Source of the DNA: Escherichia coli
GTDB lineage: Bacteria; Pseudomonadota; Gammaproteobacteria; Enterobacterales; Enterobacteriaceae
Length of the DNA stretch: 64,000 nucleotides
Strand: one strand, 5' to 3'
NCBI RefSeq assembly: GCF_029227855.1
Contig: NZ_CP074356.1
Positions 1 to 64,000 of this stretch are shown here, one piece after another (within the stretch, counting starts at the first letter, position 1; each line of letters begins with the position of its first letter). The notes below the pieces were generated by a model. It was not told where the DNA came from. It did not search any database and was given only the letters and a program-made list of their open reading frames with translations. The position numbers were made by a program, and so were the translations under genes.

Positions 1-5656
<5,656 letters not shown>

Positions 5657-5968
5657 GCTTACCTTCCCTGAACGAGCTAACATAAATGCGCCCTTTCTAG
5701 CACAGCGAAAAAATATAAATCCTGATAGCAATATGATTGAAAATTAATAACTTTTCGTTAGGCAGTTTTGGGTGTGAGTTGCAAGAGGGGAGACTACTGA
5801 ATTACTCAAGTTTTATAATCGAGGGGAAAATGGTGATGGCGTCCATAGCAAAACGCCCTCAACCATAAAGGTCGAGGGCGCTTAAGATGTCAAAAACCCG
5901 CTATCCGTTAAAAAGCAATGCTCAACTAAGGTCAGTGACATTGCGCTAAAAAGCAAATTTTTAGAATT

Positions 5969-6044
5969 TGGCTCCTCTGACTGGACTCGAACCAGTGACA
6001 TACGGATTAACAGTCCGCCGTTCTACCGACTGAACTACAGAGGA
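5969..6044 (-). tRNA. asnT: tRNA-Asn (anticodon GUU)
   Basis: Reverse complement reads TCCTCTGTAGTTCAGTCGGTAGAACGGCGGACTGTTAATCCGTATGTCACTGGTTCGAGTCCAGTCAGAGGAGCCA, 76 nt; K-12 order yeeJ-asnT-mtfA-serU. Confidence 0.9.
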
Positions 6045-6144
6045 ATCGTGTGAACGGGGCGCATATTACTTAGCGGTACCTTGTCTGTCAACACTAAATT
6101 TCATAAGTCATTTCAATTGGTTAATTAATCTGCAAAGTTGTTAA

Positions 6145-6942
6145 TTAATGAACATTCGTCGTCGAAAACGAGTCTGTATCATTAGCGTGGTGCAGTCTCT
6201 GCAAAGGATCTTGTTGATAAAATTGGCAGAAACGTTGCCACAATGAAGGGAAACGAGGAGCAAAAAGTTCTGGGGCGCTAAAGAAATATTCAGAAAGTAC
6301 GGCAAAACATTCAGCAGGATCACTGGCAGCATAAGCATCAATGCTCGCCGCATTCTCGCCAACCAATTCGATTTCTTCCTGAATGTTGTTCATTGCAGCA
6401 TGAAGATCGTATTCCCAGCCAGCAACCTCACGCAACGGAATAAAGGGAACTCCGCTGGCGCGATCGCCGTTACGGGTGTCCAGCTTATGAGCGACTTCAT
6501 GAATAATCAGGTTAAAACCAGAAGCATCAAAAGAATCTTGTATATCCAACCAGTTCAAAACGATAGGCCCTTGCTGCCAGCTCTGACCTGACTGAACAAT
6601 ACGTTGGTTATGCACCAGACCGATATCGTCTTCCCATTCATCATCGACCACAAATGGCGCAGGATAAATTAAGACTTCATGAAAACCATCCAGCCATTCC
6701 AGTCCTAACTCCAGAACGGGCAGGCAAAATAGAAGTGCTATCCGGCAGCTTCTTAATGAATCCAGTTCAAAGCCCTGTAAAGGAACAAGCCGCTTTTGCT
6801 GTAAAAAACGTTCGGCAAGAGTGACTAATTTGCTTTGTTCCTGTTCCGTCAGACACGTTAAAAGGGGGATCGATAGTGCTTCCTGCCAGGGAAGGGCAGT
6901 TTGATGTGCTGATTCTTGTACTTTCCAGGGCCACTTAATCAT
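6145..6942 (-). CDS. mtfA: Mlc titration factor MtfA (YeeI), 265 aa
   Basis: Track ORF 6145..6981 contains [23 protein letters not shown]...; start trimmed to the MIKWPWK methionine. Confidence 0.9.
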
Positions 6943-7035
6943 CGTTTTGCTCGCAAACTCGTCACTTGAACAAAATTGCACGGACAGGGACTGTTAAAAT
7001 GCCAAATTTCCTGGCATCATGGCAACCATCTGAAC

Positions 7036-7125
7036 GGAGAGATGCCGGAGCGGCTGAACGGACCGGTCTCGAAAACCGGAGTAGGGGCAACTCTACCGGG
7101 GGTTCAAATCCCCCTCTCTCCGCCA
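7036..7125 (+). tRNA. serU: tRNA-Ser (anticodon CGA); prophage attachment target
   Basis: GGAGAGATGCCGGAGCGGCTGAACGGACCGGTCTCGAAAACCGG...CCCCCTCTCTCCGCCA, 90 nt with long variable arm; its 3' 62 nt are repeated at 63384..63445. Confidence 0.9.
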
Positions 7126-7177
7126 AAATTCAATCACTTATACATCATTAAGTCAGTGACAAAAATCACACTTGGAA

Positions 7178-8203
7178 TTACTTGGAATATTTTCTTGGAA
7201 TATTTTCAGGTAACGGGACATCAAGTGTCGGTGAAACTTTAACCTTCCTGTCATAGATTAGCACTTGCCCCTCGGTTTTGTGACCAGAGAAAAGTTGCTT
7301 ATCCCGACTGCTTCCTTCATAGTCTGAAATTCCTTTCGCCTTCAGATCATGAAAGGTGAAGTCGGTTAAAATACCTGAAATTTTGCCTGCGCGATTTCTT
7401 GCTTCTACCCACATTTCGTTAAAGCCTTTGTACATATATCGGTTGCCGTACTGATTGCTGATTACATAGGCGGATGTTGGTAACTGTTTTGCTTTTTCGA
7501 TCGCCGCCTGTAATCGTGGACTCCATGCTTTTATCTGTTTTTTTCCTGTTTTCCCTTGCTGGATAAAGATCCCGTCGTTTCCAATCTGCTCCCATTTCAG
7601 CGATAACACATCGGAAACCCTCGCTGCACACAGATAGGCAATTTCCATTGCGATAAAAACAGGAAGAGGTGCAACGCTTAATACTGCCTGGTATTCTTTG
7701 TCGGTTACATATCGTTCGCGGTTTTTGGCCTTGAATTTACTTACACCTGCACATGGGTTAGCCTTCACGTACCCTCGCTCATACCCCCAACTGTAAACGC
7801 GGGACATACTGCTTTTTTCATGGTTGGCTTGCGTTTTACTCTGTTCCCCTCTCTTGTCCATGTATCGACGGATGTGTTCTGGTTTTATGGAATCTGCCGG
7901 CACCTTACCGAATACGGCAAGCAACTTTTTTTGATGTTGCAGATAATCTTTTTGTGTTCTTGGACTGAGGTCACTGTAATAGGCGCTGGCGAGGAATTTT
8001 TCCCACAAGCGACCGAATGTCATTGCACGATCGCGATTATTTACAGTTTCCTCATACTTTTTCCATAAAGCAGCTAAACCATCCTTGATGGCGGTTAGTG
8101 TTACAGATTCTCTGGATGTTGGTTTCCATACATAACTATATTTATTTGGGTATACATTTGGAGGTAATTTTTCGTGTTCAGGATTTTTCCTTCGTCTTCC
8201 CAT
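7178..8203 (-). CDS. int: Prophage tyrosine integrase
   Basis: 341-aa ORF next to tRNA-Ser with a lambda-family integrase C-terminal region (..AWSPRLQAAIEKAK.., ..HDLKAKGISDYEGS..). Confidence 0.9.
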   Translation of the reverse strand: MGRRRKNPEHEKLPPNVYPNKYSYVWKPTSRESVTLTAIKDGLAALWKKYEETVNNRDRAMTFGRLWEKFLASAYYSDLSPRTQKDYLQHQKKLLAVFGKVPADSIKPEHIRRYMDKRGEQSKTQANHEKSSMSRVYSWGYERGYVKANPCAGVSKFKAKNRERYVTDKEYQAVLSVAPLPVFIAMEIAYLCAARVSDVLSLKWEQIGNDGIFIQQGKTGKKQIKAWSPRLQAAIEKAKQLPTSAYVISNQYGNRYMYKGFNEMWVEARNRAGKISGILTDFTFHDLKAKGISDYEGSSRDKQLFSGHKTEGQVLIYDRKVKVSPTLDVPLPENIPRKYSK

Positions 8204-8406
8204 CAGATCGCACCAAAATTCGGCTCTACCTCGCGTGGTGGTAAAGTTTTATTGCAGGTAAATAGATCCCGGCTGACAATCGGTTTGCCACTACGATTGG
8301 TATAGAACGGAAGCCCGTTTTCCATTAACCATTTTCGCTGGTGGCTTGCATATTTGCAGCCCGTTAATATTAGCAATTCATCTTCGGTTAAAAATAAGCT
8401 GCTCAT
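8203..8406 (-). CDS. xis: Excisionase-like small protein
   Basis: 67-aa ORF immediately upstream of int with start/stop overlap; the Xis call is positional. Confidence 0.55.
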   Translation of the reverse strand: MSSLFLTEDELLILTGCKYASHQRKWLMENGLPFYTNRSGKPIVSRDLFTCNKTLPPREVEPNFGAI

Positions 8407-8464
8407 AGCTATATCTCATAACCGCCGCTAACTATATACGGTTAGCGGCAATTAGGGTTGAACA

Positions 8465-10906
8465 TTAAAAATCAGCCTGACTCGGGATCAGTTTTTGCCA
8501 GATAGCTGAAACGTATTTTGCCTGGTAACGAGCGTCATCAAGTGCATTATGGCGCTCACCTTCGAATGGAATAGCCGTTCTGGCATCGAAGTCTATGGCT
8601 TTCCCCAGCTCAACGATTGTGCGTACATCGCGATCGTTGTAGTAACGCCACGGGCAGGGGATCCCCTGCCGTTCGTATGAACGGCGCAAAATCGTGTTGT
8701 CGAAGTTGGCTCCATTTCCCCAGACCTGAACAAAAAATTCACCGGAGTTTTCGTCGATAAATTCCCGCAATTGTAACAGTGCATCATCTAACGGGATTTC
8801 ATCGGTCATAATGGCAGATTGCGCTTCGCGTGATTGCTTAAGCCACCATTTAATGGTGTCCCGATCAATGACTCCGCCAGCAGTTTCCAGATCGATAGTC
8901 TTACTAAATTCCGGTCCCATATCTCCGGTTTGCGGATCGAAAAATATTGCACCTATTGAGATGATCGGGGCATCAGGATTTTTTCCCATGGTTTCAAGGT
9001 CGATCATTAGATGGTCACACGTCCTGCTGGTGGATGTGATTTCGTGATGACCATTCACCGTAATTAAGGGATCTGCCGTCTCGCCAGTTTTACTATCGCT
9101 GGCGTGGTCCTGAGCGCTGCCAGCATTCTCCTTGTGTGGATGTTCAGCGCCTTCCATTTCCTCCGGATCATTTTCCTGAACTTCAACCTGATTCTCTTCA
9201 TCGAATGTTTTCTGGTATGTTGCGTCGCCCATCACCGCGCCACAATCAGGGCAGTTGCCGCCACCGCTCTGACCGCAGGCGGAGCAGACTTTTTCCGGTT
9301 CCTGTTGCGCTACTGGTTCGGATTGTTTCGTTTCTGGCTCGTTTTGTAACGCATTTGGGCTGTTTTGTTCCGCTTTTTGGTCGTTCCGTTCCGATTCATG
9401 CTGGTTCTGGTTCACAGAATCGCGAGTCTGGATCCCCTTGACCCATTTCGGATCATTAGGGTCGCTAATCCCCTCAACAAATTCACCACGCGATACAGCA
9501 AGTAACTTATCGGCGTCAGGCTGGCTGATATTGGCTGCCTGCATAATTTTGTTTACTTCGTCAGCGGTGACTTTTACTTGGTTAGCGGAACTCACCTGCG
9601 ACTGAGCATCCAGCGACTGCGCGTTCTGGCAATGTTCAGTTGTATCCGGTTCCATTGTTTCAGTTGTTGCCTGTTCACCTGCCATTGCGTCAGATGGTTG
9701 TGGTTTTTCTTCTTCTGTTTCACGCTCAGTAACCACCTCGCGGTTAATTTCTTCCAGGATATCTTTTTCCGGCGTATGCCGGGCAGCTGTGAGAGTTTCC
9801 TTGCTGGGGTTCTCGTGATCAGTTTCCGTCAAATAGGCGTTGATATACCCCTGAAGGCGTCCCGGGTAGTGATAAAATTCAGGGTGTGCGCTTCGGATAA
9901 GTGCAAAAATAGCGGCGCGGGAATAGTCCAGAATACCCGGGGTTGCACGAAGTGCTGCGGACCATTCTTTGAACGGACTTTCTTTTTTCAGGACTACTTC
10001 TTTTGCGCGACGATAAACGCTGCCCGGAATTTCATAAATATTAAAATCCATCGGAAGTGTGGCTGCTGCAATCTCCACATCCAGTGTGTCGAGGGTGTGT
10101 ACTAAATTCGGACTGCGATCGGTTTTGTTCCCACCGCCAGCATTAGCACCGGAAGCCGTGCGGGTGATGCGTGAAACACGATTTCCTTTCATCCACTCTT
10201 TTGTCAGCAGACCCCGATCAGTGTAGTCAGCGTCCAGGTATGCTTCGAAAAAAGCAGTTATTAGTCCCAGGTCTGAATTACCAGGATTAGGGAAAACTTT
10301 GTCAGTGTCACGAACCAGTTTGTGGAGGTCGCGAATCTCCAGCGAGTCGAGCAGACTGGTTTTATGCGAAATAGCCAGGGCAGTAACAGCCGGTAGTTCT
10401 TCAGCCCGTGCAATGTGTAATGCCTGGAGTTCGTCGCGTGAAACGTGCGTTACTGGTTTTTCGCTGCCGTGTTGAGCAAGCCAACGAATGGGCAGTTCCT
10501 GACCGGAGACAGGTAGAAGCATGCTCTCCTCAATCTCAGTCATGTCTTCGCCGTTGATGTTGGTATTATCAGTGCTGGCTGATTTGTCCTGAACAGAGGG
10601 GGAAGGGCCGATAAATGTCATTGTGATGCCATCTTTCCCGCCTTTTTCATAGCGGTTGCAGAATTCAGTATCAAACACGCCTTCTGGCGGAAGGTCGTCA
10701 ACAACGGGCAAATTGACGCGGACGGGTTTTTTAAAGTCGTCTTCATCATAATCGTTGTCATCCATTGCGGTAATGCAGCGGGAGATTGCAACAGATAATT
10801 TTTTTGCTGTAGTCCAGTAAAAACCACCTTTAATTCCTAGGCGTTTTCTTACTTTGTCATTTTTTGCTTCGCAATATAGTGCAAATTCTTCTTTATCAGT
10901 GCTCAT
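8465..10906 (-). CDS. Phage exonuclease-domain protein (DEDDh 3'-5' exonuclease C-terminal domain), 813 aa
   Basis: C-terminus has [10 protein letters not shown]...[10 protein letters not shown] and ..[16 protein letters not shown] motifs typical of DnaQ-like exonucleases; large acidic linker region. Confidence 0.7.
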
Positions 10907-10999
10907 TATTGATAAACCTCATCACAGATTTAAGGGTGAACAAATCTCTGCCATTGCTGACATATAAGAATGAAACTGGATATTTATTACGGTGCTGTT

Positions 11000-11191
11000 T
11001 TAAAATCCTGCCGGGATTTCGTTATTATCCTGGTGAATAACTTTATCGACCGGATAACAGTTGCCTGGAATTTTCTGTTCGGTTGCTGCTGCCATACATT
11101 CCTGCATTGTTCTGTGAACACTGACTGCAATATCAACTGGCTCTCCGGAAACAAGAAAAACCGTCAGAATAAGTGCAAATACTGGATTCAT
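11000..11191 (-). CDS. ydfD: YdfD-like small secreted/lysis protein (63 aa)
   Basis: MNPVFALILTVFLVSGEPVD..., directly downstream of dicB as in Qin; start chosen at the internal ATG with hydrophobic N-terminus. Confidence 0.5.
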   Translation of the reverse strand: MNPVFALILTVFLVSGEPVDIAVSVHRTMQECMAAATEQKIPGNCYPVDKVIHQDNNEIPAGF

Positions 11192-11376
11192 TGTGCACAT
11201 CCTTTTGGCATCAGACGTAAACGGGCCAGCATTGAAACAATGCATACTTTATTTAATAACTCCCGTTCGTGTTTTCTTTTGTTAATGGCCTCTTCAGTAA
11301 ATACAGGATTACTGATAGTGACACCAATTTCAAAACAACCTTCAGACGTATTAACGTTTGGTAATAACGTTTTCAT
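11188..11376 (-). CDS. dicB: Cell-division inhibitor DicB (62 aa)
   Basis: MKTLLPNVNTSEGCFEIGVTISNPVFTEEAINKRK...LMPKGCAQ matches recalled Qin DicB; DicF lies just upstream. Confidence 0.7.
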   Translation of the reverse strand: MKTLLPNVNTSEGCFEIGVTISNPVFTEEAINKRKHERELLNKVCIVSMLARLRLMPKGCAQ

Positions 11377-11549
11377 TATCGCGCCCCAACAATGAGTTTT
11401 GTGATGCGGTGCCTGGTGCCTCCAGGTGACGTTAACCAGTTAACAATTAACGCCGGATACAGAGAATCCACCCATAACACTGTTTTTGGTTTTAACTGTT
11501 CCGCGTGCGCTTAGCCGCATTCACCGCATCACAAAATTCACTTTAAAAA

Positions 11550-11602
11550 GGGCGGCAGAGCAGTCACGGAGTAAAACTGATACCGCCAAACGTCACCAGA
11601 AA
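11550..11602 (-). ncRNA. dicF: DicF small regulatory RNA (53 nt) with 3' hairpin and U-tract
   Basis: Minus strand reads TTTCTGGTGACGTTTGGCGGTATCAGTTTTACTCCGTGACTGCTCTGCCGCCC followed by TTTTT; matches recalled DicF. Confidence 0.7.
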
Positions 11603-11943
11603 ATTGATAACAGAGGGCGTTGCAGCGGGGTTGTCACTTAAGCGTATGGTCAACCTGACAACCCGGTGTCCTCAACGGGGGAAGGAATAACCCCGCCATA
11701 CTTACCGCCGCGCCATTTCGCGGATTGCCACAACCGGAAGCGCACGGTCGACGAAAATTTAACGACAGGCTATCTATGAACCAGCTACCTCGCCGTGCGC
11801 TTTCGCGTTATGGTCTGACTTTTCAGGGAAATATCCTTTCAGTAAACTGTCAGTGCCGGATGCTCACCCGTGTCCGGCGCACGCACTCCACCTCACCCGT
11901 GGAGAACTCCTTAATTACTAACCTTAGCTTTGTTGATTAGCTA

Positions 11944-12162
11944 CTAACGCGGGTATGTAATCATTCTGGCAATGCTTAATGCCGCTGCTTTTTCCAGATT
12001 GGTGATATCCTGCTCCAGAGCGGACAGATTTTCAGCCTGCTTAGCCCTGGCTTCATTAGCCCATTTCAGATCCTGCGCTGCATTAATTTTCTGGCGCATC
12101 CACTCATAAAGTTCATCATCGGTATAGTCTGGCGCGATGATGACGGGTTCTCGTTTCTGCAC
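11944..12162 (-). CDS. ydfC: YdfC-like protein (72 aa)
   Basis: ORF MQKREPVIIAPDYTDDELYEWMRQKINAAQDLKW...; position and length as ydfC in the Qin dicB operon. Confidence 0.6.
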   Translation of the reverse strand: MQKREPVIIAPDYTDDELYEWMRQKINAAQDLKWANEARAKQAENLSALEQDITNLEKAAALSIARMITYPR

Positions 12163-12191
12163 GCTGATTCCTCGCGGTGCTGTTTCGCTTA

Positions 12192-12320
12192 TCAGCCGTT
12201 AGATTTTGCCGAACTGGAAAGCGCCTGTTTAAATTCGCTGAAGCTGAGAGCTTCTTCGCCTTCGGCAAGGCCTTCGAAGTATTCTTCGTAAGCCTTTTCC
12301 ATGATTGTGTCGAAATCCAT
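12192..12320 (-). CDS. ydfB: YdfB-like small protein (42 aa)
   Basis: Hand-translated MDFDTIMEKAYEEYFEGLAEGEEALSFSEFKQALSSSAKSNG; below track length cutoff. Confidence 0.5.
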   Translation of the reverse strand: MDFDTIMEKAYEEYFEGLAEGEEALSFSEFKQALSSSAKSNG

Positions 12321-12321
12321 A

Positions 12322-12477
12322 TCACCCACCTGAATTTCTTTCCAGCCAGCGACGCGCTCCAGATTCGGTTTTAAACGTTTTGCTTTTGGTATACGTCATT
12401 GCGGTGAAGGTGCCGTCCTGGTTGGGAAACACGCCGTACACCAGAGATTCGTTGTTGCCAAGATCGATAGTATCCAT
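12322..12477 (-). CDS. ydfA: YdfA-like small protein (51 aa)
   Basis: Internal ATG of track ORF 12322..12558 gives the 51-aa MDTIDLGNNESLVYGVFPNQDGTF... product; first gene of the dicB-type operon. Confidence 0.5.
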   Translation of the reverse strand: MDTIDLGNNESLVYGVFPNQDGTFTAMTYTKSKTFKTESGARRWLERNSGG

Positions 12478-12774
12478 GCTGACCTCATTTCCCCTTAACG
12501 CCGGGGTAGCGGAACAAAAACCTGCTGCATAGTTATTAAAGTTGAACCCTGCCGTCATGTTCTTACGCCTCGGGCTGGCTACTTAACCCCTGACCACTGC
12601 CTGGTAACTCGAAGTATTGCCCTGCATTCTGTGGGGCGGGGTGGGTGGTAGGTATATAATGTACTTTTCGTTCATTGTTGTAAAGTACTTTTAGTACATT
12701 TTGTGTGTAAAAAAATGAGATGGGATAAAGTGAAGCACAAACCCGGAGGAAGGCGCTACCGGATTTATGCTGGT

Positions 12775-13194
12775 TTAAGAGGCTTTTTGTTTTTTCTTTC
12801 GTGCTAACTCTTCGTAAATTGCATTGTACTTCTGTTTTTTCTCTTCAAGAGTTTTTAAAAGTTCATCTGTCTCACTGTCAGGGAGCTCGTCCAGAAGGTC
12901 AATGATGATTTTTTGTCTTGGATTTAACTCCTGATAGAAACGTACCTGTCCACTTTCTTCTGTATCCTCTCCCAAAAGATAGGTTGGTGTTGTTCCTATT
13001 AGTGTTGCTAATTCCCTTAATTTCTCCCGGCGAGGAATTGTTTCGCCATTAAACCATTTGCTAACCGCTTTTGGTGTTAATTTCATTCGACGGGCAATTT
13101 CTGCCTGCCTTCCATGTTGTTCATAACCAGCGTTTTCACAGGCTAGCGCAAGCCTACTGGCGAACTCTTTACGCGCTTTATCTTCATGAACCAT
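12775..13194 (-). CDS. Prophage repressor, HTH XRE family (DicA/RacR-like)
   Basis: 139 aa with N-terminal HTH (..QAEIARRMKLTPKAVSKWFNGETIP..); divergent from a Cro-like gene. Confidence 0.8.
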   Translation of the reverse strand: MVHEDKARKEFASRLALACENAGYEQHGRQAEIARRMKLTPKAVSKWFNGETIPRREKLRELATLIGTTPTYLLGEDTEESGQVRFYQELNPRQKIIIDLLDELPDSETDELLKTLEEKKQKYNAIYEELARKKKQKAS

Positions 13195-13273
13195 AAGTTC
13201 AATGATATTCGCTCTTGAATGTACTGTCAGTTCTGTTATAGCATGTACTCAAAGTTCACATTGTGAGGGTGAT

Positions 13274-13528
13274 ATGAACCAGAAAACACTTGAAGATGTA
13301 ATCAAAACTGTTCGCGTTGCTGTTGTGGCCGACGTTTGTGGTGTCAGCCAAAGAGCAATCTATAAATGGATGGATAACGGAAAATTGCCTCGCACAGAAT
13401 ATACCGGCGAAACAAATTACGCTGAAAAAATCGCTCTTGCATCAAACGGATTATTTTCTGCCGATGCAATTTTAACTATTGGCAGGAATAAAACTACTAC
13501 GAAAAAGCTGATGGGAGTTGATTCATGA
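13274..13528 (+). CDS. Cro/DicC-like small HTH regulator (84 aa)
   Basis: MNQKTLEDVIKTVRVAVVADVCGVSQRAIYKWMDNGKLP..; divergent from the repressor; start set at the ATG at 13274. Confidence 0.6.
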   Translation: MNQKTLEDVIKTVRVAVVADVCGVSQRAIYKWMDNGKLPRTEYTGETNYAEKIALASNGLFSADAILTIGRNKTTTKKLMGVDS

Positions 13529-13950
13529 AAATCAAGCATGAACACATCCGCATGGCGATGAATGCCTGGGCGCATCCGGACGGCGAAAAAGTACCGGCTG
13601 TGAAAATTACCAAAGCGTATTTCGAGCTGGGAATGACGTTCCCGGAACTGTATGACGACAGCCATCCGGAAGCCCTGGCTCGCAATACTCAGAAAATTTT
13701 CCGCTGGGTGGAGAAAGACACCCCTGATGCGGTTAAAAAAATTCAGGCGTTGTTACCAGCTATCGAAAAAGCAATGCCACCTCTGCTGGTGGCCCGAATG
13801 CGCAGTCATAGCTCAGCCTATTTTCGGGAACTAGTGGAGACGCGGGAACGACTGGTGAGAGACGCTGATGATTTTGTCGCAGTGGCGATCGCTGGTTTCA
13901 ACCAGATGAATCGTGGTGGCCCTGCAGGAAATATTGTGGCTGTGCATTGA
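13525..13950 (+). CDS. YdaT-like (CII-like) regulator, 141 aa
   Basis: Position after cro-like gene and before the replication gene, start overlapping the upstream stop; family assignment recalled from Rac ydaS-ydaT-ydaU organisation. Confidence 0.65.
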   Translation: MKIKHEHIRMAMNAWAHPDGEKVPAVKITKAYFELGMTFPELYDDSHPEALARNTQKIFRWVEKDTPDAVKKIQALLPAIEKAMPPLLVARMRSHSSAYFRELVETRERLVRDADDFVAVAIAGFNQMNRGGPAGNIVAVH

Positions 13951-14021
13951 CTCGCAATATTCATACCGGATCACTTCCGGCAATTTGTGAGTAAAAAGAT
14001 TCGGTATCAAAAGAGGTGAGT

Positions 14022-15104
14022 ATGGCTAACGCCTGGCTCAGATTATGGCATGACATGCCAAATGACCCTAAGTGGCGAACAATTGCCAGGGTGTCAGGGC
14101 AGCCAATTGCAACAGTGATGGCAGTGTATATCCACCTCCTGGTGAGCGCGTCACGAAATGTCACGCGAGGTCACATTGATGTCACGACAGAAGATTTGGC
14201 AAGTGCGCTCGACGTGACAGAAGAGGTAATTGATTCAATTTTGCAGACGATGCAGGGGCGGGTACTTGATGGTGATTTAATCACTGGATGGGAAAAACGC
14301 CAGGTGCTTAAAGAGGACAACGGCAATATTTCGCAAACCGCAAAATCTCCTGCAGAGCGCAAGAGGGCGCAGCGAGAGAGGGAAAGAAAGCGGGAACAAA
14401 ATGGCGATTGTCACGGCGCGTCACGAAATGTCACGCACATGTCACGACGAGTCACGACAGATAAAGATACAGATAAAGATACAGATAAAGATACAGATCA
14501 AGAAGATCAAAACACTATGGTCCATGGCGTAAAAAACGCCACGAACCAGGCAGGGGATGTTCAGACCGTCAATCTTGGTCAGCCAGCAGGCACGACACCG
14601 GAAGCCGATTCAGCGTATGCGCTGAAAGCCGATTCGGGCGCTGTGCAGCAGGTGATGACCGCAAGGCCGGAGCAATCACACCAACTGCAGCAGCCCGAAG
14701 CCGATTCCGCCATTCAGCGGGAAGCCGATCGGGTAGTCCCGGAAAACACCGGGCAGTCTGTGGGACGAGTGGATTATCCGGATGTGTTCGAACAGGTCTG
14801 GCGGGAGTACCCGTTGCGTGCCGGAGCAAACCCGAAGAAATCCGCTTTCAGTGCCTGGAAGGCCAGATTACGCGAGGGGGTGCCACCAGAGGCCATGCTG
14901 GATGGCGTGAGGCGTTACGCAAGATACTTGGCGGCTACCGGGAAAACGGGAACGGAATTTGTTCAGCGAGCGACGACGTTTTTTGGACCGGACCGGAATT
15001 TTGAGAACCCCTGGTTGCTCCCGGTAAGCGGCACGAACAACCAGCGTTGTGTGAATCATATTTCTGAACCGGATAACGAAATTCCGCCGGGCTTCAGGGG
15101 GTAA
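14022..15104 (+). CDS. Replication initiation protein (lambda O / YdaU-like) with internal origin-like repeats
   Basis: Long ORF after cro/ydaT-like genes; contains GTCACG iteron-like clusters and a DKDTDKDTDKDTD repeat; ATG at 14022 preferred over the upstream GTG because of AAGAGG RBS. Confidence 0.65.
   Translation: MANAWLRLWHDMPNDPKWRTIARVSGQPIATVMAVYIHLLVSASRNVTRGHIDVTTEDLASALDVTEEVIDSILQTMQGRVLDGDLITGWEKRQVLKEDNGNISQTAKSPAERKRAQRERERKREQNGDCHGASRNVTHMSRRVTTDKDTDKDTDKDTDQEDQNTMVHGVKNATNQAGDVQTVNLGQPAGTTPEADSAYALKADSGAVQQVMTARPEQSHQLQQPEADSAIQREADRVVPENTGQSVGRVDYPDVFEQVWREYPLRAGANPKKSAFSAWKARLREGVPPEAMLDGVRRYARYLAATGKTGTEFVQRATTFFGPDRNFENPWLLPVSGTNNQRCVNHISEPDNEIPPGFRG
14149..14500 (+). 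repeat. Putative replication origin: two clusters of ~10-bp-spaced GTCACG iterons plus (GATAAAGATACA)x3-4 tandem repeat, inside the initiator gene
   Basis: 14149..14190 and 14409..14460 carry 4-5 GTCACG copies at ~10-11 bp spacing; 14459..14500 has the 12-bp AT-rich repeat. Confidence 0.5.
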
Positions 15105-15144
15105 GTGTTAATTTCTGGTCATGAGGTAATTTTCAGGAGGGCTT

Positions 15145-15567
15145 GTGGCAAAAGTTTTTACACAAGAAGAGCGGGAAAAAATTAAAGGGCAGGTTGTTGA
15201 ACTCGTACGCCAGAGTGGGCGCGAGACGTTACGACAACTGGAAACTAAAACTGGGGCAACAAGATATCTGATGAGCGTTCTGGCCAGAGAGCTGGTTGCC
15301 AGTGGCGATGTATACAACTCTGGTTACGGGTTATTCCCGTCTGAACAGGCGCGTAAGGACTGGCAAAATGCCCGTAAAAAGCTCTCAAGGGCAAAGCCGA
15401 AGAAACCATCTGCGGTTGATCCGGACCTAATCTGGTCATTACCAGACGGAGAAATACGCCGCTACGACAGGCGCCTGAATATAATCTGTCGCGAGTGCCG
15501 GAAGAGCGAAGCTATGCAGCGTGTACTGGCTTTCTATCAGGGTAATTTTCAGGAGGCGGTACTGTGA
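15145..15567 (+). CDS. Hypothetical phage protein (140 aa)
   Basis: ORF with good spacing after the replication gene; no recognisable domain. Confidence 0.5.
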   Translation: MAKVFTQEEREKIKGQVVELVRQSGRETLRQLETKTGATRYLMSVLARELVASGDVYNSGYGLFPSEQARKDWQNARKKLSRAKPKKPSAVDPDLIWSLPDGEIRRYDRRLNIICRECRKSEAMQRVLAFYQGNFQEAVL

Positions 15568-15981
15568 GTGAAATTAGCTATCAGGCTTCAATTGCCGCTG
15601 GCATTCGCATCAAAGGAGAGGAGCATGGAAATAAAACCAGAGGATTAGTTAAGCAATATCGTTTTATTTCCGATAAAAGAGGATGACCCTCGTAATCAGG
15701 TTAATTTTCTTTATGAGCCATCGGAAAGACCATATTGCCATCACGCTTCTGTCCGGGTTGACGAAAAAGAGCGTCAGGTCCGCTGTAAAATCTGCGGTGC
15801 AGTTGTGGAGCCATTTGACTGGATGCTCTCTGTGGCGAAAAGAGAAACCAGACTGGCAGATGATGTAAGGCTCTTGCGCCAGGAGGAACGGGAAAGGCGA
15901 AAAAATATAGAAAAGCTAATTCAGATTGAGCGTAACGGGAAAGCGCGGATACGCAGGGTGACAAAATCCAAAACTGAATAA
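15564..15981 (+). pseudogene. Frameshifted gene: 40-codon frame (VSEISYQ...) followed in +1 frame by a start-less Cys/His-rich ORF (..RPYCHHASVRVDEKERQVRCKICGAV..)
   Basis: GTG at 15564 overlaps upstream stop with AGGAGG RBS; frame ends at TGA 15684..15686 inside an A-run (GATAAAAGAGGATGA); downstream frame open to 15981 without any start codon. Confidence 0.3.
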
Positions 15982-16074
15982 TTAAATTTAGCACTGTTAA
16001 AAATTTAATCCTTAACCGGAGGGATTTCTGCACCCTCAGAACAGCAGGAGGCCACCCGAAAGGGCGGTAGTGAA

Positions 16075-16257
16075 ATGCGAAAGTTCAAAATAATTATTGA
16101 AACGGGAATGGCTGGTGGAGATTTCGAGGATGAATTCGAAGTGGATGCTGATGCGACGCCTGATGAAATACATGACGAAGCAAAAGATATTTTCTTTAAC
16201 TACTGCAATTACTCATATCACGAAATAAAAGACGAAGAGGAAGAGCAAAATGGCTGA
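16075..16257 (+). CDS. Small acidic hypothetical protein (60 aa)
   Basis: Track ORF; stop overlaps the next ATG. Confidence 0.35.
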   Translation: MRKFKIIIETGMAGGDFEDEFEVDADATPDEIHDEAKDIFFNYCNYSYHEIKDEEEEQNG

Positions 16258-16426
16258 TTTTGGTTCAACTAAATACAACGTCAGTTTTGAAAAATGGCAT
16301 GAACTGTTAATGGACTATGCAGAGTTACGTGGTGGCAGTGCTGCTGATGCTGAAGCATGGCGTGATGATTATGAAGCAGGAAAAAATCCGGTCGAAGCAT
16401 ATTGTGATGAGTGGGGCGATGAATGA
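16250..16426 (+). CDS. Small hypothetical protein (58 aa)
   Basis: Hand-translated MADFGSTKYNVSFEKWHELLMDYAELRGGS...; translationally coupled on both sides. Confidence 0.35.
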   Translation: MADFGSTKYNVSFEKWHELLMDYAELRGGSAADAEAWRDDYEAGKNPVEAYCDEWGDE

Positions 16427-16533
16427 GCGAGATTAATTATCAGGAAGGGTATGAAACGGCGGGGCAAGCAAAACCAGTGGCATGGCGATATCGCTACGTG
16501 AAAAAAGGCGTTACGGACTTTCAGGAGAAGTAG
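16423..16533 (+). CDS. Small hypothetical protein (36 aa)
   Basis: MSEINYQEGYETAGQAKPVAWRYRYVKKGVTDFQEK; ATGA overlap with the upstream gene. Confidence 0.3.
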   Translation: MSEINYQEGYETAGQAKPVAWRYRYVKKGVTDFQEK

Positions 16534-16964
16534 TGGTCTGTTGACTGGAAATATGTACCGAAAAAAGAGGATTGTAACGACAGGCCGAACTATCAAATTC
16601 AGGCCTTATTCACTGCCTCACCAGCCCTGGTTACATCAGAAGAACTGGTTAAAGCTGTGCACTTTTATGAACAACTAAAACGCGAAAATCCACCAACATC
16701 CGGCAACTAGATTAATGGGTTAACTATGTCGGTTAAACGACCAGCCAACTGAAAAAGCGGAAACCTGATTATAGGTTGCCAGATAAGGCAATAAGCTACC
16801 TGGCGCGGAACGGACTGATAAGTATGGGGAATGTTTTACGATGAACCTTTAGACTAAAGAGTTTGTAACGCTATGTAAGTGATTTTTTCTAGTTTAGATA
16901 TTTATATGTCCGGCCAAATTGAGGTGTGTTTAAATGTAATTGCACATTGATTGTAGGAGGAATA

Positions 16965-17144
16965 ATGAAAAACGCATTGCAGTTTTTGTTTGTTGCGTTC
17001 TGGTTGTTCGTATCATGTATGCCCATCATCTTCACAGCAAGGTATATGGAAAAAGTTGATGTTTTGATATTAATATTTGGATATATAAATGCCCTTTTTT
17101 TAGGGGTGTTCATGGCGGTCATGTGCATTGAATACTGGCGGTAA
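16965..17144 (+). CDS. Small hydrophobic membrane protein (59 aa), AT-rich moron
   Basis: MKNALQFLFVAFWLFVSCMPIIFTARYMEK...; AGGAGG 4 nt upstream of the ATG. Confidence 0.4.
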   Translation: MKNALQFLFVAFWLFVSCMPIIFTARYMEKVDVLILIFGYINALFLGVFMAVMCIEYWR

Positions 17145-17401
17145 ATACAGCGAACTCCATTGGTTTAGTTGGATATTTATTGTGCTGGACAAAAACGGTT
17201 TGCGGGGAAATCTTAGTTAAGTAGAATGACTGCGGGTGCTTGAGGCTATCTGCCTCGGGCATGAACACCAACGGCAGATAGAGAAAAGCCCCAGGTAACA
17301 TTACGCGTCCTGCAAGACGTTTAACATTAATCTGAGGCCATATCTATGCGACACATAGAGATTAGCCTCTTACGGACCGAAAGGTCAAGGAGAAGCAGGC
17401 T

Positions 17402-17557
17402 ATGAAGCAGCAAAAGGCGATGTTAATCGCCCTGATCGTCATCTGTTTAACCGTCATAGTGACGGCACTGGTAACGAGGAAAGACCTCTGCGAGGTACGA
17501 ATCCGAACCGGCCAGACGGAGGTCGCTGTCTTCACAGTTTACGAACCTGAGGAGTAA
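17402..17557 (+). CDS. hokD: Hok/Gef-family type I toxin (51 aa), HokD/RelF-like
   Basis: MKQQKAMLIALIVICLTVIVTALVTRKDLCEVRIRTGQTEVAVFTVYEPEE; single TM helix plus conserved Cys pattern. Confidence 0.75.
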   Translation: MKQQKAMLIALIVICLTVIVTALVTRKDLCEVRIRTGQTEVAVFTVYEPEE

Positions 17558-17625
17558 GAGACCCGGCGAGGGAGAAATCCCTCGCCACCTCTGATGTGTC
17601 AGGCATCCTCAATGCACCCGCACTT

Positions 17626-17649
17626 AACCCGCTTCGGCGGGTTTATTTT
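17626..17649 (+). terminator. Rho-independent terminator after hok
   Basis: AACCCGCTTCGGCGGGTT hairpin followed by TTATTTT. Confidence 0.5.
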
Positions 17650-18015
17650 ATCTGTGAATATTTTTATAAAAATAATGCCCACACACAGCATAAAACAAAA
17701 AGTATCACAGATAAAAAAGGAGCGTAATGTGCAGATTTGTTGTTTTCCATATTTACTCACTTTAACATAATCAATATTGATATGGTTGTTGTTTCGGTGG
17801 TTTCAAACGAGATGTTATGATGATCTGGTAAAATTGCATAACATTAAAATTTAATTTATCTAATCGCTTTTAATAATAAGCGTTGTGTTTATCCCAACAA
17901 TCTGTTGTTTGACTTTTATTCCATTAATGTAGGGGCTTTACACTGGAACCAGTTTATTTATACTTTATACGCCAGCCTGAACAACTGGCACCTGCTGCGC
18001 CAGCAGAGACAACCG

Positions 18016-18294
18016 ATGGCGCACGATACCAAATTACACAATTCTGATGATTCTGCCGTCTTTGCCAGCAGGTGCGGACGGCGTTTTCATGCATTCAAAT
18101 CGGACTGGTTCCAGCATCCACCATGCACTGAAGAGCAGGCTGAATGGATAATTCAGTGTTACCGCAGGCGCGGATACGAGGTTAAAAAAGCCCTTAGCCT
18201 CGACTACCGTCACTGGATAATCTCAGTCAGATTGCCTTACTCCGAACGCCCACCGCGTCCATCCCGCACATTCCAGCAACGCATCTGGAGGTAA
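18016..18294 (+). CDS. Hypothetical prophage protein (Rem-like position), 92 aa
   Basis: MAHDTKLHNSDDSAVFASRCGRRFHAFKSDWFQHPPC...; between hok and the DUF968 gene as in Qin. Confidence 0.45.
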   Translation: MAHDTKLHNSDDSAVFASRCGRRFHAFKSDWFQHPPCTEEQAEWIIQCYRRRGYEVKKALSLDYRHWIISVRLPYSERPPRPSRTFQQRIWR

Positions 18295-18295
18295 C

Positions 18296-19345
18296 GTGCG
18301 GGTATTACTTCGACCTGTTCTGGTACCGGAACTCGGGCTGGTGATCGTTAAGCCGGGCCGTGAATCCATGCCGGTATTCCACAATACCCGGTTACTGGTG
18401 GAGCCGGAACCGAAAAGCATGCGTAATCTGCCGTCCGGGGTCGTTCCTGCCGCTCGCCAGCCGCTGGTGGAAGACAAAACATTGCTGCCGTTTTTCAGTA
18501 ACGCACGGGTGATTCGTGCTGCTGGTGGTGCTGGTGCATTGTCTGACTGGCTGTTGCGCCATATTAAATCCTGCCAGTGGCCACACGGCGATTATCATCA
18601 CAGCGAAACCGTCATTCACCGTTATGGTACCGGCGCAATGGTGTTGTGCTGGCACTGCGACAACCAGCTGCGTGACCAGACATCCGAATCACTCGAGCAA
18701 GTTGCTCATCAAAACCTGTCAGCATGGATGATTGACGTCATCGGTCACGCAATAAGCGGTACGCAGGAGCGTGAATTATCTCTGGCTGAATTATCCTGGT
18801 GGGCGGTCCGCAATCAGGTGGCGGACGCGCTACCGGAAGCGGTATTACGTCGTTCGCTGGGGTTGCGTGCGGAAAAAATCCGCTCAATGTACCGTGAAAG
18901 CGACATCGTACCGGGAGAGCAGACCGCCACCAGCATACTGAAACAGCGCACAAAAAATCTTGCGCCGCTGCCTCACGCCCACCAGCAACAGAACCCACCA
19001 CAGGAAAAGACGGTGGTCAGCATTGCCGTTGATCCTGAGTCTCCGGAATCTTTCATGAAACGACCTAAACGTCGCCGCTGGGTTAACGAGAAATACACAC
19101 GCTGGGTGAAGACACAGCCGTGTGCGTGTTGTGGTAAGCCAGCCGACGATCCCCATCACCTGATTGGTCATGGTCAGGGCGGAATGGGGACAAAATCTCA
19201 CGATATTTTCACGCTACCGCTGTGTCGGGAGCATCACAACGAGCTTCATGCGGATCCGCTGGCGTTCGAAGAAAAGCATGGTTCTCAGGTTGATTTAATT
19301 TTTCGTTTTCTTGATCACGCCTTTGCAACTGGCGTGCTTGGGTAA
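18296..19345 (+). CDS. DUF968-family phage protein (YdfU-like), 349 aa
   Basis: GTG start with GGAGG RBS; C-terminal Cys/His cluster (CACCGKPADDPHHLIGHG...CREHHNELH); typical neighbour of rusA and Q. Confidence 0.75.
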   Translation: MRVLLRPVLVPELGLVIVKPGRESMPVFHNTRLLVEPEPKSMRNLPSGVVPAARQPLVEDKTLLPFFSNARVIRAAGGAGALSDWLLRHIKSCQWPHGDYHHSETVIHRYGTGAMVLCWHCDNQLRDQTSESLEQVAHQNLSAWMIDVIGHAISGTQERELSLAELSWWAVRNQVADALPEAVLRRSLGLRAEKIRSMYRESDIVPGEQTATSILKQRTKNLAPLPHAHQQQNPPQEKTVVSIAVDPESPESFMKRPKRRRWVNEKYTRWVKTQPCACCGKPADDPHHLIGHGQGGMGTKSHDIFTLPLCREHHNELHADPLAFEEKHGSQVDLIFRFLDHAFATGVLG

Positions 19346-19357
19346 AAGAGGTGACTG

Positions 19358-19732
19358 ATGCTCATAGATTTGGTTTTACCTTACCCGCCGACGGTGAACA
19401 CTTACTGGCGACGCCGTGGCAGCACATATTTTATCTCGGAGGAGGGAAAGCGTTATCGCCGTGCTGTGGCGCTTATTGTTCGCCAGCAGCGGCTGAAATT
19501 AAGCCTGTCCGGAAGGCTGGCGATAAAGGTGATTGCAGAGCCACAGGATAAGCGTCGTCGCGACCTGGACAATATCCTGAAAGCACCGCTGGATGCGCTG
19601 ACGCATGCGGGAGTGTTAATGGACGATGAGCAGTTTGATGAAATCAATATCGTTCGTGGTCAGCCAGTATCTGGTGGACGTCTGGGGGTGAAGATTTACC
19701 CCATAATGCATGAAGAGCAGGTCAAAAAATGA
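19358..19732 (+). CDS. rusA: Holliday-junction resolvase RusA
   Basis: 124 aa with ..NTYWRRRG..RRRDLDNILKAPLDALT.. RusA motifs. Confidence 0.85.
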   Translation: MLIDLVLPYPPTVNTYWRRRGSTYFISEEGKRYRRAVALIVRQQRLKLSLSGRLAIKVIAEPQDKRRRDLDNILKAPLDALTHAGVLMDDEQFDEINIVRGQPVSGGRLGVKIYPIMHEEQVKK

Positions 19733-20550
19733 AACTGGAAGATTTACCGAAATACTACTCCCCAAAATCCCCTTGCCTGACCGATGCATCGGCCTCAACG
19801 TCAAAAGATGCGCTGAGTATCACTGATGTGATGGCCGCGCAGGGCATGACACAGAATCGGGCTGAGATGGGGTTTTCTGCGTTCCTGGGGAAGATGGGCA
19901 TCAGTATGAATGACAGGGCGCGGGCAACAGAATTACTGGCAGATTATGCACTCAGTCGGTGCGATCGTGTGGCGGCGTTGAGAAAACTTCCGGCAGAAAT
20001 AAAACCGGTAGTGATGCGCATTATGGCTTCGTGCGCTTTTGAGGATTATGCCCGCAGCGCAGCGAGTAAAAAGCTGTGCCCTTGTTGCTATGGGGAAAAA
20101 TTTATTGAAAGCGTAGTTTTTACAAACAAGGTCCAGTATCCGGATGGTAAGCCGCCGGTATGGGCAAAGTGTACGAAAGGTGTGTATCCGTCTTACTGGG
20201 AAGAATGGAAAAAAGTCAGGGAGGTGGTAAAAGTTGCCTGTCCGGAGTGTGGCGGGAAGGGTGAGGTTTCCACCGCCTGTAAGGATTGCCGTGGGCGTGG
20301 TGTCGCCATTCATCGTGAAGAGTCGGTAAAACGTGGTATGCCTGTTATCAGAGACTGCCAGCGTTGTGGTGGTCGTGGCTATGAAAGGCTACCATCAACG
20401 GAGGCATTTAATGCTATATGCGAGGTGACAAACCAGATAACACGCGCGTCATGGGAAAAAACAGTTAAGAAATTCTATGATGCGCTGGTGACCCGGTTTG
20501 ATATTGAAGAAGCATGGGCTGAGCGGCAGTTAAAAAAGGTAACTAGGTAA
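19729..20550 (+). CDS. Late-gene antiterminator Q
   Basis: 273 aa with Cys-rich zinc-binding region (CPECGGKGEVSTACKDCRGRG..CQRCGGRG); immediately upstream of a promoter/terminator pair and the lysis genes. Confidence 0.8.
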   Translation: MKLEDLPKYYSPKSPCLTDASASTSKDALSITDVMAAQGMTQNRAEMGFSAFLGKMGISMNDRARATELLADYALSRCDRVAALRKLPAEIKPVVMRIMASCAFEDYARSAASKKLCPCCYGEKFIESVVFTNKVQYPDGKPPVWAKCTKGVYPSYWEEWKKVREVVKVACPECGGKGEVSTACKDCRGRGVAIHREESVKRGMPVIRDCQRCGGRGYERLPSTEAFNAICEVTNQITRASWEKTVKKFYDALVTRFDIEEAWAERQLKKVTR

Positions 20551-20555
20551 CAAGG

Positions 20556-20583
20556 TTGATTTTTCCGGAATCTGTGGTAAATT
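20556..20583 (+). promoter_or_regulatory. Putative late promoter (PR' analogue)
   Basis: TTGATT, 16-nt spacer, TAAATT directly downstream of Q. Confidence 0.35.
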
Positions 20584-20631
20584 CGTCATAACGATGGGCG
20601 TTTTATGCCTGACGTTAGAAGAGTTTCTACA

Positions 20632-20656
20632 ACCCGCCGCCGAGCGGGTTTTTTAT
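20632..20656 (+). terminator. Rho-independent terminator (tR' analogue, likely Q-antiterminated)
   Basis: ACCCGC-CGCCGA-GCGGGT hairpin followed by TTTTTT. Confidence 0.5.
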
Positions 20657-20692
20657 TGCGGAATTAATTACGGACCGTTATTATTCTGCTCC

Positions 20693-20769
20693 CGGTCCTT
20701 TAGCTCAGTGGTGAGAGCGAGCGACTCATAATCGCCAGGTCGCTGGTTCAAATCCAGCAAGGGCCACCA
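20693..20769 (+). tRNA. Phage-borne tRNA with CAU anticodon (Met or lysidine-Ile2 type)
   Basis: GGTCCTTTAGCTCAGTGGTGAGAGCGAGCGACTCATAATCGCC...GGGCCACCA; cloverleaf folds. Confidence 0.85.
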
Positions 20770-20874
20770 TCACAAACCGCCATTAGCTTATCAGGAAGAG
20801 CAGACGACACGATAACAGGGGTGTTGGTGCGGGGGGGGGGCGGGTCCCCGATGGCGGTCCATTATCGGTATTCA

Positions 20875-20951
20875 GCGTTGTTAGCTCAGCCGGACAGAGC
20901 AATTGCCTTCTAAGCAATCGGTCACTGGTTCGAATCCAGTACAGCGCGCCA
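20875..20951 (+). tRNA. Phage-borne tRNA-Arg (anticodon UCU)
   Basis: GCGTTGTTAGCTCAGCCGGACAGAGCAATTGCCTTCTAAGCAATCGGTCACTGGTTCGAATCCAGTACAGCGCGCCA. Confidence 0.85.
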
Positions 20952-21061
20952 TATTCATTCTTCCAGATTCCTTCCGGCAGAGCCTTATACTGGAATATAC
21001 CTGGCTCAGGATATTGTTGAAAACATTATATGTTTGTCAAAAATAAAAGTTCTGTTAAGTA

Positions 21062-21415
21062 TTGATTGAGTGTTTGTTATACGGTCTAATGGTTTTTTCA
21101 GTATTAAATATTTATCATTCATATGGTGTGGGTAGAGTGAATATTGATGAGGCGTCGGGGTGTTTCATCCTTAGGCAGCGTATTGATATAGTCAATGCAG
21201 CACGAGCAAAGGCCTTCAGCCGTTTGACAGTTTTGTTCTGTACTCCTGATCGTCTTTCGGGAAGAGACGTTATTCTTCTGAATAGTGATGCTATACAGAG
21301 GGTTTGCGATGAGTTCATGGTTGCTAATTCAGAATTATTTGCTCTTGTTCAGGAGTACAACAGAATAGCCAGGACCTGTGGTATGGATGAACTTCGGATT
21401 ACTCATCTGGGGTAG
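21062..21415 (+). CDS. Hypothetical protein in AT-rich moron region
   Basis: Track ORF only; start uncertain. Confidence 0.3.
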   Translation: MIECLLYGLMVFSVLNIYHSYGVGRVNIDEASGCFILRQRIDIVNAARAKAFSRLTVLFCTPDRLSGRDVILLNSDAIQRVCDEFMVANSELFALVQEYNRIARTCGMDELRITHLG

Positions 21416-21862
21416 ATACATATCTGGATTATCACCTGTTACGGTAAAAAGTGATTGCTTACTGTTTTTGTGAATGGCATTGCAGCAGCCGGATAATGTC
21501 AGTGCTGGCTGACGGTGTGCTGGTGGCGGGTGTGGTGGTTGTTGCTTTCCCGTTGCTGAAAAAGAAAACGCCAGACTGTTAGCCGGGTATCAGTTAGCGG
21601 GAGAAATTTTTAAATACTTCACAATTCAGGCGGTTGACTGTTGTCTGGTTTGCGGGGAGTTTGTTAAAAGAAACTGGCATGGTGAATCCCCCTGTGCGGA
21701 GGGGCAATCAGCGAGTAGGTATATGGGATAATCGCGGATTCAGGTGCTGGTACTGAATTCACCGGGAGGCACCCGGCACCATGCAATGGCACATAGCGCC
21801 ACTCTCCAGCCCCTCTCCGGAGGGGCTGTTTATATTGATTTTGTCAGATGTGAGTAAACTCC

Positions 21863-22198
21863 TTATGGACTTTGTTGTTTTAGTCCATAAGGACATATTT
21901 GCAGAGTGCAACGGTTATTAAAGCATTCATTCAATACGTTATCTGTATTTGTAGGGCATTCCTGGCTGTTTTTGATTAAATTCCAGAATGTTTTATTGAA
22001 TGGTACTACGTTGTAAATGGTTACAGGTAGCACTTTGTTATTGAGCATGATACCTGTGTGAGTCAGTGTAAATATACTTTCAGGAGGTAAGAAAGCATCC
22101 GATTGATACCAGATTATTAATTTTACTTTACTCCATATGACTGAAAAAGATATTCCGCATGATGGCTGGATAACTGTATCAATCACAATCCACTTCAT
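21863..22198 (-). CDS. Hypothetical protein in AT-rich moron region
   Basis: Track ORF only. Confidence 0.3.
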
Positions 22199-22458
22199 TT
22201 AGCTTCCTTGTTTATGCCTTGCTGGTGATGTTCTGAAAAGTATAAATGATATTTTTGAATGTAAACCATAGCGCAGAATTATTTTTCTGATGTTGTTTAT
22301 TGTTTATTTAAATGCAGGGTGGTTTATATCTCGTCTTGTAGTTTATCCATGCATATCTGCTTGATAATCAGGTTTTTATTTAAGGTATGGTTTTGTGTTT
22401 TTTCTGTATTACATATCCGGTATTTTAAAGAATTATTTTTCAGATAGTGGAAAGAACC

Positions 22459-22647
22459 ATGGCATTTAAACACTATGATGTTGTCAGGGCGGCGCCGCCG
22501 TCAGATCTTGCGGAAAAGCTGACACATAAACTGAAAGAGGGCGGGCAGCCGTTTGGTAGTCCGGTGGCCATAACCCCTTATACCCTGATGCAGGCGATTG
22601 CAGCAGAAGGTGATGTGGTGGTCAGTGGTGCAACTGAGCCGGAGTGA
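22459..22647 (+). CDS. Small conserved prophage protein upstream of lysis genes (DUF1737-like)
   Basis: MAFKHYDVVRAAPPSDLAEKLTHKLKEGGQPFGSPVAI...; family assignment recalled. Confidence 0.5.
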   Translation: MAFKHYDVVRAAPPSDLAEKLTHKLKEGGQPFGSPVAITPYTLMQAIAAEGDVVVSGATEPE

Positions 22648-22954
22648 TACTACGTCATCGTACTGGCCCGGCATTCCAGGCCATAAAAGACAGTCTGGCA
22701 GTGGGACTAAATGCACTGACGCTGATGGATATTACCAAAAATGTAACGTATGGCGTTGAGATAGAAAGTCTGGCGCTGGAGATAAATGCACCGGCATCAT
22801 CATAAAAAGTGAGCCAGTCAAATGGAAGGTATCGTTAAACTCACCGGTAGTGTCAGTGGGTCGTCTGAGACGCTTGCATGAGTTATCAGAGCCATCAGTA
22901 GTTAACTGGTGGCTTTTTTATTGTTTTCAGCTTCCGGATAACGGGAGACGGGGT

Positions 22955-23170
22955 ATGGACCAGATGGAAAAAATCACAACAGGTGTGTCATACACCACGT
23001 CAGCGGTGGGAACGGGCTACTGGTTCCTGCAGTTGCTGGACAGGGTTTCCCCGTCTCAGTGGGCGGCAATAGGCGTGCTGGGGAGTCTGCTGTTTGGGCT
23101 GCTGACATATCTGACTAACCTGTATTTCAAAATCAGAGAGGACCGTCGTAAGGCGGCACGGGGAGAGTAA
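22955..23170 (+). CDS. S: Holin, phage-21 S (pinholin)-like, 71 aa
   Basis: [71 protein letters not shown]; two TM segments, charged C-terminus. Confidence 0.8.
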
Positions 23171-23174
23171 TTCA

Positions 23175-23519
23175 ATGACTCAAAACTATGAACTGATTGT
23201 GAAAGGGATCCGCAATTTTGAGAATAAAGTTACGGTAACTTTAGCATTACAGGACAAAGAACGCTTTGACGGTGAAATTTTTGACCTGGACATCTCGCTG
23301 GACCGTGTTGAAGGTGCTGCGCTGGAGTTTTATGAGGCAGCGGCCAGAAGGAGCATCAGACAGGTCTTCCTGGATGTCGCTGCCGGGTTATGTGAAGGGG
23401 ATGAGCAGTCGCCGGAAAAGCGCCCCGTAATTTTAGAGGCGCAGAATGTATGGATAACCTACAAAGGAAAGCTACCGGGAAGGATTACTGGTTCCCTGAA
23501 GACTCCGCCGAAATGGTAG
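23175..23519 (+). CDS. Hypothetical protein between holin and endolysin
   Basis: 114-aa ORF starting 5 nt after the holin stop. Confidence 0.5.
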   Translation: MTQNYELIVKGIRNFENKVTVTLALQDKERFDGEIFDLDISLDRVEGAALEFYEAAARRSIRQVFLDVAAGLCEGDEQSPEKRPVILEAQNVWITYKGKLPGRITGSLKTPPKW

Positions 23520-23757
23520 TTTTGCCAGCATAATTTTCTTCCAGCAATGCCGCCAGCCACTTGAAAGAATTTTGTTGTTCCTGGGACCATTTGGGGTTGC
23601 GTGATTCAAAATGAATGGATGCCAGCGTTGGCAGCATTTGCTCCCTGGGAATTGATAAGGCCAGATGTGAAAATGCAACAGTGAGGGCATTTACATCATC
23701 CCGAAGCCTGAAAATGCAGTCGAGCAACTCCTGTAGAGAAATGGTGCTATTGTCCAT
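23485..23757 (-). CDS. Hypothetical protein (antisense orientation within lysis cassette)
   Basis: Track ORF filling the 340-bp gap before the endolysin; may be spurious. Confidence 0.3.
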   Translation of the reverse strand: MDNSTISLQELLDCIFRLRDDVNALTVAFSHLALSIPREQMLPTLASIHFESRNPKWSQEQQNSFKWLAALLEENYAGKTTISAESSGNQ

Positions 23758-23862
23758 AAATAATCCTCTTGATTGTCTTTACCTTTTCCCCGCCTGATTC
23801 AACAGGCCGGGACAGATAAACATATCCAGGGTTCAGAAACCGATAAATCCTGATAAATATCC

Positions 23863-24396
23863 ATGAACGCAAAAATCAAATACGGCCTGTCAGCTGCAGT
23901 TCTGGCGCTGATTGGAGCAGGCGCATCAGCTCCTCAGATACTTGACCAGTTTCTGGATGAAAAAGAGGGTAACCACACTACGGCATACCGCGATGGTTCC
24001 GGCAACTGGACCATCTGTCGGGGGGCCACGATGGTGGATGGAAAACCCGTTTTTCCCGGTATGAAACTGTCGAAGGAAAAATGCGACCAGGTCAACGCCA
24101 TTGAGCGTGATAAGGCGCTGGCATGGGTGGAGAAAAACATCAAAGTGCCATTGAGCGAACCCCAGAAAGCGGGGATCGCGTCATTCTGTCCGTACAACAT
24201 TGGTCCCGGTAAGTGTTTCCCGTCGACGTTTTATAAACGAATTAATGCAGGTGATCGCAGGGGAGCGTGTGAGGCGATTCGCTGGTGGATTAAGGACGGT
24301 GGCAGAGACTGCCGTATTCGTTCAAACAACTGCTACGGTCAGGTATCCCGTCGTGACCAGGAGAGCGCGCTGGCGTGCTGGGGTATCGACAGATAA
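23863..24396 (+). CDS. R: SAR endolysin (phage lysozyme, R21/P1 Lyz type)
   Basis: N-terminal signal-anchor (LSAAVLALIGAGASA) and E..D..T catalytic spacing (EGNHTTAYRDGSGNWT). Confidence 0.9.
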   Translation: MNAKIKYGLSAAVLALIGAGASAPQILDQFLDEKEGNHTTAYRDGSGNWTICRGATMVDGKPVFPGMKLSKEKCDQVNAIERDKALAWVEKNIKVPLSEPQKAGIASFCPYNIGPGKCFPSTFYKRINAGDRRGACEAIRWWIKDGGRDCRIRSNNCYGQVSRRDQESALACWGIDR

Positions 24397-24694
24397 GCAG
24401 AATATTTTGCTGAAAAATAAGGCATGGCCACGCGGGCGGATAACATGAAATCCTGCGAAGTGGCGAAACGTAAGTGAATAAAAGTAAAAACCCCGTTTGT
24501 TGGCACCAAGCGGGGTTTTGTGTTTCCTGACTCCGGAAAAGTCAAAGGAGAAAGTGTGTTTGATTTTAGCAAACTGATTCGGGAGATTCGAGTGATGGCT
24601 GAAAAATTATCCACCTGGAAGTTCATTCTTATCTGGCTGGTGTTTGTGATTATGGCCTCTGGTTATTTCATCGGTCAGATACGCTGGTGGTGAA

Positions 24695-25159
24695 ATGAAC
24701 CGCGTACTGTGCGTGGTCATCATTGCCCTGCTGGTGGCCTGTGGTGCGCTTAGTCTGGGGCTGAATCATTACCGTGATAACGCCATTACCTACAAAGCCC
24801 AGCGCGACAAAAATGTCAGAGAACTGAAGCTGGCGAACGCGGCAATTACTGACATGCAGATGCGTCAGCGTGATGTTGCTGCGCTCGATGCAAAATACAC
24901 GAAGGAGTTAGCTGATGCGAAAGCTGAAAATGATGCTCTGCGTGATGATGTTGCCGCTGGTCGTCGTCGGTTGCACATCAAAGCAGTCTGTCAGTCAGTG
25001 CGTGAAGCCACCACCGCCTCCGGCGTGGATAATGCAGCCTCCCCCCGATTGGCAGACACCGCTGAACGGGATTATTTCACCCTCAGAGCGCGACTGATAA
25101 TAATGCAAAAACAACTTGAAGGGGCACAGCTATACATTCGAGAGCAATGCCTCAGATAA
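24695..25159 (+). CDS. Rz: Spanin inner-membrane subunit Rz
   Basis: N-terminal TM helix and coiled-coil; Rz1 embedded in +1 frame. Confidence 0.85.
24915..25097 (+). CDS. Rz1: Spanin outer-membrane lipoprotein Rz1 (embedded in Rz)
   Basis: Lipobox LVVVGC followed by proline-rich segment ([15 protein letters not shown]). Confidence 0.8.
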
Positions 25160-25466
25160 AAACCGGCCAAGGATAATCCGCTGAAGATTCGCCGGTGGCT
25201 AAAGTGTGCCAAGAGTTCAATTTACGCAATTACTCCTGTCGATGCTATGTACCGTCTTTGTGAAGTCAATGGATACCTGATTTATTTCTGTGCGCTGTAT
25301 CGTCGCTGTACTCTTGCATTAATTATGACTGTAGCCTGACGGGGAACTCCTTCTGCACAAGTGTGGGGGAATAATCAAAAACGATGCACACCGGGGTTAC
25401 CGGGTACACATATTTCATCATGCCAGCGAGTCCGGTTCTGGCACGGAAGAAACCGGACGTTATGAT

Positions 25467-25892
25467 TTAGTGCGGAAATATTTGTGTAGTGTTCTGAATG
25501 TTCTCAGTAAAGAGTAATGAATTATCAAAGGTATAGTAATACCTTTTGTTTTCGTGGATATTTGTAATCCATCTGAAAACCCCTGCTGTAGCAAGATTTT
25601 TCCTGTATTCGTAAAATGATAACTCTCCTGATTTGAATCCTTTTAAGGTGGCTTCTATAAGGCATTTATTTTTTGAAAATCTTACATTTACAACCTTACC
25701 CTGTCCTTTTATTAAAACCGTATTATCGTTTTCAAGAACAAGATGAATATTCTCTGTGGCTAAATAGTAAATGTAATGTGAGACATTGTGACGTTTTAGT
25801 TCAGAATAAAACCAGTGATAGTTTAAATTATTTCGCACTTTATCGAATATTTGTTTAAAAATGGCAATCTGAGCCATTGTAGTACCTTCCAT
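25467..25892 (-). CDS. Hypothetical protein, AT-rich moron
   Basis: Track ORF; likely start at the MAQIAIFKQ methionine. Confidence 0.4.
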
Positions 25893-25934
25893 GTGATATG
25901 AGGGGGCGTAGTCTGCACGATTATCTAAATTGCT

Positions 25935-26168
25935 TCAATCTGGTCTGACCTGTTTTCTGAGCAATTCAGTAATGTCACTCTTTTCTTTGTTTGCTTCAGG
26001 CGAAACTCTTTTTTCTGAGCACAGTCTCCGGCGGCAGGCTTCAATGACCCAGGCTGAGAAATTCCCGGACCCTTTTTGAACAAGAGCGATGTTAATTTGT
26101 TCAATCATTTGGTTAGGAAAGCGGATGTTGCGGGTTGTTGTTCTGCGGGTTCTGTTCTTCGTTGACAT
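25935..26168 (-). CDS. Small basic putative DNA-binding protein (77 aa)
   Basis: MSTKNRTRRTTTRNIRFPNQMIEQINIALVQKG...; RHH-like pattern. Confidence 0.45.
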   Translation of the reverse strand: MSTKNRTRRTTTRNIRFPNQMIEQINIALVQKGSGNFSAWVIEACRRRLCSEKRVSPEANKEKSDITELLRKQVRPD

Positions 26169-26339
26169 GAGGTTGCCCTGTATTCAGTGTCGCTGATTTG
26201 TATTGTCTGAAGTTGTTTTTACGTTAGGTTGATGCAGATCAATTAATACGATACCTGCGTCATAATTGATTATTTGACGTGGTTTGATGGCCTCCACGCA
26301 CGTTGTGATATGTAGATGATAATCATTATCGCTTTACGG

Positions 26340-26540
26340 GTCCTTTCCGGTGATCCGACAGGTTACGGGGCGGCGACCTCGCGGGTTTTCGCTATTTATG
26401 AAAATTTTCTGGGGAAAATCATGTCGGTACTTCTCGAACATAACTATTTGTTTTTTCTAATATCGAATCCGTAAAAGGTCCGACATGAAAACGCCTAAAA
26501 AAGTCATTTTCGGGCACTTTCATGTCGGCCCCTGTATTTA
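26340..26540 (+). other. Prophage cos site: lambda-identical cosN (cohesive end GGGCGGCGACCT at 26369..26380) with a non-lambda cosB (three CATGTCGG-type elements)
   Basis: ACGGGTCCTTTCCGGTGATCCGACAGGTTACG|GGGCGGCGACCT|CGCGGGTTTTCGCTATTTATGAAAATTTTC matches lambda; downstream repeats differ from lambda R sites. Confidence 0.8.
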
Positions 26541-26555
26541 TTGTGAGACTGTTTC

Positions 26556-27075
26556 ATGAAGGTTAATAAAAAGAAACTTGCCGAAATTTTCAACGTGGAT
26601 CCGCGAACGATTGAACGCTGGCAGTCTCAGGGACTCCCTTGCGTCTCCGGAGGTGGTAAGGGCGTTGAATCTGTATTTGATACCGCCATGGCAATTCAGT
26701 GGTATGCGCAGAGGGAAGCTGATATCGAAAATGAAAAACTCCGTAAAGAGGTTGAGGATTACAGGGCTGCCAGTGAGGCAGATCTCCAGCCTGGGACTAT
26801 TGAGTACGAACGCCATCGACTTACGCGTGCGCAGGCCGACGCACAGGAGCTGAAGAATGCCAGAGACTCCGCAGAGGTGGTGGAAACCGCATTCTGTACT
26901 TTCGTGCTGTCACGGATCGCAGGTGAAATTGCCAGTATTCTTGACGGGATCCCTCTCTCGGTACAGCGGCGTTTTCCGGAACTGGAAAACCGACATGTTG
27001 ATTTCCTGAAACGGGATATCATCAAAGCCATGAACAAAGCAGCCGCGCTGGATGAACTGATACCGGGGTTGCTGA

Positions 27076-27101
<26 letters not shown>
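26556..27101 (+). CDS. Nu1: Terminase small subunit
   Basis: 181 aa collinear with lambda Nu1 (C-terminal two-thirds nearly identical; N-terminal DNA-binding region diverged). Confidence 0.9.
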
Positions 27102-30782
<3,681 letters not shown>

Positions 30783-30802
<20 letters not shown>

Positions 30803-32102
30803 TCTCCCGCATATTGCCAGCATGGCCTTTAATGAGCCGCTGATGCTTGAACCCGCCTATGCGCGGGTTTTCTTTTGTGCGCTTGCAGGCCAGCTTGGGA
30901 TCAGCCGCCTGACGGATGCGGTGTCCGGCGACAGCCTGACTGCCCAGGAGGCACTCGCGACGCTGGCATTATCCGGTGATGATGACGGACCACGACAGGC
31001 CCGCAGTTATCAGGTCATGAACGGCATCGCCGTGCTGCCGGTGTCCGGCACGCTGGTCAGCCGGACGCGGGCGCTGCAGCCGTACTCGGGGATGACCGGT
31101 TACAACGGCATTATCGCCCGTCTGCAACAGGCTGCCAGCGATCCGATGGTGGACGGCATTCTGCTCGATATGGACACGCCCGGCGGGATGGTGGCGGGGG
31201 CATTTGACTGCGCTGACATCATCGCCCGTGTGCGTGACATAAAACCGGTATGGGCGCTTGCCAACGACATGAACTGCAGTGCAGGTCAGTTGCTTGCCAG
31301 TGCCGCCTCCCGGCGTCTGGTCACGCAGACCGCCCGGACAGGCTCCATCGGCGTCATGATGGCTCACAGTAATTACGGTGCTGCGCTGGAGAAACAGGGT
31401 GTGGAAATCACGCTGATTTACAGCGGCAGCCATAAGGTGGATGGCAACCCCTACAGCCATCTTCCGGATGACGTCCGGGAGACACTGCAGTACCGGATGG
31501 ACGCAACCCGCCAGATGTTTGCGCAGAAGGTGTCGGCATATACCGGCCTGTCCGTGCAGGCTGTGCTGGATACCGAGGCTGCAGTGTACAGCGGTCAGGA
31601 GGCCATTGATGCCGGACTGGCTGATGAACTTGTTAACAGCACCGATGCGATCACCGTCATGCGTGATGCACTGGATGCACGTAAATCCCGTCTCTCAGGA
31701 GGGCGAATGACCAAAGAGACTCAATCAACAACTGTTTCAGCCACTGCTTCGCAGGCTGACGTTACTGACGTGGTGCCAGCGACGGAGGGCGAAAACGCCA
31801 GCGCGGCGCAGCCGGACGTGAACGCGCAGATCACCGCAGCGGTTGCGGCAGAAAACAGCCGCATTATGGGGATCCTCAACTGTGAGGAGGCTCACGGACG
31901 CGAAGAACAGGCGCGCGTTCTGGCAGAAACCCCCGGTATGACCGTGGAAACGGCCCGCCGCATTCTGGCCGCAGCACCACAGAGTGCACAGGCGCGCAGT
32001 GACACTGCGCTGGATCGTCTGATGCAGGGTGCACCGGCACCGCTGGCTGCAGGTAACCCGGCATCTGATGCCGTTAACGATTTGCTGAACACACCAGTGT
32101 AA
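30783..32102 (+). CDS. C: Head maturation protease / scaffold C
   Basis: GTG start giving VTAELRNLPHIASMAFNEPLMLEP..., 439 aa as lambda gpC; track ORF begins further upstream in the same frame. Confidence 0.9.
31707..32102 (+). CDS. Nu3: Scaffolding protein Nu3 (in-frame internal start within C)
   Basis: Internal ATG giving MTKETQSTTVSATASQ..., 131 aa, same frame as C. Confidence 0.6.
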   Translation: MTKETQSTTVSATASQADVTDVVPATEGENASAAQPDVNAQITAAVAAENSRIMGILNCEEAHGREEQARVLAETPGMTVETARRILAAAPQSAQARSDTALDRLMQGAPAPLAAGNPASDAVNDLLNTPV

Positions 32103-32111
32103 GGGATGTTT

Positions 32112-32444
32112 ATGACGAGCAAAGAAACCTTTACCCATTACCAGCCGCTGGGCAACAGTGACCCGGCTCATACCGCAACCGCGCCAGGCGGATTGAGTGC
32201 GAAAGCGCCTGCAATGACCCCGCTGATGCTGGACACCTCCACCCGTAAGCTGGTTGCGTGGGATGGCACCACCGACGGTGCTGCTGTCGGCATTCTTGCT
32301 GTTGCTGCTGACCAGACCAGCACCACGCTGACGTTCTACAAGTCCGGCACGTTCCGTTATGAGGATGTGCTCTGGCCGGAGGCTGCCAGCGACGAGACGA
32401 AAAAACGGACCGCGTTTGCCGGAACGGCAATCAGCATCGTTTAA
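32112..32444 (+). CDS. D: Head decoration protein D
   Basis: [27 protein letters not shown]...; lambda gpD. Confidence 0.9.
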
Positions 32445-32499
32445 CCTTACCCTTCATCACTAAAGGCCGCCTGTGCGGCTTTTTTTACGGGATTTTTTT

Positions 32500-32775
32500 A
32501 TGTCGATGTACACAACCGCCCAGCTGCTGGCGGCAAATGAGCAGAAATTTAAGTTTGATCCGCTGTTTCTGCGTCTCTTTTTCCGTGAGAGCTATCCCTT
32601 CACCACGGAGAAAGTCTATCTCTCACAAATTCCGGGGCTGGTAAACATGGCGCTGTACGTTTCGCCGATTGTTTCCGGTGAGGTTATCCGCTCCCGTGGC
32701 GGCTCCACCTCTGAATTTACGCCGGGATATGTCAAGCCGAAGCACTTAGCATGGCTTTCTGAGGCTTTCGTGTAG
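32500..32775 (+). pseudogene. E: Major capsid protein E, 5' fragment (codons 1-82) disrupted by insertion
   Basis: MSMYTTAQLLAANEQKFKFDPLFLRLFFRESYPF...EFTPGYVKPKH matches lambda gpE, then reads into foreign sequence (LAWLSEAFV, stop at 32775). Confidence 0.85.
32735..32744 (+). repeat. Left copy of 10-bp direct repeat AGCCGAAGCA (putative att core of the inserted element)
   Basis: Identical 10-mer at 43864..43873 exactly where E homology resumes. Confidence 0.6.
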
Positions 32776-32907
32776 CTGCTGGTTTTTACACTTAATCTTT
32801 TGATAATAAAGAATAAGTTTATCTGGCGCTTTCACTGAATTTTCCTCGTTATCTGTGTGTTGCAATCATCTCTGTATTGCAGCTTGTATTGCTTTTTGGG
32901 GCTAAAA

Positions 32908-34143
32908 ATGGCTGGCGAGAACAAACTGAGCGACAAAGCGCTTAAAGGATATCTGGGGAAACCCAGAGAAAAGCAGATCACCATTGCTGATGGAAAGGGG
33001 CTTTCTATTCGTGTGAGTACTAAAGGGGCTGTGAGCTTTGTTTTCTTCTACAGGTTAGCAGGTGGCCGGGCTGCTCCGGTCTGGCTAACGTTGGGTAAAT
33101 ATCCTGATATGTCACTCAAACAGGCAAGGGAAAAGCGCGACGAGTGCCGTGGTTGGTTGGCTGACAAACGTGATCCGCGTATCCAGATTAAGATTCAGGC
33201 TGAAGAACGCTTAAAGCCGGTCACAGTGGAGGATGCACTAAATTACTGGTATGAAAATTACTGTAAGGTGCGTCGTAAAACTCATGCTGTAACGCTTGGC
33301 AGATTTCGAAAGCATATCTTTCCCTATATCGGTCATTTGCCCGTAAATGACACTCACCTATATGAATAGCTGGACTGTTTTGACCGAATTAAACGTAATG
33401 CACCAGTTATGGCGGCGTATGTTTTTTCTGACACTAAATTAGCTCTTCGTTTTTGTCGGGTACGCCAGTACGCGACGTGTGATGCTTTAAAGGATTTGCG
33501 CATGAGTGATGTGGGGCAGATTGCAGGTAAGCGGGATCGGGTTCTGGATGAGGTCGAACTCGGCCAGCTCTGGAAGGCAATTTTTGTCGAGCCTGATTTA
33601 AAACTAATGTCTGAATACACGCGAAAAATGTTTGTGCTTTGTACAGTATTTGGATGTCGAATGAGTGAAGCCCGATTATCAGAATGGAGCGAATGGGATC
33701 TCGAAAGTTGGGTTTGGACTGTGCCAAAAGATCACTCAAAAACTGGTGTTGAAATCGTCAGACCAGTACCTGAAATTCTACGACAGTGGGTAACGGATGT
33801 TCACGAAGAGACAAAACATACTGGTTATGTGCTGGGAAGTCTGCGAATTAGAGAAAGCGTAAGCAAGATTGGGGGGAAAATCGGTAAACGTTTGGGCCAT
33901 GAAAAACAATGGTCACTACACGACCTTAGAAGAACGCTATCTACTCATCTAAGTGATCTCGGTGTTGAATTTTATGTAGTAGAACAACTGTTAGGCCATG
34001 CGCTACCTGGCGTGGCAGGTGTTTACAACCGGAGTAAGTTTATGGCTAAAAAACTGGATGCTCTGGAACTCTGGACTACATATCTCAATAGCATCGCAGC
34101 TGCTGATTCAAAAGTGACAATCCTCAAACAAAAGGCTGGTTAG
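32908..34143 (+). pseudogene. int: P4-type tyrosine integrase interrupted by an in-frame amber codon (TAG at 33367..33369)
   Basis: Track ORFs 32857..33369 and 33409..34143 are in the same frame; P4-int-like N-terminus (..KGLSIRVSTKGAVSFVFFYR..GKYPDMSLKQAREKRDE..); TAG sits where homologues have Trp. Confidence 0.8.
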
Positions 34144-34144
34144 C

Positions 34145-34375
34145 ATGAAAAAAATGGCAATTGTTGATAAAAAGGGTCTGGAGTACATTCCTAACATTGA
34201 CCGAATGATCCGTGAGAAAGAATGTCGGGAGCTAACTACTCTTGCGAACAGCACACGCTGGAAGCTGGAGAAGGAAGGAAAATTTCCTAAGCGGATCAAG
34301 ATTGGTTCCACTGCTGTTGCATATCGTCTTTCAGAAGTGCAGGCATGGATTCGAGGTGAGTGGGAAACAACTTAA
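34145..34375 (+). CDS. alpA: AlpA-family transcriptional regulator / excisionase-like protein
   Basis: 76 aa, HTH (..CRELTTLANSTRWKLEKEGKFPKRIKIGSTAVAYRLSEVQAWI..) directly after int. Confidence 0.75.
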   Translation: MKKMAIVDKKGLEYIPNIDRMIREKECRELTTLANSTRWKLEKEGKFPKRIKIGSTAVAYRLSEVQAWIRGEWETT

Positions 34376-34382
34376 CTATTAG

Positions 34383-35213
34383 GTGGGCATTGTGGCTATA
34401 TTTCATTATACAGATCTTTTTGGTTTGAAAGGTATATTAGACTCTAATTCTTTATGGGCTACAAACATATATTTCTTAAATGATAAAGAGGAGTCTAACC
34501 ATGGATGTGAATGCTTTCGAAATACAATTAAAATAGTTGATGACAATATCATTCCAAAAGATAAGAAAACTATTTTGCTCAAGTCTCTTGACATGTATGA
34601 GAAAGGGAGGTTACAAAAAGAAAAAGGGATTGATAAACATGTTTATAGCATCTCTTTTTGTAAGGAAAACGATAAGTTAAGTCAGTGGAGAGGTTACGGA
34701 AATAAACAGGGTGTTTGCATTGAGTTTGATGCGGATGAACTTGTGAGCTTTTCTCAAAATATTTATTTAAATTGTGTTGCACATGATGTTATATATTCAA
34801 ATAATAACGATATTACTAAGATGAGTAAGGAGTTGGGAGAGTTTTTTTCTTGTAATGGTATTAATATTAAAGAAATGAATGATCATTTTGTAACAATGGT
34901 CTCTACGTATCAATTTATATCTAAATACATCCCATTTTTTAAACATCCTAGTTTTATCGAAGAGAATGAATTTAGATTGGTATTTACTCCGTGGATGCAA
35001 ATGCCAGATGTGCACTTCAGAATAAATAATAATGGGATCATCCCTTATATCATCATTGATAATAAAGATAATAGAAAGTTACCAATTAAAAGCATTACAA
35101 TTGGCCCGACAAACGATTATGATTTCATTGAGGCTGGTATAAAAATGTTCTTGGATTCAAGAGGATTTAGTTCTGTGGAAATTAAATCCTCATCAATTCC
35201 ATTCAGGGGGTAA
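34383..35213 (+). CDS. DUF2971-like protein (276 aa), AT-rich cargo gene
   Basis: N-terminal IFHYTDLFGLKGILDSNSLWATNIYFLNDKEE resembles the DUF2971 signature; very low GC; start could be GTG 34383 or GTG 34391. Confidence 0.6.
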   Translation: MGIVAIFHYTDLFGLKGILDSNSLWATNIYFLNDKEESNHGCECFRNTIKIVDDNIIPKDKKTILLKSLDMYEKGRLQKEKGIDKHVYSISFCKENDKLSQWRGYGNKQGVCIEFDADELVSFSQNIYLNCVAHDVIYSNNNDITKMSKELGEFFSCNGINIKEMNDHFVTMVSTYQFISKYIPFFKHPSFIEENEFRLVFTPWMQMPDVHFRINNNGIIPYIIIDNKDNRKLPIKSITIGPTNDYDFIEAGIKMFLDSRGFSSVEIKSSSIPFRG

Positions 35214-35258
35214 GGATTAACACTTTTAATCTATGATATTATAAAAATGGTGGATAAA

Positions 35259-35278
35259 GGCGACCAGAATTGGTCGCC
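35259..35278. terminator. Bidirectional hairpin between convergent cargo genes
   Basis: AGGCGACCAGAATTGGTCGCC perfect inverted repeat. Confidence 0.4.
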
Positions 35279-35344
35279 AATGTGAGTATATAGTTAGCCT
35301 TAATCAGAATACGAGGTTATCGCCTGATAGGCAATGTGAACAGT

Positions 35345-35701
35345 TCAATATTTAGGTGGTTCAACAAGAGCGTTTATCATTGCTCTCAAATTATCGCGAA
35401 CACTTATCCAAGTCTGTTCTGCTCGTTCTAACTCATCAGTGTACAACTTTAATGTTTTATCTATGCCATATGTGGCTATTAAATTTATAGCTTCTTGTAA
35501 TTTTTCAGGATTATTCCTTCTTGGGGGAGTGAATATACCACGGATTTTTCCGGTAATTAAAGCTTTACGGTGTCTACATAGAATACCTTTACTTCCTGCT
35601 GGACAATTACAAGTCATGATTAGCGAGCCAGAATCGTTTGATACAGTGACTATGTATACATCCAAACTACTGCTACTTGTTGCGAAGAATTCGTATTTCA
35701 T
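35345..35701 (-). CDS. Small SWIM-type zinc-finger protein (118 aa)
   Basis: CNCPAGSKGILCRH (CxC..CxH) motif; AT-rich. Confidence 0.55.
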   Translation of the reverse strand: MKYEFFATSSSSLDVYIVTVSNDSGSLIMTCNCPAGSKGILCRHRKALITGKIRGIFTPPRRNNPEKLQEAINLIATYGIDKTLKLYTDELERAEQTWISVRDNLRAMINALVEPPKY

Positions 35702-35728
35702 GTGTTAGCTCCTTGACTTCAATTATTC

Positions 35729-35860
35729 TTATCCTTTTGGTTCAATACCGCGCCGTAGCAGCTCTTTGCGCCCTAATTCTTTAAGCCAGTTGGCTAGGCT
35801 TATGCCGTCGCTCTGCGCTTCTTTGTCGAATTGCTCTTTTAGCTCTGGAGAAATTCGCAT
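35729..35860 (-). CDS. Small ribbon-helix-helix-like protein (43 aa; longer in-frame form to 36043 possible)
   Basis: MRISPELKEQFDKEAQSDGISLANWLKELGRKELLRRGIEPKG; immediately upstream of the SWIM gene on the same strand. Confidence 0.45.
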   Translation of the reverse strand: MRISPELKEQFDKEAQSDGISLANWLKELGRKELLRRGIEPKG

Positions 35861-36059
35861 TCTGAATTGTGGAGATTGCCCATCACCCTTAGGACTTTTA
35901 TCGCGTTTGATCGTTGACAAGTGACCACCTATTGAATTAGCCTTTTCATTGTTAGGTGACCACCTTAACACGGGGGCACTTAAAAAAGCAAAGCCCGAAG
36001 GTGCTGGGAACACCAACGGGCTTCTAACCACCAACGATAGCAACAGTATCGAGGTAGCT

Positions 36060-36263
36060 ATGAGAAATCATACCACACACCCGCAAGGGCGGGACCCGCA
36101 CAACCTGAATAAATACATCTGGCGTTTTATCGCCTTGAGTACGGCACAACCGCGCATGATTACCATCGAGGCCATCAGCGAACAGGAAGCCCGCCAGCAA
36201 TCCCCAACTGGCTGCGTGATGGTATTCGCCGCCCGTATTCGTCAGGAGGTGTGCCGTGCTTAA
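36060..36263 (+). CDS. Small hypothetical satellite protein (67 aa)
   Basis: ATG with GAGG RBS; first of five tightly coupled small genes preceding the primase. Confidence 0.4.
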   Translation: MRNHTTHPQGRDPHNLNKYIWRFIALSTAQPRMITIEAISEQEARQQSPTGCVMVFAARIRQEVCRA

Positions 36264-36441
36264 AACCTTCCGTGTATTTGCCCGAGCTGTTAACCCACTG
36301 GGCCACACAATTGGTATCACTCAGAACGTGAAGGCTGTTAATGTTCAGACGGCTATTGCTGCGGTGAGAAGCGAATCATCAGAATATGGCTTATCACAAG
36401 TCATTATTTCAGCAGTGTATGAATTAAAAGAGGTGCATTAA
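36256..36441 (+). CDS. Small hypothetical satellite protein (61 aa)
   Basis: Track ORF, overlaps neighbours by a few nt. Confidence 0.4.
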   Translation: MLKTFRVFARAVNPLGHTIGITQNVKAVNVQTAIAAVRSESSEYGLSQVIISAVYELKEVH

Positions 36442-36632
36442 TGCAGGAAATCACATTACACGAAGCCGCTGAACGTGCGCACCAGACAGAAATTATTTGC
36501 CGCCTTCTTGAGGTATACCCGAACAAAATTACAGATGCTGATATATCCGCGCTGGCGAGCCTACTGGCGCGCCTTTCGGGAAGTGTCGCTAGTTTCCTGA
36601 TTGAGGAAGAAAGTAAGCTGGTGGGGGATTAA
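36441..36632 (+). CDS. Small hypothetical satellite protein (63 aa)
   Basis: Track ORF, start overlaps upstream stop. Confidence 0.4.
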   Translation: MQEITLHEAAERAHQTEIICRLLEVYPNKITDADISALASLLARLSGSVASFLIEEESKLVGD

Positions 36633-36854
36633 ATGAATACAGAACGGGAAGTCTTTTTTAAATTGTTAGCATGTGCAGAAAGTTCATTAACTTTAAATAA
36701 TTCAGCAAAAGCAATATTAAATATGTGGCTTGATTGCATAAATGACAATGAAGATGCAAATATTGCTTATGGCCTGTTGTCACTTATTGATGAATCAGCA
36801 GAAAAACTCAATGACGCAATAAATAGTGCCCTGCTATCAAATAAGTCGAGTTAA
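36633..36854 (+). CDS. Small hypothetical satellite protein (73 aa)
   Basis: Track ORF. Confidence 0.4.
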   Translation: MNTEREVFFKLLACAESSLTLNNSAKAILNMWLDCINDNEDANIAYGLLSLIDESAEKLNDAINSALLSNKSS

Positions 36855-36871
36855 GTCGAGGAATAAATAAT

Positions 36872-37171
36872 ATGGAAATGAAAAATTCTGGCTTTATTGC
36901 CAGCGGCCCCGCTCGGCCTGAATTTATGAACGGCGATATTTACCGCGATAAATACGGCGGCACGGTAACGATTAAAGGCGTGGCAGAACGGCGCATCACT
37001 TACCGCCGTGAGGGGTATAGCTATGACTGCGTGATGCCTGTTTATCAGTTCCGGCGTGATTTTTCCCTGGTATATGCCGCACCCCGCAGTAAGCCCATCA
37101 GCAGGGAAAAAGCGCGGGGAAACATCCAGAAAATGAAAAGCATGATTAACGCATTCAGGGGCAAAAAATGA
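36872..37171 (+). CDS. Small hypothetical satellite protein (99 aa)
   Basis: Track ORF, stop overlaps primase start. Confidence 0.45.
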   Translation: MEMKNSGFIASGPARPEFMNGDIYRDKYGGTVTIKGVAERRITYRREGYSYDCVMPVYQFRRDFSLVYAAPRSKPISREKARGNIQKMKSMINAFRGKK

Positions 37172-38919
37172 AACTGGCACCGAACTTAAAAAAACAGCCA
37201 CGCGACAGACTGACAGAGGTAATCATCTTTGCAGGTAGTGATGCGTGGAGCCATGCGAAAGAGTGGCGGGAATGGGCGGGTAAACATATTGCCGCCGACG
37301 ATGTGCCGCCTGTCGTGCTGGCTGATGAGCAACTGAAAAATATCACCGATTACCGGATCATTGATGAAGATCGTCAGTGTGTGCGTGTTTACCGCGCAGG
37401 ACATATCACAGAGCACAGCATGACGCAGATTGTTACGTTACTGGCTGTGGCTGGAGTGAAGACCGTACACGAATACGCGGGGATTACTGACACCAGCCCA
37501 GTGGATTTATCCGAGCAGTTGCCGCGACTCAAAGAGGAATGCGAGCGTGGGGAAAGTCTGGTGCTTAATCTTCCGACGAAGCAAAAGGCGCAACTTTCAC
37601 AGATGGCAGACAGTGAACGTGCACAACTACTTGCCGATCGCTTTGATGGTGTGTGTGTTCATGCAGAAAGTGAAATCGTCCACGTATGGCGCGGCGGGGT
37701 ATGGTGTCCGGTCAGCACAATGGAGCTGAGCCGCGAAATGGTGGCGATCTATTCAGAGCACAGGGCCACGTTCAGCAAACGTGTAATCAATAACGCCGTG
37801 GAAGCGTTAAAAGTTATTGCCGACCCCATGGGGGAGCCGTCCGGTGATTTGCTACCGTTCACTAATGGTGTGCTTAACCTGAAAACGGGGGAATTTTCTC
37901 CGCACTCGCCGGAGCACTGGAGCACCACGCACAATGGCATTGAGTACACGCCACCAGTAGCAGGGGAAAACATCCGCGATAATGCGCCAAATTTCCATAA
38001 ATGGCTTGAACATGCTGCAAGAAAAGACCCGCGCAAGATGATGCGTATATGTGCCGCGTTATACATGATTATGGCGAACCGCTACGACTGGCAGATGTTC
38101 ATTGAGGCCACCGGAGACGGGGGAAGCGGTAAGAGTACATTTACCCATATTGCCACCCTGCTTGCTGGCAAACAGAACACCGTAAGCGCGGAGATGACAT
38201 CACTCGATGATGCAGGAGGGCGCGCGCAGGTTGTCGGGAGTCGTCTTATCGTCCTTGCCGATCAGCCGAAATATACGGGGGAAGGCACGGGCATCAAGAA
38301 AATCACGGGAGGCGATCCCGTTGAAATTAACCCGAAATATGAGAAGCGATTCACGACGATAATAAGGGCGGTGGTACTGGCAACCAATAACGACCCGATG
38401 ATCTTTACCGAACGGGCCGGAGGTGTGTCACGCCGTCGGGTGATTTTCCGGTTCGACAACATTGTAAGGGAGGACGAAAAAGACAAGGAATTACCGGAAA
38501 AGATAGCGGCAGAAATCCCCGTAATTATCCGCCGCTTGCTGGCTAATTTTGCTGACCCTGAAAAGGCACGGGCTTTATTACTGGAACAGCGTGACGGTGA
38601 TGAAGCTCTGGCAATAAAGCAGCAAACGGATCCGGTTGTTGAGCTTTGCGCGGCGCTGGAGTTTCTGGAGGAAGCTCGTGGGCTAATGATGGGCGGTGGT
38701 GGTGACACCGTGAAGTACACGACCAGAAACAGCCTTTACCGTGTCTATATGGCCTTCATGGCATACACAGGAAAGGGGAAATGTTTGAGCGTGAATGAGT
38801 TCGGAAAGGCTATGAGGTCAGCGGCGAAAGTTTACGGATATGAATATATTACGCGAAAAGTTAAGGGAGTCACGCAGACCAACGCAACGACTACTGATGA
38901 TTGCGATGCGTTTTTATAA
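37168..38919 (+). CDS. Primase/replicase (P4 alpha / D5-type), 583 aa
   Basis: Walker A GDGGSGKST in the C-terminal half; large N-terminal domain; followed by iterons. Confidence 0.8.
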   Translation: MKLAPNLKKQPRDRLTEVIIFAGSDAWSHAKEWREWAGKHIAADDVPPVVLADEQLKNITDYRIIDEDRQCVRVYRAGHITEHSMTQIVTLLAVAGVKTVHEYAGITDTSPVDLSEQLPRLKEECERGESLVLNLPTKQKAQLSQMADSERAQLLADRFDGVCVHAESEIVHVWRGGVWCPVSTMELSREMVAIYSEHRATFSKRVINNAVEALKVIADPMGEPSGDLLPFTNGVLNLKTGEFSPHSPEHWSTTHNGIEYTPPVAGENIRDNAPNFHKWLEHAARKDPRKMMRICAALYMIMANRYDWQMFIEATGDGGSGKSTFTHIATLLAGKQNTVSAEMTSLDDAGGRAQVVGSRLIVLADQPKYTGEGTGIKKITGGDPVEINPKYEKRFTTIIRAVVLATNNDPMIFTERAGGVSRRRVIFRFDNIVREDEKDKELPEKIAAEIPVIIRRLLANFADPEKARALLLEQRDGDEALAIKQQTDPVVELCAALEFLEEARGLMMGGGGDTVKYTTRNSLYRVYMAFMAYTGKGKCLSVNEFGKAMRSAAKVYGYEYITRKVKGVTQTNATTTDDCDAFL

Positions 38920-38935
38920 AAAATGGCAATGGTTA

Positions 38936-39170
38936 TCTACCTTGTCTACCTGACTGAAAGAAAATACTTTTATTTCAATGTATTAATGCAGGTAGATAAC
39001 TATTTTTCACTGTCTACCTGTTATCTACCTTATCTACCCATTTTTGTAGACAGGTAAGGAGACGGGTAGAGATGAGGTAGACAGCTATTTGGGGCTGTCT
39101 ACCTCCCTGAAACCCGCGCCATTACTGGCCTGATAACTAATCAGGTAGACAAGGTAGACAAGGTGGTGGT
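38936..39170. repeat. Iteron array (putative satellite replication origin)
   Basis: About 12 copies of (A/G)TCTACC / GGTAGA(C/T) in both orientations within ~235 bp. Confidence 0.7.
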
Positions 39171-39208
39171 GCACAAAAAACTTTTTAAACGAGGGGGTAA
39201 AAATAAAA

Positions 39209-39466
39209 ATGCACACTTCAGGAAAACTGAACAAACATATAAAGCCACATTACCGCGCCCTTGATATGGCTGAACACTGGCTAAGGGTGGCGATTAAGGC
39301 AATAGACCGCAACGCCGGGGAAGGATACGCGAAAGCACATCCCGAACTGATAAGCGCATTCATGACAACGGCGGCTGCAAACTTTGCCACGCTGACCGAA
39401 CGGGAGATTGCTGAAGCGGAGGAAGTGACAACAATCAATATTAAGTCCGGAGAGCAGGCAGCATGA
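39209..39466 (+). CDS. Hypothetical satellite protein (85 aa)
   Basis: Track ORF, translationally coupled to the SSB gene. Confidence 0.45.
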   Translation: MHTSGKLNKHIKPHYRALDMAEHWLRVAIKAIDRNAGEGYAKAHPELISAFMTTAAANFATLTEREIAEAEEVTTINIKSGEQAA

Positions 39467-39912
39467 CGGCGCAAATATCAGTTTACGGGCGGTTGGTGGA
39501 CGACCCGCAGACAAAACAGACCAGCAAGGGCACCCCCATGACGCTGGCGCGTATGGCGGTATCACTGCCCTGCAGTCAGTCGGATGACGGTCTGGCGACG
39601 TTGTGGTTATCTGTCCTGGCGTTTGGCAGACAAGCCGACGCGCTGGCAAAGCATCACAAAGGCGAACTCCTGAGCGTGGCGGGTAACATGCAGATGAGCC
39701 AGTGGACTGGACAGAACGGCGAAACGCGGCAGGGCTGGCAGGTTATCGCAGACAGCGTAATCAGTGCGCGATCGGTGCGACCGGGCGGCAAAAAAGGCCA
39801 ACAGGGGCAGGCTACTGACGCACTGAACAGAGCAAAACAACAGGCAGATCAGCAAGGAAGCCAGCCACCAGAGGGAGATAATGAGCAATGGGGAGATGAT
39901 ATCCCGTTTTAA
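39463..39912 (+). CDS. ssb: Single-stranded DNA-binding protein
   Basis: OB-fold-like N-terminus, Gly/Gln-rich linker and acidic C-terminal tail ending DDIPF. Confidence 0.8.
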   Translation: MTAQISVYGRLVDDPQTKQTSKGTPMTLARMAVSLPCSQSDDGLATLWLSVLAFGRQADALAKHHKGELLSVAGNMQMSQWTGQNGETRQGWQVIADSVISARSVRPGGKKGQQGQATDALNRAKQQADQQGSQPPEGDNEQWGDDIPF

Positions 39913-40128
39913 ATATTGCCAATAAAAAAAGCCGGAAAAAATAAATTTTCCGGCATGCTACATAAATCCCGACCAAAGGGAGTGAAGATATTAACACTAA
40001 TTGTCCGCACTGAAGTTGTCACACCAAAACTTTATACAACATTGCACTCGGTTGCATGTGTTCGCATGACAAATATCGGTGATAGCATATATCCACAATT
40101 ATTTTTAATGAATGCAAAGAGGATGCGT

Positions 40129-41169
40129 ATGGTTGATTTATATTCGCCTACTCAGCTTGTACAGGTAGTTAATGCTGTAGATGTACAAAAACAACTAAAT
40201 GCGTTGTTTACCAGTTTGTTTTTTACTCGCTCGGTAATGTTTGAATCGCGCGATATTATTCTTGATACAATCGACGATCCAAATATCCCAATTGCAGCGT
40301 TTTGTTCTCCTATGGTGGGTAGTAAAGTTTCACGTGACGAAGGGTACGAATCAAAAACAATTCGTCCAGGCTATATGAAGCCGAAAAGCAGCATTGATCC
40401 AAATAAGTTAGCTGTGCGCCCTGCTGGTGTGTCACCTGAGCAATACAATGCTTTTGGGGCGCGTAATATTAAAGTTAAACAGGCGATTGTAAATCAGGCT
40501 AAAGCTATTCGTGCACGTATTGAATGGCTTGCTGTTCAGGCAATCACAACGGGGAAAAATATCATTGAGGGCGATGGTATTGAACGTTATGAGCTGGACT
40601 GGAATATAAAACCACAAAATATCATCACTCAGTCTGGCGGTACTGAGTGGTCAGGTAAGGATAAAGAAACTTTTGATCCAAATGATGATATTGAGAGCTA
40701 CGCAGAATTTAGTGAGGGCGTCACTAATATCATCATTATGGGTGGTAATGTATGGAAGAAATACCGTTCATTCAGAGCGATAAAAGAGGCTTTGGATACC
40801 CGTCGTGGTTCTAATTCCGAACTGGAAACGGCCCTTAAAGACCTTGGTGATTCGGTGAGTTTTAAAGGGTATATGGGCGATGTTGCGATTGTTGTTTACA
40901 GCGGGCGTTATACCGACGAGGACGGAACAGAAAAACATTTCCTTGATCCTGATTTGATGGTGCTTGGCAATACGGCTCTTCAGGGGATTGTCGCCTATGG
41001 CGGTATTCAGGATCCGGAGCTAATCCGAATGGGGCTGACTAAAGCCGAACTTGCACCGAAAAACTATATTGTGCCTGGTGATCCGGCTATTGAATATGTG
41101 CAGACACATTCAGCACCACAGCCAATACCGGCCCGCATCAATCGTTTTGTTACCGTTCGCATTGGCTAA
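40129..41169 (+). CDS. Satellite-encoded major capsid protein, lambda gpE family (346 aa)
   Basis: Collinear similarity to gpE (ITQSGGTEWSGKDKETFDPNDDIESYA..., ..LDTRRGSNSELETALKDLG..GDVAIVVYSGRY..MVLGNT..); start set at MVDLYSPTQ with AGGA RBS. Confidence 0.8.
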   Translation: MVDLYSPTQLVQVVNAVDVQKQLNALFTSLFFTRSVMFESRDIILDTIDDPNIPIAAFCSPMVGSKVSRDEGYESKTIRPGYMKPKSSIDPNKLAVRPAGVSPEQYNAFGARNIKVKQAIVNQAKAIRARIEWLAVQAITTGKNIIEGDGIERYELDWNIKPQNIITQSGGTEWSGKDKETFDPNDDIESYAEFSEGVTNIIIMGGNVWKKYRSFRAIKEALDTRRGSNSELETALKDLGDSVSFKGYMGDVAIVVYSGRYTDEDGTEKHFLDPDLMVLGNTALQGIVAYGGIQDPELIRMGLTKAELAPKNYIVPGDPAIEYVQTHSAPQPIPARINRFVTVRIG

Positions 41170-41178
41170 GGGGGAGCA

Positions 41179-41520
41179 ATGGCTACTCATTACACTGAAC
41201 TCATGGCTGGCACTGAAGCACTGGTGACTACGCTGGGGATATTTTCAGCTAATAAAGGGGTAATTCCTGCATTTACGCCACTGATGCAGGAAGATGCAAC
41301 AGGTGCACTGGTGGTATGGGATGGTTCGAGCGTAGGTAAAGCGGTTTATGTTTCCGCTGTACAAATCGACACCGCGAAAAAAACACAGGCTCAGGTCTAT
41401 AAGACAGGTGTCTTAAATGTTGATGCTCTGAACTGGCCTGAGTCTGTTAAAGAACTGTCAGTAAAGGTTGCAGCGTTTGTTGGCTCAGGTATTTCTGTTC
41501 AGCCGCTGGCTCGTGTGTAA
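41179..41520 (+). CDS. Satellite-encoded head decoration protein, lambda gpD-like (113 aa)
   Basis: Shares THY, TPLM, LVVWDG, YKTG, WPE, AF.G..IS motifs with gpD at matching positions. Confidence 0.7.
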   Translation: MATHYTELMAGTEALVTTLGIFSANKGVIPAFTPLMQEDATGALVVWDGSSVGKAVYVSAVQIDTAKKTQAQVYKTGVLNVDALNWPESVKELSVKVAAFVGSGISVQPLARV

Positions 41521-41531
41521 AGGGGGATACA

Positions 41532-41915
41532 ATGCAGAATGATTACAATGACCTTAAGCCAATTGCCGAAATGATGTACCCGAATCAAGCTGTAGAGGAA
41601 TTAAAAGCTATCGCTGACAAAATGTGTTTAAGCGAGCGCCTTGTTGATATGAATCAGGTGATGGAAATTACAACCCTGAGTCGTCGTACACTGCTAAACC
41701 TTGAGGCTAGTGGAGAGTTCCCGGAGCGTGTGCAGGTTACGGAAGGGCGTAAGGCCTGGTATTTAAGTGAAGTGATCGACTGGATAAATAATATTCCTCG
41801 CGCTTCTGAATATTGCCGCGTACCTGTCCCAAAAAAGCCAGATGCGGCGCTATGCCTCAAGATTGAGCGTGTACGCCGCAATGCACGGGATGGTCGCTAT
41901 AAGCTGATTGGTTGA
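41532..41915 (+). CDS. AlpA/MerR-like winged-HTH protein immediately upstream of the satellite cos
   Basis: 127 aa with HTH (..MNQVMEITTLSRRTLLNLEASGEFPERVQVTEGRKAWYLSEVIDWINN..). Confidence 0.6.
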   Translation: MQNDYNDLKPIAEMMYPNQAVEELKAIADKMCLSERLVDMNQVMEITTLSRRTLLNLEASGEFPERVQVTEGRKAWYLSEVIDWINNIPRASEYCRVPVPKKPDAALCLKIERVRRNARDGRYKLIG

Positions 41916-41939
41916 TGAAATTAGGACCCGCTCTGGCTG

Positions 41940-42145
41940 GCGGGTCCTTTCCGGCGATCCAGAACGTTACGGGGCGTCAGGCGCGCAGTTTTTCGCTATT
42001 TGTGAAAATTTTCCTGTTTAAGGCGTTTCCGTTCTTCTTCGCCGTAACTTAATGTTTTTATTAAAAACACCCCCTAAAAAGAAAGGAAACGACAGGTGCT
42101 AAAAACAGGCTTTTTGGCCTCTGTCGTTTCCTTTCTCTGGTTTTG
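41940..42145 (+). other. Second cos site, belonging to the satellite: altered cohesive-end sequence (GGGCGTCAGGCG at 41972..41983) with lambda-type cosB elements
   Basis: GGGTCCTTTCCGGCGATCC..GTTACG|GGGCGTCAGGCG|CGCAGTTTTTCGCTATTTGTGAAAATTTTCCTGTTTAAGGCGTTTCCGTTCTTCTTCG..GAAAGGAAACGACAGGTG..TCTGTCGTTTCCTTTCTC tracks lambda cos closely. Confidence 0.75.
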
Positions 42146-42481
42146 TTGCCATCCGTCGCGGTCTATCACCAGAAAAAATCTTATCCCTGAGTTGAATCAG
42201 GCCCTATTCAGAAGCGGCCAATAACGCGCCGCTAGCTTCACTTCATAGTTATGGCCTACTTCTGCGCCATTGCAATTGCTTTATGCGCCTTGATGGTGGA
42301 ATATAGAGCAAGCAGTTTGCGAATAACAAAGTTTCATATGTTTTTTGCTGTGTGGCTAGACAACTTTACAGCAGAGTTTTGTGTCAGTTCTTTATGTGTG
42401 CAAGCAAGCTTGAGGGGGAATTACTTCTGGCTGTATCTTTGCTTAAGAACAGCAATAATTTAATCATAAGGAAATGTATAT

Positions 42482-42504
42482 AAGCCTGATTAAATTTCAG
42501 GCTT
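42482..42504 (-). terminator. Hairpin terminator after the TIR gene
   Basis: AAGCCTGA-TTAAATT-TCAGGCTT just 3' of the stop. Confidence 0.4.
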
Positions 42505-42513
42505 ATTGAAATG

Positions 42514-43656
42514 TTAACTCCTTATTAGAGAGTAAATTCCATCCTCTTTAAGGAAGTCTATTACTTCAAAGAATGAGATAAAGAATTCCCAAGAACCAAA
42601 AGCATATGCATGAATTTCGTAAGGTGCAAAATGGAATCTAAATCCATCACTATTTATTGTGAACGAGTCTAAGTTACTATCCATGATACCCGTTGCAAAC
42701 GTACTAATGTCGTCCTCACTTGGTTTTTCACCAGTTTTCTCCCAAAATTCACGAGCTGATTCAGAGATTATTTTTTGTTTTATCTTATTAATCGCTTCTT
42801 GCTCTTTCCCTTCGGTAAATACATCCCATAAACTAAATTTGTATGCGTAGTCATCCTTGGTTATTACGAAATTACTAGTTTCAAAATGACTGTTAGGGTG
42901 TGCTGCTCCCGCACCATACCAATGTACGGAATGAAGGATGCTCATGACATTTTCGTTACAGTATGAGATGTTATAACTTTCATTATAGGAACTAGTGTAA
43001 GTGTGTTTATATTCTTCATCCCAATATGGTGTTCCTGGCCATAGTGATGTGCGTTCAGAAAAAATATGTAAAGCCGCTTTTCCTGAAAAGTAATCACTAA
43101 TGAGTTTTGCTGATTTCGGTAATGTATGGCTTTCAATTCTTGGATATGCTATTTCAATTTCATGCCCTGGGATCTTGTTATATTCTTCCTTGAAAACCTC
43201 GCTGCTAAAGTTAAATGGCCCATAAGTGATACCTTGAGATATTTCAAGTTTTTGTTGCGATGCTGCTAATCTTAAAGATCTAGATAAAATGTCCCAACCA
43301 TCATTTCTCTTAAAATCAATGAATTGGAGCTTGCTTGATATGTAGGCGGGTACTTCGCAATCATCAATAAGTAATGGTATCACGAACACATCATCTGGTT
43401 TGTAATACTTTAGTTTATCAATGGCGTCATTTATTTCGCGGCGAATATAACCATTTTTCTGAGTGCTCACTTTGCTAAGGATAAGGATTATCAAGTTTGA
43501 ATTAGCGAAGTTTTTTTGGATTTCATAATCCCAGTTTACGCCAGCGGGTATATCTTTTACATCCATCCAAGGGGAATATCCTCCACTTTTTAGCCTTTCA
43601 TAGATTTCTTCAGTTATCGTTTCATCTTCTTTTGCATGAGCAAGAAAAATTTTCAT
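42514..43656 (-). CDS. TIR-domain protein with ~250-aa C-terminal domain of unknown function (380 aa); candidate anti-phage defence gene
   Basis: N-terminus MKIFLAHAKEDE...SNLIILILSKVS..YIRREINDAIDK..VIPLLIDD fits the bacterial TIR pattern; AAGGA RBS; AT-rich; between satellite cos and right att repeat. Confidence 0.75.
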   Translation of the reverse strand: MKIFLAHAKEDETITEEIYERLKSGGYSPWMDVKDIPAGVNWDYEIQKNFANSNLIILILSKVSTQKNGYIRREINDAIDKLKYYKPDDVFVIPLLIDDCEVPAYISSKLQFIDFKRNDGWDILSRSLRLAASQQKLEISQGITYGPFNFSSEVFKEEYNKIPGHEIEIAYPRIESHTLPKSAKLISDYFSGKAALHIFSERTSLWPGTPYWDEEYKHTYTSSYNESYNISYCNENVMSILHSVHWYGAGAAHPNSHFETSNFVITKDDYAYKFSLWDVFTEGKEQEAINKIKQKIISESAREFWEKTGEKPSEDDISTFATGIMDSNLDSFTINSDGFRFHFAPYEIHAYAFGSWEFFISFFEVIDFLKEDGIYSLIRS

Positions 43657-43863
43657 TGAATATTCCTTTATAATTTAACTAATTAAGTGAAGGAGGCTTT
43701 ACTTGGCTGTGTTAGAAAAAATTCGGTTTGTTTTTTGTACGATGCCAAGAAGGCTTTTCCCTAACCATGTATTGCAGCATGTATTGCTACGTAATTCTGC
43801 ACCCTCTCATTTATAAAATAAATCTCTGTTAAATCAAGTATCTTTTTTCTATTTGACTCATGT

Positions 43864-43873
43864 AGCCGAAGCA
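43864..43873 (+). repeat. Right copy of 10-bp direct repeat AGCCGAAGCA
   Basis: Identical to 32735..32744; E reading frame resumes immediately after. Confidence 0.6.
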
Positions 43874-44699
43874 TGAGGTGAATCCGCAGATGACCCTGCG
43901 TCGCCTGCCGGATGAAGATCCGCAGAATCTGGCGGACCCGGCTTACCGCCGCCGTCGCATCATTATGCAGAACATGCGTGACGAAGAGCTGGCCATTGCC
44001 CAGGTCGAAGAGATGCAGGCAGTTTCTGCCGTGCTTAAGGGCAAATACACCATGACCGGTGAAGCCTTCGATCCGGTTGAGGTGGATATGGGCCGCAGTG
44101 AGGCGAATAACATCACGCAGTCCGGCGGCACGGAGTGGAGCAAGCGTGACAAGTCCACGTATGACCCGACCGACGATATCGAAGCCTACGCGCTGAACGC
44201 CAGCGGAGTGGTGAATATCATCGTGTTTGATCCGAAAGGCTGGGCGCTGTTCCGTTCCTTCAAAGCCGTCAAGGAGAAGCTGGATACTCGTCGCGGCTCT
44301 CATTCCGAGCTGGAGACAGCGGTGAAAGACCTGGGCAAAGCGGTGTCCTACAAGGGGATGTATGGCGATGTGGCCATCGTCGTGTATTCCGGACAGTACG
44401 TGGAAAACGGCGTCAAAAAGAACTTCCTGCCGGACAACACGATGGTGCTGGGGAACACTCAGGCACGCGGTCTGCGCACCTATGGCTGCATTCAGGATGC
44501 GGACGCACAGCGCGAAGGCATTAACTCCTCTGCCCGTTACCCGAAAAACTGGGTGACCACCGGCGATCCGGCGCGTGAGTTCACCATGATTCAGTCAGCA
44601 CCGCTGATGCTGCTGGCTGACCCTGATGAGTTCGTGTCCGTACAACTGGCGCAATCGTGGCCCTTCGGGGCCATTTTCTCTCTGTGGAGGAGTCCATGA
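43866..44699 (+). pseudogene. E: Major capsid protein E, 3' fragment (codons ~80-341) plus 15-codon readthrough extension
   Basis: PKHEVNPQMTLRRLPDEDPQNLADPAYRRRRIIMQN... matches lambda gpE to ..DEFVSVQLA; the lambda stop position reads CAA here, so the frame runs to TGA at 44697..44699. Confidence 0.85.
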
Positions 44700-45091
44700 C
44701 GAAAGATGAACTGATTGTCCGTCTCCGGTCGCTGGGTGAGCAACTGAACCGTGATGTCAGCCTGACGGGGACGAAAGAAGAACTGGCGCTCCGTGTGGCA
44801 GAGCTGGAAGAGGAGCTTGATGACACGGATGACGCTGCCGGTCAGGATACCCCTCTCAGACCGGAAAATGCGCTGACCGGACATGAAAATGAGGTGGTAT
44901 CAGAGCAGCCGGATACCATGATTGATACGGCTGCTCTGGTCACGGTCGTGGCACTGGTGACGCTGCATACTGATGCACTTCACGCCACGCGGGATGAACC
45001 TGTGGCATTTGTGCTGCCGGGAACGGCGTTTCGTGTCTCTGTCGGTGTGGCAGCCGAAATGACAGAACGTGGCCTGGCCAGAATGCAATAA
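44696..45091 (+). CDS. FI: DNA-packaging protein FI
   Basis: MTKDELIVRLRSLGEQLNRDVSLTGTKEELALRVAELEEELDD...; lambda FI. Confidence 0.9.
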   Translation: MTKDELIVRLRSLGEQLNRDVSLTGTKEELALRVAELEEELDDTDDAAGQDTPLRPENALTGHENEVVSEQPDTMIDTAALVTVVALVTLHTDALHATRDEPVAFVLPGTAFRVSVGVAAEMTERGLARMQ

Positions 45092-45102
45092 CGGGAGGCG
45101 CT

Positions 45103-45456
45103 GTGGCTGATTTCGATAACCTGTTCGATGCTGCCATTGCCCGCGCCGATGAAACGATACGCGGGTACATGGGAACGTCAGCCACCATGACATCCGGTGA
45201 GCAGTCCGGCGCTGTGATACGTGGTGTTTTTGATGACCCTGAAAATATCAGCTATGCCGGACAGGGCGTACGCGTTGAAGGCTCCAGCCCGTCCCTGTTT
45301 GTCCGGACTGATGATGTGCGGCAACTGCGGCGTGGAGACACGCTGACCATCGGTGAGGAAAACTTCTGGATAGATCGTGTTTCGCCGGATGATGGCGGAA
45401 GCTGTCATCTCTGGCTTGGGCGGGGCGTACCGCCTGCCGTTAACCGTCGCCGCTGA
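45103..45456 (+). CDS. FII: Head completion protein FII
   Basis: 117 aa, lambda FII-like; GTG start. Confidence 0.9.
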   Translation: MADFDNLFDAAIARADETIRGYMGTSATMTSGEQSGAVIRGVFDDPENISYAGQGVRVEGSSPSLFVRTDDVRQLRRGDTLTIGEENFWIDRVSPDDGGSCHLWLGRGVPPAVNRRR

Positions 45457-45467
45457 AAGGGGGATGT

Positions 45468-46046
45468 ATGGCCATAAAAGGTCTTGAGCAGGCCGTTGAA
45501 AACCTCAGCCGTATCAGCAAAACGGCGGTGCCTGGTGCCGCCGCAATGGCCATTAACCGCGTTGCTTCATCCGCGATATCGCAGTCGGCGTCACAGGTTG
45601 CCCGTGAGACAAAGGTACGCCGGAAACTGGTAAAGGAAAGGGCCAGGCTGAAAAGGGCCACGGTTAAAAATCCGCAGGCCAGAATCAGGGTTAACCGGGG
45701 GGATTTGCCCGTAATCAGGCTGGGTAATGCGCGGGTTGTCCTGTCCCGACGCAGGCGTCGTAAAAAGGGGCAGCGTTCATCCCTGAAAGGTGGCGGCAGC
45801 GTGCTTGTGGTGGGAAACCGTCGTATTCCCGGCGCGTTTATTCAGCAACTGAAAAATGGCCGGTGGCATGTTATGCAGCGTGTGGCCGGGAAAAACCGTT
45901 ACCCCATTGATGTGGTGAAAATCCCGATGGCGGTGCCACTGACCACGGCGTTTAAACAGAATATTGAACGGATACGGCGTGAGCGTCTTCCGAAAGAGCT
46001 GGGCTATGCGCTGCAGCATCAACTGAGAATGGTAATAAAGCGATGA
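45468..46046 (+). CDS. Z: Tail completion protein Z
   Basis: 192 aa, lambda gpZ-like. Confidence 0.9.
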   Translation: MAIKGLEQAVENLSRISKTAVPGAAAMAINRVASSAISQSASQVARETKVRRKLVKERARLKRATVKNPQARIRVNRGDLPVIRLGNARVVLSRRRRRKKGQRSSLKGGGSVLVVGNRRIPGAFIQQLKNGRWHVMQRVAGKNRYPIDVVKIPMAVPLTTAFKQNIERIRRERLPKELGYALQHQLRMVIKR

Positions 46047-46438
46047 AACATACTGAACTCCGTGCAGCCGTACTGGATGCACTGGAGAAGCATGACACCG
46101 GGGCGACGCTTTTTGATGGTCGCCCCGCTGTTTTTGATGAGGCGGATTTTCCGGCAATTGCCGTTTATCTCACCGGCGCTGAATACACGGGCGAAGAGCT
46201 GGACAGCGATACCTGGCAGGCGGAGCTGCATATTGAAGTTTTCCTGCCTGCTCAGGTGCCGGATTCAGAGCTGGATTCGTGGATGGAGTCCCGGATTTAT
46301 CCGGTGATGAGCGATGTCCCGGCACTGTCAGATTTGATCACCAGTATGGTGGCCAGTGGCTATGACTACCGGCGCGACGATGATGCGGGCCTGTGGAGTT
46401 CAGCCGATCTGACTTATGTCATTACCTATGAAATGTGA
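46043..46438 (+). CDS. U: Tail terminator protein U
   Basis: 131 aa, lambda gpU-like. Confidence 0.9.
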
Positions 46439-46445
46439 GGACGCT

Positions 46446-47186
46446 ATGCCTGTACCAAATCCAGTAATGCCGGTGAAAGGGGCCGGGACCACACTGTGGG
46501 TTTATAAGGGGAACGGTGACCCTTATGCGAACCCGCTTTCAGACGTTGACTGGTCGCGTCTGGCTAAAGTTAAAGACCTGACGCCCGGCGAACTGACCGC
46601 TGAGTCCTATGACGACAGCTATCTCGATGATGAGGATGCGGACTGGACTGCGACCGGGCAGGGGCAGAAATCTGCCGGAGATACCAGCTTCACGCTGGCG
46701 TGGATGCCCGGAGAGCAGGGGCAGCAGGCGCTGCTGGCGTGGTTTAATGAAGGCGATACCCGTGCCTATAAAATCCGCTTCCCGAACGGCACGGTCGATG
46801 TGTTCCGTGGCTGGGTCAGCAGTATCGGTAAGGCGGTGACGGCGAAGGAAGTGATCACCCGCACGGTGAAAGTCACCAATGTGGGACGTCCGTCGATGGC
46901 AGAAGATCGCAGCATGGTAACAGCGGCAACCGGCATGACCGTGACGCCTGCCAGCACCTCGGTGGTGAAAGGGCAGAGCACCACGCTGACCGTGGCCTTC
47001 CAGCCGGAGGGCGTAACCGACAAGAGCTTTCGTGCGGTGTCTGCGGATAAAACAAAAGCCACCGTGTCGGTCAGTGGTATGACCATCACCGTGAACGGCG
47101 TTGCTGCAGGCAAGGTCAACATTCCGGTTGTATCCGGTAATGGTGAGTTTGCTGCGGTTGCAGAAATTACCGTCACCGCCAGTTAA
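46446..47186 (+). CDS. V: Major tail protein V
   Basis: [22 protein letters not shown]...; lambda gpV with C-terminal Ig-like domain. Confidence 0.9.
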
Positions 47187-47201
47187 TCCGGAGAGTCAGC
47201 G

Positions 47202-47624
47202 ATGTTCCTGAAAACCGAATCATTTGAACATAACGGTGTGACCGTCACGCTTTCTGAACTGTCAGCCCTGCAGCGCATTGAGCATCTCGCCCTGATGAAA
47301 CGGCAGGCAGAACAGGCGGAGTCAGACAGCAACCGGAAGTTTACTGTGGAAGACGCCATCAGAACCGGCGCGTTTCTGGTGGCGATGTCCCTTTGGCATA
47401 ACCATCCGCAGAAGACGCAGATGCCGTCCATGAATGAAGCCGTTAAACAGATTGAGCAGGAAGTGCTTACCACCTGGCCCACGGAGGCAATTTCTCATGC
47501 TGAAAACGTGGTGTACCGGCTGTCCGGTATGTCTGAGTTTGTGGTGAATAATGCCCCTGAACAGACAGAGGACGCCGGGCCCGCAGAGCCTGTTTCTGCG
47601 GGAAAGTGTTCGACGGTGAGCTGA
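47202..47624 (+). CDS. G: Tail assembly chaperone G
   Basis: 140 aa, lambda gpG-like. Confidence 0.9.
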   Translation: MFLKTESFEHNGVTVTLSELSALQRIEHLALMKRQAEQAESDSNRKFTVEDAIRTGAFLVAMSLWHNHPQKTQMPSMNEAVKQIEQEVLTTWPTEAISHAENVVYRLSGMSEFVVNNAPEQTEDAGPAEPVSAGKCSTVS

Positions 47625-48040
47625 GTTTTGCCCTGAAACTGGCGCGTGAGATGGGGCGACCCGACTGGCGTGCCATGCTTGCCGGGATGTCATCCACGGA
47701 GTATGCCGACTGGCACCGCTTTTACAGTACCCATTATTTTCATGATGTTCTGCTGGATATGCACTTTTCCGGGCTGACGTACACCGTGCTCAGCCTGTTT
47801 TTCAGCGATCCGGATATGCATCCGCTGGATTTCAGTCTGCTGAACCGGCGCGAGGCTGACGAAGAGCCTGAAGATGATGTGCTGATGCAGAAAGCGGCAG
47901 GGCTTGCCGGAGGTGTCCGCTTTGGCCCGGACGGGAATGAAGTTATCTCCGCTTCCCCGGATGTGGCGGACATGACGGAGGATGACGTAATGCTGATGAC
48001 AGTATCAGAAGGGATCGCAGGAGGAGTCCGGTATGGCTGA
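47202..48040 (+). CDS. T: Tail assembly chaperone G-T fusion made by programmed -1 frameshift at GGGAAAG (47600..47606)
   Basis: Canonical lambda slippery heptamer near the end of G; T frame open from there to 48040. Confidence 0.75.
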
Positions 48041-50594
48041 ACCGGTAGGCGATCTGGTCGTTGATTTGAGTCTGGATGCGGCCAGATTTGACGAGCAGAT
48101 GGCCAGAGTCAGGCGTCATTTTTCCGGTACGGAAAGTGATGCGAAAAAAACAGCGGCAGTCGTTGAACAGTCGCTGAGCCGACAGGCGCTGGCTGCACAG
48201 AAAGCGGGGATTTCCGTCGGGCAGTATAAAGCCGCCATGCGTATGCTGCCTGCACAGTTCACCGACGTGGCCACGCAGCTTGCAGGGGGGCAGAATCCGT
48301 GGCTCATCCTGCTGCAACAGGGGGGGCAGGTGAAGGACTCCTTCGGCGGGATGATCCCCATGTTCAGGGGGCTTGCCGGTGCGATCACCCTGCCGATGGT
48401 GGGGGCCACCTCGCTGGCGGTGGCGACCGGTGCACTGGCGTATGCCTGGTATCAGGGCAACTCAACCCTGTCCGATTTCAACAAAACGCTGGTCCTTTCC
48501 GGCAATCAGGCGGGACTGACGGCAGATCGTATGCTGGTCCTGTCCAGAGCCGGGCAGGCGGCAGGGCTGACGTTTAACCAGACCAGCGAGTCACTCAGCG
48601 CACTGGTTAAGGCGGGGGTAAGCGGTGAGGCTCAGATTGCGTCCATCAGCCAGAGTGTGGCGCGTTTCTCCTCTGCATCCGGCGTGGAGGTGGACAAGGT
48701 CGCTGAAGCCTTCGGGAAGCTGACCACAGACTCGACGTCGGGGCTGACGGCGATGGCACGCCAGTTCCATAACGTGACGGCGGAGCAGATTGCGTATGTT
48801 GCTCAGTTGCAGCGTTCCGGCGATGAAGCCGGGGCATTGCAGGCGGCGAACGAGGCCGCAACGAAAGGGTTTGATGACCAGACCCGCCGCCTGAAAGAGA
48901 ACATGGGCACGCTGGAGACCTGGGCAGACAGGACTGCGCGGGCATTCAAATCCATGTGGGATGCGGTGCTGGATATTGGTCGTCCTGATACCGCGCAGGA
49001 GATGCTGATTAAGGCAGAGGCTGCGTTTAAGAAAGCAGACGACATCTGGAATCTGCGCAAGGATGATTATTTTGTTAACGATGAAGCGCGGGCGCGTTAC
49101 TGGGATGATCGTGAAAAGGCCCGTCTTGCGCTTGAAGCCGCCCGAAAGAAGGCTGAGCAGCAGACTCAACAGGACAAAAATGCGCAGCAGCAGAGCGATA
49201 CCGAAGCGTCACGGCTGAAATATACCGAAGAGGCGCAGAAGGCTTACGAACGGCTGCAGACGCCGCTGGAGAAATATACCGCCCGTCAGGAAGAACTGAA
49301 CAAGGCACTGAAAGACGGGAAAATCCTGCAGGCGGATTACAACACGCTGATGGCGGCGGCGAAAAAGGATTATGAAGCGACGCTGAAAAAGCCGAAACAG
49401 TCCGGCGTGAAGGTGTCTGCGGGCGATCGTCAGGAAGACAGTGCTCATGCTGCCCTGCTGACGCTTCAGGCAGAACTCCGGACGCTGGAGAAGCATGCCG
49501 GAGCAAATGAGAAAATCAGCCAGCAGCGCCGGGATTTGTGGAAGGCGGAGAGTCAGTTCGCGGTACTGGAGGAGGCGGCGCAACGTCGCCAGCTGTCTGC
49601 ACAGGAGAAATCCCTGCTGGCGCATAAAGATGAGACGCTGGAGTACAAACGCCAGCTTGCTGCACTTGGCGACAAGGTTACGTATCAGGAGCGCCTGAAC
49701 GCGCTGGCGCAGCAGGCGGATAAATTCGCACAGCAGCAACGGGCAAAACGGGCCGCCATTGATGCGAAAAGCCGGGGGCTGACTGACCGGCAGGCAGAAC
49801 GGGAAGCCACGGAACAGCGCCTGAAGGAACAGTATGGCGATAATCCGCTGGCGCTGAATAACGTCATGTCAGAGCAGAAAAAGACCTGGGCGGCTGAAGA
49901 CCAGCTTCGCGGGAACTGGATGGCAGGCCTGAAGTCCGGCTGGAGTGAGTGGGAAGAGAGCGCCACGGACAGTATGTCGCAGGTAAAAAGTGCAGCCACG
50001 CAGACCTTTGATGGTATTGCACAGAATATGGCGGCGATGCTGACCGGCAGTGAGCAGAACTGGCGCAGCTTCACCCGTTCCGTGCTGTCCATGATGACAG
50101 AAATTCTGCTTAAGCAGGCAATGGTGGGGATTGTCGGGAGTATCGGCAGCGCCATTGGCGGGGCTGTTGGTGGCGGCGCATCCGCGTCAGGCAGTACAGC
50201 CATTCAGGCCGCTGCGGCGAAATTCCATTTTGCAACCGGAGGATTTACGGGAACCGGCGGCAAATATGAGCCAGCGGGGATTGTTCACCGTGGTGAGTTT
50301 GTCTTCACGAAGGAGGCAACCAGCCGGATTGGCGTGGGGAATCTTTACCGGCTGATGCGCGGCTATGCCACTGGTGGTTATGTCGGTGGCACCGGAAGTC
50401 CGGCACAAATGCGGCGTTCAGAGGGTATCAGATTTGAGCAGAACAACAACGTGGTGATTCAGAACGACGGTACGAATGGTCTGCCAGGTCCACAGATGCT
50501 GAAGGCGGTGTATGACATGGCCCGCAAGGGTGCCCGTGATGAAATTCAGGCACAGATGCGTGATGGTGGTCTGTTCTCCGGAGGTGGACGATGA
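48033..50594 (+). CDS. H: Tail tape measure protein H
   Basis: 853 aa, lambda gpH-like. Confidence 0.95.
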   Translation: MAEPVGDLVVDLSLDAARFDEQMARVRRHFSGTESDAKKTAAVVEQSLSRQALAAQKAGISVGQYKAAMRMLPAQFTDVATQLAGGQNPWLILLQQGGQVKDSFGGMIPMFRGLAGAITLPMVGATSLAVATGALAYAWYQGNSTLSDFNKTLVLSGNQAGLTADRMLVLSRAGQAAGLTFNQTSESLSALVKAGVSGEAQIASISQSVARFSSASGVEVDKVAEAFGKLTTDSTSGLTAMARQFHNVTAEQIAYVAQLQRSGDEAGALQAANEAATKGFDDQTRRLKENMGTLETWADRTARAFKSMWDAVLDIGRPDTAQEMLIKAEAAFKKADDIWNLRKDDYFVNDEARARYWDDREKARLALEAARKKAEQQTQQDKNAQQQSDTEASRLKYTEEAQKAYERLQTPLEKYTARQEELNKALKDGKILQADYNTLMAAAKKDYEATLKKPKQSGVKVSAGDRQEDSAHAALLTLQAELRTLEKHAGANEKISQQRRDLWKAESQFAVLEEAAQRRQLSAQEKSLLAHKDETLEYKRQLAALGDKVTYQERLNALAQQADKFAQQQRAKRAAIDAKSRGLTDRQAEREATEQRLKEQYGDNPLALNNVMSEQKKTWAAEDQLRGNWMAGLKSGWSEWEESATDSMSQVKSAATQTFDGIAQNMAAMLTGSEQNWRSFTRSVLSMMTEILLKQAMVGIVGSIGSAIGGAVGGGASASGSTAIQAAAAKFHFATGGFTGTGGKYEPAGIVHRGEFVFTKEATSRIGVGNLYRLMRGYATGGYVGGTGSPAQMRRSEGIRFEQNNNVVIQNDGTNGLPGPQMLKAVYDMARKGARDEIQAQMRDGGLFSGGGR

Positions 50595-50920
50595 AAACCT
50601 TCCGCTGGAAAGTGAAACCCGGTATGGATGTGGCTTCGGCCCCTTCCGTAAGAAAGGTGCGCTTTGGTGATGGCTATTCCCAGCGAGCGCCTGCCGGGCT
50701 GAACGCTGACCTGAAAACGTACAGCGTGACGCTTTCTGTTCACCGTTGGGAGGCCACGGCGCTGGAGTCGTTTCTGGCTGAGCACGGGGGCTGGAAGGCC
50801 TTTCTGTGGACGCCGCCTTATGAGTGGCGGCAGATAAAGGTGACCTGCGCAAAATGGACGTCGCGGGTCAGTATGCTGCGTGTTGAGTTCAGCGCAGAGT
50901 TTGAACAGGTGGTGAACTGA
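50591..50920 (+). CDS. M: Minor tail protein M
   Basis: 109 aa, lambda gpM-like. Confidence 0.9.
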   Translation: MKTFRWKVKPGMDVASAPSVRKVRFGDGYSQRAPAGLNADLKTYSVTLSVHRWEATALESFLAEHGGWKAFLWTPPYEWRQIKVTCAKWTSRVSMLRVEFSAEFEQVVN

Positions 50921-51618
50921 TGCAGGATATCCGGCAGGAAACACTGAATGAATGCACCCGTGCGGAGCAGTCGGCCAGCGTGGTGCTCTGGGAAATCGAT
51001 CTGACAGAGGTCGGTGGAGAACGTTATTTTTTCTGTAATGAGCAGAACGAAAAAGGTGAGCCGGTCACCTGGCAGGGGCGGCAGTATCTGGCGTATCCCA
51101 TTCAGGGGAGTGGTTTTGAACTGAATGGCAAAGGCACCAGTACGCGCCCCATGCTGGCAGTCTCTAACCTGTACGGCATGGTCACCGGGATGGCGGAAGA
51201 CCTGCAGAGTCTGGTCGGCGGAACGGTGGTCAGGCGTAAGGTTTACGCCCGTTTTCTGGATGCGGTGAACTTCGTCAACGGAAACAGCGATGCCGATCCG
51301 GAGCAGGAGGTGATCAGCCGCTGGCGCATCGAACAGTGCAGCGAACTGAGCGCGGTCAGTGCCTCTTTTGTACTGTCCACACCGACGGAAACGGACGGCG
51401 CTGTTTTTCCGGGGCGCATCATGCTGGCCAACACCTGCACCTGGACCTATCGCGGTGATGAGTGCGGTTATAACGGTCCGGCGGTCGCGGATGAATATGA
51501 CCAGCCGACGTCCGATATCACGAAGGATAAATGCAGCAAATGCCTGAGTGGCTGTAAGTTTCGCAATAATGTCGGCAACTTTGGCGGCTTCCTTTCCATT
51601 AACAAACTTTCGCAGTAA
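50920..51618 (+). CDS. L: Minor tail protein L
   Basis: 232 aa, lambda gpL-like. Confidence 0.9.
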   Translation: MQDIRQETLNECTRAEQSASVVLWEIDLTEVGGERYFFCNEQNEKGEPVTWQGRQYLAYPIQGSGFELNGKGTSTRPMLAVSNLYGMVTGMAEDLQSLVGGTVVRRKVYARFLDAVNFVNGNSDADPEQEVISRWRIEQCSELSAVSASFVLSTPTETDGAVFPGRIMLANTCTWTYRGDECGYNGPAVADEYDQPTSDITKDKCSKCLSGCKFRNNVGNFGGFLSINKLSQ

Positions 51619-51623
51619 ATCCC

Positions 51624-52367
51624 ATGACAGAGACAGAATCAGCGATTCTGGCGCACGCCCGGCGATGTGCGCCAGCGGAGTCGTGCGGCTTCGTGGTGAG
51701 AACGCCGGAAGGGGAAAGATATTTTCCCTGCGTGAATATCTCCGGTGAGCCGGAGGCGTATTTCCGGATGTCGCCGGAGGACTGGCTGCGGGCAGAGATG
51801 CAGGGTGAGATTGTGGCGCTGGTCCACAGCCACCCCGGTGGCCTGCCCTGGCTGAGTGAGGCTGACAGGCGGCTGCAGGTGCAGAGCGATTTGCCTTGGT
51901 GGCTGGTCTGCCGGGGTGAGATTCATAAATTCCGCTGTGTGCCGCATCTTACCGGGCGGCGCTTTGAGCACGGGGCGACGGACTGTTACACGCTGTTCCG
52001 GGATGCTTATCATCTGGCGGGGATTGAGATGCCGGACTTTCATCGTGAGGATGACTGGTGGTGTAACGGCCAGAATCTCTATCTGGATAATCTGGAGGCC
52101 ACAGGGCTGTATCAGGTGCCGTTGTCAGCGGCGCAGCCGGGCGATGTGCTGCTGTGCTGTTTTGGTTCATCGGTGCCGAATCATGCCGCCATTTACTGCG
52201 GCGACGGTGAGCTGTTGCACCATATTCCTGAACAACTGAGCAAACGAGAGAGGTATACCGACAAATGGCAGCGACGCACACACTCCCTCTGGCGTCACCG
52301 GGCATGGCACGCATCTGCCTTTACGGGGATTTACAACGATTTGGCCGCCGCATCGACCTTCGTGTAA
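51624..52367 (+). CDS. K: Tail assembly protein K
   Basis: 247 aa, lambda gpK-like. Confidence 0.9.
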   Translation: MTETESAILAHARRCAPAESCGFVVRTPEGERYFPCVNISGEPEAYFRMSPEDWLRAEMQGEIVALVHSHPGGLPWLSEADRRLQVQSDLPWWLVCRGEIHKFRCVPHLTGRRFEHGATDCYTLFRDAYHLAGIEMPDFHREDDWWCNGQNLYLDNLEATGLYQVPLSAAQPGDVLLCCFGSSVPNHAAIYCGDGELLHHIPEQLSKRERYTDKWQRRTHSLWRHRAWHASAFTGIYNDLAAASTFV

Positions 52368-52912
52368 AAACGGGGGCTGAAGCCATCCGGGCGTTGTCCA
52401 CACAGCTCCCGGCGTTTCGTCAGGAACTGAATGACGGCTGGTATCAGGTGCGCATTGCCGGGCGTGATGCAGGTGAAACCGAATTATCTGCCCGTCTTAA
52501 TGAGCCGCTGGCAAATGGTGCCGTGATCCACATCGTGCCGCGTCTGGCGGGAGCTAAAAGTGGCGGTGTGTTTCAGGTGGTGCTGGGGGCGGCGCTGATT
52601 GCGGTGGCATGGTGGAACCCTGTGGGCTGGCTGGGAGCCGCGGCTGTATCGGGTATGTATGCGGCAGGGGCCAGTATGATCCTGGGCGGAGTGGCGCAGA
52701 TGCTGGCACCGAAAGCCAGGACGCCCACGGCAGCAAGTACAGATAACGGCAAACAGAACACCTATTTCTCCTCACTGGATAACATGGTTGCCCAGGGCAA
52801 TGTTCTGCCCGTTCTGTACGGTGAAATGCGCGTGGGGTCGCGGGTGGTCTCTCAGGAGATCAGCACGGCAGACGAAGGGGATGGTGGTCAGGTTGTGGTG
52901 ATTGGCCGCTGA
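52265..52912 (+). CDS. I: Tail assembly protein I
   Basis: 215 aa, overlaps K as in lambda. Confidence 0.85.
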   Translation: MAATHTLPLASPGMARICLYGDLQRFGRRIDLRVKTGAEAIRALSTQLPAFRQELNDGWYQVRIAGRDAGETELSARLNEPLANGAVIHIVPRLAGAKSGGVFQVVLGAALIAVAWWNPVGWLGAAAVSGMYAAGASMILGGVAQMLAPKARTPTAASTDNGKQNTYFSSLDNMVAQGNVLPVLYGEMRVGSRVVSQEISTADEGDGGQVVVIGR

Positions 52913-52972
52913 TGCAAAATATTTCATGTGAAACCGCCTCCGGGCGGTTTTGTCGTTTATGGAGTATGACGA

Positions 52973-55900
52973 ATGGGCAAAGGAAGCAGTAAGGGGCATA
53001 CCCCGCGCGAAGCGAAGGACAACCTGAAGTCCACGCAACTGCTGAGTGTGATTGATGCCATCAGCGAAGGGCCGATTGAAGGTCCGGTGGATGGATTAAA
53101 AAGCGTGCTGCTGAACAGTACGCCAGTGCTGGACACTGAGGGGAATACCAACATCTCCGGCGTCACGGTGGTGTTCCGGGCCGGTGAGCAGGAGCAGACA
53201 CCGCCGGAGGGATTTGAATCCTCCGGCTCCGAGACGGTGCTGGGTACGGAAGTGAAATACGACACGCCGATCACCCGGACCATCACGTCGGCAAACATTG
53301 ACCGACTGCGTTTTACCTTCGGCGTGCAGGCACTGGTGGAAACCACCTCAAAGGGGGACAGGAATCCGTCGGAAGTCCGCCTGCTGGTTCAGATACAACG
53401 TAACGGTGGCTGGGTGACGGAAAAAGACATCACCATTAAAGGCAAAACCACCTCACAGTATCTGGCCTCGGTGGTGGTGGGTAACCTGCCGCCGCGCCCG
53501 TTCAATATCCGGATGCGCAGGATGACGCCGGACAGCACCACAGACCAACTGCAGAACAAAACGCTCTGGTCGTCATACACCGAAATCATCGATGTGAAAC
53601 AGTGCTACCCGAACACGGCACTGGTTGGCGTGCAGGTGGACTCGGAGCAGTTCGGCAGCCAGCAGGTGAGCCGTAATTATCATCTTCGCGGGCGCATTCT
53701 GCAGGTGCCGTCGAACTATAACCCGCAGACGCGGCAATACAGCGGTATCTGGGACGGAACGTTAAAACCGGCATACAGCAACAACATGGCCTGGTGTCTG
53801 TGGGATATGCTGACCCATCCGCGCTACGGCATGGGGAAACGTCTTGGTGCGGCGGATGTGGATAAATGGGCGCTGTATGTCATCGGCCAGAATTGCGACC
53901 AGTCAGTGCCGGACGGCTTTGGCGGCACGGAGCCACGCATCACCTGTAATGCATACCTGGCCACACAGCGCAAGGCGTGGGATGTGCTCAGTGATTTCTG
54001 CTCGGCGATGCGCTGTATGCCGGTATGGAACGGGCAGACGCTGACGTTCGTGCAGGACCGACCGTCCGATAAGGTGTGGACCTATAACCGCAGTAATGTG
54101 GTGATGCCGGATGATGGCGCGCCGTTCCGCTACAGCTTCAGCGCCCTGAAGGACCGCCATAATGCCGTTGAGGTGAACTGGATTGACCCGGATAACGGCT
54201 GGGAGACGGCGACAGAGCTTGTGGAGGACACGCAGGCCATTGCCCGTTACGGTCGTAACGTCACGAAAATGGATGCTTTTGGCTGTACCAGCCGGGGGCA
54301 GGCACACCGCGCCGGGCTGTGGCTGATTAAAACGGAGCTGCTGGAAACGCAGACCGTGGACTTCAGCGTGGGCGCAGAAGGGCTGCGCCATGTACCGGGT
54401 GATGTTATTGAAATCTGCGATGATGACTATGCGGGGATCAGCATTGGCGGGCGCGTGCTGGCGGTGAACAGCCAGACCCGGACGCTGACGCTCGACCGTG
54501 AAATCACGCTGCCATCCTCCGGTACCACGCTGATAAGCCTGGTTGACGGAAGTGGCAATCCGGTCAGCGTGGAGGTTCAGTCCGTCACCGACGGCGTGAA
54601 GGTAAAAGTGAGCCGTGTTCCTGACGGCGTTGCCGGATACAGCGTATGGGGGCTGAAGCTGCCGACGCTGCGCCAGCGCCTGTTCCGCTGCGTGAGTATC
54701 CGTGAGAACGACGACGGCACGTATGCCATCACCGCCGTGCAGCATGTGCCGGAAAAAGAGGCCATCGTGGATAACGGGGCGCACTTTGACGGCGAACAGA
54801 GTGGCACGGTGAATGGTGTCACGCCGCCAGCGGTGCAGCACCTGACCGCAGAAGTCACTGCAGACAGCGGGGAATATCAGGTGCTGGCGCGATGGGACAC
54901 ACCGAAGGTGGTGAAGGGCGTGAGCTTCCTGCTCCGTCTGACCGTAACAGCGGACGACGGCAGTGAGCGGCTGGTCAGCACGGCCCGGACGACGGAAACA
55001 ACATACCGCTTCAGGCAGCTGGCGCTGGGGAACTACAGGCTGACAGTCCGGGCAGTAAATGCCTGGGGGCAGCAGGGAGACCCGGCGTCGGTATCGTTCC
55101 GGATTGCCGCACCGGCAGCGCCGTCACAGATTGAGCTGACTCCGGGCTATTTTCAGATAACCGCCACGCCGCATCTTGCGGTTTATGATCCGACGGTACA
55201 GTTTGAGTTCTGGTTCTCGGAAAAGCGGATTGCGGATATCAGGCAGGTTGAAACCACAGCACGCTATCTTGGCACGGCGCTGTACTGGATAGCCGCCAGT
55301 ATCAATATCAAACCGGGCCATGATTATTATTTTTACATCCGCAGTGTGAACACCGTTGGCAAATCGGCATTTGTGGAGGCTGTTGGCCAGCCGAGTGATG
55401 ATGCATCCGGCTATCTGAATTTTTTCAAAGGAGAGATAGGGAAAACCCATCTGGCTCAGGAGCTGTGGACGCAGATTGATAACGGTCAGCTTGCGCCTGA
55501 CCTGGCGGAAATCAGAACGTCCATCACGGATGTCAGTAATGAAATCACGCAGACCGTCAATAAGAAACTGGAAGACCAGAGTGCGGCAATCCAGCAGATA
55601 CAGAAGGTTCAGGTTGATACAAATAATAACCTGAACAGCATGTGGGCTGTGAAGCTGCAGCAGATGCAGGACGGACGCCTTTATATCGCGGGTATTGGTG
55701 CCGGTATTGAGAATACCCCTGACGGTATGCAGAGTCAGGTGCTGCTGGCGGCGGACAGGATTGCGATGATTAATCCTGCGAATGGCAACACAAAACCGAT
55801 GTTTGTTGGTCAGGGCGATCAGATATTCATGAACGAAGTGTTCCTGAAATATCTGACGGCTCCCACCATTACCAGCGGCGGTAATCCTCCGGCATTTTCC

Positions 55901-56452
55901 CTGACACCGGACGGGCGGCTGACGGCGAAAAATGCCGATATTAGCGGTAACGTGAATGCGAACTCCGGGACGCTCAACAACGTCACGATTAACGAGAACT
56001 GCCGGGTTCTGGGAAAACTGTCCGCGAACCAGATTGAAGGCGATCTCGTTAAAACAGTGGGCAAAGCTTTCCCCCGGGACTCCCGTGCACCGGAACGGTG
56101 GCCATCAGGGACCATTACCGTCAGGGTTTATGACGATCAGCCGTTTGACCGGCAGATTGTTATTCCGGCGGTGGCATTCAGCGGCGCTAAACATGAGAGA
56201 GAGCATACTGATATTTACTCCTCATGCCGTCTGATAGTGCGGAAAAACGGTGCTGAAATTTATAACCGTACCGCGCTGGATAATACGCTGATTTACAGTG
56301 GCGTTATTGATATGCCTGCCGGTCACGGTCACATGACGCTGGAGTTTTCGGTGTCAGCATGGCTGGTAAATGACTGGTATCCCACAGCAAGTATCAGCGA
56401 TCTGCTGGTTGTGGTGATGAAGAAAGCCACCGCAGGCATCAGTATCAGCTGA
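52973..56452 (+). CDS. J: Central tail fibre / host specificity protein J
   Basis: 1159 aa, lambda gpJ-like. Confidence 0.95.
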
Positions 56453-56519
56453 ATTTTATAACCCATATACGGGCGCCAGAAATGGCGCCTTTTTTATTGC
56501 AGAAAAGCGAGAGGTAATT

Positions 56520-57119
56520 ATGCGTAAAGTTTGTGCCGCCATTTTTTCCGCAGCCATTTGTCTGGCCGTATCCGGTGCGCCTGCATGGGCATCTGAACAT
56601 CAGTCCACGCTGAGCGCGGGGTATCTTCATGCCTCGACGAACGTTCCCGGCAGCGATGATCTGAACGGGATTAACGTGAAATACCGTTATGAGTTTACGG
56701 ACACACTGGGGATGGTGACGTCATTCAGCTATGCAGGAGACAAGAATCGCCAGCTTACCCGTTACAGCGATACCCGCTGGCATGAAGATTCCGTGCGTAA
56801 CCGCTGGTTCAGCGTGATGGTGGGGCCGTCTGTGCGCGTGAATGAATGGTTCAGCGCGTATGCGATGGCGGGTATGGCTTACAGCCGTGTTTCGACTTTC
56901 TCCGGAGATTATATCCGCGTAACTGACAACAAGGGGAAAACGCACGATGTGCTGACCGGAAGTGATGACGGTCGCCACAGCGACACGTCTCTGGCATGGG
57001 GGGCTGGCGTGCAGTTTAACCCGACCGAATCCGTGGCCATTGATATTGCTTATGAAGGTTCCGGCAGTGGCGACTGGCGCACTGACGGTTTCATCGTGGG
57101 TGTCGGTTATAAATTCTGA
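56520..57119 (+). CDS. lom: Outer-membrane protein Lom (Ail/Lom family)
   Basis: 199 aa with signal peptide and beta-barrel ending ..GVGYKF. Confidence 0.85.
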
Positions 57120-57177
57120 TTAGCCAGATAACACAGTGTTATGACAGCCCGCCGGTTCAGGCGGGCTTTTTTGTGGA

Positions 57178-59583
57178 GTGGATATGGCAGCAGTAAAAAT
57201 CTCAGGTGTGCTGAAAGATGGTGCGGGAAAACCAATACAGAACTGCACTATTCAACTGAAGGCAAAGCGTAACAGCACCACGGTACTGGTGAACACGGTG
57301 GCCTCTGAAAATCCGGATGAAGCCGGGCGTTACAGCATGGATGTTGAGTATGGCCAGTACAGCGTCACCCTGCTGGTTGAAGGTTTTCCGCCTTCGCATG
57401 CCGGGACCATTACCGTCTATGAAGGTTCCAGACCAGGTACGCTGAATGATTTTCTCGGTGCCATGACGGAAGAGGATGTCATGCCGGAGGCATTGCGCCG
57501 TTTTGAGGAAATGGTGGAAGAAGCGGCACGCAACGCCGAAGCCGCCTCTCAGAGCGCAGCGGCGGCAAAGAAATCCGAAACGGCTGCGGCATCATCGAAG
57601 AACGCGGCGAAAACCTCAGAAACGAATGCAGCTAATAGTGCACAGGCGGCAGCGACCTCAAAGACTGCATCGGCAAACTCCGCGACAGCAGCCAAAAAAT
57701 CAGAAACCAACGCGAAAAATAGCGAGACAGCCGCAAAGACGAGCGAAACCAACGCAAAGTCCAGCCAGACGGCAGCGAAAACCAGCGAAACGAATGCCAA
57801 AGCCAGTGAAACTGCGGCAAAAAACAGCCAGGTTGCAGCAGCCCAAAGCGAGAGCGCGGCAGCCGGTTCTGCGACTTCAGCAGCTGGATCAGCAACTGCT
57901 GCGGCTAACAGCCAGAAAGCTGCGAAGACGAGTGAAACTAACGCAAAGTCCAGCCAGACGGCAGCGAAGACCAGCGAAACGAATGCCAAAGCCAGCGAAA
58001 CTGCGGCGAAAAACAGCCAGGTTGCAGCAGCCCAAAGCGAGAGCGCGGCAGCTGGTTCTGCAAGCGCGGCGGCTGCTTCTGCCACTGCATCAGCCAACAG
58101 TCAAAAAGCGGCAAAAACCAGTGAAACCAATGCAAAGACAAGCGAGACTGCAGCGGCGAACTCGGCGAAAGCATCGGCAGCAAGCCAGACAGCAGCTAAA
58201 GCAAGTGAAGACGCAGCCAGAGAGTATGCAAGTCAGGCAGCAGAGCCGTATAAATATGTCTTACAGCCACTGCCTGATGTGTGGATACCGTTTAACGATT
58301 CACTGGATATGATTACGGGCTTTTCGCCGTCATATAAAAAAATTGTTATTGGTGATGATGAAATAACGATGCCTGGCGACAAGGTTGTTAAGTTTAAACG
58401 CGCATCAACTGCCACATATATCAATAAATCAGGCGTATTTAGTGTTGCTAAAATTGATGAGCCACGATTTGAAAAAGAAGGTTTATTGATTGAAGGACAG
58501 CGCACTAACTATTTTGTTAAATCCAATACTCCCGCTGAATGGACGAGTACCAGCAATATCGATAAAACTAATAATGGTGTTGATGAATTTGGTTTTTCAT
58601 ATGCCAAAATGCGAACAAAAGATAATATGACAGGACAATCATCTGCACTTAGTCTGCATACATGCAGTGCATCCCGGGGGATTGATGTTAGTGGCGATAA
58701 TAAGTATTGCACTGTTTCATGCAGGGTTAAAGCTCCTGATGGTCTTCGTTGTCGTTTGCGTTTTGAAAAATACGATGGGTCGGTTTATACATTTTTAGGA
58801 GATGCTTATTTAACTTTCGGAACTCTGATAATAGAAAAAACTGGCGGAGCAGCCAATAGAATAGCAGCTACTGCAACTAAAGATCCGGTTACAGGGTGGA
58901 TTTTCTATGAGGCAACTATAGAAGCTGTTGAAGGTGAAGCCTTAATTGGCGCAATGATTCAGTATGCGCCGAAAAAAGGTGGTATAACTGAAGCGGGAGA
59001 TTATATTTACCTTGCAACACCACAATTTGAAAACGGCGGATGTGCTTCATCTTTTGTTATTACGACAACTGCACCCGCAACCCGCTCCAGTGATATGGTG
59101 ACGATCCCAACTGAAAATAATATCTATAATAGACCGCTTACGTGTCTTGTCGAGGTCAATAGAAATTGGGGCGATATTCCTCCTAATGTAGCACCGCGTA
59201 TTTTTGATTTTTCTGGTGTGCCACCTATTGAGTCAATTACATACGCTTTTAACACAACTGAGAAATATTACGGTCAGCTTTATATACAAACTTATAAAGC
59301 GTCGACAAGTACTTACGTTTCTAGTGTGTTTGCTGGTCGAACTGATGTTCGAAAATTCATTGGTGGTTTTAATATTTATTCTGATGGTACTAAACGAGTA
59401 GTTTCTAACGGTGAGGCTACTAAAACTATGAAAACGGAGTGGACGGGCGTAAAAACACGGACCTTTATTCGAATTGGAGGTCAAGCCACATCGGGAACTC
59501 GTCATCTATTCGGCCATTTGAGAAATCTTCGTCTCTGGCATAAAGAATTAACTGATGCGCAAATGGGGGAGAGTATTAAATGA
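57178..59583 (+). CDS. stf: Side tail fibre protein with internal tandem repeats
   Basis: 801 aa; lambda Stf-like N-terminus; Ser/Ala/Thr-rich repeats; lower-GC C-terminal domain. Confidence 0.8.
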   Translation: MDMAAVKISGVLKDGAGKPIQNCTIQLKAKRNSTTVLVNTVASENPDEAGRYSMDVEYGQYSVTLLVEGFPPSHAGTITVYEGSRPGTLNDFLGAMTEEDVMPEALRRFEEMVEEAARNAEAASQSAAAAKKSETAAASSKNAAKTSETNAANSAQAAATSKTASANSATAAKKSETNAKNSETAAKTSETNAKSSQTAAKTSETNAKASETAAKNSQVAAAQSESAAAGSATSAAGSATAAANSQKAAKTSETNAKSSQTAAKTSETNAKASETAAKNSQVAAAQSESAAAGSASAAAASATASANSQKAAKTSETNAKTSETAAANSAKASAASQTAAKASEDAAREYASQAAEPYKYVLQPLPDVWIPFNDSLDMITGFSPSYKKIVIGDDEITMPGDKVVKFKRASTATYINKSGVFSVAKIDEPRFEKEGLLIEGQRTNYFVKSNTPAEWTSTSNIDKTNNGVDEFGFSYAKMRTKDNMTGQSSALSLHTCSASRGIDVSGDNKYCTVSCRVKAPDGLRCRLRFEKYDGSVYTFLGDAYLTFGTLIIEKTGGAANRIAATATKDPVTGWIFYEATIEAVEGEALIGAMIQYAPKKGGITEAGDYIYLATPQFENGGCASSFVITTTAPATRSSDMVTIPTENNIYNRPLTCLVEVNRNWGDIPPNVAPRIFDFSGVPPIESITYAFNTTEKYYGQLYIQTYKASTSTYVSSVFAGRTDVRKFIGGFNIYSDGTKRVVSNGEATKTMKTEWTGVKTRTFIRIGGQATSGTRHLFGHLRNLRLWHKELTDAQMGESIK

Positions 59584-59861
59584 AAGATTTAACACTCAAA
59601 TTTGCAGACAGGGCCGACTTTTCGGCCTTTATGGAGAGCATTGGCTATTATGATGACGAGTCGATGCAGGATGATATTCTTATTGACGTGATAGGTAATG
59701 TGTACAAAGAAACCGGAGAACTGACTGAAGATGGCGAACCGGTATGTGTTAAGGAAGACGGATATTTTGTAAACGTGCGCATCATTAATGATTCGCAAAT
59801 ATCGTCAATATTCGATGAATACGTGGTTGCTGTTGAGCATCAACTTCGTGGCTGGATGTGA
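59580..59861 (+). CDS. Hypothetical tail-fibre-associated protein (93 aa)
   Basis: Start overlaps the stf stop. Confidence 0.45.
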   Translation: MKDLTLKFADRADFSAFMESIGYYDDESMQDDILIDVIGNVYKETGELTEDGEPVCVKEDGYFVNVRIINDSQISSIFDEYVVAVEHQLRGWM

Positions 59862-59870
59862 GGAAGAAAA

Positions 59871-60911
59871 ATGGCTACATCGACAGTAATTCCTGATGAC
59901 ATCAAAACGCTAAAATCCGACGTTAGCAAATTAAAAAACGATCAAGGAAGCTACGCAACAAAATTATATGTAGACAGCAAAGATGAAATCGTTGGTGACT
60001 GGTCTGTTTCATGGTATCAGCAGGTATTGCCAACTAGCGGAGCTATATTTGGGAGAAAACTCCGCTCAACTCACAGGACGGCAGGTGTTGAGGATGCGTA
60101 TTGCGAACTATACCTCAAAAAATGGATAGACAGTCCAGGTAACGCAATGGCGCGCCTTAACCTGAACGATAACGGGACAAACATTTGCTGGGACTTTACC
60201 AACCTTTATGGCGGTACGATGATTTTTCCCGGTGACAGCGGATACCTCAAAATGGGTAACTGCCTTATGTCATACAGCAAGCGTGGAAGTAACGCGCTTA
60301 TTAAATTTGATTACACCGACACATTACAGATCAAATATGCCAATCATGGGTCAACCATGACATTAAACACACAGGGAACCGCTTATGCTGGTGTTACTGC
60401 TCAATTGTGGGGCAACTCCAGCCGTCCTGTTGTTTATGAAGTCGGTGTTGATGGTGGCGCTTATATGTTCTATGCGCAGAAAAATACCGATAACACCTAT
60501 ATGTTAAGCGTTAATGGTGCATGTCATGCCACCGCATTTAACCAGCATTCCGACCGGGATCTGAAAGACAACATTCAGGTGATCGATAATGCAACCGACC
60601 GCATCCGTAAAATGAACGGCTATACATACACGCTTAAAGAAAACGGTATGCCCTATGCTGGTGTCATTGCACAGGAAGCTCTGGAAGCAATCCCAGAAGT
60701 TGTAGGTTCCGCAATGAAATATCAGGACGGTGCGAGCGGATCGGAAGGTGAAGAAGGTGAACGTTATTACACAGTAGATTATTCTGGTGTTACTGGCTTG
60801 CTTGTTCAGGTAGCCAGAGAGTCAGACGACAGAATAACAGCACTGGAAGAAGAAAACGCAGAATTAAGACAAAGATTATCTGCAATTGATGCGGCGCTTG
60901 CGTCTAAATAA
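59871..60911 (+). CDS. Second tail fibre/spike protein with C-terminal intramolecular-chaperone (S74-like) domain
   Basis: C-terminus ..HQHSDRDLKDNIQVIDNATDRIRKMNGYTYTLKENGMPYAGVIAQEALEAIPEVV.. resembles the autoproteolytic chaperone module. Confidence 0.65.
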   Translation: MATSTVIPDDIKTLKSDVSKLKNDQGSYATKLYVDSKDEIVGDWSVSWYQQVLPTSGAIFGRKLRSTHRTAGVEDAYCELYLKKWIDSPGNAMARLNLNDNGTNICWDFTNLYGGTMIFPGDSGYLKMGNCLMSYSKRGSNALIKFDYTDTLQIKYANHGSTMTLNTQGTAYAGVTAQLWGNSSRPVVYEVGVDGGAYMFYAQKNTDNTYMLSVNGACHATAFNQHSDRDLKDNIQVIDNATDRIRKMNGYTYTLKENGMPYAGVIAQEALEAIPEVVGSAMKYQDGASGSEGEEGERYYTVDYSGVTGLLVQVARESDDRITALEEENAELRQRLSAIDAALASK

Positions 60912-60938
60912 TATTAAGGGGCCGAGCGCCCCGTTTTA

Positions 60939-61247
60939 TTGGGTAGGATGAAAATGGATATAACACCTTTCCTTCATGCGCTTTGTGCTGTGGCTGCGCA
61001 GCTACTGATTGGTCTTTTTACCGGGAACTGGGCTTACGGGGCGATAGCCGGTTGTACGTTCTTCATTGCGCGTGAACACACCCAGGCAGAATATCGCTGG
61101 ATCGAAATGTTCGGGCATGGCAAGCGAATGAATATGCCGTGGTGGGGCGGTTTTGATCCACGCGCGTGGGATGTGGCAAGCCTGATGGATTTTGCTGTGC
61201 CGGTGGTGGCGTGTCTGCTGGTCTGGCTGTTGGTTAATCGTGGGTGA
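60939..61247 (+). CDS. Hypothetical membrane protein (102 aa)
   Basis: Two predicted TM helices. Confidence 0.4.
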
Positions 61248-61386
61248 AAAAAGGTGGGCTGTATATGCAACGGAGGAAGAAACCACGTTGCTGGAAGCCT
61301 GGAAGAAGTATCGGGTGTTGCTGAACCGTGTTAATACAACAACTGCACCGGATATTGAATGGCCAACAGTACCCATTATCGAATAG
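61240..61386 (+). pseudogene. tfa: Tail fibre assembly protein (Tfa) C-terminal remnant
   Basis: ..[34 protein letters not shown] matches the conserved Tfa C-terminus; no N-terminal region. Confidence 0.5.
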
Positions 61387-61459
61387 TGCATTACGAACTG
61401 CAGGATATTATATGGGATAATATTCTGCAGTTTATTGGGGCTGTATTTTAAAAAGGTGT

Positions 61460-62791
61460 TTATTTTGAGTGAATTATCACCTTGTTTTTTCCGGTTCTTT
61501 TGGCTTGATATAACGCTTTGTCGGCATTGACTAACATTTCAGATGGACTGAGATTATTCTCTTTTGAAGCAAAGCAACCAATACTGACAGTTATTTTCTC
61601 AGGTCCATGCGATAATAATTTTTCCGAGCATTGCTCTTCAATGTTTTTTCTGATTCGCTCTGCAATTGATAGCAAGAGTTTTTGAGTATTACCTTTAATG
61701 ATAATACCGAACTCCTCACCGCCTAAGCGCCCTAATATATCCTCTTTCCTGATGGATTTTTTTATTATTCTGGTAACCATTACTATGACTTGATCACCCA
61801 TATGATGCCCCCATTTGTCATTGATGCTTTTGAAACTGTCAATATCTAACATTATTACTGAGAAATCATGGTGTTTTGATATATTCTTCAATGAGTCAAT
61901 AAAGTATCTTCTATTGTATGTATTCGTTAGTGGATCATGAATTGCCATATGATTAGCATGATTTAATTTCCTGAAAACATAATACATGAGTGTTGAAATG
62001 ATATAAATCATTGATATCAATTCAAGAAATTTTGTCATGTACCATGCAGGATGGGATTTATCAATAAAATACAATAAAATTAGATTATTGCATACTGACA
62101 CTATACTAATAAGTATTATACACAACCATATTTTTGAGTAATTACGTATGCTGATGCATGAGCTGATAAGTAATACAAGCCAAAATACTGATATTATTTT
62201 GGTGTACACGATATTCCACGTCGACAAATGACGATTCAGCGAGTATTGTATAATATTAAGACTATATTTTATATGGTCACTGCTTAGATTTTTTGCTACA
62301 AACGGAGTAATAAAAAGAATTAATATTGACAAAACAACAATTATTATGTTTCTTTTATCTTCTAAAATACTTTTATTTTTAACATTGGTGGAATAAACAG
62401 CCAGAAAGATTATAGATATAAAGCTGAACTGACGGAATAGATAATATATTGCGATATCATTTGATTTCTGATAGATTGTAGATAAATCGTTACCTAACGG
62501 AGATAAAGAAATAATAGCCACTTCTAATAAATAATACGTGTTGCTCAAAAACGCGAATGAAAGAATTAAGAGATAACTTTGTCTCTGATTAGAAACATAG
62601 TAAAGCAATAGAAAAATAAAAATCATCAGGTTTATGAAAAAAAGCCCAATAATGAAAACACTATAACTTATTTGTGTTGTTTGTGTTATGTATATTCCAT
62701 TATTTTCATGCAGTAACAAAAATATAATAGAGATGCATGAAAATAAAAAGATGAAGATTTTTATTTTTATAGGTACCTGGTTGATAATCAT
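61460..62791 (-). CDS. Membrane-anchored diguanylate cyclase (GGDEF domain), AT-rich moron at prophage right end
   Basis: N-terminal multi-TM region; C-terminal GGDEF with RLGGEEFGII active-site motif. Confidence 0.8.
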   Translation of the reverse strand: MIINQVPIKIKIFIFLFSCISIIFLLLHENNGIYITQTTQISYSVFIIGLFFINLMIFIFLLLYYVSNQRQSYLLILSFAFLSNTYYLLEVAIISLSPLGNDLSTIYQKSNDIAIYYLFRQFSFISIIFLAVYSTNVKNKSILEDKRNIIIVVLSILILFITPFVAKNLSSDHIKYSLNIIQYSLNRHLSTWNIVYTKIISVFWLVLLISSCISIRNYSKIWLCIILISIVSVCNNLILLYFIDKSHPAWYMTKFLELISMIYIISTLMYYVFRKLNHANHMAIHDPLTNTYNRRYFIDSLKNISKHHDFSVIMLDIDSFKSINDKWGHHMGDQVIVMVTRIIKKSIRKEDILGRLGGEEFGIIIKGNTQKLLLSIAERIRKNIEEQCSEKLLSHGPEKITVSIGCFASKENNLSPSEMLVNADKALYQAKRTGKNKVIIHSK

Positions 62792-63383
62792 GTACGCACC
62801 TGAGAATGATATATATATAATATGTATCGCTACAAATAACGATAATTTCTTACTGGTGATAGTATACTATTATTCTGGTTAATCGCTGTCAAATTGATGA
62901 TTTTGGTTAGTATTGCAATAGCGAAGGGTTTGATCCGGTAAGACTGGCTAGGCAAGGCTATACCAAAAAATCAGTGTAGGTTCAGAAAACGATGCACCAT
63001 ACAATCATCAATAATTTCAAATTGTCCATTGTGCATAAATCATAAAGAAAACCGCAGCACGTCGTATGCAAGAACGTGCTGCGGTTGGCTGGTGAGCTTT
63101 CGATAGTGCGAGTATTGAATGATTTCCAGACGTTACCGATTTTATATAACTGCAGTGGAATTATTCAACACACAGGCAAAACGGAATAAGCTGAGAAAAA
63201 AGCGTGCTTTCCCAATCTGGGGCAAATCACGTCTGAATGACACCTGAAAACAGGTGGTAGCCTCAAGAAGGCTTGGAATATTCTTCTTTAATGTTATGTA
63301 ATTCATTGATTTTTCTTGTACGATTTTAAGACATTTATTCCAAGAAAAATTTTTAACTCTTTGATTTTTCGACTCTGTATCAT

Positions 63384-63445
63384 CGGTCTCGAAAACCGGA
63401 GTAGGGGCAACTCTACCGGGGGTTCAAATCCCCCTCTCTCCGCCA
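63384..63445 (+). repeat. Prophage right attachment site: 62-bp copy of the serU 3' end
   Basis: CGGTCTCGAAAACCGGAGTAGGGGCAACTCTACCGGGGGTTCAAATCCCCCTCTCTCCGCCA identical to 7064..7125. Confidence 0.85.
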
Positions 63446-64000
63446 CTTTATCAATGACTTATCTCCCGACTTCCCGCCTTGCTTTTCCTAAACAGAACAA
63501 TCGTAGAATATTCTTGAAGGGTTAGATCGTCACTGTTTTCTGTTCGATACTGTGACATTCAGCACTTGATTCGCTATGGATCTGACAGGAAGGTTTCGAG
63601 CGAAAATCTGCAATTATTCAGTCGTTTTCTTATCGGTCACCATTATTCTTTTAGACATTGATCCTACAAAGCTGCCGCAAAGTTGGTGGTGGGAACTGAA
63701 GTTGCGTAGAGAAGGGGGCAATAATTGAGCAAAAAAAGGAACGCGGCCGTCAGATTAAAGCCGCGGGACAAAGTCCATAATTTCCAAGAGTTGTTGAATT
63801 TCCCAGCTTTTTTGAAAGCCTTTGTATCATACTAACAAGTAAAAAAGGTTTAAATACCAAAATTAACCTATATTTCTGGTTAGCTTTACCATGACAGATG
63901 ACTTGCTCCTGGAGACATTGGCGCAGCCAGTCTGTATTGGTGAGTTGTGTATTTATTGTTCGCCGTTTTCTCAGTTTTTTTCTACAGACGTAATAAAAAA

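Follow-up and report, generated by a model that had tools for sequence, protein, structure and literature searches.

An intact dicBF operon in a lambdoid prophage at serU of Escherichia coli, preceded by a predicted HK022-type switch

Is a dicBF operon that lies outside the Qin prophage the same module as in Escherichia coli K-12 and, if so, how did it come to its present place and what controls it? These questions are raised by a prophage in a stretch of 64,000 nucleotides of the E. coli contig NZ_CP074356.1 (assembly GCF_029227855.1), referred to here as the window. Positions 11000-12477 on the minus strand hold an intact copy of the operon, of the type first described in K-12 Qin, with the genes in the order ydfA-ydfB-ydfC-dicF-dicB-ydfD and each of the six at the coordinates given in Table 1. 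The product lengths equal those of K-12 Qin (51, 42, 72, 62 and 63 aa, plus a 53-nt RNA), and the overlap of 4 nt between ydfD and dicB is likewise found in K-12. All five reading frames are intact, and amino acid differences from K-12 number two in YdfA, none in YdfB, one in YdfC, three in DicB and seven in YdfD. The difference in YdfC lies in the start codon (GTG here, ATG in K-12) and is the sole ydfC difference from K-12.

The initial annotation had called the module Qin-like from its gene order, product lengths and DicF sequence, and had pointed to a nucleotide alignment, in which low identity would speak against this reading, as the check. All three features match K-12 Qin. In a blastn comparison with Qin of K-12 MG1655, window positions 10915-12515 correspond to K-12 1648470-1650070 at 96.6% identity over 1602 bp with two gap openings, a match that far exceeds chance. 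An ungapped comparison gives 83%, which is an artefact of two compensating 1-nt indels. DicF matches K-12 dicF at 53 of 53 bases (100%) and scores 76.7 bits against Rfam RF00039 (gathering score 48), and DicB scores 132.1 bits against Pfam PF05358 (cut-off 27) and 130.7 bits against NCBIfam NF049927 (cut-off 100). The spacer between dicF and dicB also contains, at bases 11398-11538, a sub-threshold STnc100-like match (38.8 bits against a gathering score of 47; E 1.9e-6).

Table 1. Features of the dicBF operon, its control region and the surrounding prophage, in window coordinates
Feature	Position	Strand	Description
serU, tRNA-Ser(CGA)	7036-7125		adjoins mtfA and asnT as in K-12
attL core	7064-7125	+	3' 62 nt of serU
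Integrase gene	7178-8203	-	integrase family domains
Exonuclease	8465-10906	-	813 aa; Exonuc_VIII N-terminal region and Rv2179c-like 3'-5' exonuclease
3' flank homologous to Qin	10915-10999	-	91.7% identity
ydfD	11000-11191	-	63 aa, DUF1482 (Pfam 87.9 bits, above cut-off); 91.7% nt identity to K-12, 56/63 aa
dicB, cell-division inhibitor	11188-11376	-	62 aa; 95.8% nt identity to K-12, 59/62 aa
dicF-dicB spacer	11377-11549	-	173 nt; 96.6% identical to K-12
dicF small RNA	11550-11602	-	53 nt; ends in intrinsic terminator hairpin and U-run
ydfC-dicF spacer	11603-11943	-	341 nt, structured, untranslated; 98.5% identical to K-12
Conserved RNA element	11627-11723	-	97 nt, inside the ydfC-dicF spacer and inside the 190-nt DicF form
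ydfC	11944-12162	-	72 aa; 99.5% nt identity to K-12, 71/72 aa
ydfB	12192-12320	-	42 aa; 98.4% nt identity to K-12; protein equal to K-12 YdfB, 42/42
ydfA	12322-12477	-	51 aa, DUF1391 (Pfam 99.4 bits, above cut-off); 94.9% nt identity to K-12, 2 aa differences
Predicted operon 5' leader	12478-12649	-	about 172 nt; only last 38 nt (12478-12515) common to K-12 Qin
PL-type promoter (predicted)	12656-12697 including operators	-	-35 TTTACA 12684-12679, 17-nt spacing, -10 CATTAT 12661-12656; from promoter scan; directed into ydfA
OL operators (predicted)	12661-12673 and 12685-12697		motif GTACTnnnMGTWC, 24 bp apart, overlapping the PL-type promoter
CI-type repressor	12775-13194	-	139 aa; HK022 CI-like N-terminal HTH, short DicA-like C-terminus
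OR-type control region (predicted)	13202-13257		operators 13221-13233 and 13245-13257, also 24 bp apart
Repressor-gene promoter-like site	13230 to 13202	leftward	CTGACA-17-TATCAT
Cro-like regulator	13274-13528	+	divergent; 60% identity over 73 aa to HK022 Cro
attR	63384-63445		exact 62-bp repeat of the attL core

The prophage that carries the operon is lambda-like, 56.3 kb long and inserted in serU, where it is bounded by the 62-bp att repeat. Its location at serU and its lambda-like structural genes had both been proposed in the initial annotation, and both hold: yeeJ, asnT, mtfA and serU are present in the window in K-12 order, the repeat is exact, and the corresponding site in K-12 is uninterrupted. 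The structural genes comprise a Nu1/A-type terminase, portal, S49 protease, D, E, V, H and J. Domains were found for the late genes Phage_cap_E, lambda tail tube (V), the tape measure H (TMP_2 and Tape_meas_lam_C) and J, and the terminase, portal, S49 protease and D are taken from the annotation of a 99.6%-identical genome. The capsid gene E is split by an 11-kb satellite of the known helper-embedded type, whose integrase has an internal stop codon, so that a defective prophage is probable. The genome of one close relative has frameshifts in the genes for both the prophage integrase and the exonuclease.

The homology to Qin ends sharply on both sides of the dicBF block. On the 3' side it stops 9 nt short of the start codon of the 813-aa exonuclease gene, which is the next same-strand gene after ydfD and holds the position of ydfE in Qin without DNA-level homology to it. 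Neither this gene nor the immunity region has a DNA-level match to Qin by blastn. Other Qin-like parts of the window, namely the homologues of ydfU, essQ/ydfR, rrrQ and ydfO-nohA, are 82-87% identical (blastn), and a hokD piece of 257 bp is 98.4% identical. The module exchange suggested in the initial annotation is thus supported, as ordinary lambdoid mosaicism, because an island of 96.6% identity with sharp ends lies between non-homologous flanks and the other Qin-like pieces are at 82-87%. Within the island the identity is uneven, with 98.4-100% in the centre from ydfB to dicF and 92-96% at the edges (ydfA, dicB and ydfD). We also considered a Rem-type antirepressor between the hokD and ydfU homologues, the place that corresponds to its position in Qin, and rejected it because by eye the reading frame found there shows no relation to Rem.

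The operon appears to depart from K-12 in its control. The dicA/dicC control is absent here, and DNA homology to Qin stops 38 nt before ydfA. Upstream lie genes for a CI-type repressor, a divergent Cro-like regulator and a YdaT-family protein. The repressor shares 46% identity over 102 aa with HK022 CI, in the N-terminal, DNA-binding domain, compared to 29% over 112 aa with DicA, and its score against the NCBIfam DicA model (56.8 bits) is below the cut-off of 101; the Cro-like protein has no similarity to DicC. The motif GTACTnnnMGTWC is matched perfectly at exactly four sites in the whole 64 kb, and each of them falls in one of the two intergenic regions on either side of the repressor gene. 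In addition, about 55 nt at the putative PL/OL are homologous to PL/OL of HK022, a region that has been used experimentally as a promoter (PMC9378689), and the -35 and -10 hexamers and the operator half-sites align. From these similarities, we infer that repression of this dicBF copy comes from an HK022-type switch of its own and not from DicA. A Qin copy in the same cell would hence be under separate control. For the 139-aa repressor, Pfam gives HTH_3 only and no S24 peptidase domain, and SOS-dependent self-cleavage is thus unlikely.

Judged by homology, the transcription start would lie near position 12649. In many other E. coli genomes, the homology of ydfA and its leader extends to about 12650, i.e., the putative start site, which places a recombination joint at the predicted start of transcription. 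The leader does not align with putL, so that no put antiterminator RNA was recognized after the putative PL. In a scan of the comparison loci, the motif AGACG-N7-CGTCT, taken from the HK022 sequence with the residue numbers in PMC9378689, occurs only in HK022.

Taken together, it is highly probable that the operon is PL-type early-left cargo of a lambdoid prophage at serU, silenced by the prophage's own repressor, with expression and action like those in K-12. In the lysogen, the 139-aa repressor would hold the operon off by binding to a pair of GTACTnnnAGTAC-type operators, which overlap the promoter at 12656-12684; this silencing is proposed because of the homology to HK022 PL/OL and the positions of the motif. 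Upon loss of the repressor, a single transcript would run through ydfA, ydfB, ydfC, dicF, dicB and ydfD, as established for the near-identical K-12 operon. In K-12, one promoter lies upstream of ydfA, RNase III generates a 190-nt form of DicF that RNase E converts to 53 nt, and the longer transcripts are ydfABC-dicF and ydfABC-dicFB-ydfD (PMC10448788). By the same route, RNase III would cut a long stem in the ydfC-dicF spacer to give the 190-nt form, RNase E would trim this to a 53-nt DicF that ends at its own terminator, and read-through of that terminator would lead into dicB and ydfD.

A long stem is indeed predicted at about 11728-11813 in this spacer, and the published RNase III cut would map to about 11739. 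The 567-nt stretch of both spacers and dicF (11377-11943) has a fold z-score of -4.1 against shuffled controls. The predicted stem and the strong structure fit the published roles of RNase III and RNase E in processing.

The actions of the products are carried over from the K-12 proteins, which are 89-95% identical to those here. DicF, which represses ftsZ, xylR and pykA among other targets (PMC5069750), would pair with the ftsZ, xylR, pykA and manX mRNAs, as published for K-12. DicB would bring MinC to the division ring, so that division is blocked, and would also inhibit ManYZ, in keeping with the two activities given for it in the available text of PMC6832061. YdfD, a lysis protein with the target IspG according to the accessible part of PMC8835842, would block IspG and cause lysis.

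A segment of about 100 nt in the ydfC-dicF spacer also matches plasmids, which are P1-type phage-plasmids. The P1 GenBank record already annotates the matching site as a "dicF-like region". The 97-nt element defined by these matches is 77-82% identical between the operon and P1/P7, with predicted helices common to both. In P1, unlike here, it follows the C1-controlled ban promoter directly and is succeeded by tRNA genes, in P7 it likewise comes straight after an early promoter under repressor control, and in the P1-like plasmid pIso00270 the sequence downstream is not homologous to the DicF body, although a hairpin and a T-run are visible by eye. Phage Ayreon and Actinobacillus phage pPE4 also carry the element, in both cases in the early-left region and downstream of the gene for the repressor. 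The element has two stems, an invariant TAAGTAT-like loop and three pairs with compensatory changes. A covariance model of the element recovers its own sequences (93.9-115.5 bits) and the K-12 copy that was left out of building (112.5 bits), and no family in Rfam matches the element.

It is quite unlikely, in our judgement, that the element is itself a functional RNA, for example, one that promotes read-through in cis of the terminator that follows it (here that of DicF, before dicB). If it were, only the function would be new; the sequence similarity is already annotated in P1. Homology of the element to the put-type antiterminator of HK022 was rejected, as there is no sequence similarity and the covariance model finds nothing in HK022, although the two may still act in a similar way. 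For the 341-nt spacer as a whole, Rfam gives no match at E values up to 10, and short reading frames there are without support. A hidden feature was also considered for this spacer and set aside, since its conservation is well enough explained by RNase III/RNase E processing and the P1 "dicF-like region".

A comparison across genomes indicates that the module is very widespread. Among 5426 complete E. coli genomes, 4764 (88%) have at least some match to the 1.7-kb module, with a median of two places per genome and a maximum of ten, and 2693 have it covered to at least 80%. The dicC-dicA-ydfA junction of K-12 is covered to at least 80% in 848 of the 5426 genomes. A query from the Cro-like gene through the repressor gene to ydfA (window 12322-13530) is covered to at least 80% in 1040, some of them without ydfA. 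The cassette is not specific to Qin, because the K-12 junction occurs in 848 of the 5426 genomes and the module in 4764; given this spread beyond the K-12 junction, "Qin-like" is a naming accident. Genomes with a copy at least 99.8% identical to the one described here hold one to five dicBF places, and in a number of these the serU prophage is present as well, at 99.6%. The second cell-division-inhibitor system that the initial annotation proposed for a host with Qin would thus vary with the host.

In phage records, 60 match the module, and in six the 1.7-kb query is covered to at least 80%, with 96-99% identity; phages with the module include vB_EcoS-689R5, Tritos and mEp460_ev081. It was remarked in 2016 that no sequenced phage carried DicB or DicF (PMC5069750), and the six records with nearly the whole module update that remark. 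The same paper described dicBF in several prophage contexts, with multiple copies in O157:H7 (CP-933M/O/P), and a later paper cites four DicF orthologues in O157:H7.

The state of the prophage might suggest an inert relic, a module that is never expressed or has lost its activity, and the capsid gene interrupted by a satellite with a stop codon in its integrase, together with the frameshifts in one close relative, would fit a prophage in decay. However, the five small reading frames are intact, DicF is identical to the active K-12 RNA, the promoter and operators are preserved relative to HK022, and 88% of E. coli genomes retain the module. Moreover, the operon of K-12 Qin shows expression and activity in a prophage that is itself defective (PMC10448788, PMC5069750), and we regard an inert relic as very improbable. 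The identity to Qin could also be the product of recent recombination or gene conversion between co-resident prophages rather than of a module that travels with a phage type. The uneven identity between centre and edges could reflect patchy conversion, and many genomes have two to ten copies able to recombine. This explanation is improbable in view of three observations: the junction of the module with this leader or with this immunity region is widespread (the 1040 genomes above), the module is also found in deposited phage records such as the three named above, and strain YZLc1-3 has a near-identical serU prophage and only one dicBF copy in its genome.

A reading that concerns selection, and that we consider somewhat unlikely, is that the module has been selected mainly for protecting the lysogen from other phages and for metabolic rewiring (DicB with ManYZ; DicF with manX, xylR and pykA), not for division arrest. 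Such a role has been published for the K-12 copy (PMC5069750 and, in its available text, PMC6832061), and most E. coli genomes retain the module, in prophages that are defective. The same products also inhibit division, however, so that the roles are not exclusive, and the sequence does not separate them. In addition, the early-left position is that of lambda kil, which fits a role in lytic growth as far as the accessible part of PMC3961180 describes it.

Overall, the early-left cargo reading leaves us with a copy that is real but ordinary, a routine and already known example of a module that is well described and very widespread. All that it adds is a switch that, judged by its similarities, is HK022-like instead of DicA/DicC. 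The copy is a further example of dicBF as an early-left cassette that lambdoid phages exchange freely, and which is no peculiarity of Qin. Within one cell, copies of DicF and DicB can be governed by different immunity switches, here probably one of HK022 type, and studies of DicF/DicB dosage in wild strains therefore cannot assume DicA control. Beyond correct annotation, the importance of the locus is slight.

With respect to known systems, the operon resembles dicBF of K-12 Qin even in its spacers, the lengths of which are equal within 1 nt. The two prophages differ in their surroundings, since the downstream gene in Qin is a ydfE pseudogene cut by IS2 and that found here is an intact exonuclease gene, and the present prophage lies in serU with a full set of late genes. 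Compared to the copies in CP-933M/O/P and in phages, where this module stands in prophage backgrounds other than Qin, often with several copies to a genome, there is no difference in kind; the prophage described here simply combines an immunity region, an integration site and late genes in a further way. The putative switch is like the HK022 immunity region in its OL/PL sequences, its Cro and the DNA-binding domain of its repressor. By contrast, its repressor is 139 aa long, with a DicA-like tail in place of the self-cleaving S24 domain of CI, and the region has neither putL after the promoter nor a nun gene.

Finally, lambda Kil is a small division inhibitor encoded in a lambdoid early-left operon and made on derepression. 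DicB is likewise a small division inhibitor of the early-left region, although its sequence is unrelated to that of Kil and it acts via MinC, and the dicBF operon adds an RNA inhibitor of ftsZ translation.

Among phage genomes that matched a 1.7-kb query covering the dicBF module (ydfA-ydfB-ydfC-dicF-dicB-ydfD), dicF sequence was also found apart from the rest of the module. In the Shigella phages 75/02 Stx and POCJ13, which represent some of the Stx phages, the match is limited to the region of dicF and the sequence flanking it (window about 11391-11649), at about 79% identity, and neither ydfABC nor dicB is included. They are thus dicF-only relatives. In the 254-kb record of Aeromonas phage AP1 (MT713136, 249906-250152), a 246-nt stretch is 98% identical to dicF and the adjoining dicF-dicB spacer of E. 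coli. It sits within a few kb of the record's end, amid hypothetical genes and tRNAs, and looks like contamination or misassembly rather than a real host jump.

The dicF-dicB spacer itself shows a weak match to the STnc100 RNA family (11398-11538; 38.8 bits, E 1.9e-6), below the gathering score, and a full STnc100 match is present elsewhere in the same prophage (see table). Since both stretches match this family, they may be related structured RNAs. A similar piece also adjoins tRNA genes on an 89.6-kb plasmid. Of the two phage tRNA genes in the prophage, one has a CAT anticodon and is assigned to Met by ARAGORN but to Ile by RefSeq, and the other is a tRNA-Arg(TCT).

In the comparison with Qin, the cryptic prophage of K-12 MG1655, a 257-bp hokD piece that is 98.4% identical forms a second high-identity island in addition to dicBF. 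The diguanylate cyclase gene is situated just inside attR and is therefore prophage cargo, not a host gene. The window has intact genes for an 813-aa exonuclease (8465-10906) and a 341-aa integrase (7178-8203). In the serU prophage of strain YZLc1-3, which is 99.6% identical, the annotation gives a frameshift in each of the two.

Features located in the serU prophage and its embedded satellite
Feature	Window position	Strand	Remarks
sok antitoxin RNA and hokD-like toxin gene	17234-17557		sok by Rfam, 100.8 bits
Two phage tRNA genes	20694-20951		3' of Q gene
STnc100 RNA, full match	21648-21837		132 bits; downstream of Q antiterminator gene and phage tRNA genes
Capsid E, N-terminal fragment	end near 32745		
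TIR_2 + DUF3298 protein	42514-43656	(-)	variable cargo slot, satellite 3' end
Capsid E, C-terminal fragment	start near 43875		
MASE4-GGDEF diguanylate cyclase gene	61460-62791	(-)	

The prophage's major capsid gene E is interrupted by an 11-kb satellite (about 32746-43874), which encodes an integrase, a primase of the D5 type and SSB, together with E and D homologues of its own and an HTH gene. For the TIR_2 + DUF3298 protein in its cargo slot, PADLOC gives weak hits to defence proteins that contain TIR; this version of the cargo was found in 15 complete genomes, and other satellite copies carry a different gene in the slot. A candidate gene for an "Icd-like host cell division inhibitor" was placed at about 36061-36264 by position only, following how a satellite copy with 99% identity is annotated. 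If present, it would be one more division-inhibitor candidate within the same prophage as dicBF. The satellite integrase contains an internal stop codon in the window, although an intact 411-aa copy from elsewhere shares 99.3% identity with it; therefore, the satellite is probably locked in, leaving the prophage capsid gene broken. The satellite corresponds to "11capE", a published type of helper-embedded PICI (PMC10111431).

Follow-up and report, generated by a model that had tools for sequence, protein, structure and literature searches.

The immunity switches closest to the one described here are those of the phages HK022, HK75, and 933W. The GenBank record of HK75, which is labeled "similar to HK022", places three operators, oR1 to oR3, at -64/-40/-7 and also annotates OFR, oL1 to oL3, pR, and pL. 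The record of 933W gives 15-bp sites oR1, oR2, and oR3 at -63/-39/-7 from cI, together with pR and pM. The 933W repressor binds 15-bp symmetric sites, five of which occur naturally and in which positions 2 to 5 are critical; in its recognition helix, S41, K42, and K46 are the specificity determinants, K42 and K46 contacting the DNA (PMC3317979). No OL3 exists in 933W, and the repressor activates PRM first, complete repression being reached at an approximately 4-fold-higher concentration (PMC5977221). HK022 CI binds cooperatively, with looping between OL and OR (PMC8053113), whereas 933W CI does not bind cooperatively.

Two further systems bear on the comparison. The operator of DicA, Oc, is TTGTTAGTCATAACTAACAA, i.e., TTGTTAGT-N4-ACTAACAA (PMC3441716), and for the Qin prophage, a DicA/Gifsy-type induction route, by an antirepressor or a bistable switch, has been described (PMC10448788). 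The operators of PaaR2 and YdaS are 18-bp palindromes with the half-site GTTTAGTAA (PMC8630535), and the published site of YdaT is TTGATT-N6-AATCAA (PMC9986795). Both paaR2 and lambda cI provide precedents for leaderless mRNAs (PMC8630535). Tritos, a phage related to the prophage considered below, is temperate and forms plaques; in its lysogens, transcription of CI exceeds background 24-fold (PMC9928086).

In the 64-kb stretch of Escherichia coli DNA that we analyzed (the window), a preliminary description had reported repeated GTACT motifs on either side of a repressor gene and had interpreted them as operator sites for a DicA-like repressor that controls a dicB-type operon in one direction and cro in the other. 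This interpretation is essentially right. The GTACT motifs are very probably half-sites of five operators, which together make up the OL and OR of a Tritos-like lambdoid prophage and to which dimers of the adjacent 139-aa repressor bind. As far as the literature and the records consulted show, this operator set has not been individually described before: the Tritos record carries no operator annotation, and the word "operator" is absent from the LF82 paper (PMC9928086). A search of full-text literature for the half-site strings returned nothing relevant.

Results

Prophage context and immunity cassette

The window contains the whole prophage, which lies between 62-bp direct repeats at tRNA-Ser(cga) (7064-7125 and 63384-63445). 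Its control region comprises the following genes and elements.

11188..12558, minus strand: leftward operon from PL, comprising ydfA, ydfB, ydfC, DicF, and dicB
11188..11376, minus strand: dicB
11550..11601, minus strand: DicF sRNA (76.7 bits)
11944..12162, minus strand: ydfC
12192..12329, minus strand: ydfB
12322..12558, minus strand: ydfA (DUF1391)
12651..13518: exchangeable immunity cassette with PL/OL, the repressor gene, OR/PR/PRM, and cro; all five sites lie inside
12775..13194, minus strand: repressor gene, 139 aa, HTH_3; DNA-binding domain of the HK022/933W CI type and DicA-like C-terminal domain
13274..13528, plus strand: Cro-like gene, 84 aa; 56% identity to the HK022-type Cro of HK75
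13518..13535: YdaT (CII analogue) site TTGATTCATGAAAATCAA where cro meets ydaT, matching TTGATT-N6-AATCAA exactly
13525..13950, plus strand: ydaT-like gene for a CII-like regulator (Pfam YdaT_toxin; phrog_163 CII-like activator, 1.8e-44)

The leftward genes share 97% identity with the K-12 Qin dicBF operon, a homology that ends at 12515, outside the operators. The limits of the exchangeable cassette follow from two heteroimmune phages, vB_EcoS-689R5 and vB_EcoS-640R1, whose flanks are 96 to 99% identical to those of the window up to 12650/12643 and again from 13519/13520, with another repressor and another cro in between; no motif match occurs in either of these cassettes. The left edge of the cassette lies only 5 to 9 bp from the PL -10 and OL1. 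With the corresponding module of Tritos, a phage of E. coli LF82, identity reaches 98.7%, and the Tritos operators differ from those of the window only at uncontacted spacer bases of OL1 and OR1. The module is found in 1,020 of 5,426 complete E. coli genomes (at least 80% of a 1.3-kb query present). The YdaT site at the end of cro points to a PRE-like establishment input.

Five operator sites

We readily recovered the GTACT repeats in both intergenic regions beside the repressor gene: the four strings quoted in the preliminary description occur at 12658, 12684, 13218, and 13241, once each. Between 12560 and 13273, GTACT/AGTAC is present seven times, whereas its frequency in the remainder of the window predicts 0.78 (about 9-fold; Poisson P = 1.7e-5), and four of the six copies of the 7-mer ATGTACT in the 64-kb window fall within the operator region. 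By a repeat search and by reading of the sequence, the GTACT cores were recognized as half-sites of a 15-bp imperfect palindrome, TGWAC-N5-GTWCA. When TGTACTNNNAGTACA was searched for in the 64 kb with up to two mismatches, exactly four matches, the sites of the preliminary description, were returned (12660-12674, 12684-12698, 13220-13234, and 13244-13258), forming an OL1/OL2 pair and an OR2/OR1 pair with a spacing of 24 bp, start to start, in each. Relaxation of the half-site to TGWAC brought out a fifth, exact site (OR3), so that the region holds five sites with no or one mismatch to the palindrome.

12660..12674: OL1, TGTACTTTTCGTTCA; exact match to TGWAC-N5-GTWCA; 14.8 bits; in the PL spacer and -10
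12684..12698: OL2, AGTACTTTTAGTACA; one mismatch; 16.7 bits; adjoins the PL -35, with one base in common
13187..13201: OR3, TGAACCATAAGTTCA; exact match; 21.3 bits, the window's best; centered on the repressor ATG (13194..13192)
13220..13234: OR2, TGTACTGTCAGTTCT; one mismatch; 16.1 bits; in the PR spacer, with the PRM -35 inside
13244..13258: OR1, TGTACTCAAAGTTCA; exact match; 19.6 bits; over the predicted PR start

The scores derive from a weight matrix for which 43 sites of other loci, among them the annotated 933W and HK75 sites and none from the window, served as the training set. This matrix ranks the five sites 1 to 5 in the 64 kb (21.3, 19.6, 16.7, 16.1, and 14.8 bits), and shuffled sequence yields 0.28 matches at the score of the fifth. 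Likewise, 5 of the window's 19 matches with at most one mismatch to the palindrome lie within 12478-13273, where 0.18 would be expected (P = 1.2e-6). The sixth-ranked matrix match (29647-29661) is located inside a 533-aa open reading frame and was taken as chance.

While the GTACT repeats of the preliminary description stood, the 15-bp palindromic unit and the site OR3 had been missed, the latter because it contains no GTACT. Read in the direction of the repressor gene, OR3 is TGAACTTATGGTTCA, identical to both oR1 and oR3 of HK75, and its right half forms codons 2 and 3 of the repressor, which explains the invariant MV(H/Q) N terminus. The three OR sites are positioned at -64/-40/-7 from the repressor ATG, a layout found identically in locus L090, and OL and OR are some 520 bp apart. 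On the left side, a candidate OL3 at the position equivalent to HK75 oL3, TCTCATTTTTTTACA, has four mismatches as read by eye and was rejected. Motif and matrix scans of the window did not find an OFR-like site downstream of cro.

Promoters

Three promoter-like sequences accompany the sites.

12656..12684, minus strand: PL-like promoter TTTACA-17-CATTAT from the promoter scan (-35 at 12684..12679, -10 at 12661..12656), directed towards ydfA-ydfB-ydfC-DicF-dicB
13202..13230, minus strand: PRM-like promoter CTGACA-17-TATCAT, scored 10/12 in the promoter scan (-35 at 13230..13225, -10 at 13207..13202)
13215..13242, plus strand: PR-like promoter TTGAAT-16-(TGt)TATAGC, read from the sequence and predicted to drive cro-ydaT

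The sites overlap the leftward promoter of ydfABC-dicF-dicB as well as the rightward promoter of cro-ydaT, in agreement with the claim that a dicB-type operon and cro are controlled in the two directions. The PL hexamers, as TTTACA-17-CATTAT/CATATT, are kept in Salmonella and Raoultella relatives, and HK75 has its annotated pL at the corresponding position. Transcription would be expected to begin near 12649 from PL and near 13249 from PR. The -35 of PRM lies inside OR2, and its -10 adjoins OR3, with 7 nt left between its end and the ATG in all relatives; TAnnnT and CTGAnA are position-conserved in 23 distinct loci, and the 933W record has pM at the same place. Since the PRM -10 is 7 nt from the ATG and no Shine-Dalgarno sequence is visible before it, the repressor mRNA is, given the transcription start predicted from this spacing, likely leaderless.

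PR combines TTGAAT (13215-13220), a spacer of 16 nt, and a TGtTATAGC -10 (13237-13242); its counterpart in the aligned HK75 and 933W sequences is their annotated pR. The promoter scan did not list it because the -10 (TATAGC) ends in C, without the usual final T, for which the extended TG motif presumably compensates. A plus-strand promoter at TATAAT (12655-12660) was rejected; it has no -35 and would run antisense to the repressor gene. The PL leader RNA (12478-12650, minus strand) showed no unusual fold (z = +1.5), which gives no support to a put-like or nut-like structured element there.

The repressor

By sequence comparison, the repressor is a chimera, residues ~1 to 80 being of the HK022/933W CI type and residues ~90 to 139 being DicA-like. 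The connection to HK022 and 933W emerged from a tblastn search of phage records with the DNA-binding domain, which gave 57 to 58% identity of this 80-aa N-terminal domain to the CI proteins of HK022 and HK75 and 51% to that of 933W. The repressor aligns with HK75 CI at 47% identity over 97 aa. In its recognition helix, TPKAVSKW, K42 and K46 are conserved, and V44I is the sole difference from the HK022 type. The C-terminal domain is 32% identical to that of DicA (E = 3e-8), and the NCBIfam DicA model NF007257 matches residues 29 to 137 with 56.8 bits, below its cut-off of 101. No match to a Peptidase_S24 domain was obtained for the 139-aa protein. The term "DicA-like" in the preliminary description is thus appropriate for the C-terminal half of the repressor but not for its DNA-binding domain.

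Conservation in relatives

A scan of viral contigs with the repressor returned 80 loci that were 99 to 100% identical and uninformative on conservation; diverged homologues were used instead. These relatives, with 62 to 72% identity in the DNA-binding domain, include a short Salmonella form and S24-peptidase forms from Raoultella and from metagenomes. Every one of them has three upstream TGWAC-N5-GTWCA sites with spacings of 24 and 33 bp, the last lying over the ATG. Downstream, an OL pair 24 bp apart is present in Salmonella and Raoultella, separated from the repressor gene by genes on the same strand (higBA in Salmonella and a gene for a 480-aa AAA ATPase in Raoultella); the two metagenome loci, in which the sequence reaches less than 700 bp past the repressor gene, show no such pair.

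A one-genome-per-species scan using an alignment of the DNA-binding domain yielded 29 loci, with sites at -64/-40/-7 in Enterobacter, Kluyvera, Tatumella, Erwinia, Pantoea, Providencia, Vibrio, Photobacterium, Salinicola, and Pseudomonas; in some of these loci, the site positions are shifted by a constant owing to the tblastn start. This layout is present in 23 distinct loci, with Escherichia and Salmonella also among the genera, within surrounding sequence that is fully diverged. An ungapped stack of the 23 loci has its information concentrated in the three operators and the promoter hexamers, the rest being scrambled, and the ATG is at OR3+7 in 25 of 25 relatives. The OL pair of the relatives is 24 to 25 bp apart and lies at a variable distance. 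In Pasteurellaceae, the motif recurs in another arrangement. Of three weak partial matches from Firmicutes/Mollicutes (L115, L116, and L118), none has a site beside the repressor match; two of these loci contain no match to the motif, and the third contains one unrelated match 1.7 kb away.

Discussion

Judged from its DNA and protein sequences, the locus carries an ordinary set of lambdoid operators, whose specificity class is that of HK022/933W. With HK022 and HK75, it has in common the 15-bp operator TGAAC-N5-GTWCA, the oR positions -64/-40/-7, and the way in which sites overlap pL and pR. The CI proteins of these phages contain an S24 autopeptidase, however, whereas the window repressor has a DicA-like C-terminal helical domain instead; HK75 has OFR and three oL sites, whereas the window has no OFR and no convincing OL3. 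In HK022, the flanks are nun and cII, but in the window they are ydfABC-dicBF and ydaT. The likeness to 933W extends to a 15-bp rotationally symmetric site, positions 2 to 5 (G, A/T, A, and C) of which are conserved in the half-sites of the window, to a set of five sites (three OR, two OL, and no OL3), to an oR3 over the cI start and a pM -35 inside oR2, and to K42 and K46 of the repressor. In 933W, though, the half-sites begin with C (CGTAC), the helix is SSKGVSKW, and CI is S24-cleavable.

The DicA/DicC region of Qin resembles the locus in its downstream ydfABC-dicF-dicB operon, in the placing of the operon's promoter downstream of the repressor gene, and in its lambdoid layout, and DicA, likewise a short repressor, has a homologous C-terminal domain and lacks a cleavage domain. 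The two regions differ in operator sequence, in recognition helix, and in Cro, to which DicC is unrelated, and their immunity cassettes are not homologous at the DNA level. The PaaR2/YdaS/YdaT region of CP-933P has its own similarities to the window, namely, a short non-S24 repressor, a probably leaderless repressor mRNA, an operon of a Cro-like gene and ydaT, and the exact YdaT OM site at the cro/ydaT junction. It differs in that no toxin-antitoxin genes follow the repressor gene in the window. The PaaR2/YdaS half-site itself has no match with up to one mismatch in 12400-13400.

Since both domains of the repressor can be aligned with DicA (29% identity, E = 5e-15) and the same ydfABC-dicF-dicB operon lies downstream, the sites could be DicA-type operators and the locus simply a dicAC allele. 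We regard this as very improbable. Comparison with the dicA operators, a check that the preliminary description had suggested, found no counterpart of Oc in the region, with no match at up to four mismatches near the locus; the recognition helix is TPKAVSKW, compared with SHVSVSQW in DicA; no BLASTP alignment exists between the window Cro and DicC; the score against the DicA model falls far short of its cut-off; and the homology to Qin stops before the operators are reached. Even less credible is an origin of the repeats in chance similarity among AT-rich promoter sequences that are not binding sites. It is true that the intergenic regions are AT-rich and that ATGTACT is not enriched window-wide (6 copies versus 5.1 expected), but the matches to the full palindrome are clustered (P about 1e-6), a matrix built independently of the window puts the five sites at its top, and half-sites and spacing are kept across very divergent loci in which spacers and flanks are not. 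Moreover, the heteroimmune cassettes are devoid of the sites.

Somewhat more room, though still little, can be given to the view that the sites are used by Cro alone or by the repressor alone and are not shared, which we consider unlikely. Both proteins co-vary with the sites, and the sequence by itself does not tell which of the two uses them. However, repressor and Cro have common operators in the lambdoid switches so far studied, namely, in lambda and, by annotation, in 933W and HK022, and the footprints of PaaR2 and YdaS overlap in CP-933P (PMC8630535). A use independent of the repressor is further countered by three relatives (L087, L088, and L091) that keep the OR triple and the repressor without a cro open reading frame, which implies that the sites track the repressor at least. 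From homology and co-inheritance, we infer that the repressor and Cro both bind the sites physically. Being homologous in position and sequence to the annotated sites of 933W and HK75, and traveling with the cassette, the five sites very probably act as operators for the adjacent repressor, as was originally proposed.

With five operators shared by repressor and Cro, a lambdoid mode of control can be envisaged. Because OL2 adjoins the -35 of PL and OL1 fills its spacer and -10, repressor bound at both sites would occlude RNA polymerase at this promoter, and ydfABC-dicF-dicB and the genes beyond would be silenced. At OR1 and OR2, the repressor would occlude PR and thereby silence cro-ydaT and replication. 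By analogy with 933W, OR2 occupancy may stimulate PRM, although the sequence cannot decide between activation and repression, because the PRM -35 lies inside OR2. OR3 covers the predicted start of the probably leaderless mRNA; its occupation at high repressor levels would block initiation and result in negative autoregulation. Cro, as an HK022-type homologue, is expected on the same five sites, and OR3 would be its likely first target.

Induction of the prophage probably proceeds independently of RecA-stimulated cleavage, via an antirepressor or a bistable flip, because the DicA-like C-terminal half of the repressor replaces the S24 autopeptidase. The window contains no LexA box, and no antirepressor is annotated in phage Tritos. 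Together with the lack of an S24 domain, this makes a DicA/Gifsy-type antirepressor or bistable route probable.

We also put forward, tentatively and at rather less than even chances, that the module is a natural domain swap, in which a DNA-binding domain, operators, and Cro of HK022 specificity are joined to a DicA-type noncleavable C terminus and in which the repressor works on HK022-type operators in trans. Such binding in trans is suggested by the identical OR3 and by the difference of only one residue in the recognition helix. In this scenario, the lysogen would be immune to HK022-immunity phages, and the repressor would be dominant and "ind-"-like, so that SOS-inducible prophages of the same specificity residing in the same cell would stay silent after DNA damage. 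In turn, an HK022-type CI would control dicBF expression at the window locus. With the module in ~1,020 of 5,426 complete E. coli genomes, cross-talk of this kind could be common. The predictions of cross-immunity and of SOS independence are now directly testable.

Our analysis fixes the cis-regulatory map (OL1-2, OR1-3, PL, PR, PRM, and the YdaT site) of a module that is carried by about one-fifth of complete E. coli genomes and by the plaque-forming Tritos of the Crohn's-associated strain LF82. The current understanding of lambdoid switches is not overturned by it, and its modest interest lies in the chimeric repressor and the possible HK022-type cross-immunity. Across the relatives, one operator/recognition-helix specificity and the -64/-40/-7 layout are conserved from Enterobacterales to Vibrio and Pseudomonas, and the C-terminal signal-sensing domain of the repressor is exchanged between S24 and DicA-like forms. 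An S24 motif is present in 19 of the 25 relatives that have such operators, and the DicA-like tail occurs among them only in the E. coli type of the window and in the Salmonella type.

Results and discussion

The operator OR3 (window 13187-13201) extends into the repressor gene, where codons 2 and 3 (ATG GTT CAT, 13186-13194) also form its right half-site, GTTCA. An MV(H/Q) N terminus is found in all 25 repressor relatives examined, the ATG lying 7 nucleotides into OR3 in each. Therefore, the N terminus of the repressor protein is constrained by the operator. A further regulatory site is predicted:

13518-13535, recognition site for YdaT, the CII analogue, TTGATTCATGAAAATCAA

This site, an exact fit to the published TTGATT-N6-AATCAA, is positioned where cro stops and ydaT starts, as is likewise the case in CP-933P, and it falls exactly on the right-hand boundary of the exchangeable immunity cassette, homology to the heteroimmune phages restarting at 13519/13520.

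Among loci encoding relatives of the repressor, the space between the repressor gene and the OL pair can hold additional genes, with OL and PL displaced outward along with them. In Salmonella (L082 and L083, 2553-3255), these are a higB-like toxin gene and an HTH antitoxin gene; in Raoultella (L085, 2808-4250), the additional gene encodes a 480-aa AAA_15/AAA_21 ATPase. Both cases are comparable to rexAB of lambda and to paaA2-parE2 of CP-933P.

In three metagenome and Enterobacter loci (L087, L088, and L091), the same OR triple (at about 1937-2008 or 4937-5008) accompanies a repressor of the S24 type. Directly downstream of them come an antiterminator-Q-like gene and a holin/lysis cassette, with no intervening cro ORF, a placement that is unusual for this switch. 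The Pasteurellaceae loci (L107 to L111; Volucribacter, Haemophilus, and Gallibacterium) share the operator motif but differ in layout, having two sites separated by 57 to 58 bp, at positions of about -86 and -28 relative to the start of the repressor. A third site is located 29 to 30 bp upstream of the OL pair in four of these five loci; the remaining one, L108, carries the pair without it.

Two further elements of the prophage belong to the PL operon:

11550-11601, minus strand, DicF sRNA (Rfam, 76.7 bits)
11188-11376, minus strand, DicB, 62 aa

The sequence here is 97% identical to that of the Qin prophage of K-12, although the immunity cassettes differ.

A sixth site in the window fits the operator consensus exactly:

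29647-29661, TGAACTGTTCGTTCA, 14.79 bits, about equal to OL1

This match is internal to a 533-aa ORF (29201..30802), far from all early promoters, and is probably due to chance, as 0.28 matches of such a score are expected per window.

The prophage is probably bounded by a perfect direct repeat of 62 bp:

7064-7125, probable attL or attR, 3' part of tRNA-Ser(cga) (7036-7125)
63384-63445, second copy, the probable partner site

If these copies are taken as attL and attR, the entire prophage of approximately 56 kb is contained in the window.

Follow-up and report, generated by a model that had tools for sequence, protein, structure and literature searches.

Ori-lambda comprises four 18-bp iterons and a 38-bp AT-rich stretch inside gene O, and the iterons of lambda and Stx phages measure 18–19 bp, possess internal inverted symmetry and are separated by short spacers (PMC3349717, PMC7466680). 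In SPP1, the AB boxes and the AT-rich unwinding element of oriL reside inside gene 38, which encodes the replisome organizer G38P (PMC5737612). Here, we describe a locus within a 64,000-nucleotide stretch of Escherichia coli DNA (the window) that is most likely the theta-type replication origin of a lambdoid prophage, embedded in the prophage's own initiator gene. The element is of an ordinary kind, in a family where it was previously undescribed: the literature searched contained no published description of this origin and no experiments on binding, melting or origin firing in this initiator family, papers on the Eru replication types of Stx phages contained nothing about origins or iterons, and in databases the gene goes under “hypothetical” or “replisome organizer” only, with no origin annotated. 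The iterons of the Pf-5 paper, which belong to an unrelated island, were rejected as a precedent.

The original prediction, made from the sequence alone, held the locus to mirror ori-lambda in gene O. This applies to the design. As in lambda, the putative origin occupies the part of the initiator gene that codes for an inter-domain linker (PMC3349717, PMC7466680); an array of at least four initiator sites (predicted ones in the present case) has an AT-rich unwinding tract on its downstream side with respect to transcription; the N-terminal gene half and the origin form a specificity module, with an exchangeable C-terminal half matched to the helicase-delivery partner; and the initiator gene lies downstream of cro/cII-like genes. 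The likeness does not extend to homology, iteron type or the P gene. The initiator does not belong to the lambda O family, its iterons recur head to tail every 10–11 bp around a 6-bp core and lack the dyad symmetry of the 18–19-bp lambda units, the two arrays lie 230–260 bp apart with one of them within the DNA-binding-domain coding region, and the gene following in the prophage is not P but DUF977.

SPP1 oriL likewise has repeated boxes and an adjacent AT-rich element embedded in the organizer gene (PMC5737612), and the N-domain of the present initiator weakly matches the G38P-type family Phage_rep_org_N over its full length, below threshold, and has a DnaD-like fold. Unlike in SPP1, the hosts are Gram-negative and no equivalents of the G39P/G40P loader/helicase genes follow the initiator in the window; such downstream helicase genes, absent here, are present in the relatives Ralstonia phage Firinga (DnaB) and Pseudomonas phage P7869 (primase-helicase). 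Plasmid iteron origins (pPS10, RK2, R6K) combine a winged-helix initiator, direct repeats and an adjacent AT-rich unwinding element, their iterons being ~17–22 bp long, intergenic and usually accompanied by DnaA boxes. The units described here differ in measuring 10–11 bp, in lying within coding sequence and in having no adjoining DnaA box. Bacillus DnaD acts as a host adaptor at oriC rather than as a phage initiator specific to one origin, and shares no significant sequence similarity with the initiator. As for E. coli DnaT (primosomal protein I), the initiator's last 24 residues are identical to its tail at 15 of 24 positions (SEPDxxIPPGFRG), the rest of the initiator being unrelated.

The initiator gene and its prophage neighborhood

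The gene and its neighbors are arranged as follows:

12775–13194, minus strand: cI-like HTH repressor gene of the immunity region, upstream and divergent (Pfam HTH_3, E = 2e-9; annotation in relatives)
13274–13528, plus strand: Cro-like HTH gene, upstream, same orientation (Pfam HTH_17; annotation in relatives)
13525–13950, plus strand: YdaT/CII-like gene, immediately upstream, same orientation (Pfam YdaT_toxin; PHROG 163 ‘CII-like transcriptional activator’)
14022–15104, plus strand: replication initiator (‘replisome organizer’) gene, 360 aa (ORF; PHROG 3729 match)
14031–14306, plus strand: coding region of the N-terminal winged-helix domain, aa 4–95
14349–14411, plus strand: coding region of a basic helix, aa 110–130, AERKRAQRERERKREQ, ending where iteron cluster 2 begins (AlphaFold2 helix 110–130)
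14769–15026, plus strand: coding region of the C-terminal helical domain, aa 250–335, the proposed helicase-recruiting module
15030–15101, plus strand: coding region of the C-terminal tail GTNNQRCVNHISEPDNEIPPGFRG, resembling the C-terminal tail of host DnaT (DnaT chain matches)
15145–15567, plus strand: DUF977/Ren-like gene, directly downstream (Pfam DUF977, E = 2e-29; PHROG 142; gene order in relatives)

The Cro-like and YdaT/CII-like genes read toward the initiator, so that early transcription proceeding rightward would enter the putative origin. The sequence AGAGGTGA precedes the initiator's ATG at 14022, and a GTG at 14016 is also open. No support was found for minus-strand ORFs across the region (14171–14362, 14277–14414). 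In the annotated window, the prophage has no gene resembling lambda P, DnaC or DnaB downstream of the initiator. The same prophage harbors a satellite-like island at ~32.6–43.9 kb, which accounts for the term ‘helper’ that the original prediction applied to the origin, a putative role.

PHROG 3729, ‘replication initiation protein’, matches the 360-aa protein over its full length (E = 4e-256), and the RefSeq relatives are annotated as ‘phage replisome organizer’. Pfam and NCBIfam searches with the protein returned 0 families above their own threshold, and Phage_rep_O, the lambda O family, gave no match in the Pfam search, even at E up to 10. Phage_rep_org_N (PF09681/TIGR01714) aligned with the N-domain along model positions 1–119 of 121 (E = 0.009; 16.4 bits, below the cut-off of 23.3). 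Structure model comparison suggested the N-domain to adopt a DnaD-NTD-like winged-helix fold; a Foldseek search of the full model against the PDB returned nothing at E ≤ 0.001, with weak winged-helix regulators only. At the other end of the protein, the tail matched the DnaT chains 6aep (E = 0.003; 15/24 residues identical), 2ru8 and 9zbt. The NCBIfam DnaT model (NF002770) gave no full-length match, aligning through its positions 156–179 of 179 with the last 24 residues only (19 bits versus a cut-off of 201).

Iteron arrays read in all three frames and an AT-rich tract

Two clusters of GTCACG motifs at ~10-bp spacing, along with three to four copies of an AT-rich 12-bp tandem repeat, had been predicted at 14149–14500 inside the initiator ORF. 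Both clusters were recovered by position, at 14150–14186 and 14410–14456, as was the tandem, with 3.9 copies at 14457–14503. The predicted span was accurate, the AT-rich stretch reaching to ~14522, and all repeats lie within 14016/14022–15104 on the plus strand, the PHROG 3729 gene. The elements are:

14150–14186, plus strand: iteron cluster 1, four head-to-tail units (GTCACG at 14150, 14160 and 14181; GTCACA at 14170)
14213–14218, minus strand: single inverted iteron copy (GTGAC on the plus strand, inside D-V-T)
14410–14456, plus strand: iteron cluster 2, five head-to-tail GTCACG units (starts at 14410, 14420, 14430, 14441 and 14451)
14457–14503, plus strand: AT-rich tandem (ACAGATAAAGAT), proposed DNA-unwinding element (Tandem Repeats Finder)
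14518–14548, no strand assigned: imperfect inverted repeat right of the AT tract, a weak candidate for an auxiliary element (terminator-like match on the minus strand)

Each iteron unit consists of a 6-bp core and a variable 4–5 bp, repeated head to tail every 10–11 bp without dyad symmetry. The spacing amounts to 10, 10 and 11 bp in cluster 1 and to 10, 10, 11 and 10 bp in cluster 2, where Tandem Repeats Finder reported a period of 10 and 5.0 copies (14409–14459). GTCACG occurs 42 times in the 64-kb window, compared to 26.5 ± 5.1 times in shuffles; nine GTCACG fall within 307 bp, where 0.13 were expected (Poisson P ~2e-14; ~4e-12 when position-corrected), and three or more GTCAC/GTGAC per 45 bp were found only in these two places in 64 kb. 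There are no DnaA boxes in or beside the arrays, the only perfect TTWTNCACA being located at 15156, 650 bp off.

The AT-rich tandem has a period of 12 with 97% matches (Tandem Repeats Finder), and the top strand of 14457–14503 contains 27 A, 8 G, 7 T and 5 C. This tract forms the least stable 40-bp duplex window both in 12700–15700 and in the gene (−43.5 versus a mean of −56.4 kcal/mol), its instability ranking in the top 1.2% of the window. What we take to be a palindrome beside ori-lambda prompted a look for a GC-rich hairpin after the tract; the lambda paper makes no mention of a palindrome adjoining ori-lambda. The inverted repeat at 14518–14548 has a DNA fold of −8.7 kcal/mol (z = −2.3). 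GC-rich inverted repeats occur 3' of the tract in many homologues; in a crude test on 34 loci, the best perfect inverted repeat did not, overall, outdo controls (median control fraction 0.32).

On the protein level, cluster 1 encodes aa 43–55 (A-SR-N-VT-R-GH-ID-VT), which in the structure model correspond to the end of helix 3 and a loop (aa 46–55) where pLDDT dips. Cluster 2 encodes aa 130–145 (CH-GA-SR-N-VT-HM-SR-R-VT), at the start of the modeled disordered linker, and the tandem continues in frame with T-DKDT-DKDT-DKDT-DQEDQ (aa 146–161), so that cluster 2 and the AT tract together make up aa 130–161, the opening of a segment with pLDDT <50 between confident N- and C-domains. Because a period of 10–11 bp is not divisible by 3, copies of the motif are translated in every frame (as V-T, S-R and C/G-H), which shows the putative origin to be dual-coding in all three of them.

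Iteron arrays might also be binding sites through which the initiator or another protein exerts autoregulation or copy control, or sets up an intragenic transcriptional roadblock, with the origin located elsewhere. Plasmid iterons double as control sites; moreover, 230 bp separate cluster 1 and the inverted copy from the nearest AT-rich tract, and binding within the initiator gene would block the gene's own transcription. However, cluster 2 is always next to the AT tract, which is both conserved and the least stable, an arrangement classic for origins; neither a second origin copy nor any other iteron cluster was found in the 64-kb window, and both experimentally mapped precedents so arranged are origins (PMC3349717, PMC5737612). 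The arrays could, besides, act both in control and as an origin. We thus consider it unlikely that the arrays serve control while replication starts elsewhere.

Conservation of the arrays and the tract among homologues

Our class-A set comprised 22 homologous genes from gamma- and beta-proteobacteria with 45–96% amino-acid identity, the hosts including E. coli, Serratia, Rahnella, Morganella, Pseudomonas, Bordetella and Chromobacterium. The arrays keep their gene offsets in all 22 (128, 138, 148, 159 for cluster 1), most possess the inverted copy at offset ~192, and in every class-A locus the AT tract is directly preceded by 3–6 iteron units. Two further cluster 1 units are present in E. coli relatives as a 21-bp in-frame insertion, and the cluster 2 of these relatives has unchanged cores and variable spacers; the copy number of the AT tandem is 3.9 or 2.9 in close relatives. 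In class B (Methylibium, Variovorax, Collimonas, Rhodoferax and others), CGAACG occurs at offsets 130, 140, 150 and ~361–392, and in Ralstonia phage Firinga GCAACG occurs at offsets 129–160 and 400–430. These CGAACG and GCAACG subfamilies have a changed hexamer but retain the same two gene positions, the period and the AT tract, and their arrays encode wholly different residues (NATERGRT, TATQGNADAT). No periodic motif or iterons were detected in the homologues L032, L033, L035 and L036, which form a small subgroup, or in a Microcystis phage.

A motif-first scan of viral contigs returned at least 120 loci, mostly in initiator genes. The N-domain family of the present initiator accounted for 66 of 121 occurrences, often as pairs 260–306 bp apart, and four of the five other occurrences examined lie in the linker of other proteins assigned to PHROG ‘replication initiation/replication’. 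GTCACG arrays accompany quite divergent initiators, too. This finding would fit a reader other than the initiator, either a host factor or a phage neighbor (YdaT/CII-like, DUF977), as would the lack of conservation of the canonical recognition helix among GTCACG-sharing proteins: this helix (aa 67–77) varies among proteins with identical iterons and differs little between classes A and B. The neighbors, though, differ at loci with the same iterons: the repressor varies within E. coli, and the genes upstream in Pseudomonas phage P7869 and Ralstonia phage Firinga are unrelated. In recombinants, the arrays stay with the N-module, and the occurrence of both classes in Burkholderiales hosts argues against a host factor. 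A separate reader is therefore highly improbable.

Within the initiator, the basic helix (aa 110–130) and the stretch of aa 101–109 are among the few places that differ systematically between the two iteron classes. Because the recognition helix barely differs between them, the iteron-encoded loop (aa 44–55) was a tempting candidate for the iteron reading head; it was rejected, as the loop sequence is missing from divergent initiators whose GTCACG arrays lie in the linker.

Inspecting codon usage in class A revealed fixation over the cores: TCA in 21/21, GTC in 22/22, ACG in 22/22, GGT in 21/21, CAC in 21/21, GTC in 22/22, ACG in 21/22 and, for V65 in the inverted copy, GTG in 19/20. The mean major-codon fraction of 36 equally conserved control residues with at least three synonymous codons was 0.42 (Mann-Whitney p = 6e-6). 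Class B displays the same codon fixation over its cores, and the residue pairs V-T, S-R and C/G-H are conserved even in otherwise unalignable linker. Nearly all homologues contain a (GATAAA)n-like tract 3' of the last iteron. The tract codons have a GAT:GAC ratio of 105:6 versus 154:159 in the N-domain (p = 7e-20) and an AAA:AAG ratio of 92:17 versus 98:108 (p = 7e-11), in hosts of 47–69% GC, the tract being kept even in the GC-rich ones.

That the repeats merely serve the protein, as a loop peptide motif and a slippage-expanded, low-complexity acidic/basic DKDT linker devoid of cis function, would agree with a tandem of variable copy number encoding (DKDT)n in a disordered linker and with SRNVT and RGH residues invariant in homologues, yet is already contradicted by the codon tests and hardly credible given the same DNA motif in three reading frames at a 10–11-bp period, synonymous codons fixed only over the cores, AT-rich tract codons despite host GC content, and NATERGRT/TATQGNADAT subfamilies that keep position and period.

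As judged from codon choice across the homologues, the arrays and the AT tract are shown to be selected as DNA, independently of the encoded protein. With the DNA itself under selection in dozens of relatives, the region is very probably the phage's replication origin; the fixed core codons, the conserved position and period and the weak, conserved AT tract thereby lend support to the prophage origin that had originally been called likely. Owing to the three-frame dual coding, iteron specificity (GTCACG, CGAACG, GCAACG) cannot switch without altering a loop on the surface of the DNA-binding domain of the initiator itself, which makes the element a clean natural case of a cis-acting site that constrains a protein in three reading frames. 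The pattern can be put as a sequence rule: two hexamer arrays with a 10–11-bp period, one at offset ~130 and one at ~390 with (GATAAA)n behind it. Such a rule explains the odd peptide motifs (SRNVT, CHDESR, DKDKDK) conserved in the disordered linker, would allow origins and incompatibility/specificity classes to be read straight from genomes, and would guide the building of prophage-derived replicons.

Modular organization and a proposed route to initiation

Across E. coli genomes, gene positions 1–464 and 494–1087 match independently, with the junction in the AT tract. Alleles with another C-terminal half pair the N-module and origin with a lambda-P-like gene (‘replication protein P’); the same N-module and origin are paired with a DnaB gene in Ralstonia phage Firinga and with a primase-helicase gene in Pseudomonas phage P7869; and sister alleles contain the Pfam DnaT domain PF17948 in their C-terminal half. 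On the evidence of these matches, the AT tract is the recombination joint between an origin-specific N-module and interchangeable, presumptively helicase-recruiting C-modules.

We propose the following course of events. Upon induction, rightward early transcription would lead to synthesis of the initiator, whose N-terminal winged-helix domain would bind the iterons, each turn of the helix accommodating one protomer and all protomers sitting on the same side of the DNA. A compact nucleoprotein complex would form on cluster 2, possibly bridged to cluster 1 ~230 bp upstream, and strain from this complex would melt the adjacent AT tract. The C-terminal DnaD-like domain and the DnaT-like tail would then recruit the helicase-loading machinery of the host, because the prophage encodes no loader of its own.

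More tentatively, and with the odds well against it, the initiator may fire the origin without a phage-encoded loader by imitating host DnaT: the tail ISEPDNEIPPGFRG, which shares 15 of 24 residues with that of DnaT, might link the melted (GATAAA)n to the PriA-PriB-DnaT/DnaB-DnaC restart machinery, as might the complete DnaT-like ssDNA-binding domain of sister alleles. A 2026 preprimosome paper contains no description of a role for the extreme C-terminus of DnaT. If true, DnaT imitation would represent a sequence-specific origin initiating via the replication-restart pathway. One origin module combined with four helicase-recruitment solutions, including the DnaT-like tail, offers a testable route to helicase capture by loader-less phages.

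The initiator allele is widespread: of 5426 complete E. coli genomes, 1646 contain at least 80% of its gene and 2693 contain some part of the gene. Relatives are known from Pseudomonas, Serratia, Bordetella and Ralstonia phages and prophages, among others.

Iteron arrays and an AT-rich tract inside the initiator gene

The original prediction placed two GTCACG clusters at about 10-bp spacing, together with an AT-rich 12-bp tandem in three to four copies, inside a replication-initiator ORF. Both repeat elements were recovered as described, with iteron spacings of 10–11 bp:

14022 (ATG)–15104 (stop), plus strand: initiator ORF, 360 aa
14150, 14160 and 14181, plus strand: GTCACG units of cluster 1, with a GTCACA variant at 14170 (spacing 10, 10, 11)
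14213, inverted relative to cluster 1: single GTCACG copy
14410, 14420, 14430, 14441 and 14451, plus strand: GTCACG units of cluster 2 (spacing 10, 10, 11, 10)
14457–14503: AT tract, 12-bp tandem of ACAGATAAAGAT directly after the last cluster 2 unit (3.9 copies, 97% matches), encoding (DKDT)3

GTCACG occurs 42 times in the window, as compared to 26.5 ± 5.1 in shuffles, and nine copies fall within 307 bp, where 0.13 were expected (P about 2e-14). Three GTCAC/GTGAC within 45 bp were found nowhere else in the 64 kb besides the two clusters. Because the period is 10–11 bp, one hexamer is read as V-T, S-R and C/G-H, yielding A-SR-N-VT-R-GH-ID-VT in cluster 1 (aa 43–55) and CH-GA-SR-N-VT-HM-SR-R-VT in cluster 2 (aa 130–145).

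That the host ORF encodes a replication initiator was borne out by an end-to-end match to PHROG 3729 (“replication initiation protein”; E = 4e-256). PHROG 1701 (“DnaD-like helicase loader”) matched the C-terminal two-thirds, a Pfam search of the protein gave no significant match, and RefSeq names close relatives “phage replisome organizer” or “hypothetical protein”. An AlphaFold2 model from an alignment of 61 sequences comprised:

aa 4–95: N-terminal domain, confident
aa 110–130: basic helix
aa 131–250: disordered linker
aa 250–335: helical C-domain, confident
after the C-domain: flexible tail

Upstream of the gene lie a divergent cI-like repressor, a Cro-like HTH gene and a YdaT/CII-like gene, and downstream lies DUF977. 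The gene belongs to a lambdoid prophage integrated beside tRNA-Ser/mtfA; a relative, 98–99.5% identical over aligning parts, carries a full head, tail and lysis gene set.

The C-terminal end of the initiator (window 15030–15101), ISEPDNEIPPGFRG, almost reproduces the C-terminus of host DnaT, a tail whose function the 2026 preprimosome paper does not describe. A small YdfD/DUF1482 ORF of the same prophage (11000–11245, minus strand) has a similar end, DNNEIPAGF, so a single host-docking peptide may be shared by the two. In many database ‘proteins’ (P0020, P0024, P0025, P0046 and others), the N-domain is fused through iterons and tandem to the +1 frame of window 14401–14532 (…MAIVTARHEMSRTCHDESRQIKIQIKIQIKKIKTLWSMA). 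It seems, therefore, that E. coli prophages often carry frameshift variants at or close to the repeats; these variants may be decayed genes or assembly errors.

Constraint on the repeats as DNA

Homologues of 42–67% identity (Pseudomonas, Achromobacter, Chromobacterium and others) retain ASRNVTRGHxxVT and, within a linker that cannot otherwise be aligned, CHxxSRxVT with DKDKDK or DTDTDT after it. Scanning one genome per species returned 36 loci, 22 of which carry GTCAC(G) at offsets of about 128, 138, 148 and 159, with an inverted copy at about 192, and a second array at about 388, 398, 408 and onward. Protein and DNA constraint were then set against each other in a codon test on conserved residues with at least three synonymous codons, inside versus outside the cores. 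At 36 control residues outside the cores, the commonest codon accounted for 42% of sequences on average (V32: GTG 8, GTC 5, GTT 5, GTA 4), whereas the eight core-overlapping residues were essentially fixed (TCA 21/21, GTC 22/22, ACG 22/22, GGT 21/21, CAC 21/21, GTC 22/22, ACG 21/22, GTG 19/20; Mann-Whitney p = 6e-6). At R49, the third codon base falls in a spacer and varies freely, and E. coli alleles differ in their spacers while the cores are invariant. Some of these alleles carry a 21-bp in-frame insertion, equal to two extra units in cluster 1, which fits because the site is a surface loop with a pLDDT dip. The comparisons indicate that selection acts on the array DNA itself.

Across all hexamer classes, (C/A)(C/T)AGATAAAGATAAAGA... 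or a close variant comes immediately after the last iteron at nearly every locus. Over the next 18 codons, Asp is encoded by GAT and GAC at 105:6, versus 154:159 in the N-domains of the same genes (p = 7e-20), and Lys by AAA and AAG at 92:17, versus 98:108 (p = 7e-11), in hosts of 47 to 69% GC. Of all 40-bp windows in 12700–15700, as in the gene, the tract forms the least stable duplex (−43.5 versus a mean of −56.4 kcal/mol; among the top 1.2% in the 64 kb), and near-identical prophages have 3.9 or 2.9 tandem units. GATC (Dam) sites lie at its right edge, at 14496 and 14505, the sole other one in the gene being at 14727. An imperfect inverted repeat (TGGTCCATGGCGTAAAAAACGCCACGAACCA; 14518–14548; DNA fold z = −2.3) lies 15 bp to the right of the AT tract; many homologues have GC-rich inverted repeats at this place (e.g. 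CGCGCACGTGCGCG, CCCCCGCCAGCGGGGG), often coding PPxPPRG, and a crude test for their enrichment there was not significant.

GTCACG was absent from eight genome loci and one viral contig. The GTCACG-free loci (Methylibium, Variovorax, Collimonas, Rhodoferax and metagenome-assembled genomes) carry CGAACG(C) at offsets 130, 140, 150 and about 361–392, over SNATERGRT and PNATERxRT, with core codons fixed as in the GTCACG class. In Ralstonia phage Firinga (38% identity), GCAACG stands at 129, 139, 150, 160 and at 400–430. Three hexamers sharing the same two positions and period therefore point to three specificity classes, as initiator/iteron pairs would be expected to show; neither a peptide repeat nor a site for a host factor would account for this pattern. 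Burkholderiales hosts harbor both the GTCACG and the CGAACG class. The canonical recognition helix (aa 67–77) shows no conservation among proteins whose iterons are identical and differs little between these two classes, systematic differences falling in the iteron-encoded loop, aa 101–109 and residue 117.

A motif-first scan of IMG/VR for GTCACG-N4-GTCACG-N4-GTCAC returned at least 120 loci. Among the matches listed, the initiator N-domain family holds 66 of 121 pattern occurrences, many as same-strand pairs 260–306 bp apart, the spacing of clusters 1 and 2. Four of five other examined occurrences lay in linkers of proteins that belong to different PHROG replication families (3729 distant, 2509, 2149/1408, 10469), where purine- and AT-rich repeats again follow the arrays. 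Since matches concentrate in initiator-type genes, the motif array predicts such genes.

Several loci stood apart. Four contigs of one beta-proteobacterial MAG (L032, L033, L035, L036) each carry an N-domain homologue (NAGNAEERGH variant), and neither a periodic motif nor a (GATAAA)n tract was detected in them. In Pantoea sp. BAV 3049 (L028, 3001–4100), a GIY-YIG-like segment (…SYYVYFVVLRSNYDCYVGIS…) occupies the linker at the expected origin place, flanked by periodic repeats of its own (CTACG/CGTAG) and a DTDTDTD tract; one possibility is that a homing endonuclease has invaded an origin here. Two MAGs labelled Collinsella sp. (L003, L037) contain the E. coli prophage initiator gene at 96–100% identity in Actinobacteria bins, most likely through binning contamination.

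A probable intragenic replication origin

Gene positions 1–464 and 494–1087 were found independently in complete E. coli genomes, and homology between E. coli alleles stops inside the tandem. The N-domain coding part with its arrays is paired with four arrangements: the present C-domain without a loader gene (as in this prophage), a PF17948 DnaT-like domain upstream of “replication protein P”, a DnaB gene (phage Firinga) and a primase-helicase gene (Pseudomonas phage P7869). Lambdoid O genes are classically organised in the same modular way.

Anatomy, DNA-level selection, co-variation, duplex weakness and modularity thus support the predicted function: arrays and AT tract very probably constitute the prophage replication origin. 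Rightward early transcription would supply the initiator, whose winged-helix N-domain would bind one unit per helical turn on one DNA face. The cluster 2 complex, perhaps bridged to cluster 1, would melt the adjacent AT tract, and the C-domain with its DnaT-like tail would recruit the host helicase machinery.

The proposed resemblance to ori-lambda holds as an analogy of design, not as homology. Four 18-bp iterons and a 38-bp AT-rich stretch lie inside O (PMC3349717, PMC7466680), and SPP1 oriL combines AB boxes with an AT-rich unwinding element inside gene 38 (PMC5737612); the prophage element shares this plan of repeats plus AT-rich tract inside a gene. However, its initiator belongs to another protein family than lambda O, with only a sub-threshold match to Phage_rep_org_N. 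It further differs in its head-to-tail iterons of 10–11 bp with a 6-bp core, its second array (one of the pair falls within the sequence coding the DNA-binding domain), its specific conserved (GATAAA)n tract and the absence of a loader gene from this prophage. A literature search found no publication describing an initiator-embedded GTCACG origin. The element would be a new, widespread member among intragenic phage origins of already known design.

An island within the prophage

An inserted 11.3-kb island (32560–43864) separates the head-decoration gene of the prophage from its major-capsid gene. It contains scattered single GTCACG copies and no GTCAC cluster, and encodes:

32857–33369 and 33409–34143: split tyrosine integrase
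37168–38919: D5_N/DUF5906 primase-helicase
39916–41169: Phage_cap_E capsid homologue
42514–43656, minus strand: TIR+DUF3298 protein
elsewhere in the island: DUF2971, SSB and AlpA

The island resembles a phage satellite or PICI-like element, and its presence probably accounts for the word ‘helper’ in the original prediction. In a close relative, IS66 sits at the island's insertion spot.

What the first reader, a model, noticed from the sequence alone, without database searches (positions are those of the whole stretch)
15564..15981. Start-less Cys/His-rich ORF fused out of frame to a short upstream ORF
A 40-codon frame with good RBS ends at TGA inside an A-run, and a +1-frame ORF without any start codon continues for ~110 codons. 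This looks like a frameshift mutation (pseudogene) or, less likely, a programmed frameshift.
Basis: seen in the sequence. Interest (0 to 1): 0.3.

Follow-up and report, generated by a model that had tools for sequence, protein, structure and literature searches.

The report
Amber-stopped prophage gene, not frameshift
The "start-less" open reading frame is an ordinary small prophage gene that has its own start codon but was knocked out by a single-base change creating a stop at codon 8. It is a decaying pseudogene, not a frameshift or a recoding signal.

Summary
The ~110-codon start-less frame (15649-15981) belongs to a gene that starts at ATG 15625, behind a strong ribosome-binding site (AAGGAGAGGAG, 15613-15623). 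Its codon 8 is TAG (15646-15648). All seven intact homologues compared have GAG (Glu) there and encode one 118-aa protein, MEIKPEDELSNIV... The A-run has the same length in every homologue, so there is no frameshift.

The same G>T change at 15646 destroys the TGA that closes the other frame in homologues.

The gene is a lambdoid "nin-region" protein of unknown function (phrog_1621). It has a CxH...CxxC zinc ribbon followed by a long conserved helix.

Among complete E. coli genomes, 90 records carry the amber allele and 1190 the intact one. Amber copies show relaxed constraint (4 non-synonymous changes to 1 synonymous, against 4 to 26 in intact copies). Two strains have a second stop at a zinc-ligand cysteine. 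The next gene downstream is also a pseudogene.

RefSeq annotates the amber allele as two overlapping hypothetical proteins, which is very probably an annotation artefact. Verdict: an ordinary nonsense pseudogene of low interest.

The parts
15625..15981 (+). The real gene: 118 codons plus TAA, a phrog_1621 nin-region zinc-ribbon/helix protein. It is inactivated by an amber codon at position 8.
   Evidence: Translation. Intact 118-aa homologues start at the same ATG. phrog_1621 match at E = 1.5e-56 over residues 1-117.
15646..15648 (+). Premature amber codon TAG, from a G>T change at 15646. Intact alleles have GAG (Glu8), which is invariant in the family alignment.
   Evidence: DNA alignment column 107; codon table; E8 invariant in 27 family members.
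15613..15623 (+). Shine-Dalgarno sequence AAGGAGAGGAG serving ATG 15625. It is conserved in all homologues, including those with a different upstream gene.
   Evidence: Sequence; alignment; upstream sequences.
15564..15686 (+). It is 27 codons in intact alleles and was extended because the same G>T change destroys its TGA (15645-15647). It is probably a start-plus-tail remnant of an Ead/Ea22-like gene. RefSeq annotates it as WP_001345625.1.
   Evidence: frame-0 stretch in 13 loci; PGAP; Ea22 relation; exact product on about 1000 contigs.
15551..15556 (+). AGGAGG 7 nt upstream of GTG 15564.
   Evidence: Sequence.
15658..15981 (+). The 107-codon CDS that PGAP calls in genomes with the amber allele, using a non-canonical ATC start (WP_225104553.1). 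It lacks the conserved N-terminal ELSN motif.
   Evidence: N-terminal conservation.
15736..15795 (+). Codons for the predicted zinc ribbon, Cys38-x-His40 ... Cys54-x-x-Cys57.
   Evidence: C54 and C57 invariant, C38 and H40 at least 90% conserved. Beta-hairpins at residues 43-46 and 51-54 in the AlphaFold model. Sub-threshold Zn_Ribbon_TF hit. Weak TFIIB-ribbon fold match.
15811..15975 (+). Codons for the long C-terminal helix (residues 63-117), including the near-invariant EKLIQIERNAKARIRR segment.
   Evidence: AlphaFold model with helix 63-117, pLDDT 77-92. Conservation.
15145..15567 (+). Upstream neighbour: DUF977 / Ren-like exclusion protein gene, intact. Its stop overlaps GTG 15564.
   Evidence: Pfam DUF977 at E = 1.6e-29; phrog_142.

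Best explanation
A single G>T transversion at 15646 changed codon 8 (GAG, Glu) of a 118-codon lambdoid-prophage nin-region gene into an amber stop. Ribosomes that start at ATG 15625 terminate after seven residues (MEIKPED). The remaining 110 codons therefore stay open but have no usable start. The gene is a nonsense pseudogene in a prophage that is decaying in other places too.

The same base change removes the TGA that ends a short ORF in the overlapping frame. That ORF is probably a relic of an Ead/Ea22-like gene. It grows from 27 to 40 codons and gives the false impression of an upstream ORF fused out of frame.

Shown: the nonsense change, the absence of indels, the own start and RBS, the spread of the allele, and the extra damage in amber copies.

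Inferred: no meaningful amount of protein is made from the amber allele, and loss of the gene is neutral because nin-region genes are accessory.
For: 1. In-frame ATG, seven codons, TAG, then 110 codons.
2. Seven intact homologues have GAG at that codon, and the DNA alignment has no gaps from the RBS to the stop.
3. Glu8 and the ELSNxVxFP motif are invariant or nearly so across Enterobacterales homologues.
4. The frame-0 ORF ends at TGA exactly at the mutated base in every intact allele.
5. The exact 55-mer with TAG occurs in 90 complete E. coli records and the version with GAG in 1190. This rules out sequencing error.
6. Codons found only in amber alleles are 4 non-synonymous or nonsense (A105G, R108W, R116K, C57*) against 1 synonymous. 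Intact alleles vary by 4 non-synonymous against 26 synonymous (Fisher p = 0.006). Ala105 is G only in the amber copies among 29 aligned proteins and Arg108 is invariant in the family.
7. Strains 13P460A and 1EC213 carry a second stop at zinc-ligand Cys57, and PGAP marks those copies as 'internal stop' pseudogenes.
8. The next gene (16423-16844) is also decayed. Near-identical prophages have a frameshifted integrase and IS insertions.
9. No suppressor tRNA lies in the window.
10. Distant homologues in Yersinia and Klebsiella are single ORFs in the nin region, between NinH or YbcO and the Q antiterminator.
Against: - The 110 codons after the TAG are still open in the window, and the amber allele has persisted in at least two prophage backgrounds. 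The flanking DUF977 gene differs by 8-10% between them while the gene itself differs by less than 1%. Some residual use cannot be excluded from sequence alone.
- The selection test rests on only 5 lineage-specific changes in 6 amber copies.
- No expression data are available.
Confidence: 0.93

Rival explanations
1. Residual expression by restart. After terminating at UAG codon 8, ribosomes re-initiate nearby, at AUC 15658 as in the PGAP model, AUA 15673 or GUG 15805. This would make an N-terminally truncated but functional protein, so the locus would be an attenuated gene rather than a dead one.
For: - PGAP calls a 107-aa CDS from ATC 15658 in genomes with this allele.
- The frame is still open in the window.
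- The allele is widespread: 90 complete genomes, with the exact 107-aa product on 349 contigs.
- Restart after early nonsense codons is known in E. coli (my own knowledge of lacI and T4 rIIB restarts).
Against: - AUC and AUA are very weak initiators, and the nearest purine-rich stretch (GAGGA, 15639-15643) lies 14 nt upstream of the ATC.
- A restart product would lack the invariant Glu6, Glu8 and Asn11 motif.
- Changes specific to amber alleles hit conserved residues.
- A second stop has arisen at Cys57 in two strains.
Confidence: 0.04
2. One reading: a frameshift mutation fused or split a gene whose N-terminus is the 40-codon ORF and whose C-terminus is the start-less frame.
For: Two overlapping frames lie in the right order. 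An AAAA run sits near the junction.
Against: - Intact homologues have no indel anywhere in the region, and the A-run has the same length in all of them.
- Their protein starts at the ATG in the downstream frame.
- The 40-codon ORF is only 27 codons in intact alleles and stops before the proposed junction.
Confidence: 0.01
3. Programmed +1 ribosomal frameshift from the 40-codon ORF into the long frame, for example tRNA-Lys slipping on A-AAA-AGA (15675-15680) before the rare AGA codon.
For: AAA followed by the rare AGA codon could in principle be shift-prone (my own knowledge). The ORF overlap spans 15649-15683.
Against: - The two-ORF arrangement exists only in the mutant allele. In intact alleles the frame-0 ORF ends about 30 nt upstream of that site.
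- The fused product would replace the conserved N-terminal motif with unrelated sequence.
- The AAAAGAGG sequence is explained by the gene's own codons (K18-E19).
Confidence: 0.01
4. Amber read-through or suppression keeps the gene functional in its host.
For: The stop is UAG, the codon most often suppressed in E. coli laboratory strains (my own knowledge).
Against: - No tRNA with a CUA anticodon lies in the window.
- The hosts are diverse wild isolates from humans, chickens, pigs and river water.
- UAG followed by U is a strong termination context (my own knowledge).
- Amber copies show decay.
Confidence: 0.01

Closest known systems
Nonsense-mutation pseudogenes in cryptic or decaying lambdoid prophages of E. 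coli (Qin/Rac-type)
   Same: A single premature stop in an accessory early-right-operon gene. Neighbouring genes are also disrupted, and changes accumulate afterwards under relaxed constraint.
   Different: Nothing essential differs. The one twist is that the same base change lengthens an overlapping relic ORF.
phrog_1621: uncharacterised small proteins of the lambdoid nin region (118-128 aa; E. coli, Shigella, Salmonella, Klebsiella, Kluyvera, Yersinia, Erwinia, Pluralibacter)
   Same: The restored sequence matches over its full length at E = 1.5e-56. It shares the ELSNxVxFP N-terminal motif, the CxH...CxxC ribbon and the EKLIQIERNAKARIRR helix. It sits in the same operon position, between the replication genes and Q.
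   Different: The window copy carries the amber at codon 8 plus A105G and R116K.
TFIIB-type zinc ribbon (Pfam PF08271)
   Same: It is the best Pfam hit (residues 36-73) and the best PDB fold hit (1pft) for the ribbon part.
   Different: The Pfam score is 21.5 bits, below the 29-bit cut-off. The Foldseek E-value is 0.22. One ligand is His rather than Cys. This is a resemblance in fold class only.
Programmed +1 frameshifting as in prfB (RF2)
   Same: A short upstream frame ends at TGA, with a longer +1 frame continuing beyond it.
   Different: No conserved shift site, no internal SD-like stimulator at the right distance, and no conservation of the two-frame layout. Homologues are single ORFs.

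Membership tests
Nonsense (premature-stop) pseudogene | An in-frame stop where intact, conserved homologues have a sense codon, with no indel | tested here: met
   TAG against GAG at codon 8, with gap-free alignment.
Nonsense (premature-stop) pseudogene | Relaxed constraint or further disabling mutations downstream of the stop | tested here: met
   4 non-synonymous to 1 synonymous in amber-only codons, against 4 to 26 in intact alleles (p = 0.006). A second stop, C57*, in two strains. The sample is small.
Nonsense (premature-stop) pseudogene | No protein made from the disrupted frame | not testable with these tools
   Needs proteomics, ribosome profiling or reporter fusions.
phrog_1621 (lambdoid nin-region protein of unknown function) | Significant full-length match to the family HMM | tested here: met
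   E = 1.5e-56, residues 1-117 against profile positions 1-120 of 134. The query was the intact ArgO145 homologue (about 95% identical to the restored window protein), not the window sequence itself.
phrog_1621 (lambdoid nin-region protein of unknown function) | Location in the early-right (nin) operon of a lambdoid phage | tested here: met
   In the window it lies after the O-like and DUF977 genes and before hokD, RusA and Q. In Yersinia it lies between NinH and Q, and in Klebsiella between YbcO and Q.
Pfam Zn_Ribbon_TF (PF08271) | Score at or above the gathering threshold of 29 bits | tested here: not met
   21.5 bits, E = 1.6e-4.
Frameshift pseudogene | An insertion or deletion relative to intact homologues at the frame junction | tested here: not met
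   No indel. The A-run is identical in length.
Programmed ribosomal frameshift | Two-frame architecture and shift site conserved among homologues | tested here: not met
   Homologues are single ORFs, and the frame-0 ORF stops upstream of the overlap.
Suppressor-dependent (amber) gene | A cognate suppressor tRNA (anticodon CUA) available | tested here: inconclusive
   None among the 4 tRNAs in the window (Asn-GTT, Ser-CGA, CAT, Arg-TCT). The rest of the host genome is not in the window.

The most novel reading that the evidence does not exclude
The amber allele is kept as an attenuated, low-level or conditionally expressed version of a nin-region protein that is harmful to the host at full dose. 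Expression would come from restart at AUC/AUA or from rare UAG read-through. This could explain why the allele persists and has moved between prophage backgrounds.
Probability: 0.03. Interest if true: 0.3.

Novelty: already known. Interest (0 to 1): 0.06.

Why it matters
Biologically it matters little. It is one more accessory gene lost in a decaying prophage.

Its practical value lies in annotation. RefSeq carries the amber allele as two overlapping 'hypothetical proteins': WP_001345625.1 (40 aa) and WP_225104553.1 (107 aa, ATC start). Their exact sequences occur on hundreds of contigs. PHROGs even holds a family for the 40-aa ORF (phrog_37408). Both are most simply by-products of a single nonsense mutation and would be better annotated as one pseudogene.

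The intact family (phrog_1621, zinc ribbon plus a highly conserved basic helix) remains uncharacterised. That is a separate question from this finding.

Tried and rejected
- **Frameshift at the A-run.** Rejected: the alignment with intact homologues has no indel.
- **Programmed +1 shift at A-AAA-AGA.** Rejected: the two-frame layout exists only in the mutant allele.
- **Sequencing error.** Rejected: the identical allele occurs in 90 independent complete genomes.
- **Phage-borne amber suppressor.** None among the window's tRNAs.
- **Functional assignment of the intact protein.** Little came of this.
  - Pfam gave only a sub-threshold zinc-ribbon hit.
  - NCBIfam and PADLOC gave nothing.
  - A PDB sequence-profile search gave nothing at E up to 1.
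  - A Foldseek search of PDB with the AlphaFold model (mean pLDDT 71) gave nothing below E = 0.2; the best hit was the TFIIB ribbon.
  - Literature searches for DUF977 with prophage, and for the PHROG and WP accessions, found nothing relevant.
- **A possibly meaningful second in-frame TAG.** The neighbour gene has one at 16531-16533. It turned out to lie in a heavily diverged pseudogene that also carries a deletion. The intact codon there is CCG, two changes away, so there is no common mechanism.

Full report
**What is in the sequence**

The region was read directly and its ORFs listed. A GTG-started 40-codon ORF runs from 15564 to 15686 (VSEISYQASIAAGIRIKGEEHGNKTRGLVKQYRFISDKRG*). AGGAGG lies 7 nt upstream of it. 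Its GTG overlaps the TGA of the preceding DUF977 gene (15145-15567; Pfam E = 1.6e-29).

In the +1 frame, 110 sense codons run from 15649 to the TAA at 15979-15981. They contain no ATG, GTG or TTG before GTG 15805.

The TGA at 15684-15686 is not inside an A-run. The only run is AAAA at 15675-15678.

The long frame contains an ATG at 15625, directly behind AAGGAGAGGAG (15613-15623). Seven codons follow, then an in-frame TAG at 15646-15648: MEIKPED*LSNIVLFP....

**Comparison with intact relatives**

A megablast search against phage records found the region in lambdoid and Stx phages. The annotated homologues in phages 640R1, Ro157c2 and ArgO145 are single genes whose products begin, or internally contain, MEIKPEDELSNIV....

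The DNA alignment is gap-free from the ribosome-binding site to the stop codon. The A-run has the same length in all of them. The one relevant difference is T in the window against G in the homologues at 15646, which is GAG>TAG at codon 8.

Four complete E. coli genomes carry even closer intact alleles, sharing Ile17 with the window. These are SC516, Ecol_545, DEC5A and CUVET18-1475. PGAP annotates each as one 357-nt CDS starting at this ATG.

The lesion is therefore a nonsense mutation, not a frameshift.

**Why a 40-codon ORF appears**

In every intact allele the other frame ends at a TGA formed by bases 15645-15647...GGA TGA G. The G>T change that creates TAG in the gene frame turns this TGA into TTA. 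The short ORF grows from 27 to 40 codons and then overlaps the long frame. The apparent 'fusion out of frame' is a by-product of the same point mutation.

In ArgO145 the last 16 codons of that frame (AGIRIKGEEHGNKTRG*) form the C-terminus of a full-length Ead/Ea22-like protein (PF13935, E = 7.6e-40). In Ro157c2 a near-identical tail (AGIHIKGEEHGNKTRR*) ends an upstream protein that has no Pfam hit. The mini-ORF's start (GTGAGTGAAATTAGCTATCAGG, SEISYQ) resembles the MSEI(D/N)YQ starts of neighbouring Ea22-type genes. By inference, the mini-ORF is the start and tail of a deleted Ea22-like gene. That would account for its good RBS.

**How common the allele is**

I searched complete E. coli genomes with a 55-base query centred on the site.
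- The version with T matches exactly in 90 records.
- The version with G matches exactly in 1190 records.

Sequencing error is therefore excluded, and the amber allele is a minority variant.

It occurs in at least two prophage backgrounds. The gene differs by 2-3 bases of 357 between amber copies, whereas the adjacent DUF977 gene differs by 34-42 of 422.

For the amber allele, PGAP annotates two overlapping hypothetical proteins. One is the 40-aa ORF (WP_001345625.1). The other is a 107-aa CDS from a non-canonical ATC at 15658 (WP_225104553.1). The exact sequences are on about 1000 and 349 contigs in the large protein collection. PHROGs also holds a 40-aa family matching the mini-ORF (phrog_37408).

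**Is the amber allele dead?**

Several observations say it is.
- Strains 13P460A and 1EC213 carry the amber plus a second stop, TGC>TGA, at Cys57, one of the invariant zinc ligands. PGAP flags those copies as pseudogenes with an 'internal stop'.
- Codons seen only in amber copies comprise four non-synonymous or nonsense changes (C57*, A105G, R108W, R116K) and one synonymous change.
- The seven intact alleles differ at 26 synonymous and 4 non-synonymous variants (Fisher p = 0.006).
- Arg108 is invariant in the family. Position 105 is Ala in nearly all members, Val in two, and Gly only in the amber lineage.
- A restart at ATC 15658 would remove the invariant Glu6, Glu8 and Asn11 motif.
- No suppressor tRNA lies in the window.

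The numbers are small and there are no expression data. I leave about 5% for residual expression.

**Context**

The window is about 99% identical to a lambdoid (Qin/Rac-like) prophage beside mtfA and tRNA-Ser in E. coli WP8-S18-ESBL-07.

The gene order is dicB-ydfABC, repressors, YdaT-like, O-like replication protein, DUF977, this gene, DUF7167, a small ORF, a decayed gene, hokD, DUF968, RusA, Q, lysis genes and structural genes.

The gene at 16423-16844 is itself decayed relative to an intact 171-aa homologue. It has an in-frame TAG and a deletion of about 86 nt.

In the reference genome the integrase is frameshifted, and IS elements and a group II intron interrupt other genes. This is a prophage in decay.

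**What the intact gene is**

- It matches phrog_1621, of unknown function, at E = 1.5e-56 (query: the intact ArgO145 protein).
- Homologues of 114-128 aa occur across Enterobacterales, down to about 47% identity.
- They conserve an N-terminal ELSNxVxFP motif, a Cys-x-His...Cys-x-x-Cys set and a nearly invariant EKLIQIERNAKARIRR segment.
- AlphaFold (mean pLDDT 71) predicts a disordered N-terminus, a small beta-hairpin ribbon and one long helix at residues 63-117.
- The only similarities are weak ones to TFIIB-type zinc ribbons: Pfam 21.5 bits against a cut-off of 29 and Foldseek E = 0.22.
- Nothing was found in NCBIfam, PADLOC or PDB sequences, and nothing in the literature searches.
- In Yersinia and Klebsiella prophages the homologue sits between NinH or YbcO and the Q antiterminator, always as a single ORF.

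It is thus a nin-region accessory gene. Nin genes are dispensable for lambda growth (my own knowledge of the nin5 deletion), which fits neutral loss.

**Verdict**

This is an ordinary nonsense pseudogene in a decaying prophage, of low interest apart from a correctable annotation artefact in public databases.

Noticed in passing
window 32744-43864: About 11 kb is present here but absent from the otherwise ~99% identical prophage of NZ_AP022261.1. It sits inside the head-gene block. It encodes:
- an integrase split into two ORFs (32857-33366 and 33409-34140);
- a DUF2971 protein;
- a D5_N/DUF5906 primase-helicase (37168-38916);
- a Phage_cap_E major capsid protein (39916-41166);
- a TIR_2 plus DUF3298 protein on the minus strand (42517-43656).

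It looks like a satellite or PICI-like island carrying a TIR defence-type gene, inserted into a prophage.
   Followed up: partly
window 16423-16844: The gene two ORFs downstream is a decayed pseudogene. It has an in-frame TAG at 16531-16533 (the intact CUVET18 homologue has CCG) and a deletion of about 86 nt relative to that 171-aa homologue. PGAP marks the equivalent as 'frameshifted; internal stop'.
   Followed up: yes
window 15564-15647 (the frame-0 mini-ORF as it is in intact alleles): The mini-ORF looks like the start (SEISYQ) and the last 16 codons (AGIRIKGEEHGNKTRG*) of an Ead/Ea22-like gene with its middle deleted. In phage ArgO145 the same tail ends a full-length upstream Ead/Ea22-like gene that overlaps the ATG of the zinc-ribbon gene by 23 nt; in Ro157c2 a near-identical tail ends a different upstream gene with no Pfam hit.
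   Followed up: partly
protein P0038 (another E. coli genome); equivalent to window ~15631-15635: One database protein, MSEISYQASITAGIRIKGEEHGNKPEDELSNIV..., is a genuine frame fusion of the mini-ORF with the zinc-ribbon gene. It is consistent with loss of one A in the ATAAAACC run. Proteins P0004 and P0006 are Ea22-zinc-ribbon fusions.
   Followed up: no
window 20694-20769 and 20875-20951: Two prophage-borne tRNA genes lie just after the Q antiterminator gene. One has anticodon CAT, which PGAP calls tRNA-Ile in the near-identical genome. The other is tRNA-Arg(TCT), which reads the rare AGA codon.
   Followed up: no
window 7178-8203 (minus strand) and 18296-19345: The window has a 341-codon integrase ORF and an uninterrupted 349-codon DUF968 ORF. 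In the near-identical prophage of NZ_AP022261.1 the integrase is annotated as frameshifted and an IS21-family element splits DUF968. The window's copy is therefore less degraded at those two genes.
   Followed up: no
window 17402-17557: An intact hokD (relF-type) type I toxin gene lies about 1.4 kb downstream of the finding.
   Followed up: no

What the first reader, a model, noticed from the sequence alone, without database searches (positions are those of the whole stretch)
17250..17650. hok-type type I toxin locus in the prophage without the relBE pair that accompanies hokD in Qin
A Hok/Gef-family toxin ORF with downstream terminator is present, but the upstream region holds only AT-rich sequence and a small membrane ORF. 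The locus may retain a sok antisense RNA and mok leader that I cannot define by eye.
Basis: partly seen in the sequence, partly recalled or inferred. Interest (0 to 1): 0.35.

Follow-up and report, generated by a model that had tools for sequence, protein, structure and literature searches.

The report
Complete hok/mok/sok toxin-antitoxin cassette
This is an ordinary, already known kind of prophage "host-killing" toxin cassette (hokD/hokW type) that still has its antisense antitoxin RNA, leader ORF and mRNA fold-back elements, which the E. coli K-12 copy lost when relBE replaced them.

Summary
Window 17402-17557 (+) encodes a 51-aa Hok/Gef toxin (Pfam PF01848, 78.6 bits) that matches K-12 HokD at 50 of 51 residues. 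A terminator follows at 17626-17643. No relB or relE homologue occurs anywhere in the 64-kb window.

The suggestion that sok and mok may be retained is also supported. The 170 nt upstream of hok are the conserved hok mRNA leader, not filler (Rfam RF01794, 100.8 bits, 17234-17404). By alignment with phage 933W (annotated mokW/hokW/sokW), the Sok gene maps to 17352->17284 (-). Its promoter is homologous to that of plasmid R1. The predicted mRNA (17234-17650) is highly structured (z = -8.3), and its 5' end pairs with 17607-17619, the tac-fbi lock that the same method recovers in R1.

K-12 homology starts only at 17388, so K-12 lacks all of these elements.

One wrinkle is the 19-codon mok ORF, whose TGA overlaps the hok ATG. 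This recurrent allele is found in 15 of 110 phage loci and in ST131 strain JJ1886. Published R1 mutagenesis predicts it suffices for coupling.

The closest tested relative is hokW-sokW of prophage Sp5. The locus is already known and of low interest.

The parts
17187..17644 (+). Conserved hok/mok/sok cassette as a whole, the block shared between otherwise different prophage contexts
   Evidence: The flanks diverge outside about 17187 and about 17644.
17222..17227 (+). Putative hok promoter -10 box TAGAAT. A tentative -35 box TTGCGG lies at 17200-17205.
   Evidence: It is conserved as GTTAAGTAGAAT in 933W, the Rac-like phage and P1-like loci and ends 7 nt before the predicted +1. The -35 region varies between alleles. 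The generic promoter scan did not report this site.
17234..17650 (+). Full-length mok-hok mRNA (predicted, about 417 nt)
   Evidence: The 5' end is set by homology to the R1 hok mRNA +1 and to the start of the Rfam model. The 3' end is set by the terminator. MFE is -170.1 kcal/mol, z = -8.3 against shuffles.
17234..17245 (+). tac (translational activator) element at the mRNA 5' end
   Evidence: It pairs with 17607-17619 in both the MFE and the centroid structure. After 3' truncation it refolds locally or onto ucb. It is invariant in 81 related loci.
17285..17292 (+). ucb / anti-SD box AAAGCCCC
   Evidence: It aligns with R1 AUAGCCCC. It pairs with the mok SD in the predicted fold and can pair with tac in a structure 5.6 kcal/mol above the MFE.
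17334..17337 (+). mok Shine-Dalgarno sequence GAGG
   Evidence: It lies 8 nt upstream of the mok ATG, is invariant (TGAGGC) across the alignment including R1, and is covered by Sok.
17346..17405 (+). mok leader ORF, 19 codons (MRHIEISLLRTERSRRSRL) plus a TGA that overlaps the hok ATG (ATGA)
   Evidence: The ATG aligns with the annotated mokW and mok starts. The offset to the hok ATG is 56 nt, against 57 in 933W and 58 in R1 and the Rac-like phage.
17284..17352 (-). sok antisense RNA gene, about 69-73 nt, with its 3' U-tract running to about 17280
   Evidence: The 933W sokW annotation (L002 2608-2678) maps to exactly these coordinates. The RNA folds as a 5' single-stranded tail, a long hairpin and a U-tract at -24 kcal/mol; 0 of 200 shuffles fold as well.
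17359..17388 (-). sok promoter: -35 TTGACC (17388-17383), 18-nt spacer, -10 TAATCT (17364-17359)
   Evidence: It aligns with the R1 sok promoter TTGCGC-17-TATCCT and the 933W promoter TTGCCT-17-TAACCT. The motif GTAAGAGGCTA is conserved across all three. The generic scan did not detect it.
17387..17392 (+). hok Shine-Dalgarno sequence AAGGAG
   Evidence: It lies 9 nt upstream of the hok ATG and is identical in R1 and all relatives.
17402..17557 (+). hok toxin ORF, 51 aa, HokD type
   Evidence: It matches K-12 HokD at 50 of 51 residues and R1 Hok at 43% identity.
17607..17619 (+). fbi (fold-back inhibitory) element
   Evidence: The 12-bp duplex with tac has an energy of -21.5 kcal/mol; 2 of 300 shuffles reach that value. 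Pairing holds in 98.3% of cells across 82 sequences.
17626..17650 (+). Intrinsic terminator of the hok mRNA
   Evidence: Six of its seven pairs show compensatory changes among relatives (helix 20).

Best explanation
The locus is a complete, self-contained hok/mok/sok type I toxin-antitoxin cassette of the hokD/hokW subfamily. It sits in the early-right (nin-like) region of a Qin/Rac-like lambdoid prophage, between the replication genes and the DUF968-RusA-Q genes, and is co-oriented with them.

Inferred mechanism, by homology to R1 hok/sok and Sp5 hokW-sokW:
1. A weak promoter (-10 at 17222-17227) makes a stable mRNA of about 417 nt.
2. The mRNA's 5' tac element (17234-17245) is locked to the 3' fbi element (17607-17619), and the mok SD is held by the ucb box. 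The full-length RNA is therefore neither translated nor bound by Sok.
3. Slow 3' trimming removes fbi. The 5' end refolds and exposes the mok translation start.
4. The unstable Sok RNA is transcribed convergently from 17352 to about 17284 and covers the mok SD and AUG. It pairs with the exposed region, and the duplex is cleaved by RNase III.
5. When Sok is depleted, ribosomes translate the 19-codon mok. They terminate at the UGA that overlaps the hok AUG and initiate hok there. Hok then damages the inner membrane.

Shown here: all the sequence elements, their homology, and the predicted folds. Inferred: transcription, processing, RNase III dependence, toxicity and biological role. The role is likely help with lysis on induction, as for hokW-sokW, or prophage retention or phage exclusion.
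For: - Toxin: Pfam HOK_GEF 78.6 bits.
- Leader: Rfam RF01794 100.8 bits against a gathering score of 59, covering 17234-17404.
- Homology: about 91% nucleotide identity to 933W/Sp5 hokW-sokW, where mokW, hokW and sokW are annotated. The sokW and mokW coordinates map to 17284-17352 and 17346.
- Sok promoter: aligned with the R1 sok promoter.
- Sok fold: 5' tail, hairpin and U-tract.
- mRNA fold: z = -8.3, with tac-fbi present in both the MFE and the centroid structure. As a positive control, the same method recovers the known tac-fbi pairing of R1, nt 1-10 with 382-391.
- Conservation: across 82 sequences the structure is 95.7% paired, 28 pairs show compensatory changes, and 0 of 500 shuffles reach these values.
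- Experiment on a relative: hokW-sokW is a functional type I TA that depends on RNase III and Hfq and aids lysis after mitomycin C (PMC8621323).
- mok length: in R1, mok translation is needed only up to the hok SD/start (PMC9841398), so a 19-codon mok should suffice.
- Allele integrity: hok is intact in all 11 distinct copies of this allele. Its CDS has 2 synonymous changes and 1 non-synonymous change.
Against: - There is no expression data for this locus.
- The generic sigma-70 scan found neither promoter. The -35 box of the hok promoter is not conserved.
- tac and fbi are nearly invariant within the subfamily, so the 12 pairs show no double changes here (helix 1). The duplex energy alone is only moderately unusual, reached by 2 of 300 shuffles.
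- Per the introduction of bioRxiv 10.1101/2025.08.07.668861, the chromosomal hok loci tested earlier (hokA, hokB, hokC) did not mediate post-segregational killing.
- The 19-codon mok allele has never been tested.
- NCBIfam Hok models score below their curated cut-offs.
Confidence: 0.88

Rival explanations
1. The cassette is structurally complete but functionally dead. The 2-nt deletion that shortens mok to 19 codons, or other changes, uncouples hok translation, so the locus is a hitch-hiking relic like the K-12 chromosomal hok loci.
For: The mok frame differs from R1 (offset 58) and from the majority type (offset 57). Per the introduction of bioRxiv 10.1101/2025.08.07.668861, chromosomal hok loci tested earlier were inactive in post-segregational killing. 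In R1, five premature mok stops upstream of the hok start abolish toxicity.
Against: The stop here lies at the hok start codon itself (AUGA), after the ribosome has crossed the hok SD. The R1 data say that this is the part of mok translation that matters. The allele is widespread: 15 of 110 phage loci, strain JJ1886, and about 826 RefSeq records at 95% identity or more. In every copy hok, tac, fbi and the sok promoter are intact, and the few CDS changes are mostly synonymous.
Confidence: 0.12
2. hok is expressed mainly as part of the long phage early-right (PR-type) transcript rather than from its own promoter, as K-12 hokD is in the relBEF operon. On induction, read-through transcription overrides or collides with sok and produces Hok as a lysis accessory. 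The autonomous tac/fbi circuit would then be secondary.
For: hok is co-oriented with the upstream cro-like, replication and nin-like genes and with the downstream Q gene. The -35 box of the hok promoter is weak and variable. In Sp5, mitomycin C lowers sokW RNA and raises HokW in a RecA-dependent way.
Against: The cassette keeps its own conserved -10 box, its +1-proximal tac element and its terminator in many unrelated flanking contexts, including P1-like plasmids. That argues for autonomy. Nothing here measures transcription. This reading complements the main one rather than excluding it.
Confidence: 0.3

Closest known systems
hokW-mokW-sokW of Stx2 phage 933W / Sakai prophage Sp5 (Takada et al. 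2021, PMC8621323; GenBank AF125520 annotation)
   Same: The same subfamily, at about 91% nucleotide identity over the cassette. The same order of tac, ucb, mok SD/ATG, convergent sok, hok and fbi. The Hok proteins are nearly identical except at the C-terminal tail.
   Different: mokW is in frame with hokW (offset 57, a 70-aa extended Hok), whereas here mok has 19 codons and ends at the hok ATG. The sok promoter is TTGCCT-17-TAACCT in 933W and TTGACC-18-TAATCT here. 933W lacks the CCCGCTTCGGCGGG terminator sequence. The 933W copy lies near the right end of the phage genome, whereas this one lies in the nin-like region upstream of Q.
hokD (relF) of the E. coli K-12 Qin prophage, in the relB-relE-hokD operon
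   Same: 98.4% nucleotide identity over 17388-17644, HokD identical at 50 of 51 residues, and the same neighbourhood downstream (DUF968 ydfU, Q).
   Different: K-12 homology begins 14 nt upstream of the hok ATG. The promoter, tac, ucb, mok, the Sok target and the sok -10 box are replaced by relBE. K-12 also has rem downstream, which is absent here. The window therefore shows the intact form of the cassette from which the K-12 copy is derived.
hok/mok/sok of plasmid R1 (parB), the paradigm type I toxin-antitoxin system
   Same: Every named element has an aligned counterpart. The tac-fbi pairing is predicted in both by the same method. The hok SD is identical, the sok promoter core is conserved, and the first 19 mok codons lie upstream of the hok ATG in both.
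   Different: Hok is only 43% identical. R1 mok has 70 codons in the +1 frame (offset 58). R1 has a longer 5' hairpin insert. R1 is a plasmid maintenance system, whereas this locus is in a prophage.

Membership tests
[quoted passage not shown] | Small Hok/Gef-family membrane toxin ORF | tested here: met
   Pfam PF01848 scores 78.6 bits against a cut-off of 22. PHROG 251 matches at E = 2.8e-32.
[quoted passage not shown] | Conserved hok mRNA leader (Rfam RF01794 'sok' model) | tested here: met
   100.8 bits against a gathering score of 59, over the full model 1-157, at 17234-17404 (+). The model lies on the mRNA strand, not the Sok strand.
[quoted passage not shown] | Cis-encoded convergent antisense RNA (Sok), with its own promoter and terminator, covering the mok SD and start codon | tested here: met
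   Shown at the sequence level only. The 933W sokW annotation maps to 17284-17352 (-). The promoter is homologous to the R1 and 933W sok promoters. The RNA folds as a hairpin plus U-tract. Expression was not tested.
[quoted passage not shown] | mok leader ORF with its own SD, whose translation runs across the hok SD | tested here: met
   The SD GAGG lies at 17334-17337 and the ATG at 17346. The ORF has 19 codons, and its TGA overlaps the hok ATG. It is a shortened variant of the 68-70-codon mok.
[quoted passage not shown] | Long-range 5'-3' tac-fbi pairing and the ucb/anti-SD box | tested here: met
   A 12-bp pairing between 17234-17245 and 17607-17619 appears in the MFE and the centroid structure. 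An R1 control confirms the method. Pairing holds in 98.3% of cells but without double changes. This is a prediction, not structure probing.
[quoted passage not shown] | Toxicity of Hok, neutralisation by Sok, RNase III cleavage and 3' processing | not testable with these tools
   Shown experimentally only for relatives: R1 and hokW-sokW (PMC8621323).
K-12-type hokD (relBEF operon arrangement) | hokD immediately downstream of relB-relE, with no leader of its own | tested here: not met
   The window has no relB or relE. A full leader is present instead.
NCBIfam NF007279 (Hok family toxin, subfamily model) | Score at or above the curated cut-off | tested here: not met
   45.1 bits against a cut-off of 73. 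RefSeq nevertheless names the identical protein HokD.

The most novel reading that the evidence does not exclude
The 19-codon mok of this allele may be a naturally occurring minimal mok. It arises from a 2-nt deletion, and its UGA overlaps the hok AUG. It would couple hok translation by termination-reinitiation. Closely related cassettes (over 90% identical) carry mok in all three frame relations to hok (offsets 56, 57 and 58). This would mean that the Mok/MokW proteins annotated in databases are not selected gene products at all, and that only ribosome transit across the hok SD is selected.
Probability: 0.55. Interest if true: 0.3.

Novelty: already known. Interest (0 to 1): 0.12.

Why it matters
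It matters little for discovery. hok/sok cassettes in lambdoid prophages have been annotated since the 933W genome, and a member of this subfamily was characterised in 2021.

It is useful for annotation. RefSeq marks only 'hokD' here, so the antitoxin RNA, the leader ORF and the regulatory RNA elements go unannotated. The name hokD also suggests the crippled K-12 arrangement, whereas this copy is the intact form.

The frame polymorphism of mok is a small natural confirmation of the idea that it is translation of mok, not the Mok peptide, that matters.

Tried and rejected
- The generic sigma-70 promoter scan found neither the hok nor the sok promoter. Both assignments therefore rest on homology to R1 and 933W, not on consensus strength.
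- The same scan did not report the Sok terminator, whose stem is imperfect.
- Covariation could not test tac-fbi within the subfamily, because both elements are nearly invariant.
- A blastn 'distant' search of plasmids with the window DNA did not list any R1-type hok/sok among the records shown, only hokD-type copies on P1-like and other plasmids. R1-type DNA was fetched through a protein search instead.
- A first attempt to count the short-mok allele in E. coli genomes was confounded by partial K-12-type matches. It was repeated with a query upstream of the K-12 breakpoint.
- A literature search for earlier descriptions of mok frame variation found nothing useful.
- The small membrane ORF upstream was considered as part of the system and rejected. 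It lies in an indel cassette that is absent from most hok loci.
- relBE, rem, ydfV and flxA were searched for and not found.

Full report
**What is there**

Window 17402-17557 (+) is a 51-aa ORF, MKQQKAMLIALIVICLTVIVTALVTRKDLCEVRIRTGQTEVAVFTVYEPEE. It matches Pfam HOK_GEF at 78.6 bits against a cut-off of 22 and PHROG 251 'MokW-like host killing' at E = 2.8e-32. It differs from K-12 HokD at one residue, A46V, and is 43% identical to R1 Hok. A terminator-like hairpin lies at 17626-17643, followed by a T-run. It is the only hok copy in the window.

**Context**

The window is colinear at 99.8-99.9% with E. coli WP8-S18-ESBL-07 (NZ_AP022261), apart from an IS21-family insertion in that strain's DUF968 gene. 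The RefSeq annotation there shows a Qin/Rac-like lambdoid prophage:
- a frameshifted integrase next to tRNA-Ser(cga)
- exonuclease, dicB, ydfABC and DicF
- repressor-like and cro-like genes, YdaT and DUF977
- small nin-like genes, then hokD
- DUF968, RusA, Q, two tRNAs, holin and lysozyme

hok is co-oriented with the early-right genes. RefSeq annotates only 'hokD' at this locus and no RNA features.

**relBE is absent**

tblastn with K-12 RelB, RelE, Rem, YdfV and FlxA gives nothing better than E = 0.5 anywhere in the 64 kb.

K-12 Qin DNA aligns to the window only over 17388-17644 (98.4%) and again from 17999. The K-12 copy therefore shares just 14 nt upstream of the hok ATG. Everything further upstream in K-12 is relE and relB.

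**The upstream 170 nt are the hok leader, not filler**

Rfam RF01794 ('sok') matches 17234-17404 (+) over its full length at 100.8 bits against a gathering score of 59, E = 1.2e-21. From the alignment, this model runs from the hok mRNA 5' end to the hok AUG. It therefore lies on the mRNA strand, and Sok is antisense to its middle part.

The region is about 91% identical to the hokW locus of phage 933W, where mokW, hokW and sokW are annotated. It is 93% identical to a Rac-like phage with mok and hok annotated.

Mapping through the alignment puts sokW at window 17284-17352 (-), the mokW start at 17346 and the hokW start at 17402.

**Element-by-element anatomy**

All elements are aligned with an R1-type hok/sok fetched from an IncFII plasmid.

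| Element | Coordinates | Note |
|---|---|---|
| hok promoter -10, TAGAAT | 17222-17227 | Conserved as GTTAAGTAGAAT; the -35 box is weak and variable |
| Predicted mRNA +1 | about 17234 | GGGUGCUUGAGG; R1 has GGCGCUUGAGG |
| ucb / anti-SD, AAAGCCCC | 17285-17292 | R1 has AUAGCCCC |
| mok SD, GAGG | 17334-17337 | |
| mok ATG | 17346 | |
| sok promoter (minus strand) | 17359-17388 | TTGACC-18-TAATCT; R1 has TTGCGC-17-TATCCT and 933W has TTGCCT-17-TAACCT, with a shared GTAAGAGGCTA core |
| Sok RNA +1 | 17352 | |
| hok SD, AAGGAG | 17387-17392 | |
| hok ORF | 17402-17557 | |
| fbi | 17607-17619 | |
| Terminator | 17626-17650 | |

The generic promoter scan found neither promoter, so both assignments rest on homology.

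**Folding**

The predicted 417-nt mRNA has an MFE of -170.1 kcal/mol, against -123.4 ± 5.6 for shuffles (z = -8.3). Its first 12 nt pair with 17607-17619 in both the MFE and the centroid structure.

As a positive control, the same procedure on the R1-type sequence pairs nt 1-10 with 382-391, which is the known tac-fbi interaction.

Removing the 3' end at 17605 makes the 5' end refold into a local hairpin, which corresponds to the described metastable hairpin. A tac/ucb conformation lies 5.6 kcal/mol above the MFE, against 1.6 in R1.

The tac-fbi duplex alone has an energy of -21.5 kcal/mol, which 2 of 300 shuffles reach.

Across 81 distinct related loci plus R1, the window's structure is 95.7% paired. 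28 pairs show compensatory changes, against 6.4 expected, and 0 of 500 shuffles reach these values. The tac-fbi helix itself is 98.3% paired but invariant, so covariation says nothing about it within this subfamily.

Sok (17352->17280, minus strand) folds as a roughly 13-nt 5' tail, a long hairpin and a U-tract at -24 kcal/mol. None of 200 shuffles folds as well.

**The mok wrinkle**

In the window the mok ATG lies 56 nt upstream of the hok ATG. This gives a 19-codon ORF (MRHIEISLLRTERSRRSRL) whose TGA overlaps the hok ATG (ATGA).

Of the stretches returned by an exact 30-mer scan of IMG/VR, 110 loci (89 distinct sequences) gave complete extracts, and the offsets were distributed as follows:

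| mok-to-hok offset | Form | Distinct sequences |
|---|---|---|
| 57 nt | mok in frame with hok, a 70-aa extended Hok as annotated for mokW | 60, plus 2 with hok cut short by a premature stop and the P1-like group by manual count |
| 56 nt | window type, 19 codons | 11 (15 loci) |
| 58 nt | R1-like, +1 frame | 4 |
| none | K-12-type truncations lacking the leader | 7 |

The window type also occurs in ST131 strain JJ1886. About 826 RefSeq complete-genome records are at least 95% identical over a 78-nt query that spans the deletion.

Within the 11 distinct copies of this allele, hok is always intact. Its CDS has two synonymous changes and one non-synonymous change, and the segment from the mok ATG to the hok ATG has a single variable site.

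R1 saturation mutagenesis showed that mok translation is needed up to the hok SD/start and not beyond it (PMC9841398). A 19-codon mok ending at the hok AUG is therefore expected to work, but this has not been tested.

**Mechanism and role**

By homology, the locus should work like R1 hok/sok:
1. The full-length mRNA is inert.
2. Slow 3' trimming activates it.
3. Sok pairs with the mok translation initiation region, and RNase III cleaves the duplex.
4. When Sok is depleted, mok is translated, then hok, and Hok damages the membrane.

The nearest tested relative is hokW-sokW of Sp5. [quoted passage not shown] After mitomycin C treatment sokW RNA falls and HokW rises, and deleting the locus halves phage release (PMC8621323).

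A recent survey finds hok genes enriched in prophages (bioRxiv 10.1101/2025.08.07.668861).

Whether this copy serves lysis, prophage retention or phage exclusion is unknown. Because it lies in the early-right operon, read-through transcription on induction is a plausible extra input, but this is speculative.

**Verdict**

The element is a known kind, in a known subfamily, and is present in thousands of E. coli genomes. Its main value is corrective annotation. Interest is low.

Noticed in passing
window 16845-17186 (ORF 16965-17144, +): A 59-aa strongly hydrophobic ORF (MKNALQFLFVAFWLFVSCMPIIFTARYMEKVDVLILIFGYINALFLGVFMAVMCIEYWR) sits in an AT-rich indel cassette of about 340 bp, just upstream of the hok cassette. 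The cassette is present, with the ORF intact at 91-100% amino-acid identity, in 19 of about 125 fetched loci. It is absent from many others that share both flanks. The ORF has no Pfam, PHROG or NCBIfam match and is not annotated in RefSeq. It may be a small membrane protein or a moron, but it is not part of hok/sok.
   Followed up: partly
window 17346-17405 and loci L002-L124: Closely related hokD/hokW cassettes carry mok in all three frame relations to hok, with offsets of 56, 57 and 58 nt. In the commonest form, 'Mok' is simply Hok with a 19-aa N-terminal extension.
   Followed up: yes
window 17540-17543: The Tyr47 codon TAC followed by G (UACG) lies in a weak hairpin, CAG-UUUACGAAC-CUG. This is the TadA A-to-I editing motif reported for hokB. 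According to bioRxiv 10.1101/2025.08.07.668861 it is also edited in hokC, hokD and hokE, and editing would recode Tyr to Cys.
   Followed up: partly
window 17234-17404: The Rfam family RF01794, named 'sok antitoxin', matches the hok mRNA strand from the mRNA +1 to the hok AUG. It does not match the strand that encodes Sok, so strand calls from this model need to be inverted or reinterpreted.
   Followed up: partly
window 17651-18015: A spacer of about 350 bp (28% GC over 17651-17900) lies where K-12 Qin carries rem. It has a terminator-like hairpin at 17865-17882 and a good promoter-like site at 17937-17964 (TTTACA-16-TATACT), ahead of a PHROG 1212 ORF of unknown function at 18016-18294.
   Followed up: no
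window 18296-19345 versus L001 10147-13325: The DUF968 (ydfU-like) gene is intact in the window. In the otherwise 99.8-99.9% identical strain WP8-S18-ESBL-07 it is split by an IS21-family element (ISEc62). The window therefore comes from a different strain.
   Followed up: partly
window 7036-7125, 11550-11601, 20694-20951, 21648-21837: Other RNA genes occur in the prophage: tRNA-Ser(cga) next to the integrase pseudogene (a likely attachment site); DicF (-); tRNA-Met(cat), annotated as tRNA-Ile in RefSeq, and tRNA-Arg(tct) just downstream of Q; and an STnc100 sRNA match at 132 bits.
   Followed up: no

Follow-up and report, generated by a model that had tools for sequence, protein, structure and literature searches.

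The spacer between two tRNA genes downstream of the Q gene in the 64-kb window (the whole stretch of Escherichia coli DNA analyzed in this study) is derived from a tRNA gene, and it probably represents a dead gene flanked by two live tRNA genes, within the tRNA island of the late operon in a Qin-like lambdoid prophage. The relic is an ordinary, widespread, and unannotated pseudo-tRNA with a slippage-prone scar, and it is most likely without function.

Across the window, ARAGORN called four tRNAs, two of them directly after the Q gene. Because the calls end at 20769 and resume at 20875 with none between, the spacer is exactly 20770-20874, and a search with Rfam RF00005 at E<=10 likewise returned no match between the two island tRNAs. 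ARAGORN and Rfam therefore agree on the two-tRNA island after Q, and the spacer bounds given in the first-pass annotation are correct. The elements of the island and its upstream region are as follows:

19729-20550 (+): Q-type late antiterminator gene, 273 aa (Pfam PF03589 Antiterm, E=5.8e-54)
20556-20583 (+): putative late promoter pR', TTGATT, 16-nt spacer, TGgTAAATT (read by eye)
20631-20657 (+): strong intrinsic terminator, tR'-like (terminator scan: 7 bp in the stem, 5 of them GC, then TTTTTTATT)
20694-20769 (+): tRNA-Ile2, anticodon CAT, ileZ-like (ARAGORN; Rfam RF00005, 69.4 bits)
20777-20861 (+): tRNA-derived relic in the argN slot, 85 nt (alignments to relatives and fold)
20831-20840 (+): G10 homopolymer replacing T54-T55 of the relic T loop (sequence read; length hypervariable)
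20875-20951 (+): tRNA-Arg, anticodon TCT, argO-like (ARAGORN; Rfam RF00005, 68.0 bits)

By alignment, the window's tRNA-Ile2 and tRNA-Arg are homologous to ileZ and argO of Stx phages, respectively. Among complete genomes, the tRNA island matched most closely that of E. coli WP8-S18-ESBL-07 (L116, 1265-3231), in which the gene identical to the window's tRNA-Ile2 carries the PGAP label tRNA-Ile and the identical Q protein is named 'antitermination protein'; in this genome the IS21-family element ISEc62 interrupts the DUF968 gene, which is whole in the window (18296-19345), so the window derives from another strain or lineage. At position 20696, the window's ileZ-like tRNA has a C3-to-T change that leaves a U-G wobble as the third acceptor pair, with the score still at 69 bits, and this ileZ allele was seen in 8-10 of approximately 125 related loci.

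The Q gene ends 143 nt before the tRNA island. The putative pR' agrees with the consensus at 8/12 positions, which is under the promoter-scan threshold and hence went unreported by the scan; its position between Q and the terminator suggests that it serves as the late promoter. The terminator at 20631-20657 would be read through by Q-modified polymerase, and the order of Q, pR', and tR' in the window is the usual lambdoid late-operon arrangement. Weak Rfam matches to Trp_leader (25.5 bits) and isrK (16 bits) are driven by the hairpin of this terminator only. The predicted leader from pR' to tR' (20584-20657, +) is ~70 nt long and resembles the lambda 6S RNA and the StxS sRNA of Stx phages. In Stx phages, Q-modified polymerase from pR' reads through tR' and the tRNA island; by analogy, late transcription in the window would proceed, Q-antiterminated, from pR' through tR' and the island into the accessory and lysis genes.

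The prophage was classed as Qin-like because the DicF sRNA (11550-11601, -, 76.7 bits), the sok antitoxin RNA (17234-17404, +, 100.8 bits), rrrQ, ynfO, and DUF968 are present. Upstream of the prophage genes, a tRNA-Asn(GTT) at 5969-6044 (-) lies near a tRNA-Ser(CGA) at 7036-7125 (+), and this pair (5969-7125) may mark the prophage integration site.

Within the spacer, the relic retains a 7-bp acceptor stem, formed by CCGCCAT (20777-20783) with ATGGCGG (20851-20857) and followed by a discriminator T and CCA, as well as a D arm that reads GCTT-ATCAGGAA-GAGC. In the minimum-free-energy fold, the 'anticodon' arm consists of a 6-bp stem with a 10-nt loop (GAUAACAGGG), leaving neither a 7-nt anticodon loop with U33 nor a readable anticodon. 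The T stem is a 5-bp G-C stem whose loop takes in most of the G run, reading as six of the ten Gs followed by CGGGT where relatives show TTCGAGT, with T54, T55, and A58 all replaced. Compared with a canonical tRNA, the relic therefore has the acceptor stem, discriminator, and CCA but lacks the model score (the RF00005 gathering score being 29 bits), the anticodon loop, and the T loop; ARAGORN made no call on it in the default, -ps, or -i modes, pseudogene and intron options included.

The spacer folds into a cloverleaf-like structure, yet its minimum free energy is no better than that of shuffles (z=-0.6). Thermodynamic support for a structured RNA was accordingly discarded, and the tRNA ancestry of the spacer rests on homology. 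No plus-strand ORF of at least 40 aa was found spanning 20777-20861. A minus-strand 44-aa ORF over the G tract (20783-20917) was considered spurious, as it overlaps argO and is without family support, and a candidate promoter inside the relic (TTATCA, 17-nt spacer, GATAAC) was rejected, with 8/12 positions, a C at the last -10 position, and no report from the scan.

A megablast search against phage genomes aligned the whole island, including the spacer, to the ileZ-argN-argO cluster at ~87% identity (E=4e-94), which precedes stx2 in Stx phages and is annotated in Stx2a_WGPS8 (AP012540). The spacer aligns with argN, a tRNA-Arg with anticodon TCG, and the relic, like argN, lies between ileZ and argO downstream of Q. 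Stx phages carry three tRNAs in this island; the earlier statement that related phages have a third tRNA at the slot was borne out by the alignment to prophage tRNA clusters, which places argN there. The relic and argN have in common the acceptor strands, D stem, T stem, discriminator with CCA, and short flanking spacers, and they differ in the D loop, the anticodon arm, and the T loop (TTCGAGT vs. G10CGGGT). The argN anticodon arm (TCAGC-CTTCGAA-GCTGG) is missing from the relic, 25/53 positions differ across the 5' and central part, and the overall identity of the relic to argN is 65%. A literature search on ileZ, argN, and argO returned nothing relevant.

The altered anticodon arm of the window relic is shared by phages phiP27 and mEp460, of which phiP27 has a canonical T loop and mEp460 has G5CGGGT; two tRNAs are annotated in phage phiP27. 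When the phiP27-type island of E. coli 08-00022 (L117) was compared with the argN island of Stx2a_WGPS8, the 40 nt upstream, ileZ, the T arm, and the 3' acceptor strand were identical and argO differed at 1/77 positions, whereas the middle gene differed at 24/53 positions in its 5' and central part. This pattern indicates patch replacement rather than gradual decay. The first-pass description of the spacer as a decayed tRNA thus holds for its tRNA derivation and its place in the argN slot of Stx phages, but not for its middle, where a patch was replaced. Additionally, the phiP27-type element is 87% identical to the tRNA-like sequence in K-12 xtpA versus 78% to argN and has the same first 33 nt as the former, placing the window's variant arm in an xtpA-type tRNA-like lineage.

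In structure, the window's form probably goes back directly to the phiP27-type element. The loop of the latter is 11 nt long as opposed to 10 nt in the window relic, and the stem changes relative to phiP27 keep or strengthen pairing (C13-to-T giving U-G, and a T-to-C giving G-C), with all stems paired. Despite PGAP and ARAGORN calls on the phiP27-type element, the Rfam tRNA model at E<=10 gave no match to it. Between G5-type and phiP27-type islands, the relic outside the T arm differs at 1/64 positions and the tRNAs at 1/76 and 2/77, as compared with 29/94 for spacers and flanks; in spacer 2, 3/13 positions differ even between otherwise identical islands.

A series of three steps, its order drawn from a handful of allele types, could account for the window's form. 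The D-loop/anticodon-arm segment of the gene in the argN slot would have been replaced by an xtpA-related one, yielding the phiP27-type 'tRNA-OTHER' with its 11-nt loop; the T loop would then have changed from TTCGAGT to GGCGGGT, fusing with the Gs of the T stem into a G6 run; and this run would have slipped repeatedly to lengths of 4 to 13, with 10 in the window. The middle gene, in the slot of tRNA-Arg (UCG), would no longer be able to decode.

The xtpA kinship came to light in a scan for the variant D-arm motif in one genome per species, which unexpectedly matched an isolated 81-nt element in E. coli, in E. albertii, and in one more Escherichia species. In K-12 MG1655, this element is located at ~345,334-345,414 (L128, 4335-4415), between yahL and yahM, inside the leaderless ORF xtpA (b4845) and just before yahM. 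A regulatory effect on GcvB has been reported for XtpA. The xtpA locus is present in 5168/5426 complete E. coli genomes. Across 6 Escherichia loci (E. coli, E. albertii, Escherichia sp. E1V33, and a MAG included), the flanks are only 85-90% identical but the 81 nt do not vary. ARAGORN calls the element an odd tRNA-Ser(gga) with the anticodon at position 38, the Rfam tRNA model at E<=10 gave no match to it, and PGAP shows no RNA feature on it among the matches listed or in two records inspected. Descent of the xtpA locus from a complete ileZ-X-argO island by decay was rejected, as in local alignments its flanks match ileZ and argO no better than shuffles do (z=-0.1 and 0.3). Since the exact xtpA central segment has 0 matches in IMG/VR phage contigs, the modern chromosomal xtpA copy is a relative and not the direct donor, and the sequence comparisons suggest a common origin for the xtpA element and the middle-slot genes of prophages. 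RegulonDB v12 (PMC10767902) cites Muto et al. (2022, J Biochem 171:459) for the xtpA tRNA-like sequence.

Further elements in or adjacent to the middle slot were detected by a gapped pattern scan of viral contigs and by distant BLAST matches against phages. These elements share the acceptor CCGCCAY/RTGGCGG and the D and T arms, and their 'anticodon' loops differ between members:

L161, 1194-1271 (IMG/VR contig): 6-nt-loop element, 'tRNA-???' (ARAGORN)
L163, 4714-4787 (IMG/VR contig): 6-nt-loop element, 'tRNA-???' (ARAGORN)
L164, 2579-2655 (E. coli phage PhiR47_1): element with a 7-nt CCTTTAA loop without U33
L166, 380-456 (E. coli phage 689R5): element with a 7-nt CCTTTAA loop without U33
L165, 2502-2576 (Yersinia phage YeP1): 'tRNA-Pseudo-TTG'

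In L161 and L163, an ileZ-like tRNA immediately precedes the element, which is followed by tRNA-Arg or by tRNA-Thr and tRNA-Gly, and L163 shows a compensatory acceptor change (CCGCCAC/GTGGCGG). The CCTTTAA-loop elements are tRNA-Lys to some annotators and skipped by others, and the YeP1 element lies upstream of a tRNA-Met(CAT), not after it. All of these elements keep the xCAAC/GTTGx stem and a TTCGAGN T loop; within the family, loops are 6, 7, or 11 nt long, and the acceptor, D, and T arms are kept across Escherichia and Yersinia phages. In 10 family representatives, pairing in the acceptor and T stems reaches 98%, a single pair shows a compensatory change (U7:A to C7:G), and covariation in these few and similar sequences is within shuffle controls. 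The wider family may represent a tRNA body kept for a non-decoding role, a reading that is suggestive only.

The ten consecutive Gs at 20831-20840, already reported in the first-pass annotation, are read directly in the sequence and constitute the sole homopolymer longer than 8 nt in the window, for which ~0.1 G/C runs of at least 10 are expected under an iid model. Within 90 IMG/VR loci, the run lengths were G4 (2 loci), G5 (58), G6 (22), G9 (3), G10 (3), G11 (1), and G13 (1), and complete genomes contribute the further lengths G8 and G12. Because long runs sit on at least three haplotype backgrounds and lengths range from 4 to 13, slippage of the tract is recurrent, which agrees with its initial characterization as slippage-prone. 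This variation gives a relic 'T loop' of ~5 to 14 nt, and the commonest length, G5, is short and stable. The G10 allele recurs in nine other complete genomes, each 100% identical to the window across 258 nt that contain the tract, which shows that the long form is real; the count in this assembly may be off by one in either direction.

It is quite unlikely that the exact length of 10 is a sequencing or assembly error within a tract that is itself real. Homopolymer miscounts are common in long-read assemblies, and near-identical complete genomes give 9, 10, 11, and 12 Gs at the tract; however, G10 recurs in two IMG/VR contigs as well as in the nine agreeing complete genomes, and the gap between G5/G6 and G9-13 is too wide for miscounting. 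The real and recurrent polymorphism on several haplotypes, along with the unusual nature of a G10 tract for the window, would also fit a contingency (phase-variation) locus whose length switches, for example, argO or downstream late genes. This is highly improbable, as no credible ORF extends over the tract (the sole overlap being the 44-aa minus-strand ORF that also covers argO), the promoter scan places it outside any promoter spacer, it lies within the hairpin loop of a non-coding relic, and no U-run follows it, hence no terminator. Most copies also hold the short G5, and Q-modified polymerase passes pauses and terminators. The best explanation of the G10 tract is a neutral mutational hotspot rather than a switch.

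A further reading, in which the relic is not a pseudogene but a functional tRNA-like RNA of an anticodon-less, xtpA-related family with a dispensable T loop, is unlikely. Possible roles for such an RNA include an RNase P/RNase E processing mark for the polycistronic precursor, a tRNA-nuclease decoy, or a regulatory RNA. The relic keeps all four stems, the discriminator, and CCA, it is widespread, and outside the T arm it is as conserved as a tRNA although the spacers diverge; additionally, the wider family keeps its three arms and the xCAAC/GTTGx stem with one compensatory acceptor pair, and the chromosomal xtpA element is invariant between diverged flanks. However, the T loop TTCGAGN is invariant in argN, the phiP27 type, xtpA, PhiR47_1, 689R5, YeP1, L161, and L163 and is lost only in the G-run type, where the loop also drifts in size. 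Across 125 G-run loci, the relic shows three different acceptor-stem breaks and a U8-to-G change, none of them compensated, and the 16 relic alleles (few and similar sequences) hold no compensatory pair, with covariation within shuffle controls. Beside the relic, argO provides a positive control for selection on structure, since ~20/122 copies, of EDL933 type, carry a compensated T-stem change (C51G/G65C, window positions 20925 and 20939) together with A60C. Truncation and insertion are tolerated in the relic, which is cut off after GTTGTTG with argO lost in four viral contigs (L024, L025, L029, and L094) and carries IS421 in its T arm in E. coli STS73-1-E (L122, 1501-1640). Hitch-hiking with ileZ and argO explains why the relic is so common, as a relic wedged between two selected tRNAs would persist by riding along. 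Selection on the tRNA body could underlie the conservation outside the T arm, as could recent pseudogenization combined with mosaic, non-clocklike spacers, for which reason the functional reading retains its small share of the probability. In its broadest form, the middle slot of Q-downstream islands in lambdoid phages would house an anticodon-less tRNA-like RNA family with a non-decoding function, in which the window's G-run form is still active and its T-loop length is free or tuning; this is improbable. A dead tRNA-derived gene is therefore the preferred interpretation of the spacer.

The tRNA island is present in 3060/5426 complete E. coli genomes, and the variant middle element in 1859/5426, at 2328 places, with EDL933 among the carriers. 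The phiP27 form makes up ~60 of the variant-element records, as estimated from the 80-90% identity band, and the rest are of the G-run form, on which PGAP carries no annotation among the complete-genome matches listed. The two-tRNA-plus-relic layout is thus not peculiar to this prophage; roughly a third of the complete E. coli genomes have it. In the 11 neighboring ORFs (1599 codons), ATA, AGA, AGG, and CGA occur at 14.4, 8.8, 8.1, and 5.0 per 1000, respectively. General E. coli usage is ~4 per 1000 for ATA, ~2 for AGA, and ~1 for AGG; relative to this baseline, the three codons are enriched several-fold in the prophage ORFs. The two intact tRNAs would supply decoders for ATA and AGA/AGG to neighboring prophage genes, and the enrichment of these codons as compared with CGA suggests why ileZ and argO were kept while a CGA/CGG decoder was dispensable.

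Downstream of the island, the reported lack of toxin genes between Q and the lysis genes was confirmed, as tblastn with Stx2A and Stx2B on the window gave nothing better than E=1.6 and no toxin families were found in the Pfam and NCBIfam searches. In place of the 1.7 kb of exclusively hypothetical ORFs described initially, the 1.9 kb preceding the holin carries a DUF3927 gene, an sRNA, an IraM-family gene, and a DUF1737 ORF ahead of the lysis cassette:

21451-21582 (+): DUF3927 small protein gene (Pfam PF13064, E=1.7e-27; PGAP in WP8-S18-ESBL-07)
21648-21837 (+): STnc100-family prophage sRNA (Rfam RF02076, 132.4 bits vs. a gathering score of 47)
21863-22198 (-): IraM-family anti-adaptor gene, 111 aa (NCBIfam NF007393, 161.4 bits vs. 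a cutoff of 121)
22447-22647 (+): DUF1737 ORF, partial according to PGAP (Pfam PF08410, E=4.3e-14)
22955-23170 (+): class II holin, start of the lysis cassette (Pfam PF04971, E=3.7e-32; PGAP in WP8-S18-ESBL-07)
23175-23519 (+): DUF1327, lysis cassette (Pfam including PF07041 for the rest of the cassette; PGAP in WP8-S18-ESBL-07)
23863-24396 (+): lysozyme, lysis cassette (Pfam; PGAP in WP8-S18-ESBL-07)
24695-25159 (+): Rz, lysis cassette (Pfam; PGAP in WP8-S18-ESBL-07)

The description of this region as AT-rich applies in part, with 33-39% GC at ~20850-21300 and 21900-22500 but 44-49% between. STnc100 is a known prophage sRNA family (bioRxiv 10.64898/2026.05.13.724894), and the terminator scan placed the sRNA's own terminator at 21807-21828. 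The IraM-family gene, named 'anti-adapter protein IraM' by PGAP in WP8-S18-ESBL-07, lies in a patch of 33-35% GC and has 5 ATA codons in 111; this regulatory accessory gene occupies the position of stx in Stx phages.

As a pseudogene, the relic is of little biological weight. It is, however, carried without annotation by approximately a third of the complete E. coli genomes, and its G tract repeatedly gives rise to miscalled homopolymers and to apparent indels between prophages that are otherwise identical. The loci described here also form a decay series for a phage tRNA, from argN through the phiP27 'tRNA-OTHER' and the G-run relic to truncated or IS-disrupted forms; in summary, the flanking tRNAs reading ATA and AGA/AGG are kept throughout this series. 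The main wider point is the kinship of the relic with the xtpA tRNA-like sequence and with the middle-slot elements of lambdoid phages that vary in their anticodon loops. If the wider family were functional, it would constitute a new class of phage tRNA-like RNA.

Among known systems, the contingency loci of Neisseria, Haemophilus, and Campylobacter resemble the window in having a G run of at least 8 that varies between strains, whereas the window's tract lies outside an ORF or promoter spacer and has no evident switchable product. The Stx-phage cluster of the 933W type occupies the same place as the window's island, with Q, pR', and tR' ahead of it and the accessory and lysis genes behind, and its ileZ and argO are nearly identical to those of the window (0-1 differences). 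In contrast to this cluster, the window's middle gene has no UCG anticodon and shows a 10-nt loop, another D loop, and a destroyed T loop, the island is not followed by stx, and the Q protein is of a different type (PF03589, 273 aa).

The phiP27-type element shares the slot of the window relic, and its D-loop/anticodon-arm segment shows 1-2 differences in 53 nt. It keeps the canonical T arm CGGGG TTCGAGT CCTCG where the window copy shows G10CGGGT, and at 81 nt it is annotated by PGAP as 'tRNA-OTHER' in E. coli 08-00022 and called by ARAGORN when a 4-nt 'intron' is allowed, unlike the window copy, which is called by neither PGAP, ARAGORN, nor Rfam. The xtpA element is chromosomal and lies inside an ORF, while the window relic belongs to a prophage tRNA island with no ORF over it; the xCAAC/GTTGx stem of the former closes a loop of 6 nt and its T loop is canonical (TTCGAGG), as opposed to the 10-nt loop and G-run T loop of the latter. 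The first 33 nt of xtpA are nevertheless identical to those of the phiP27-type element and match the window relic at 32/33 positions (the exception being C13-to-T), covering the 5' acceptor strand, the D arm with its ATCAGGAA loop, and AGACGACA, and the two elements further share a related GTTGT stem strand, the T stem, the 3' acceptor strand, and TCCA.
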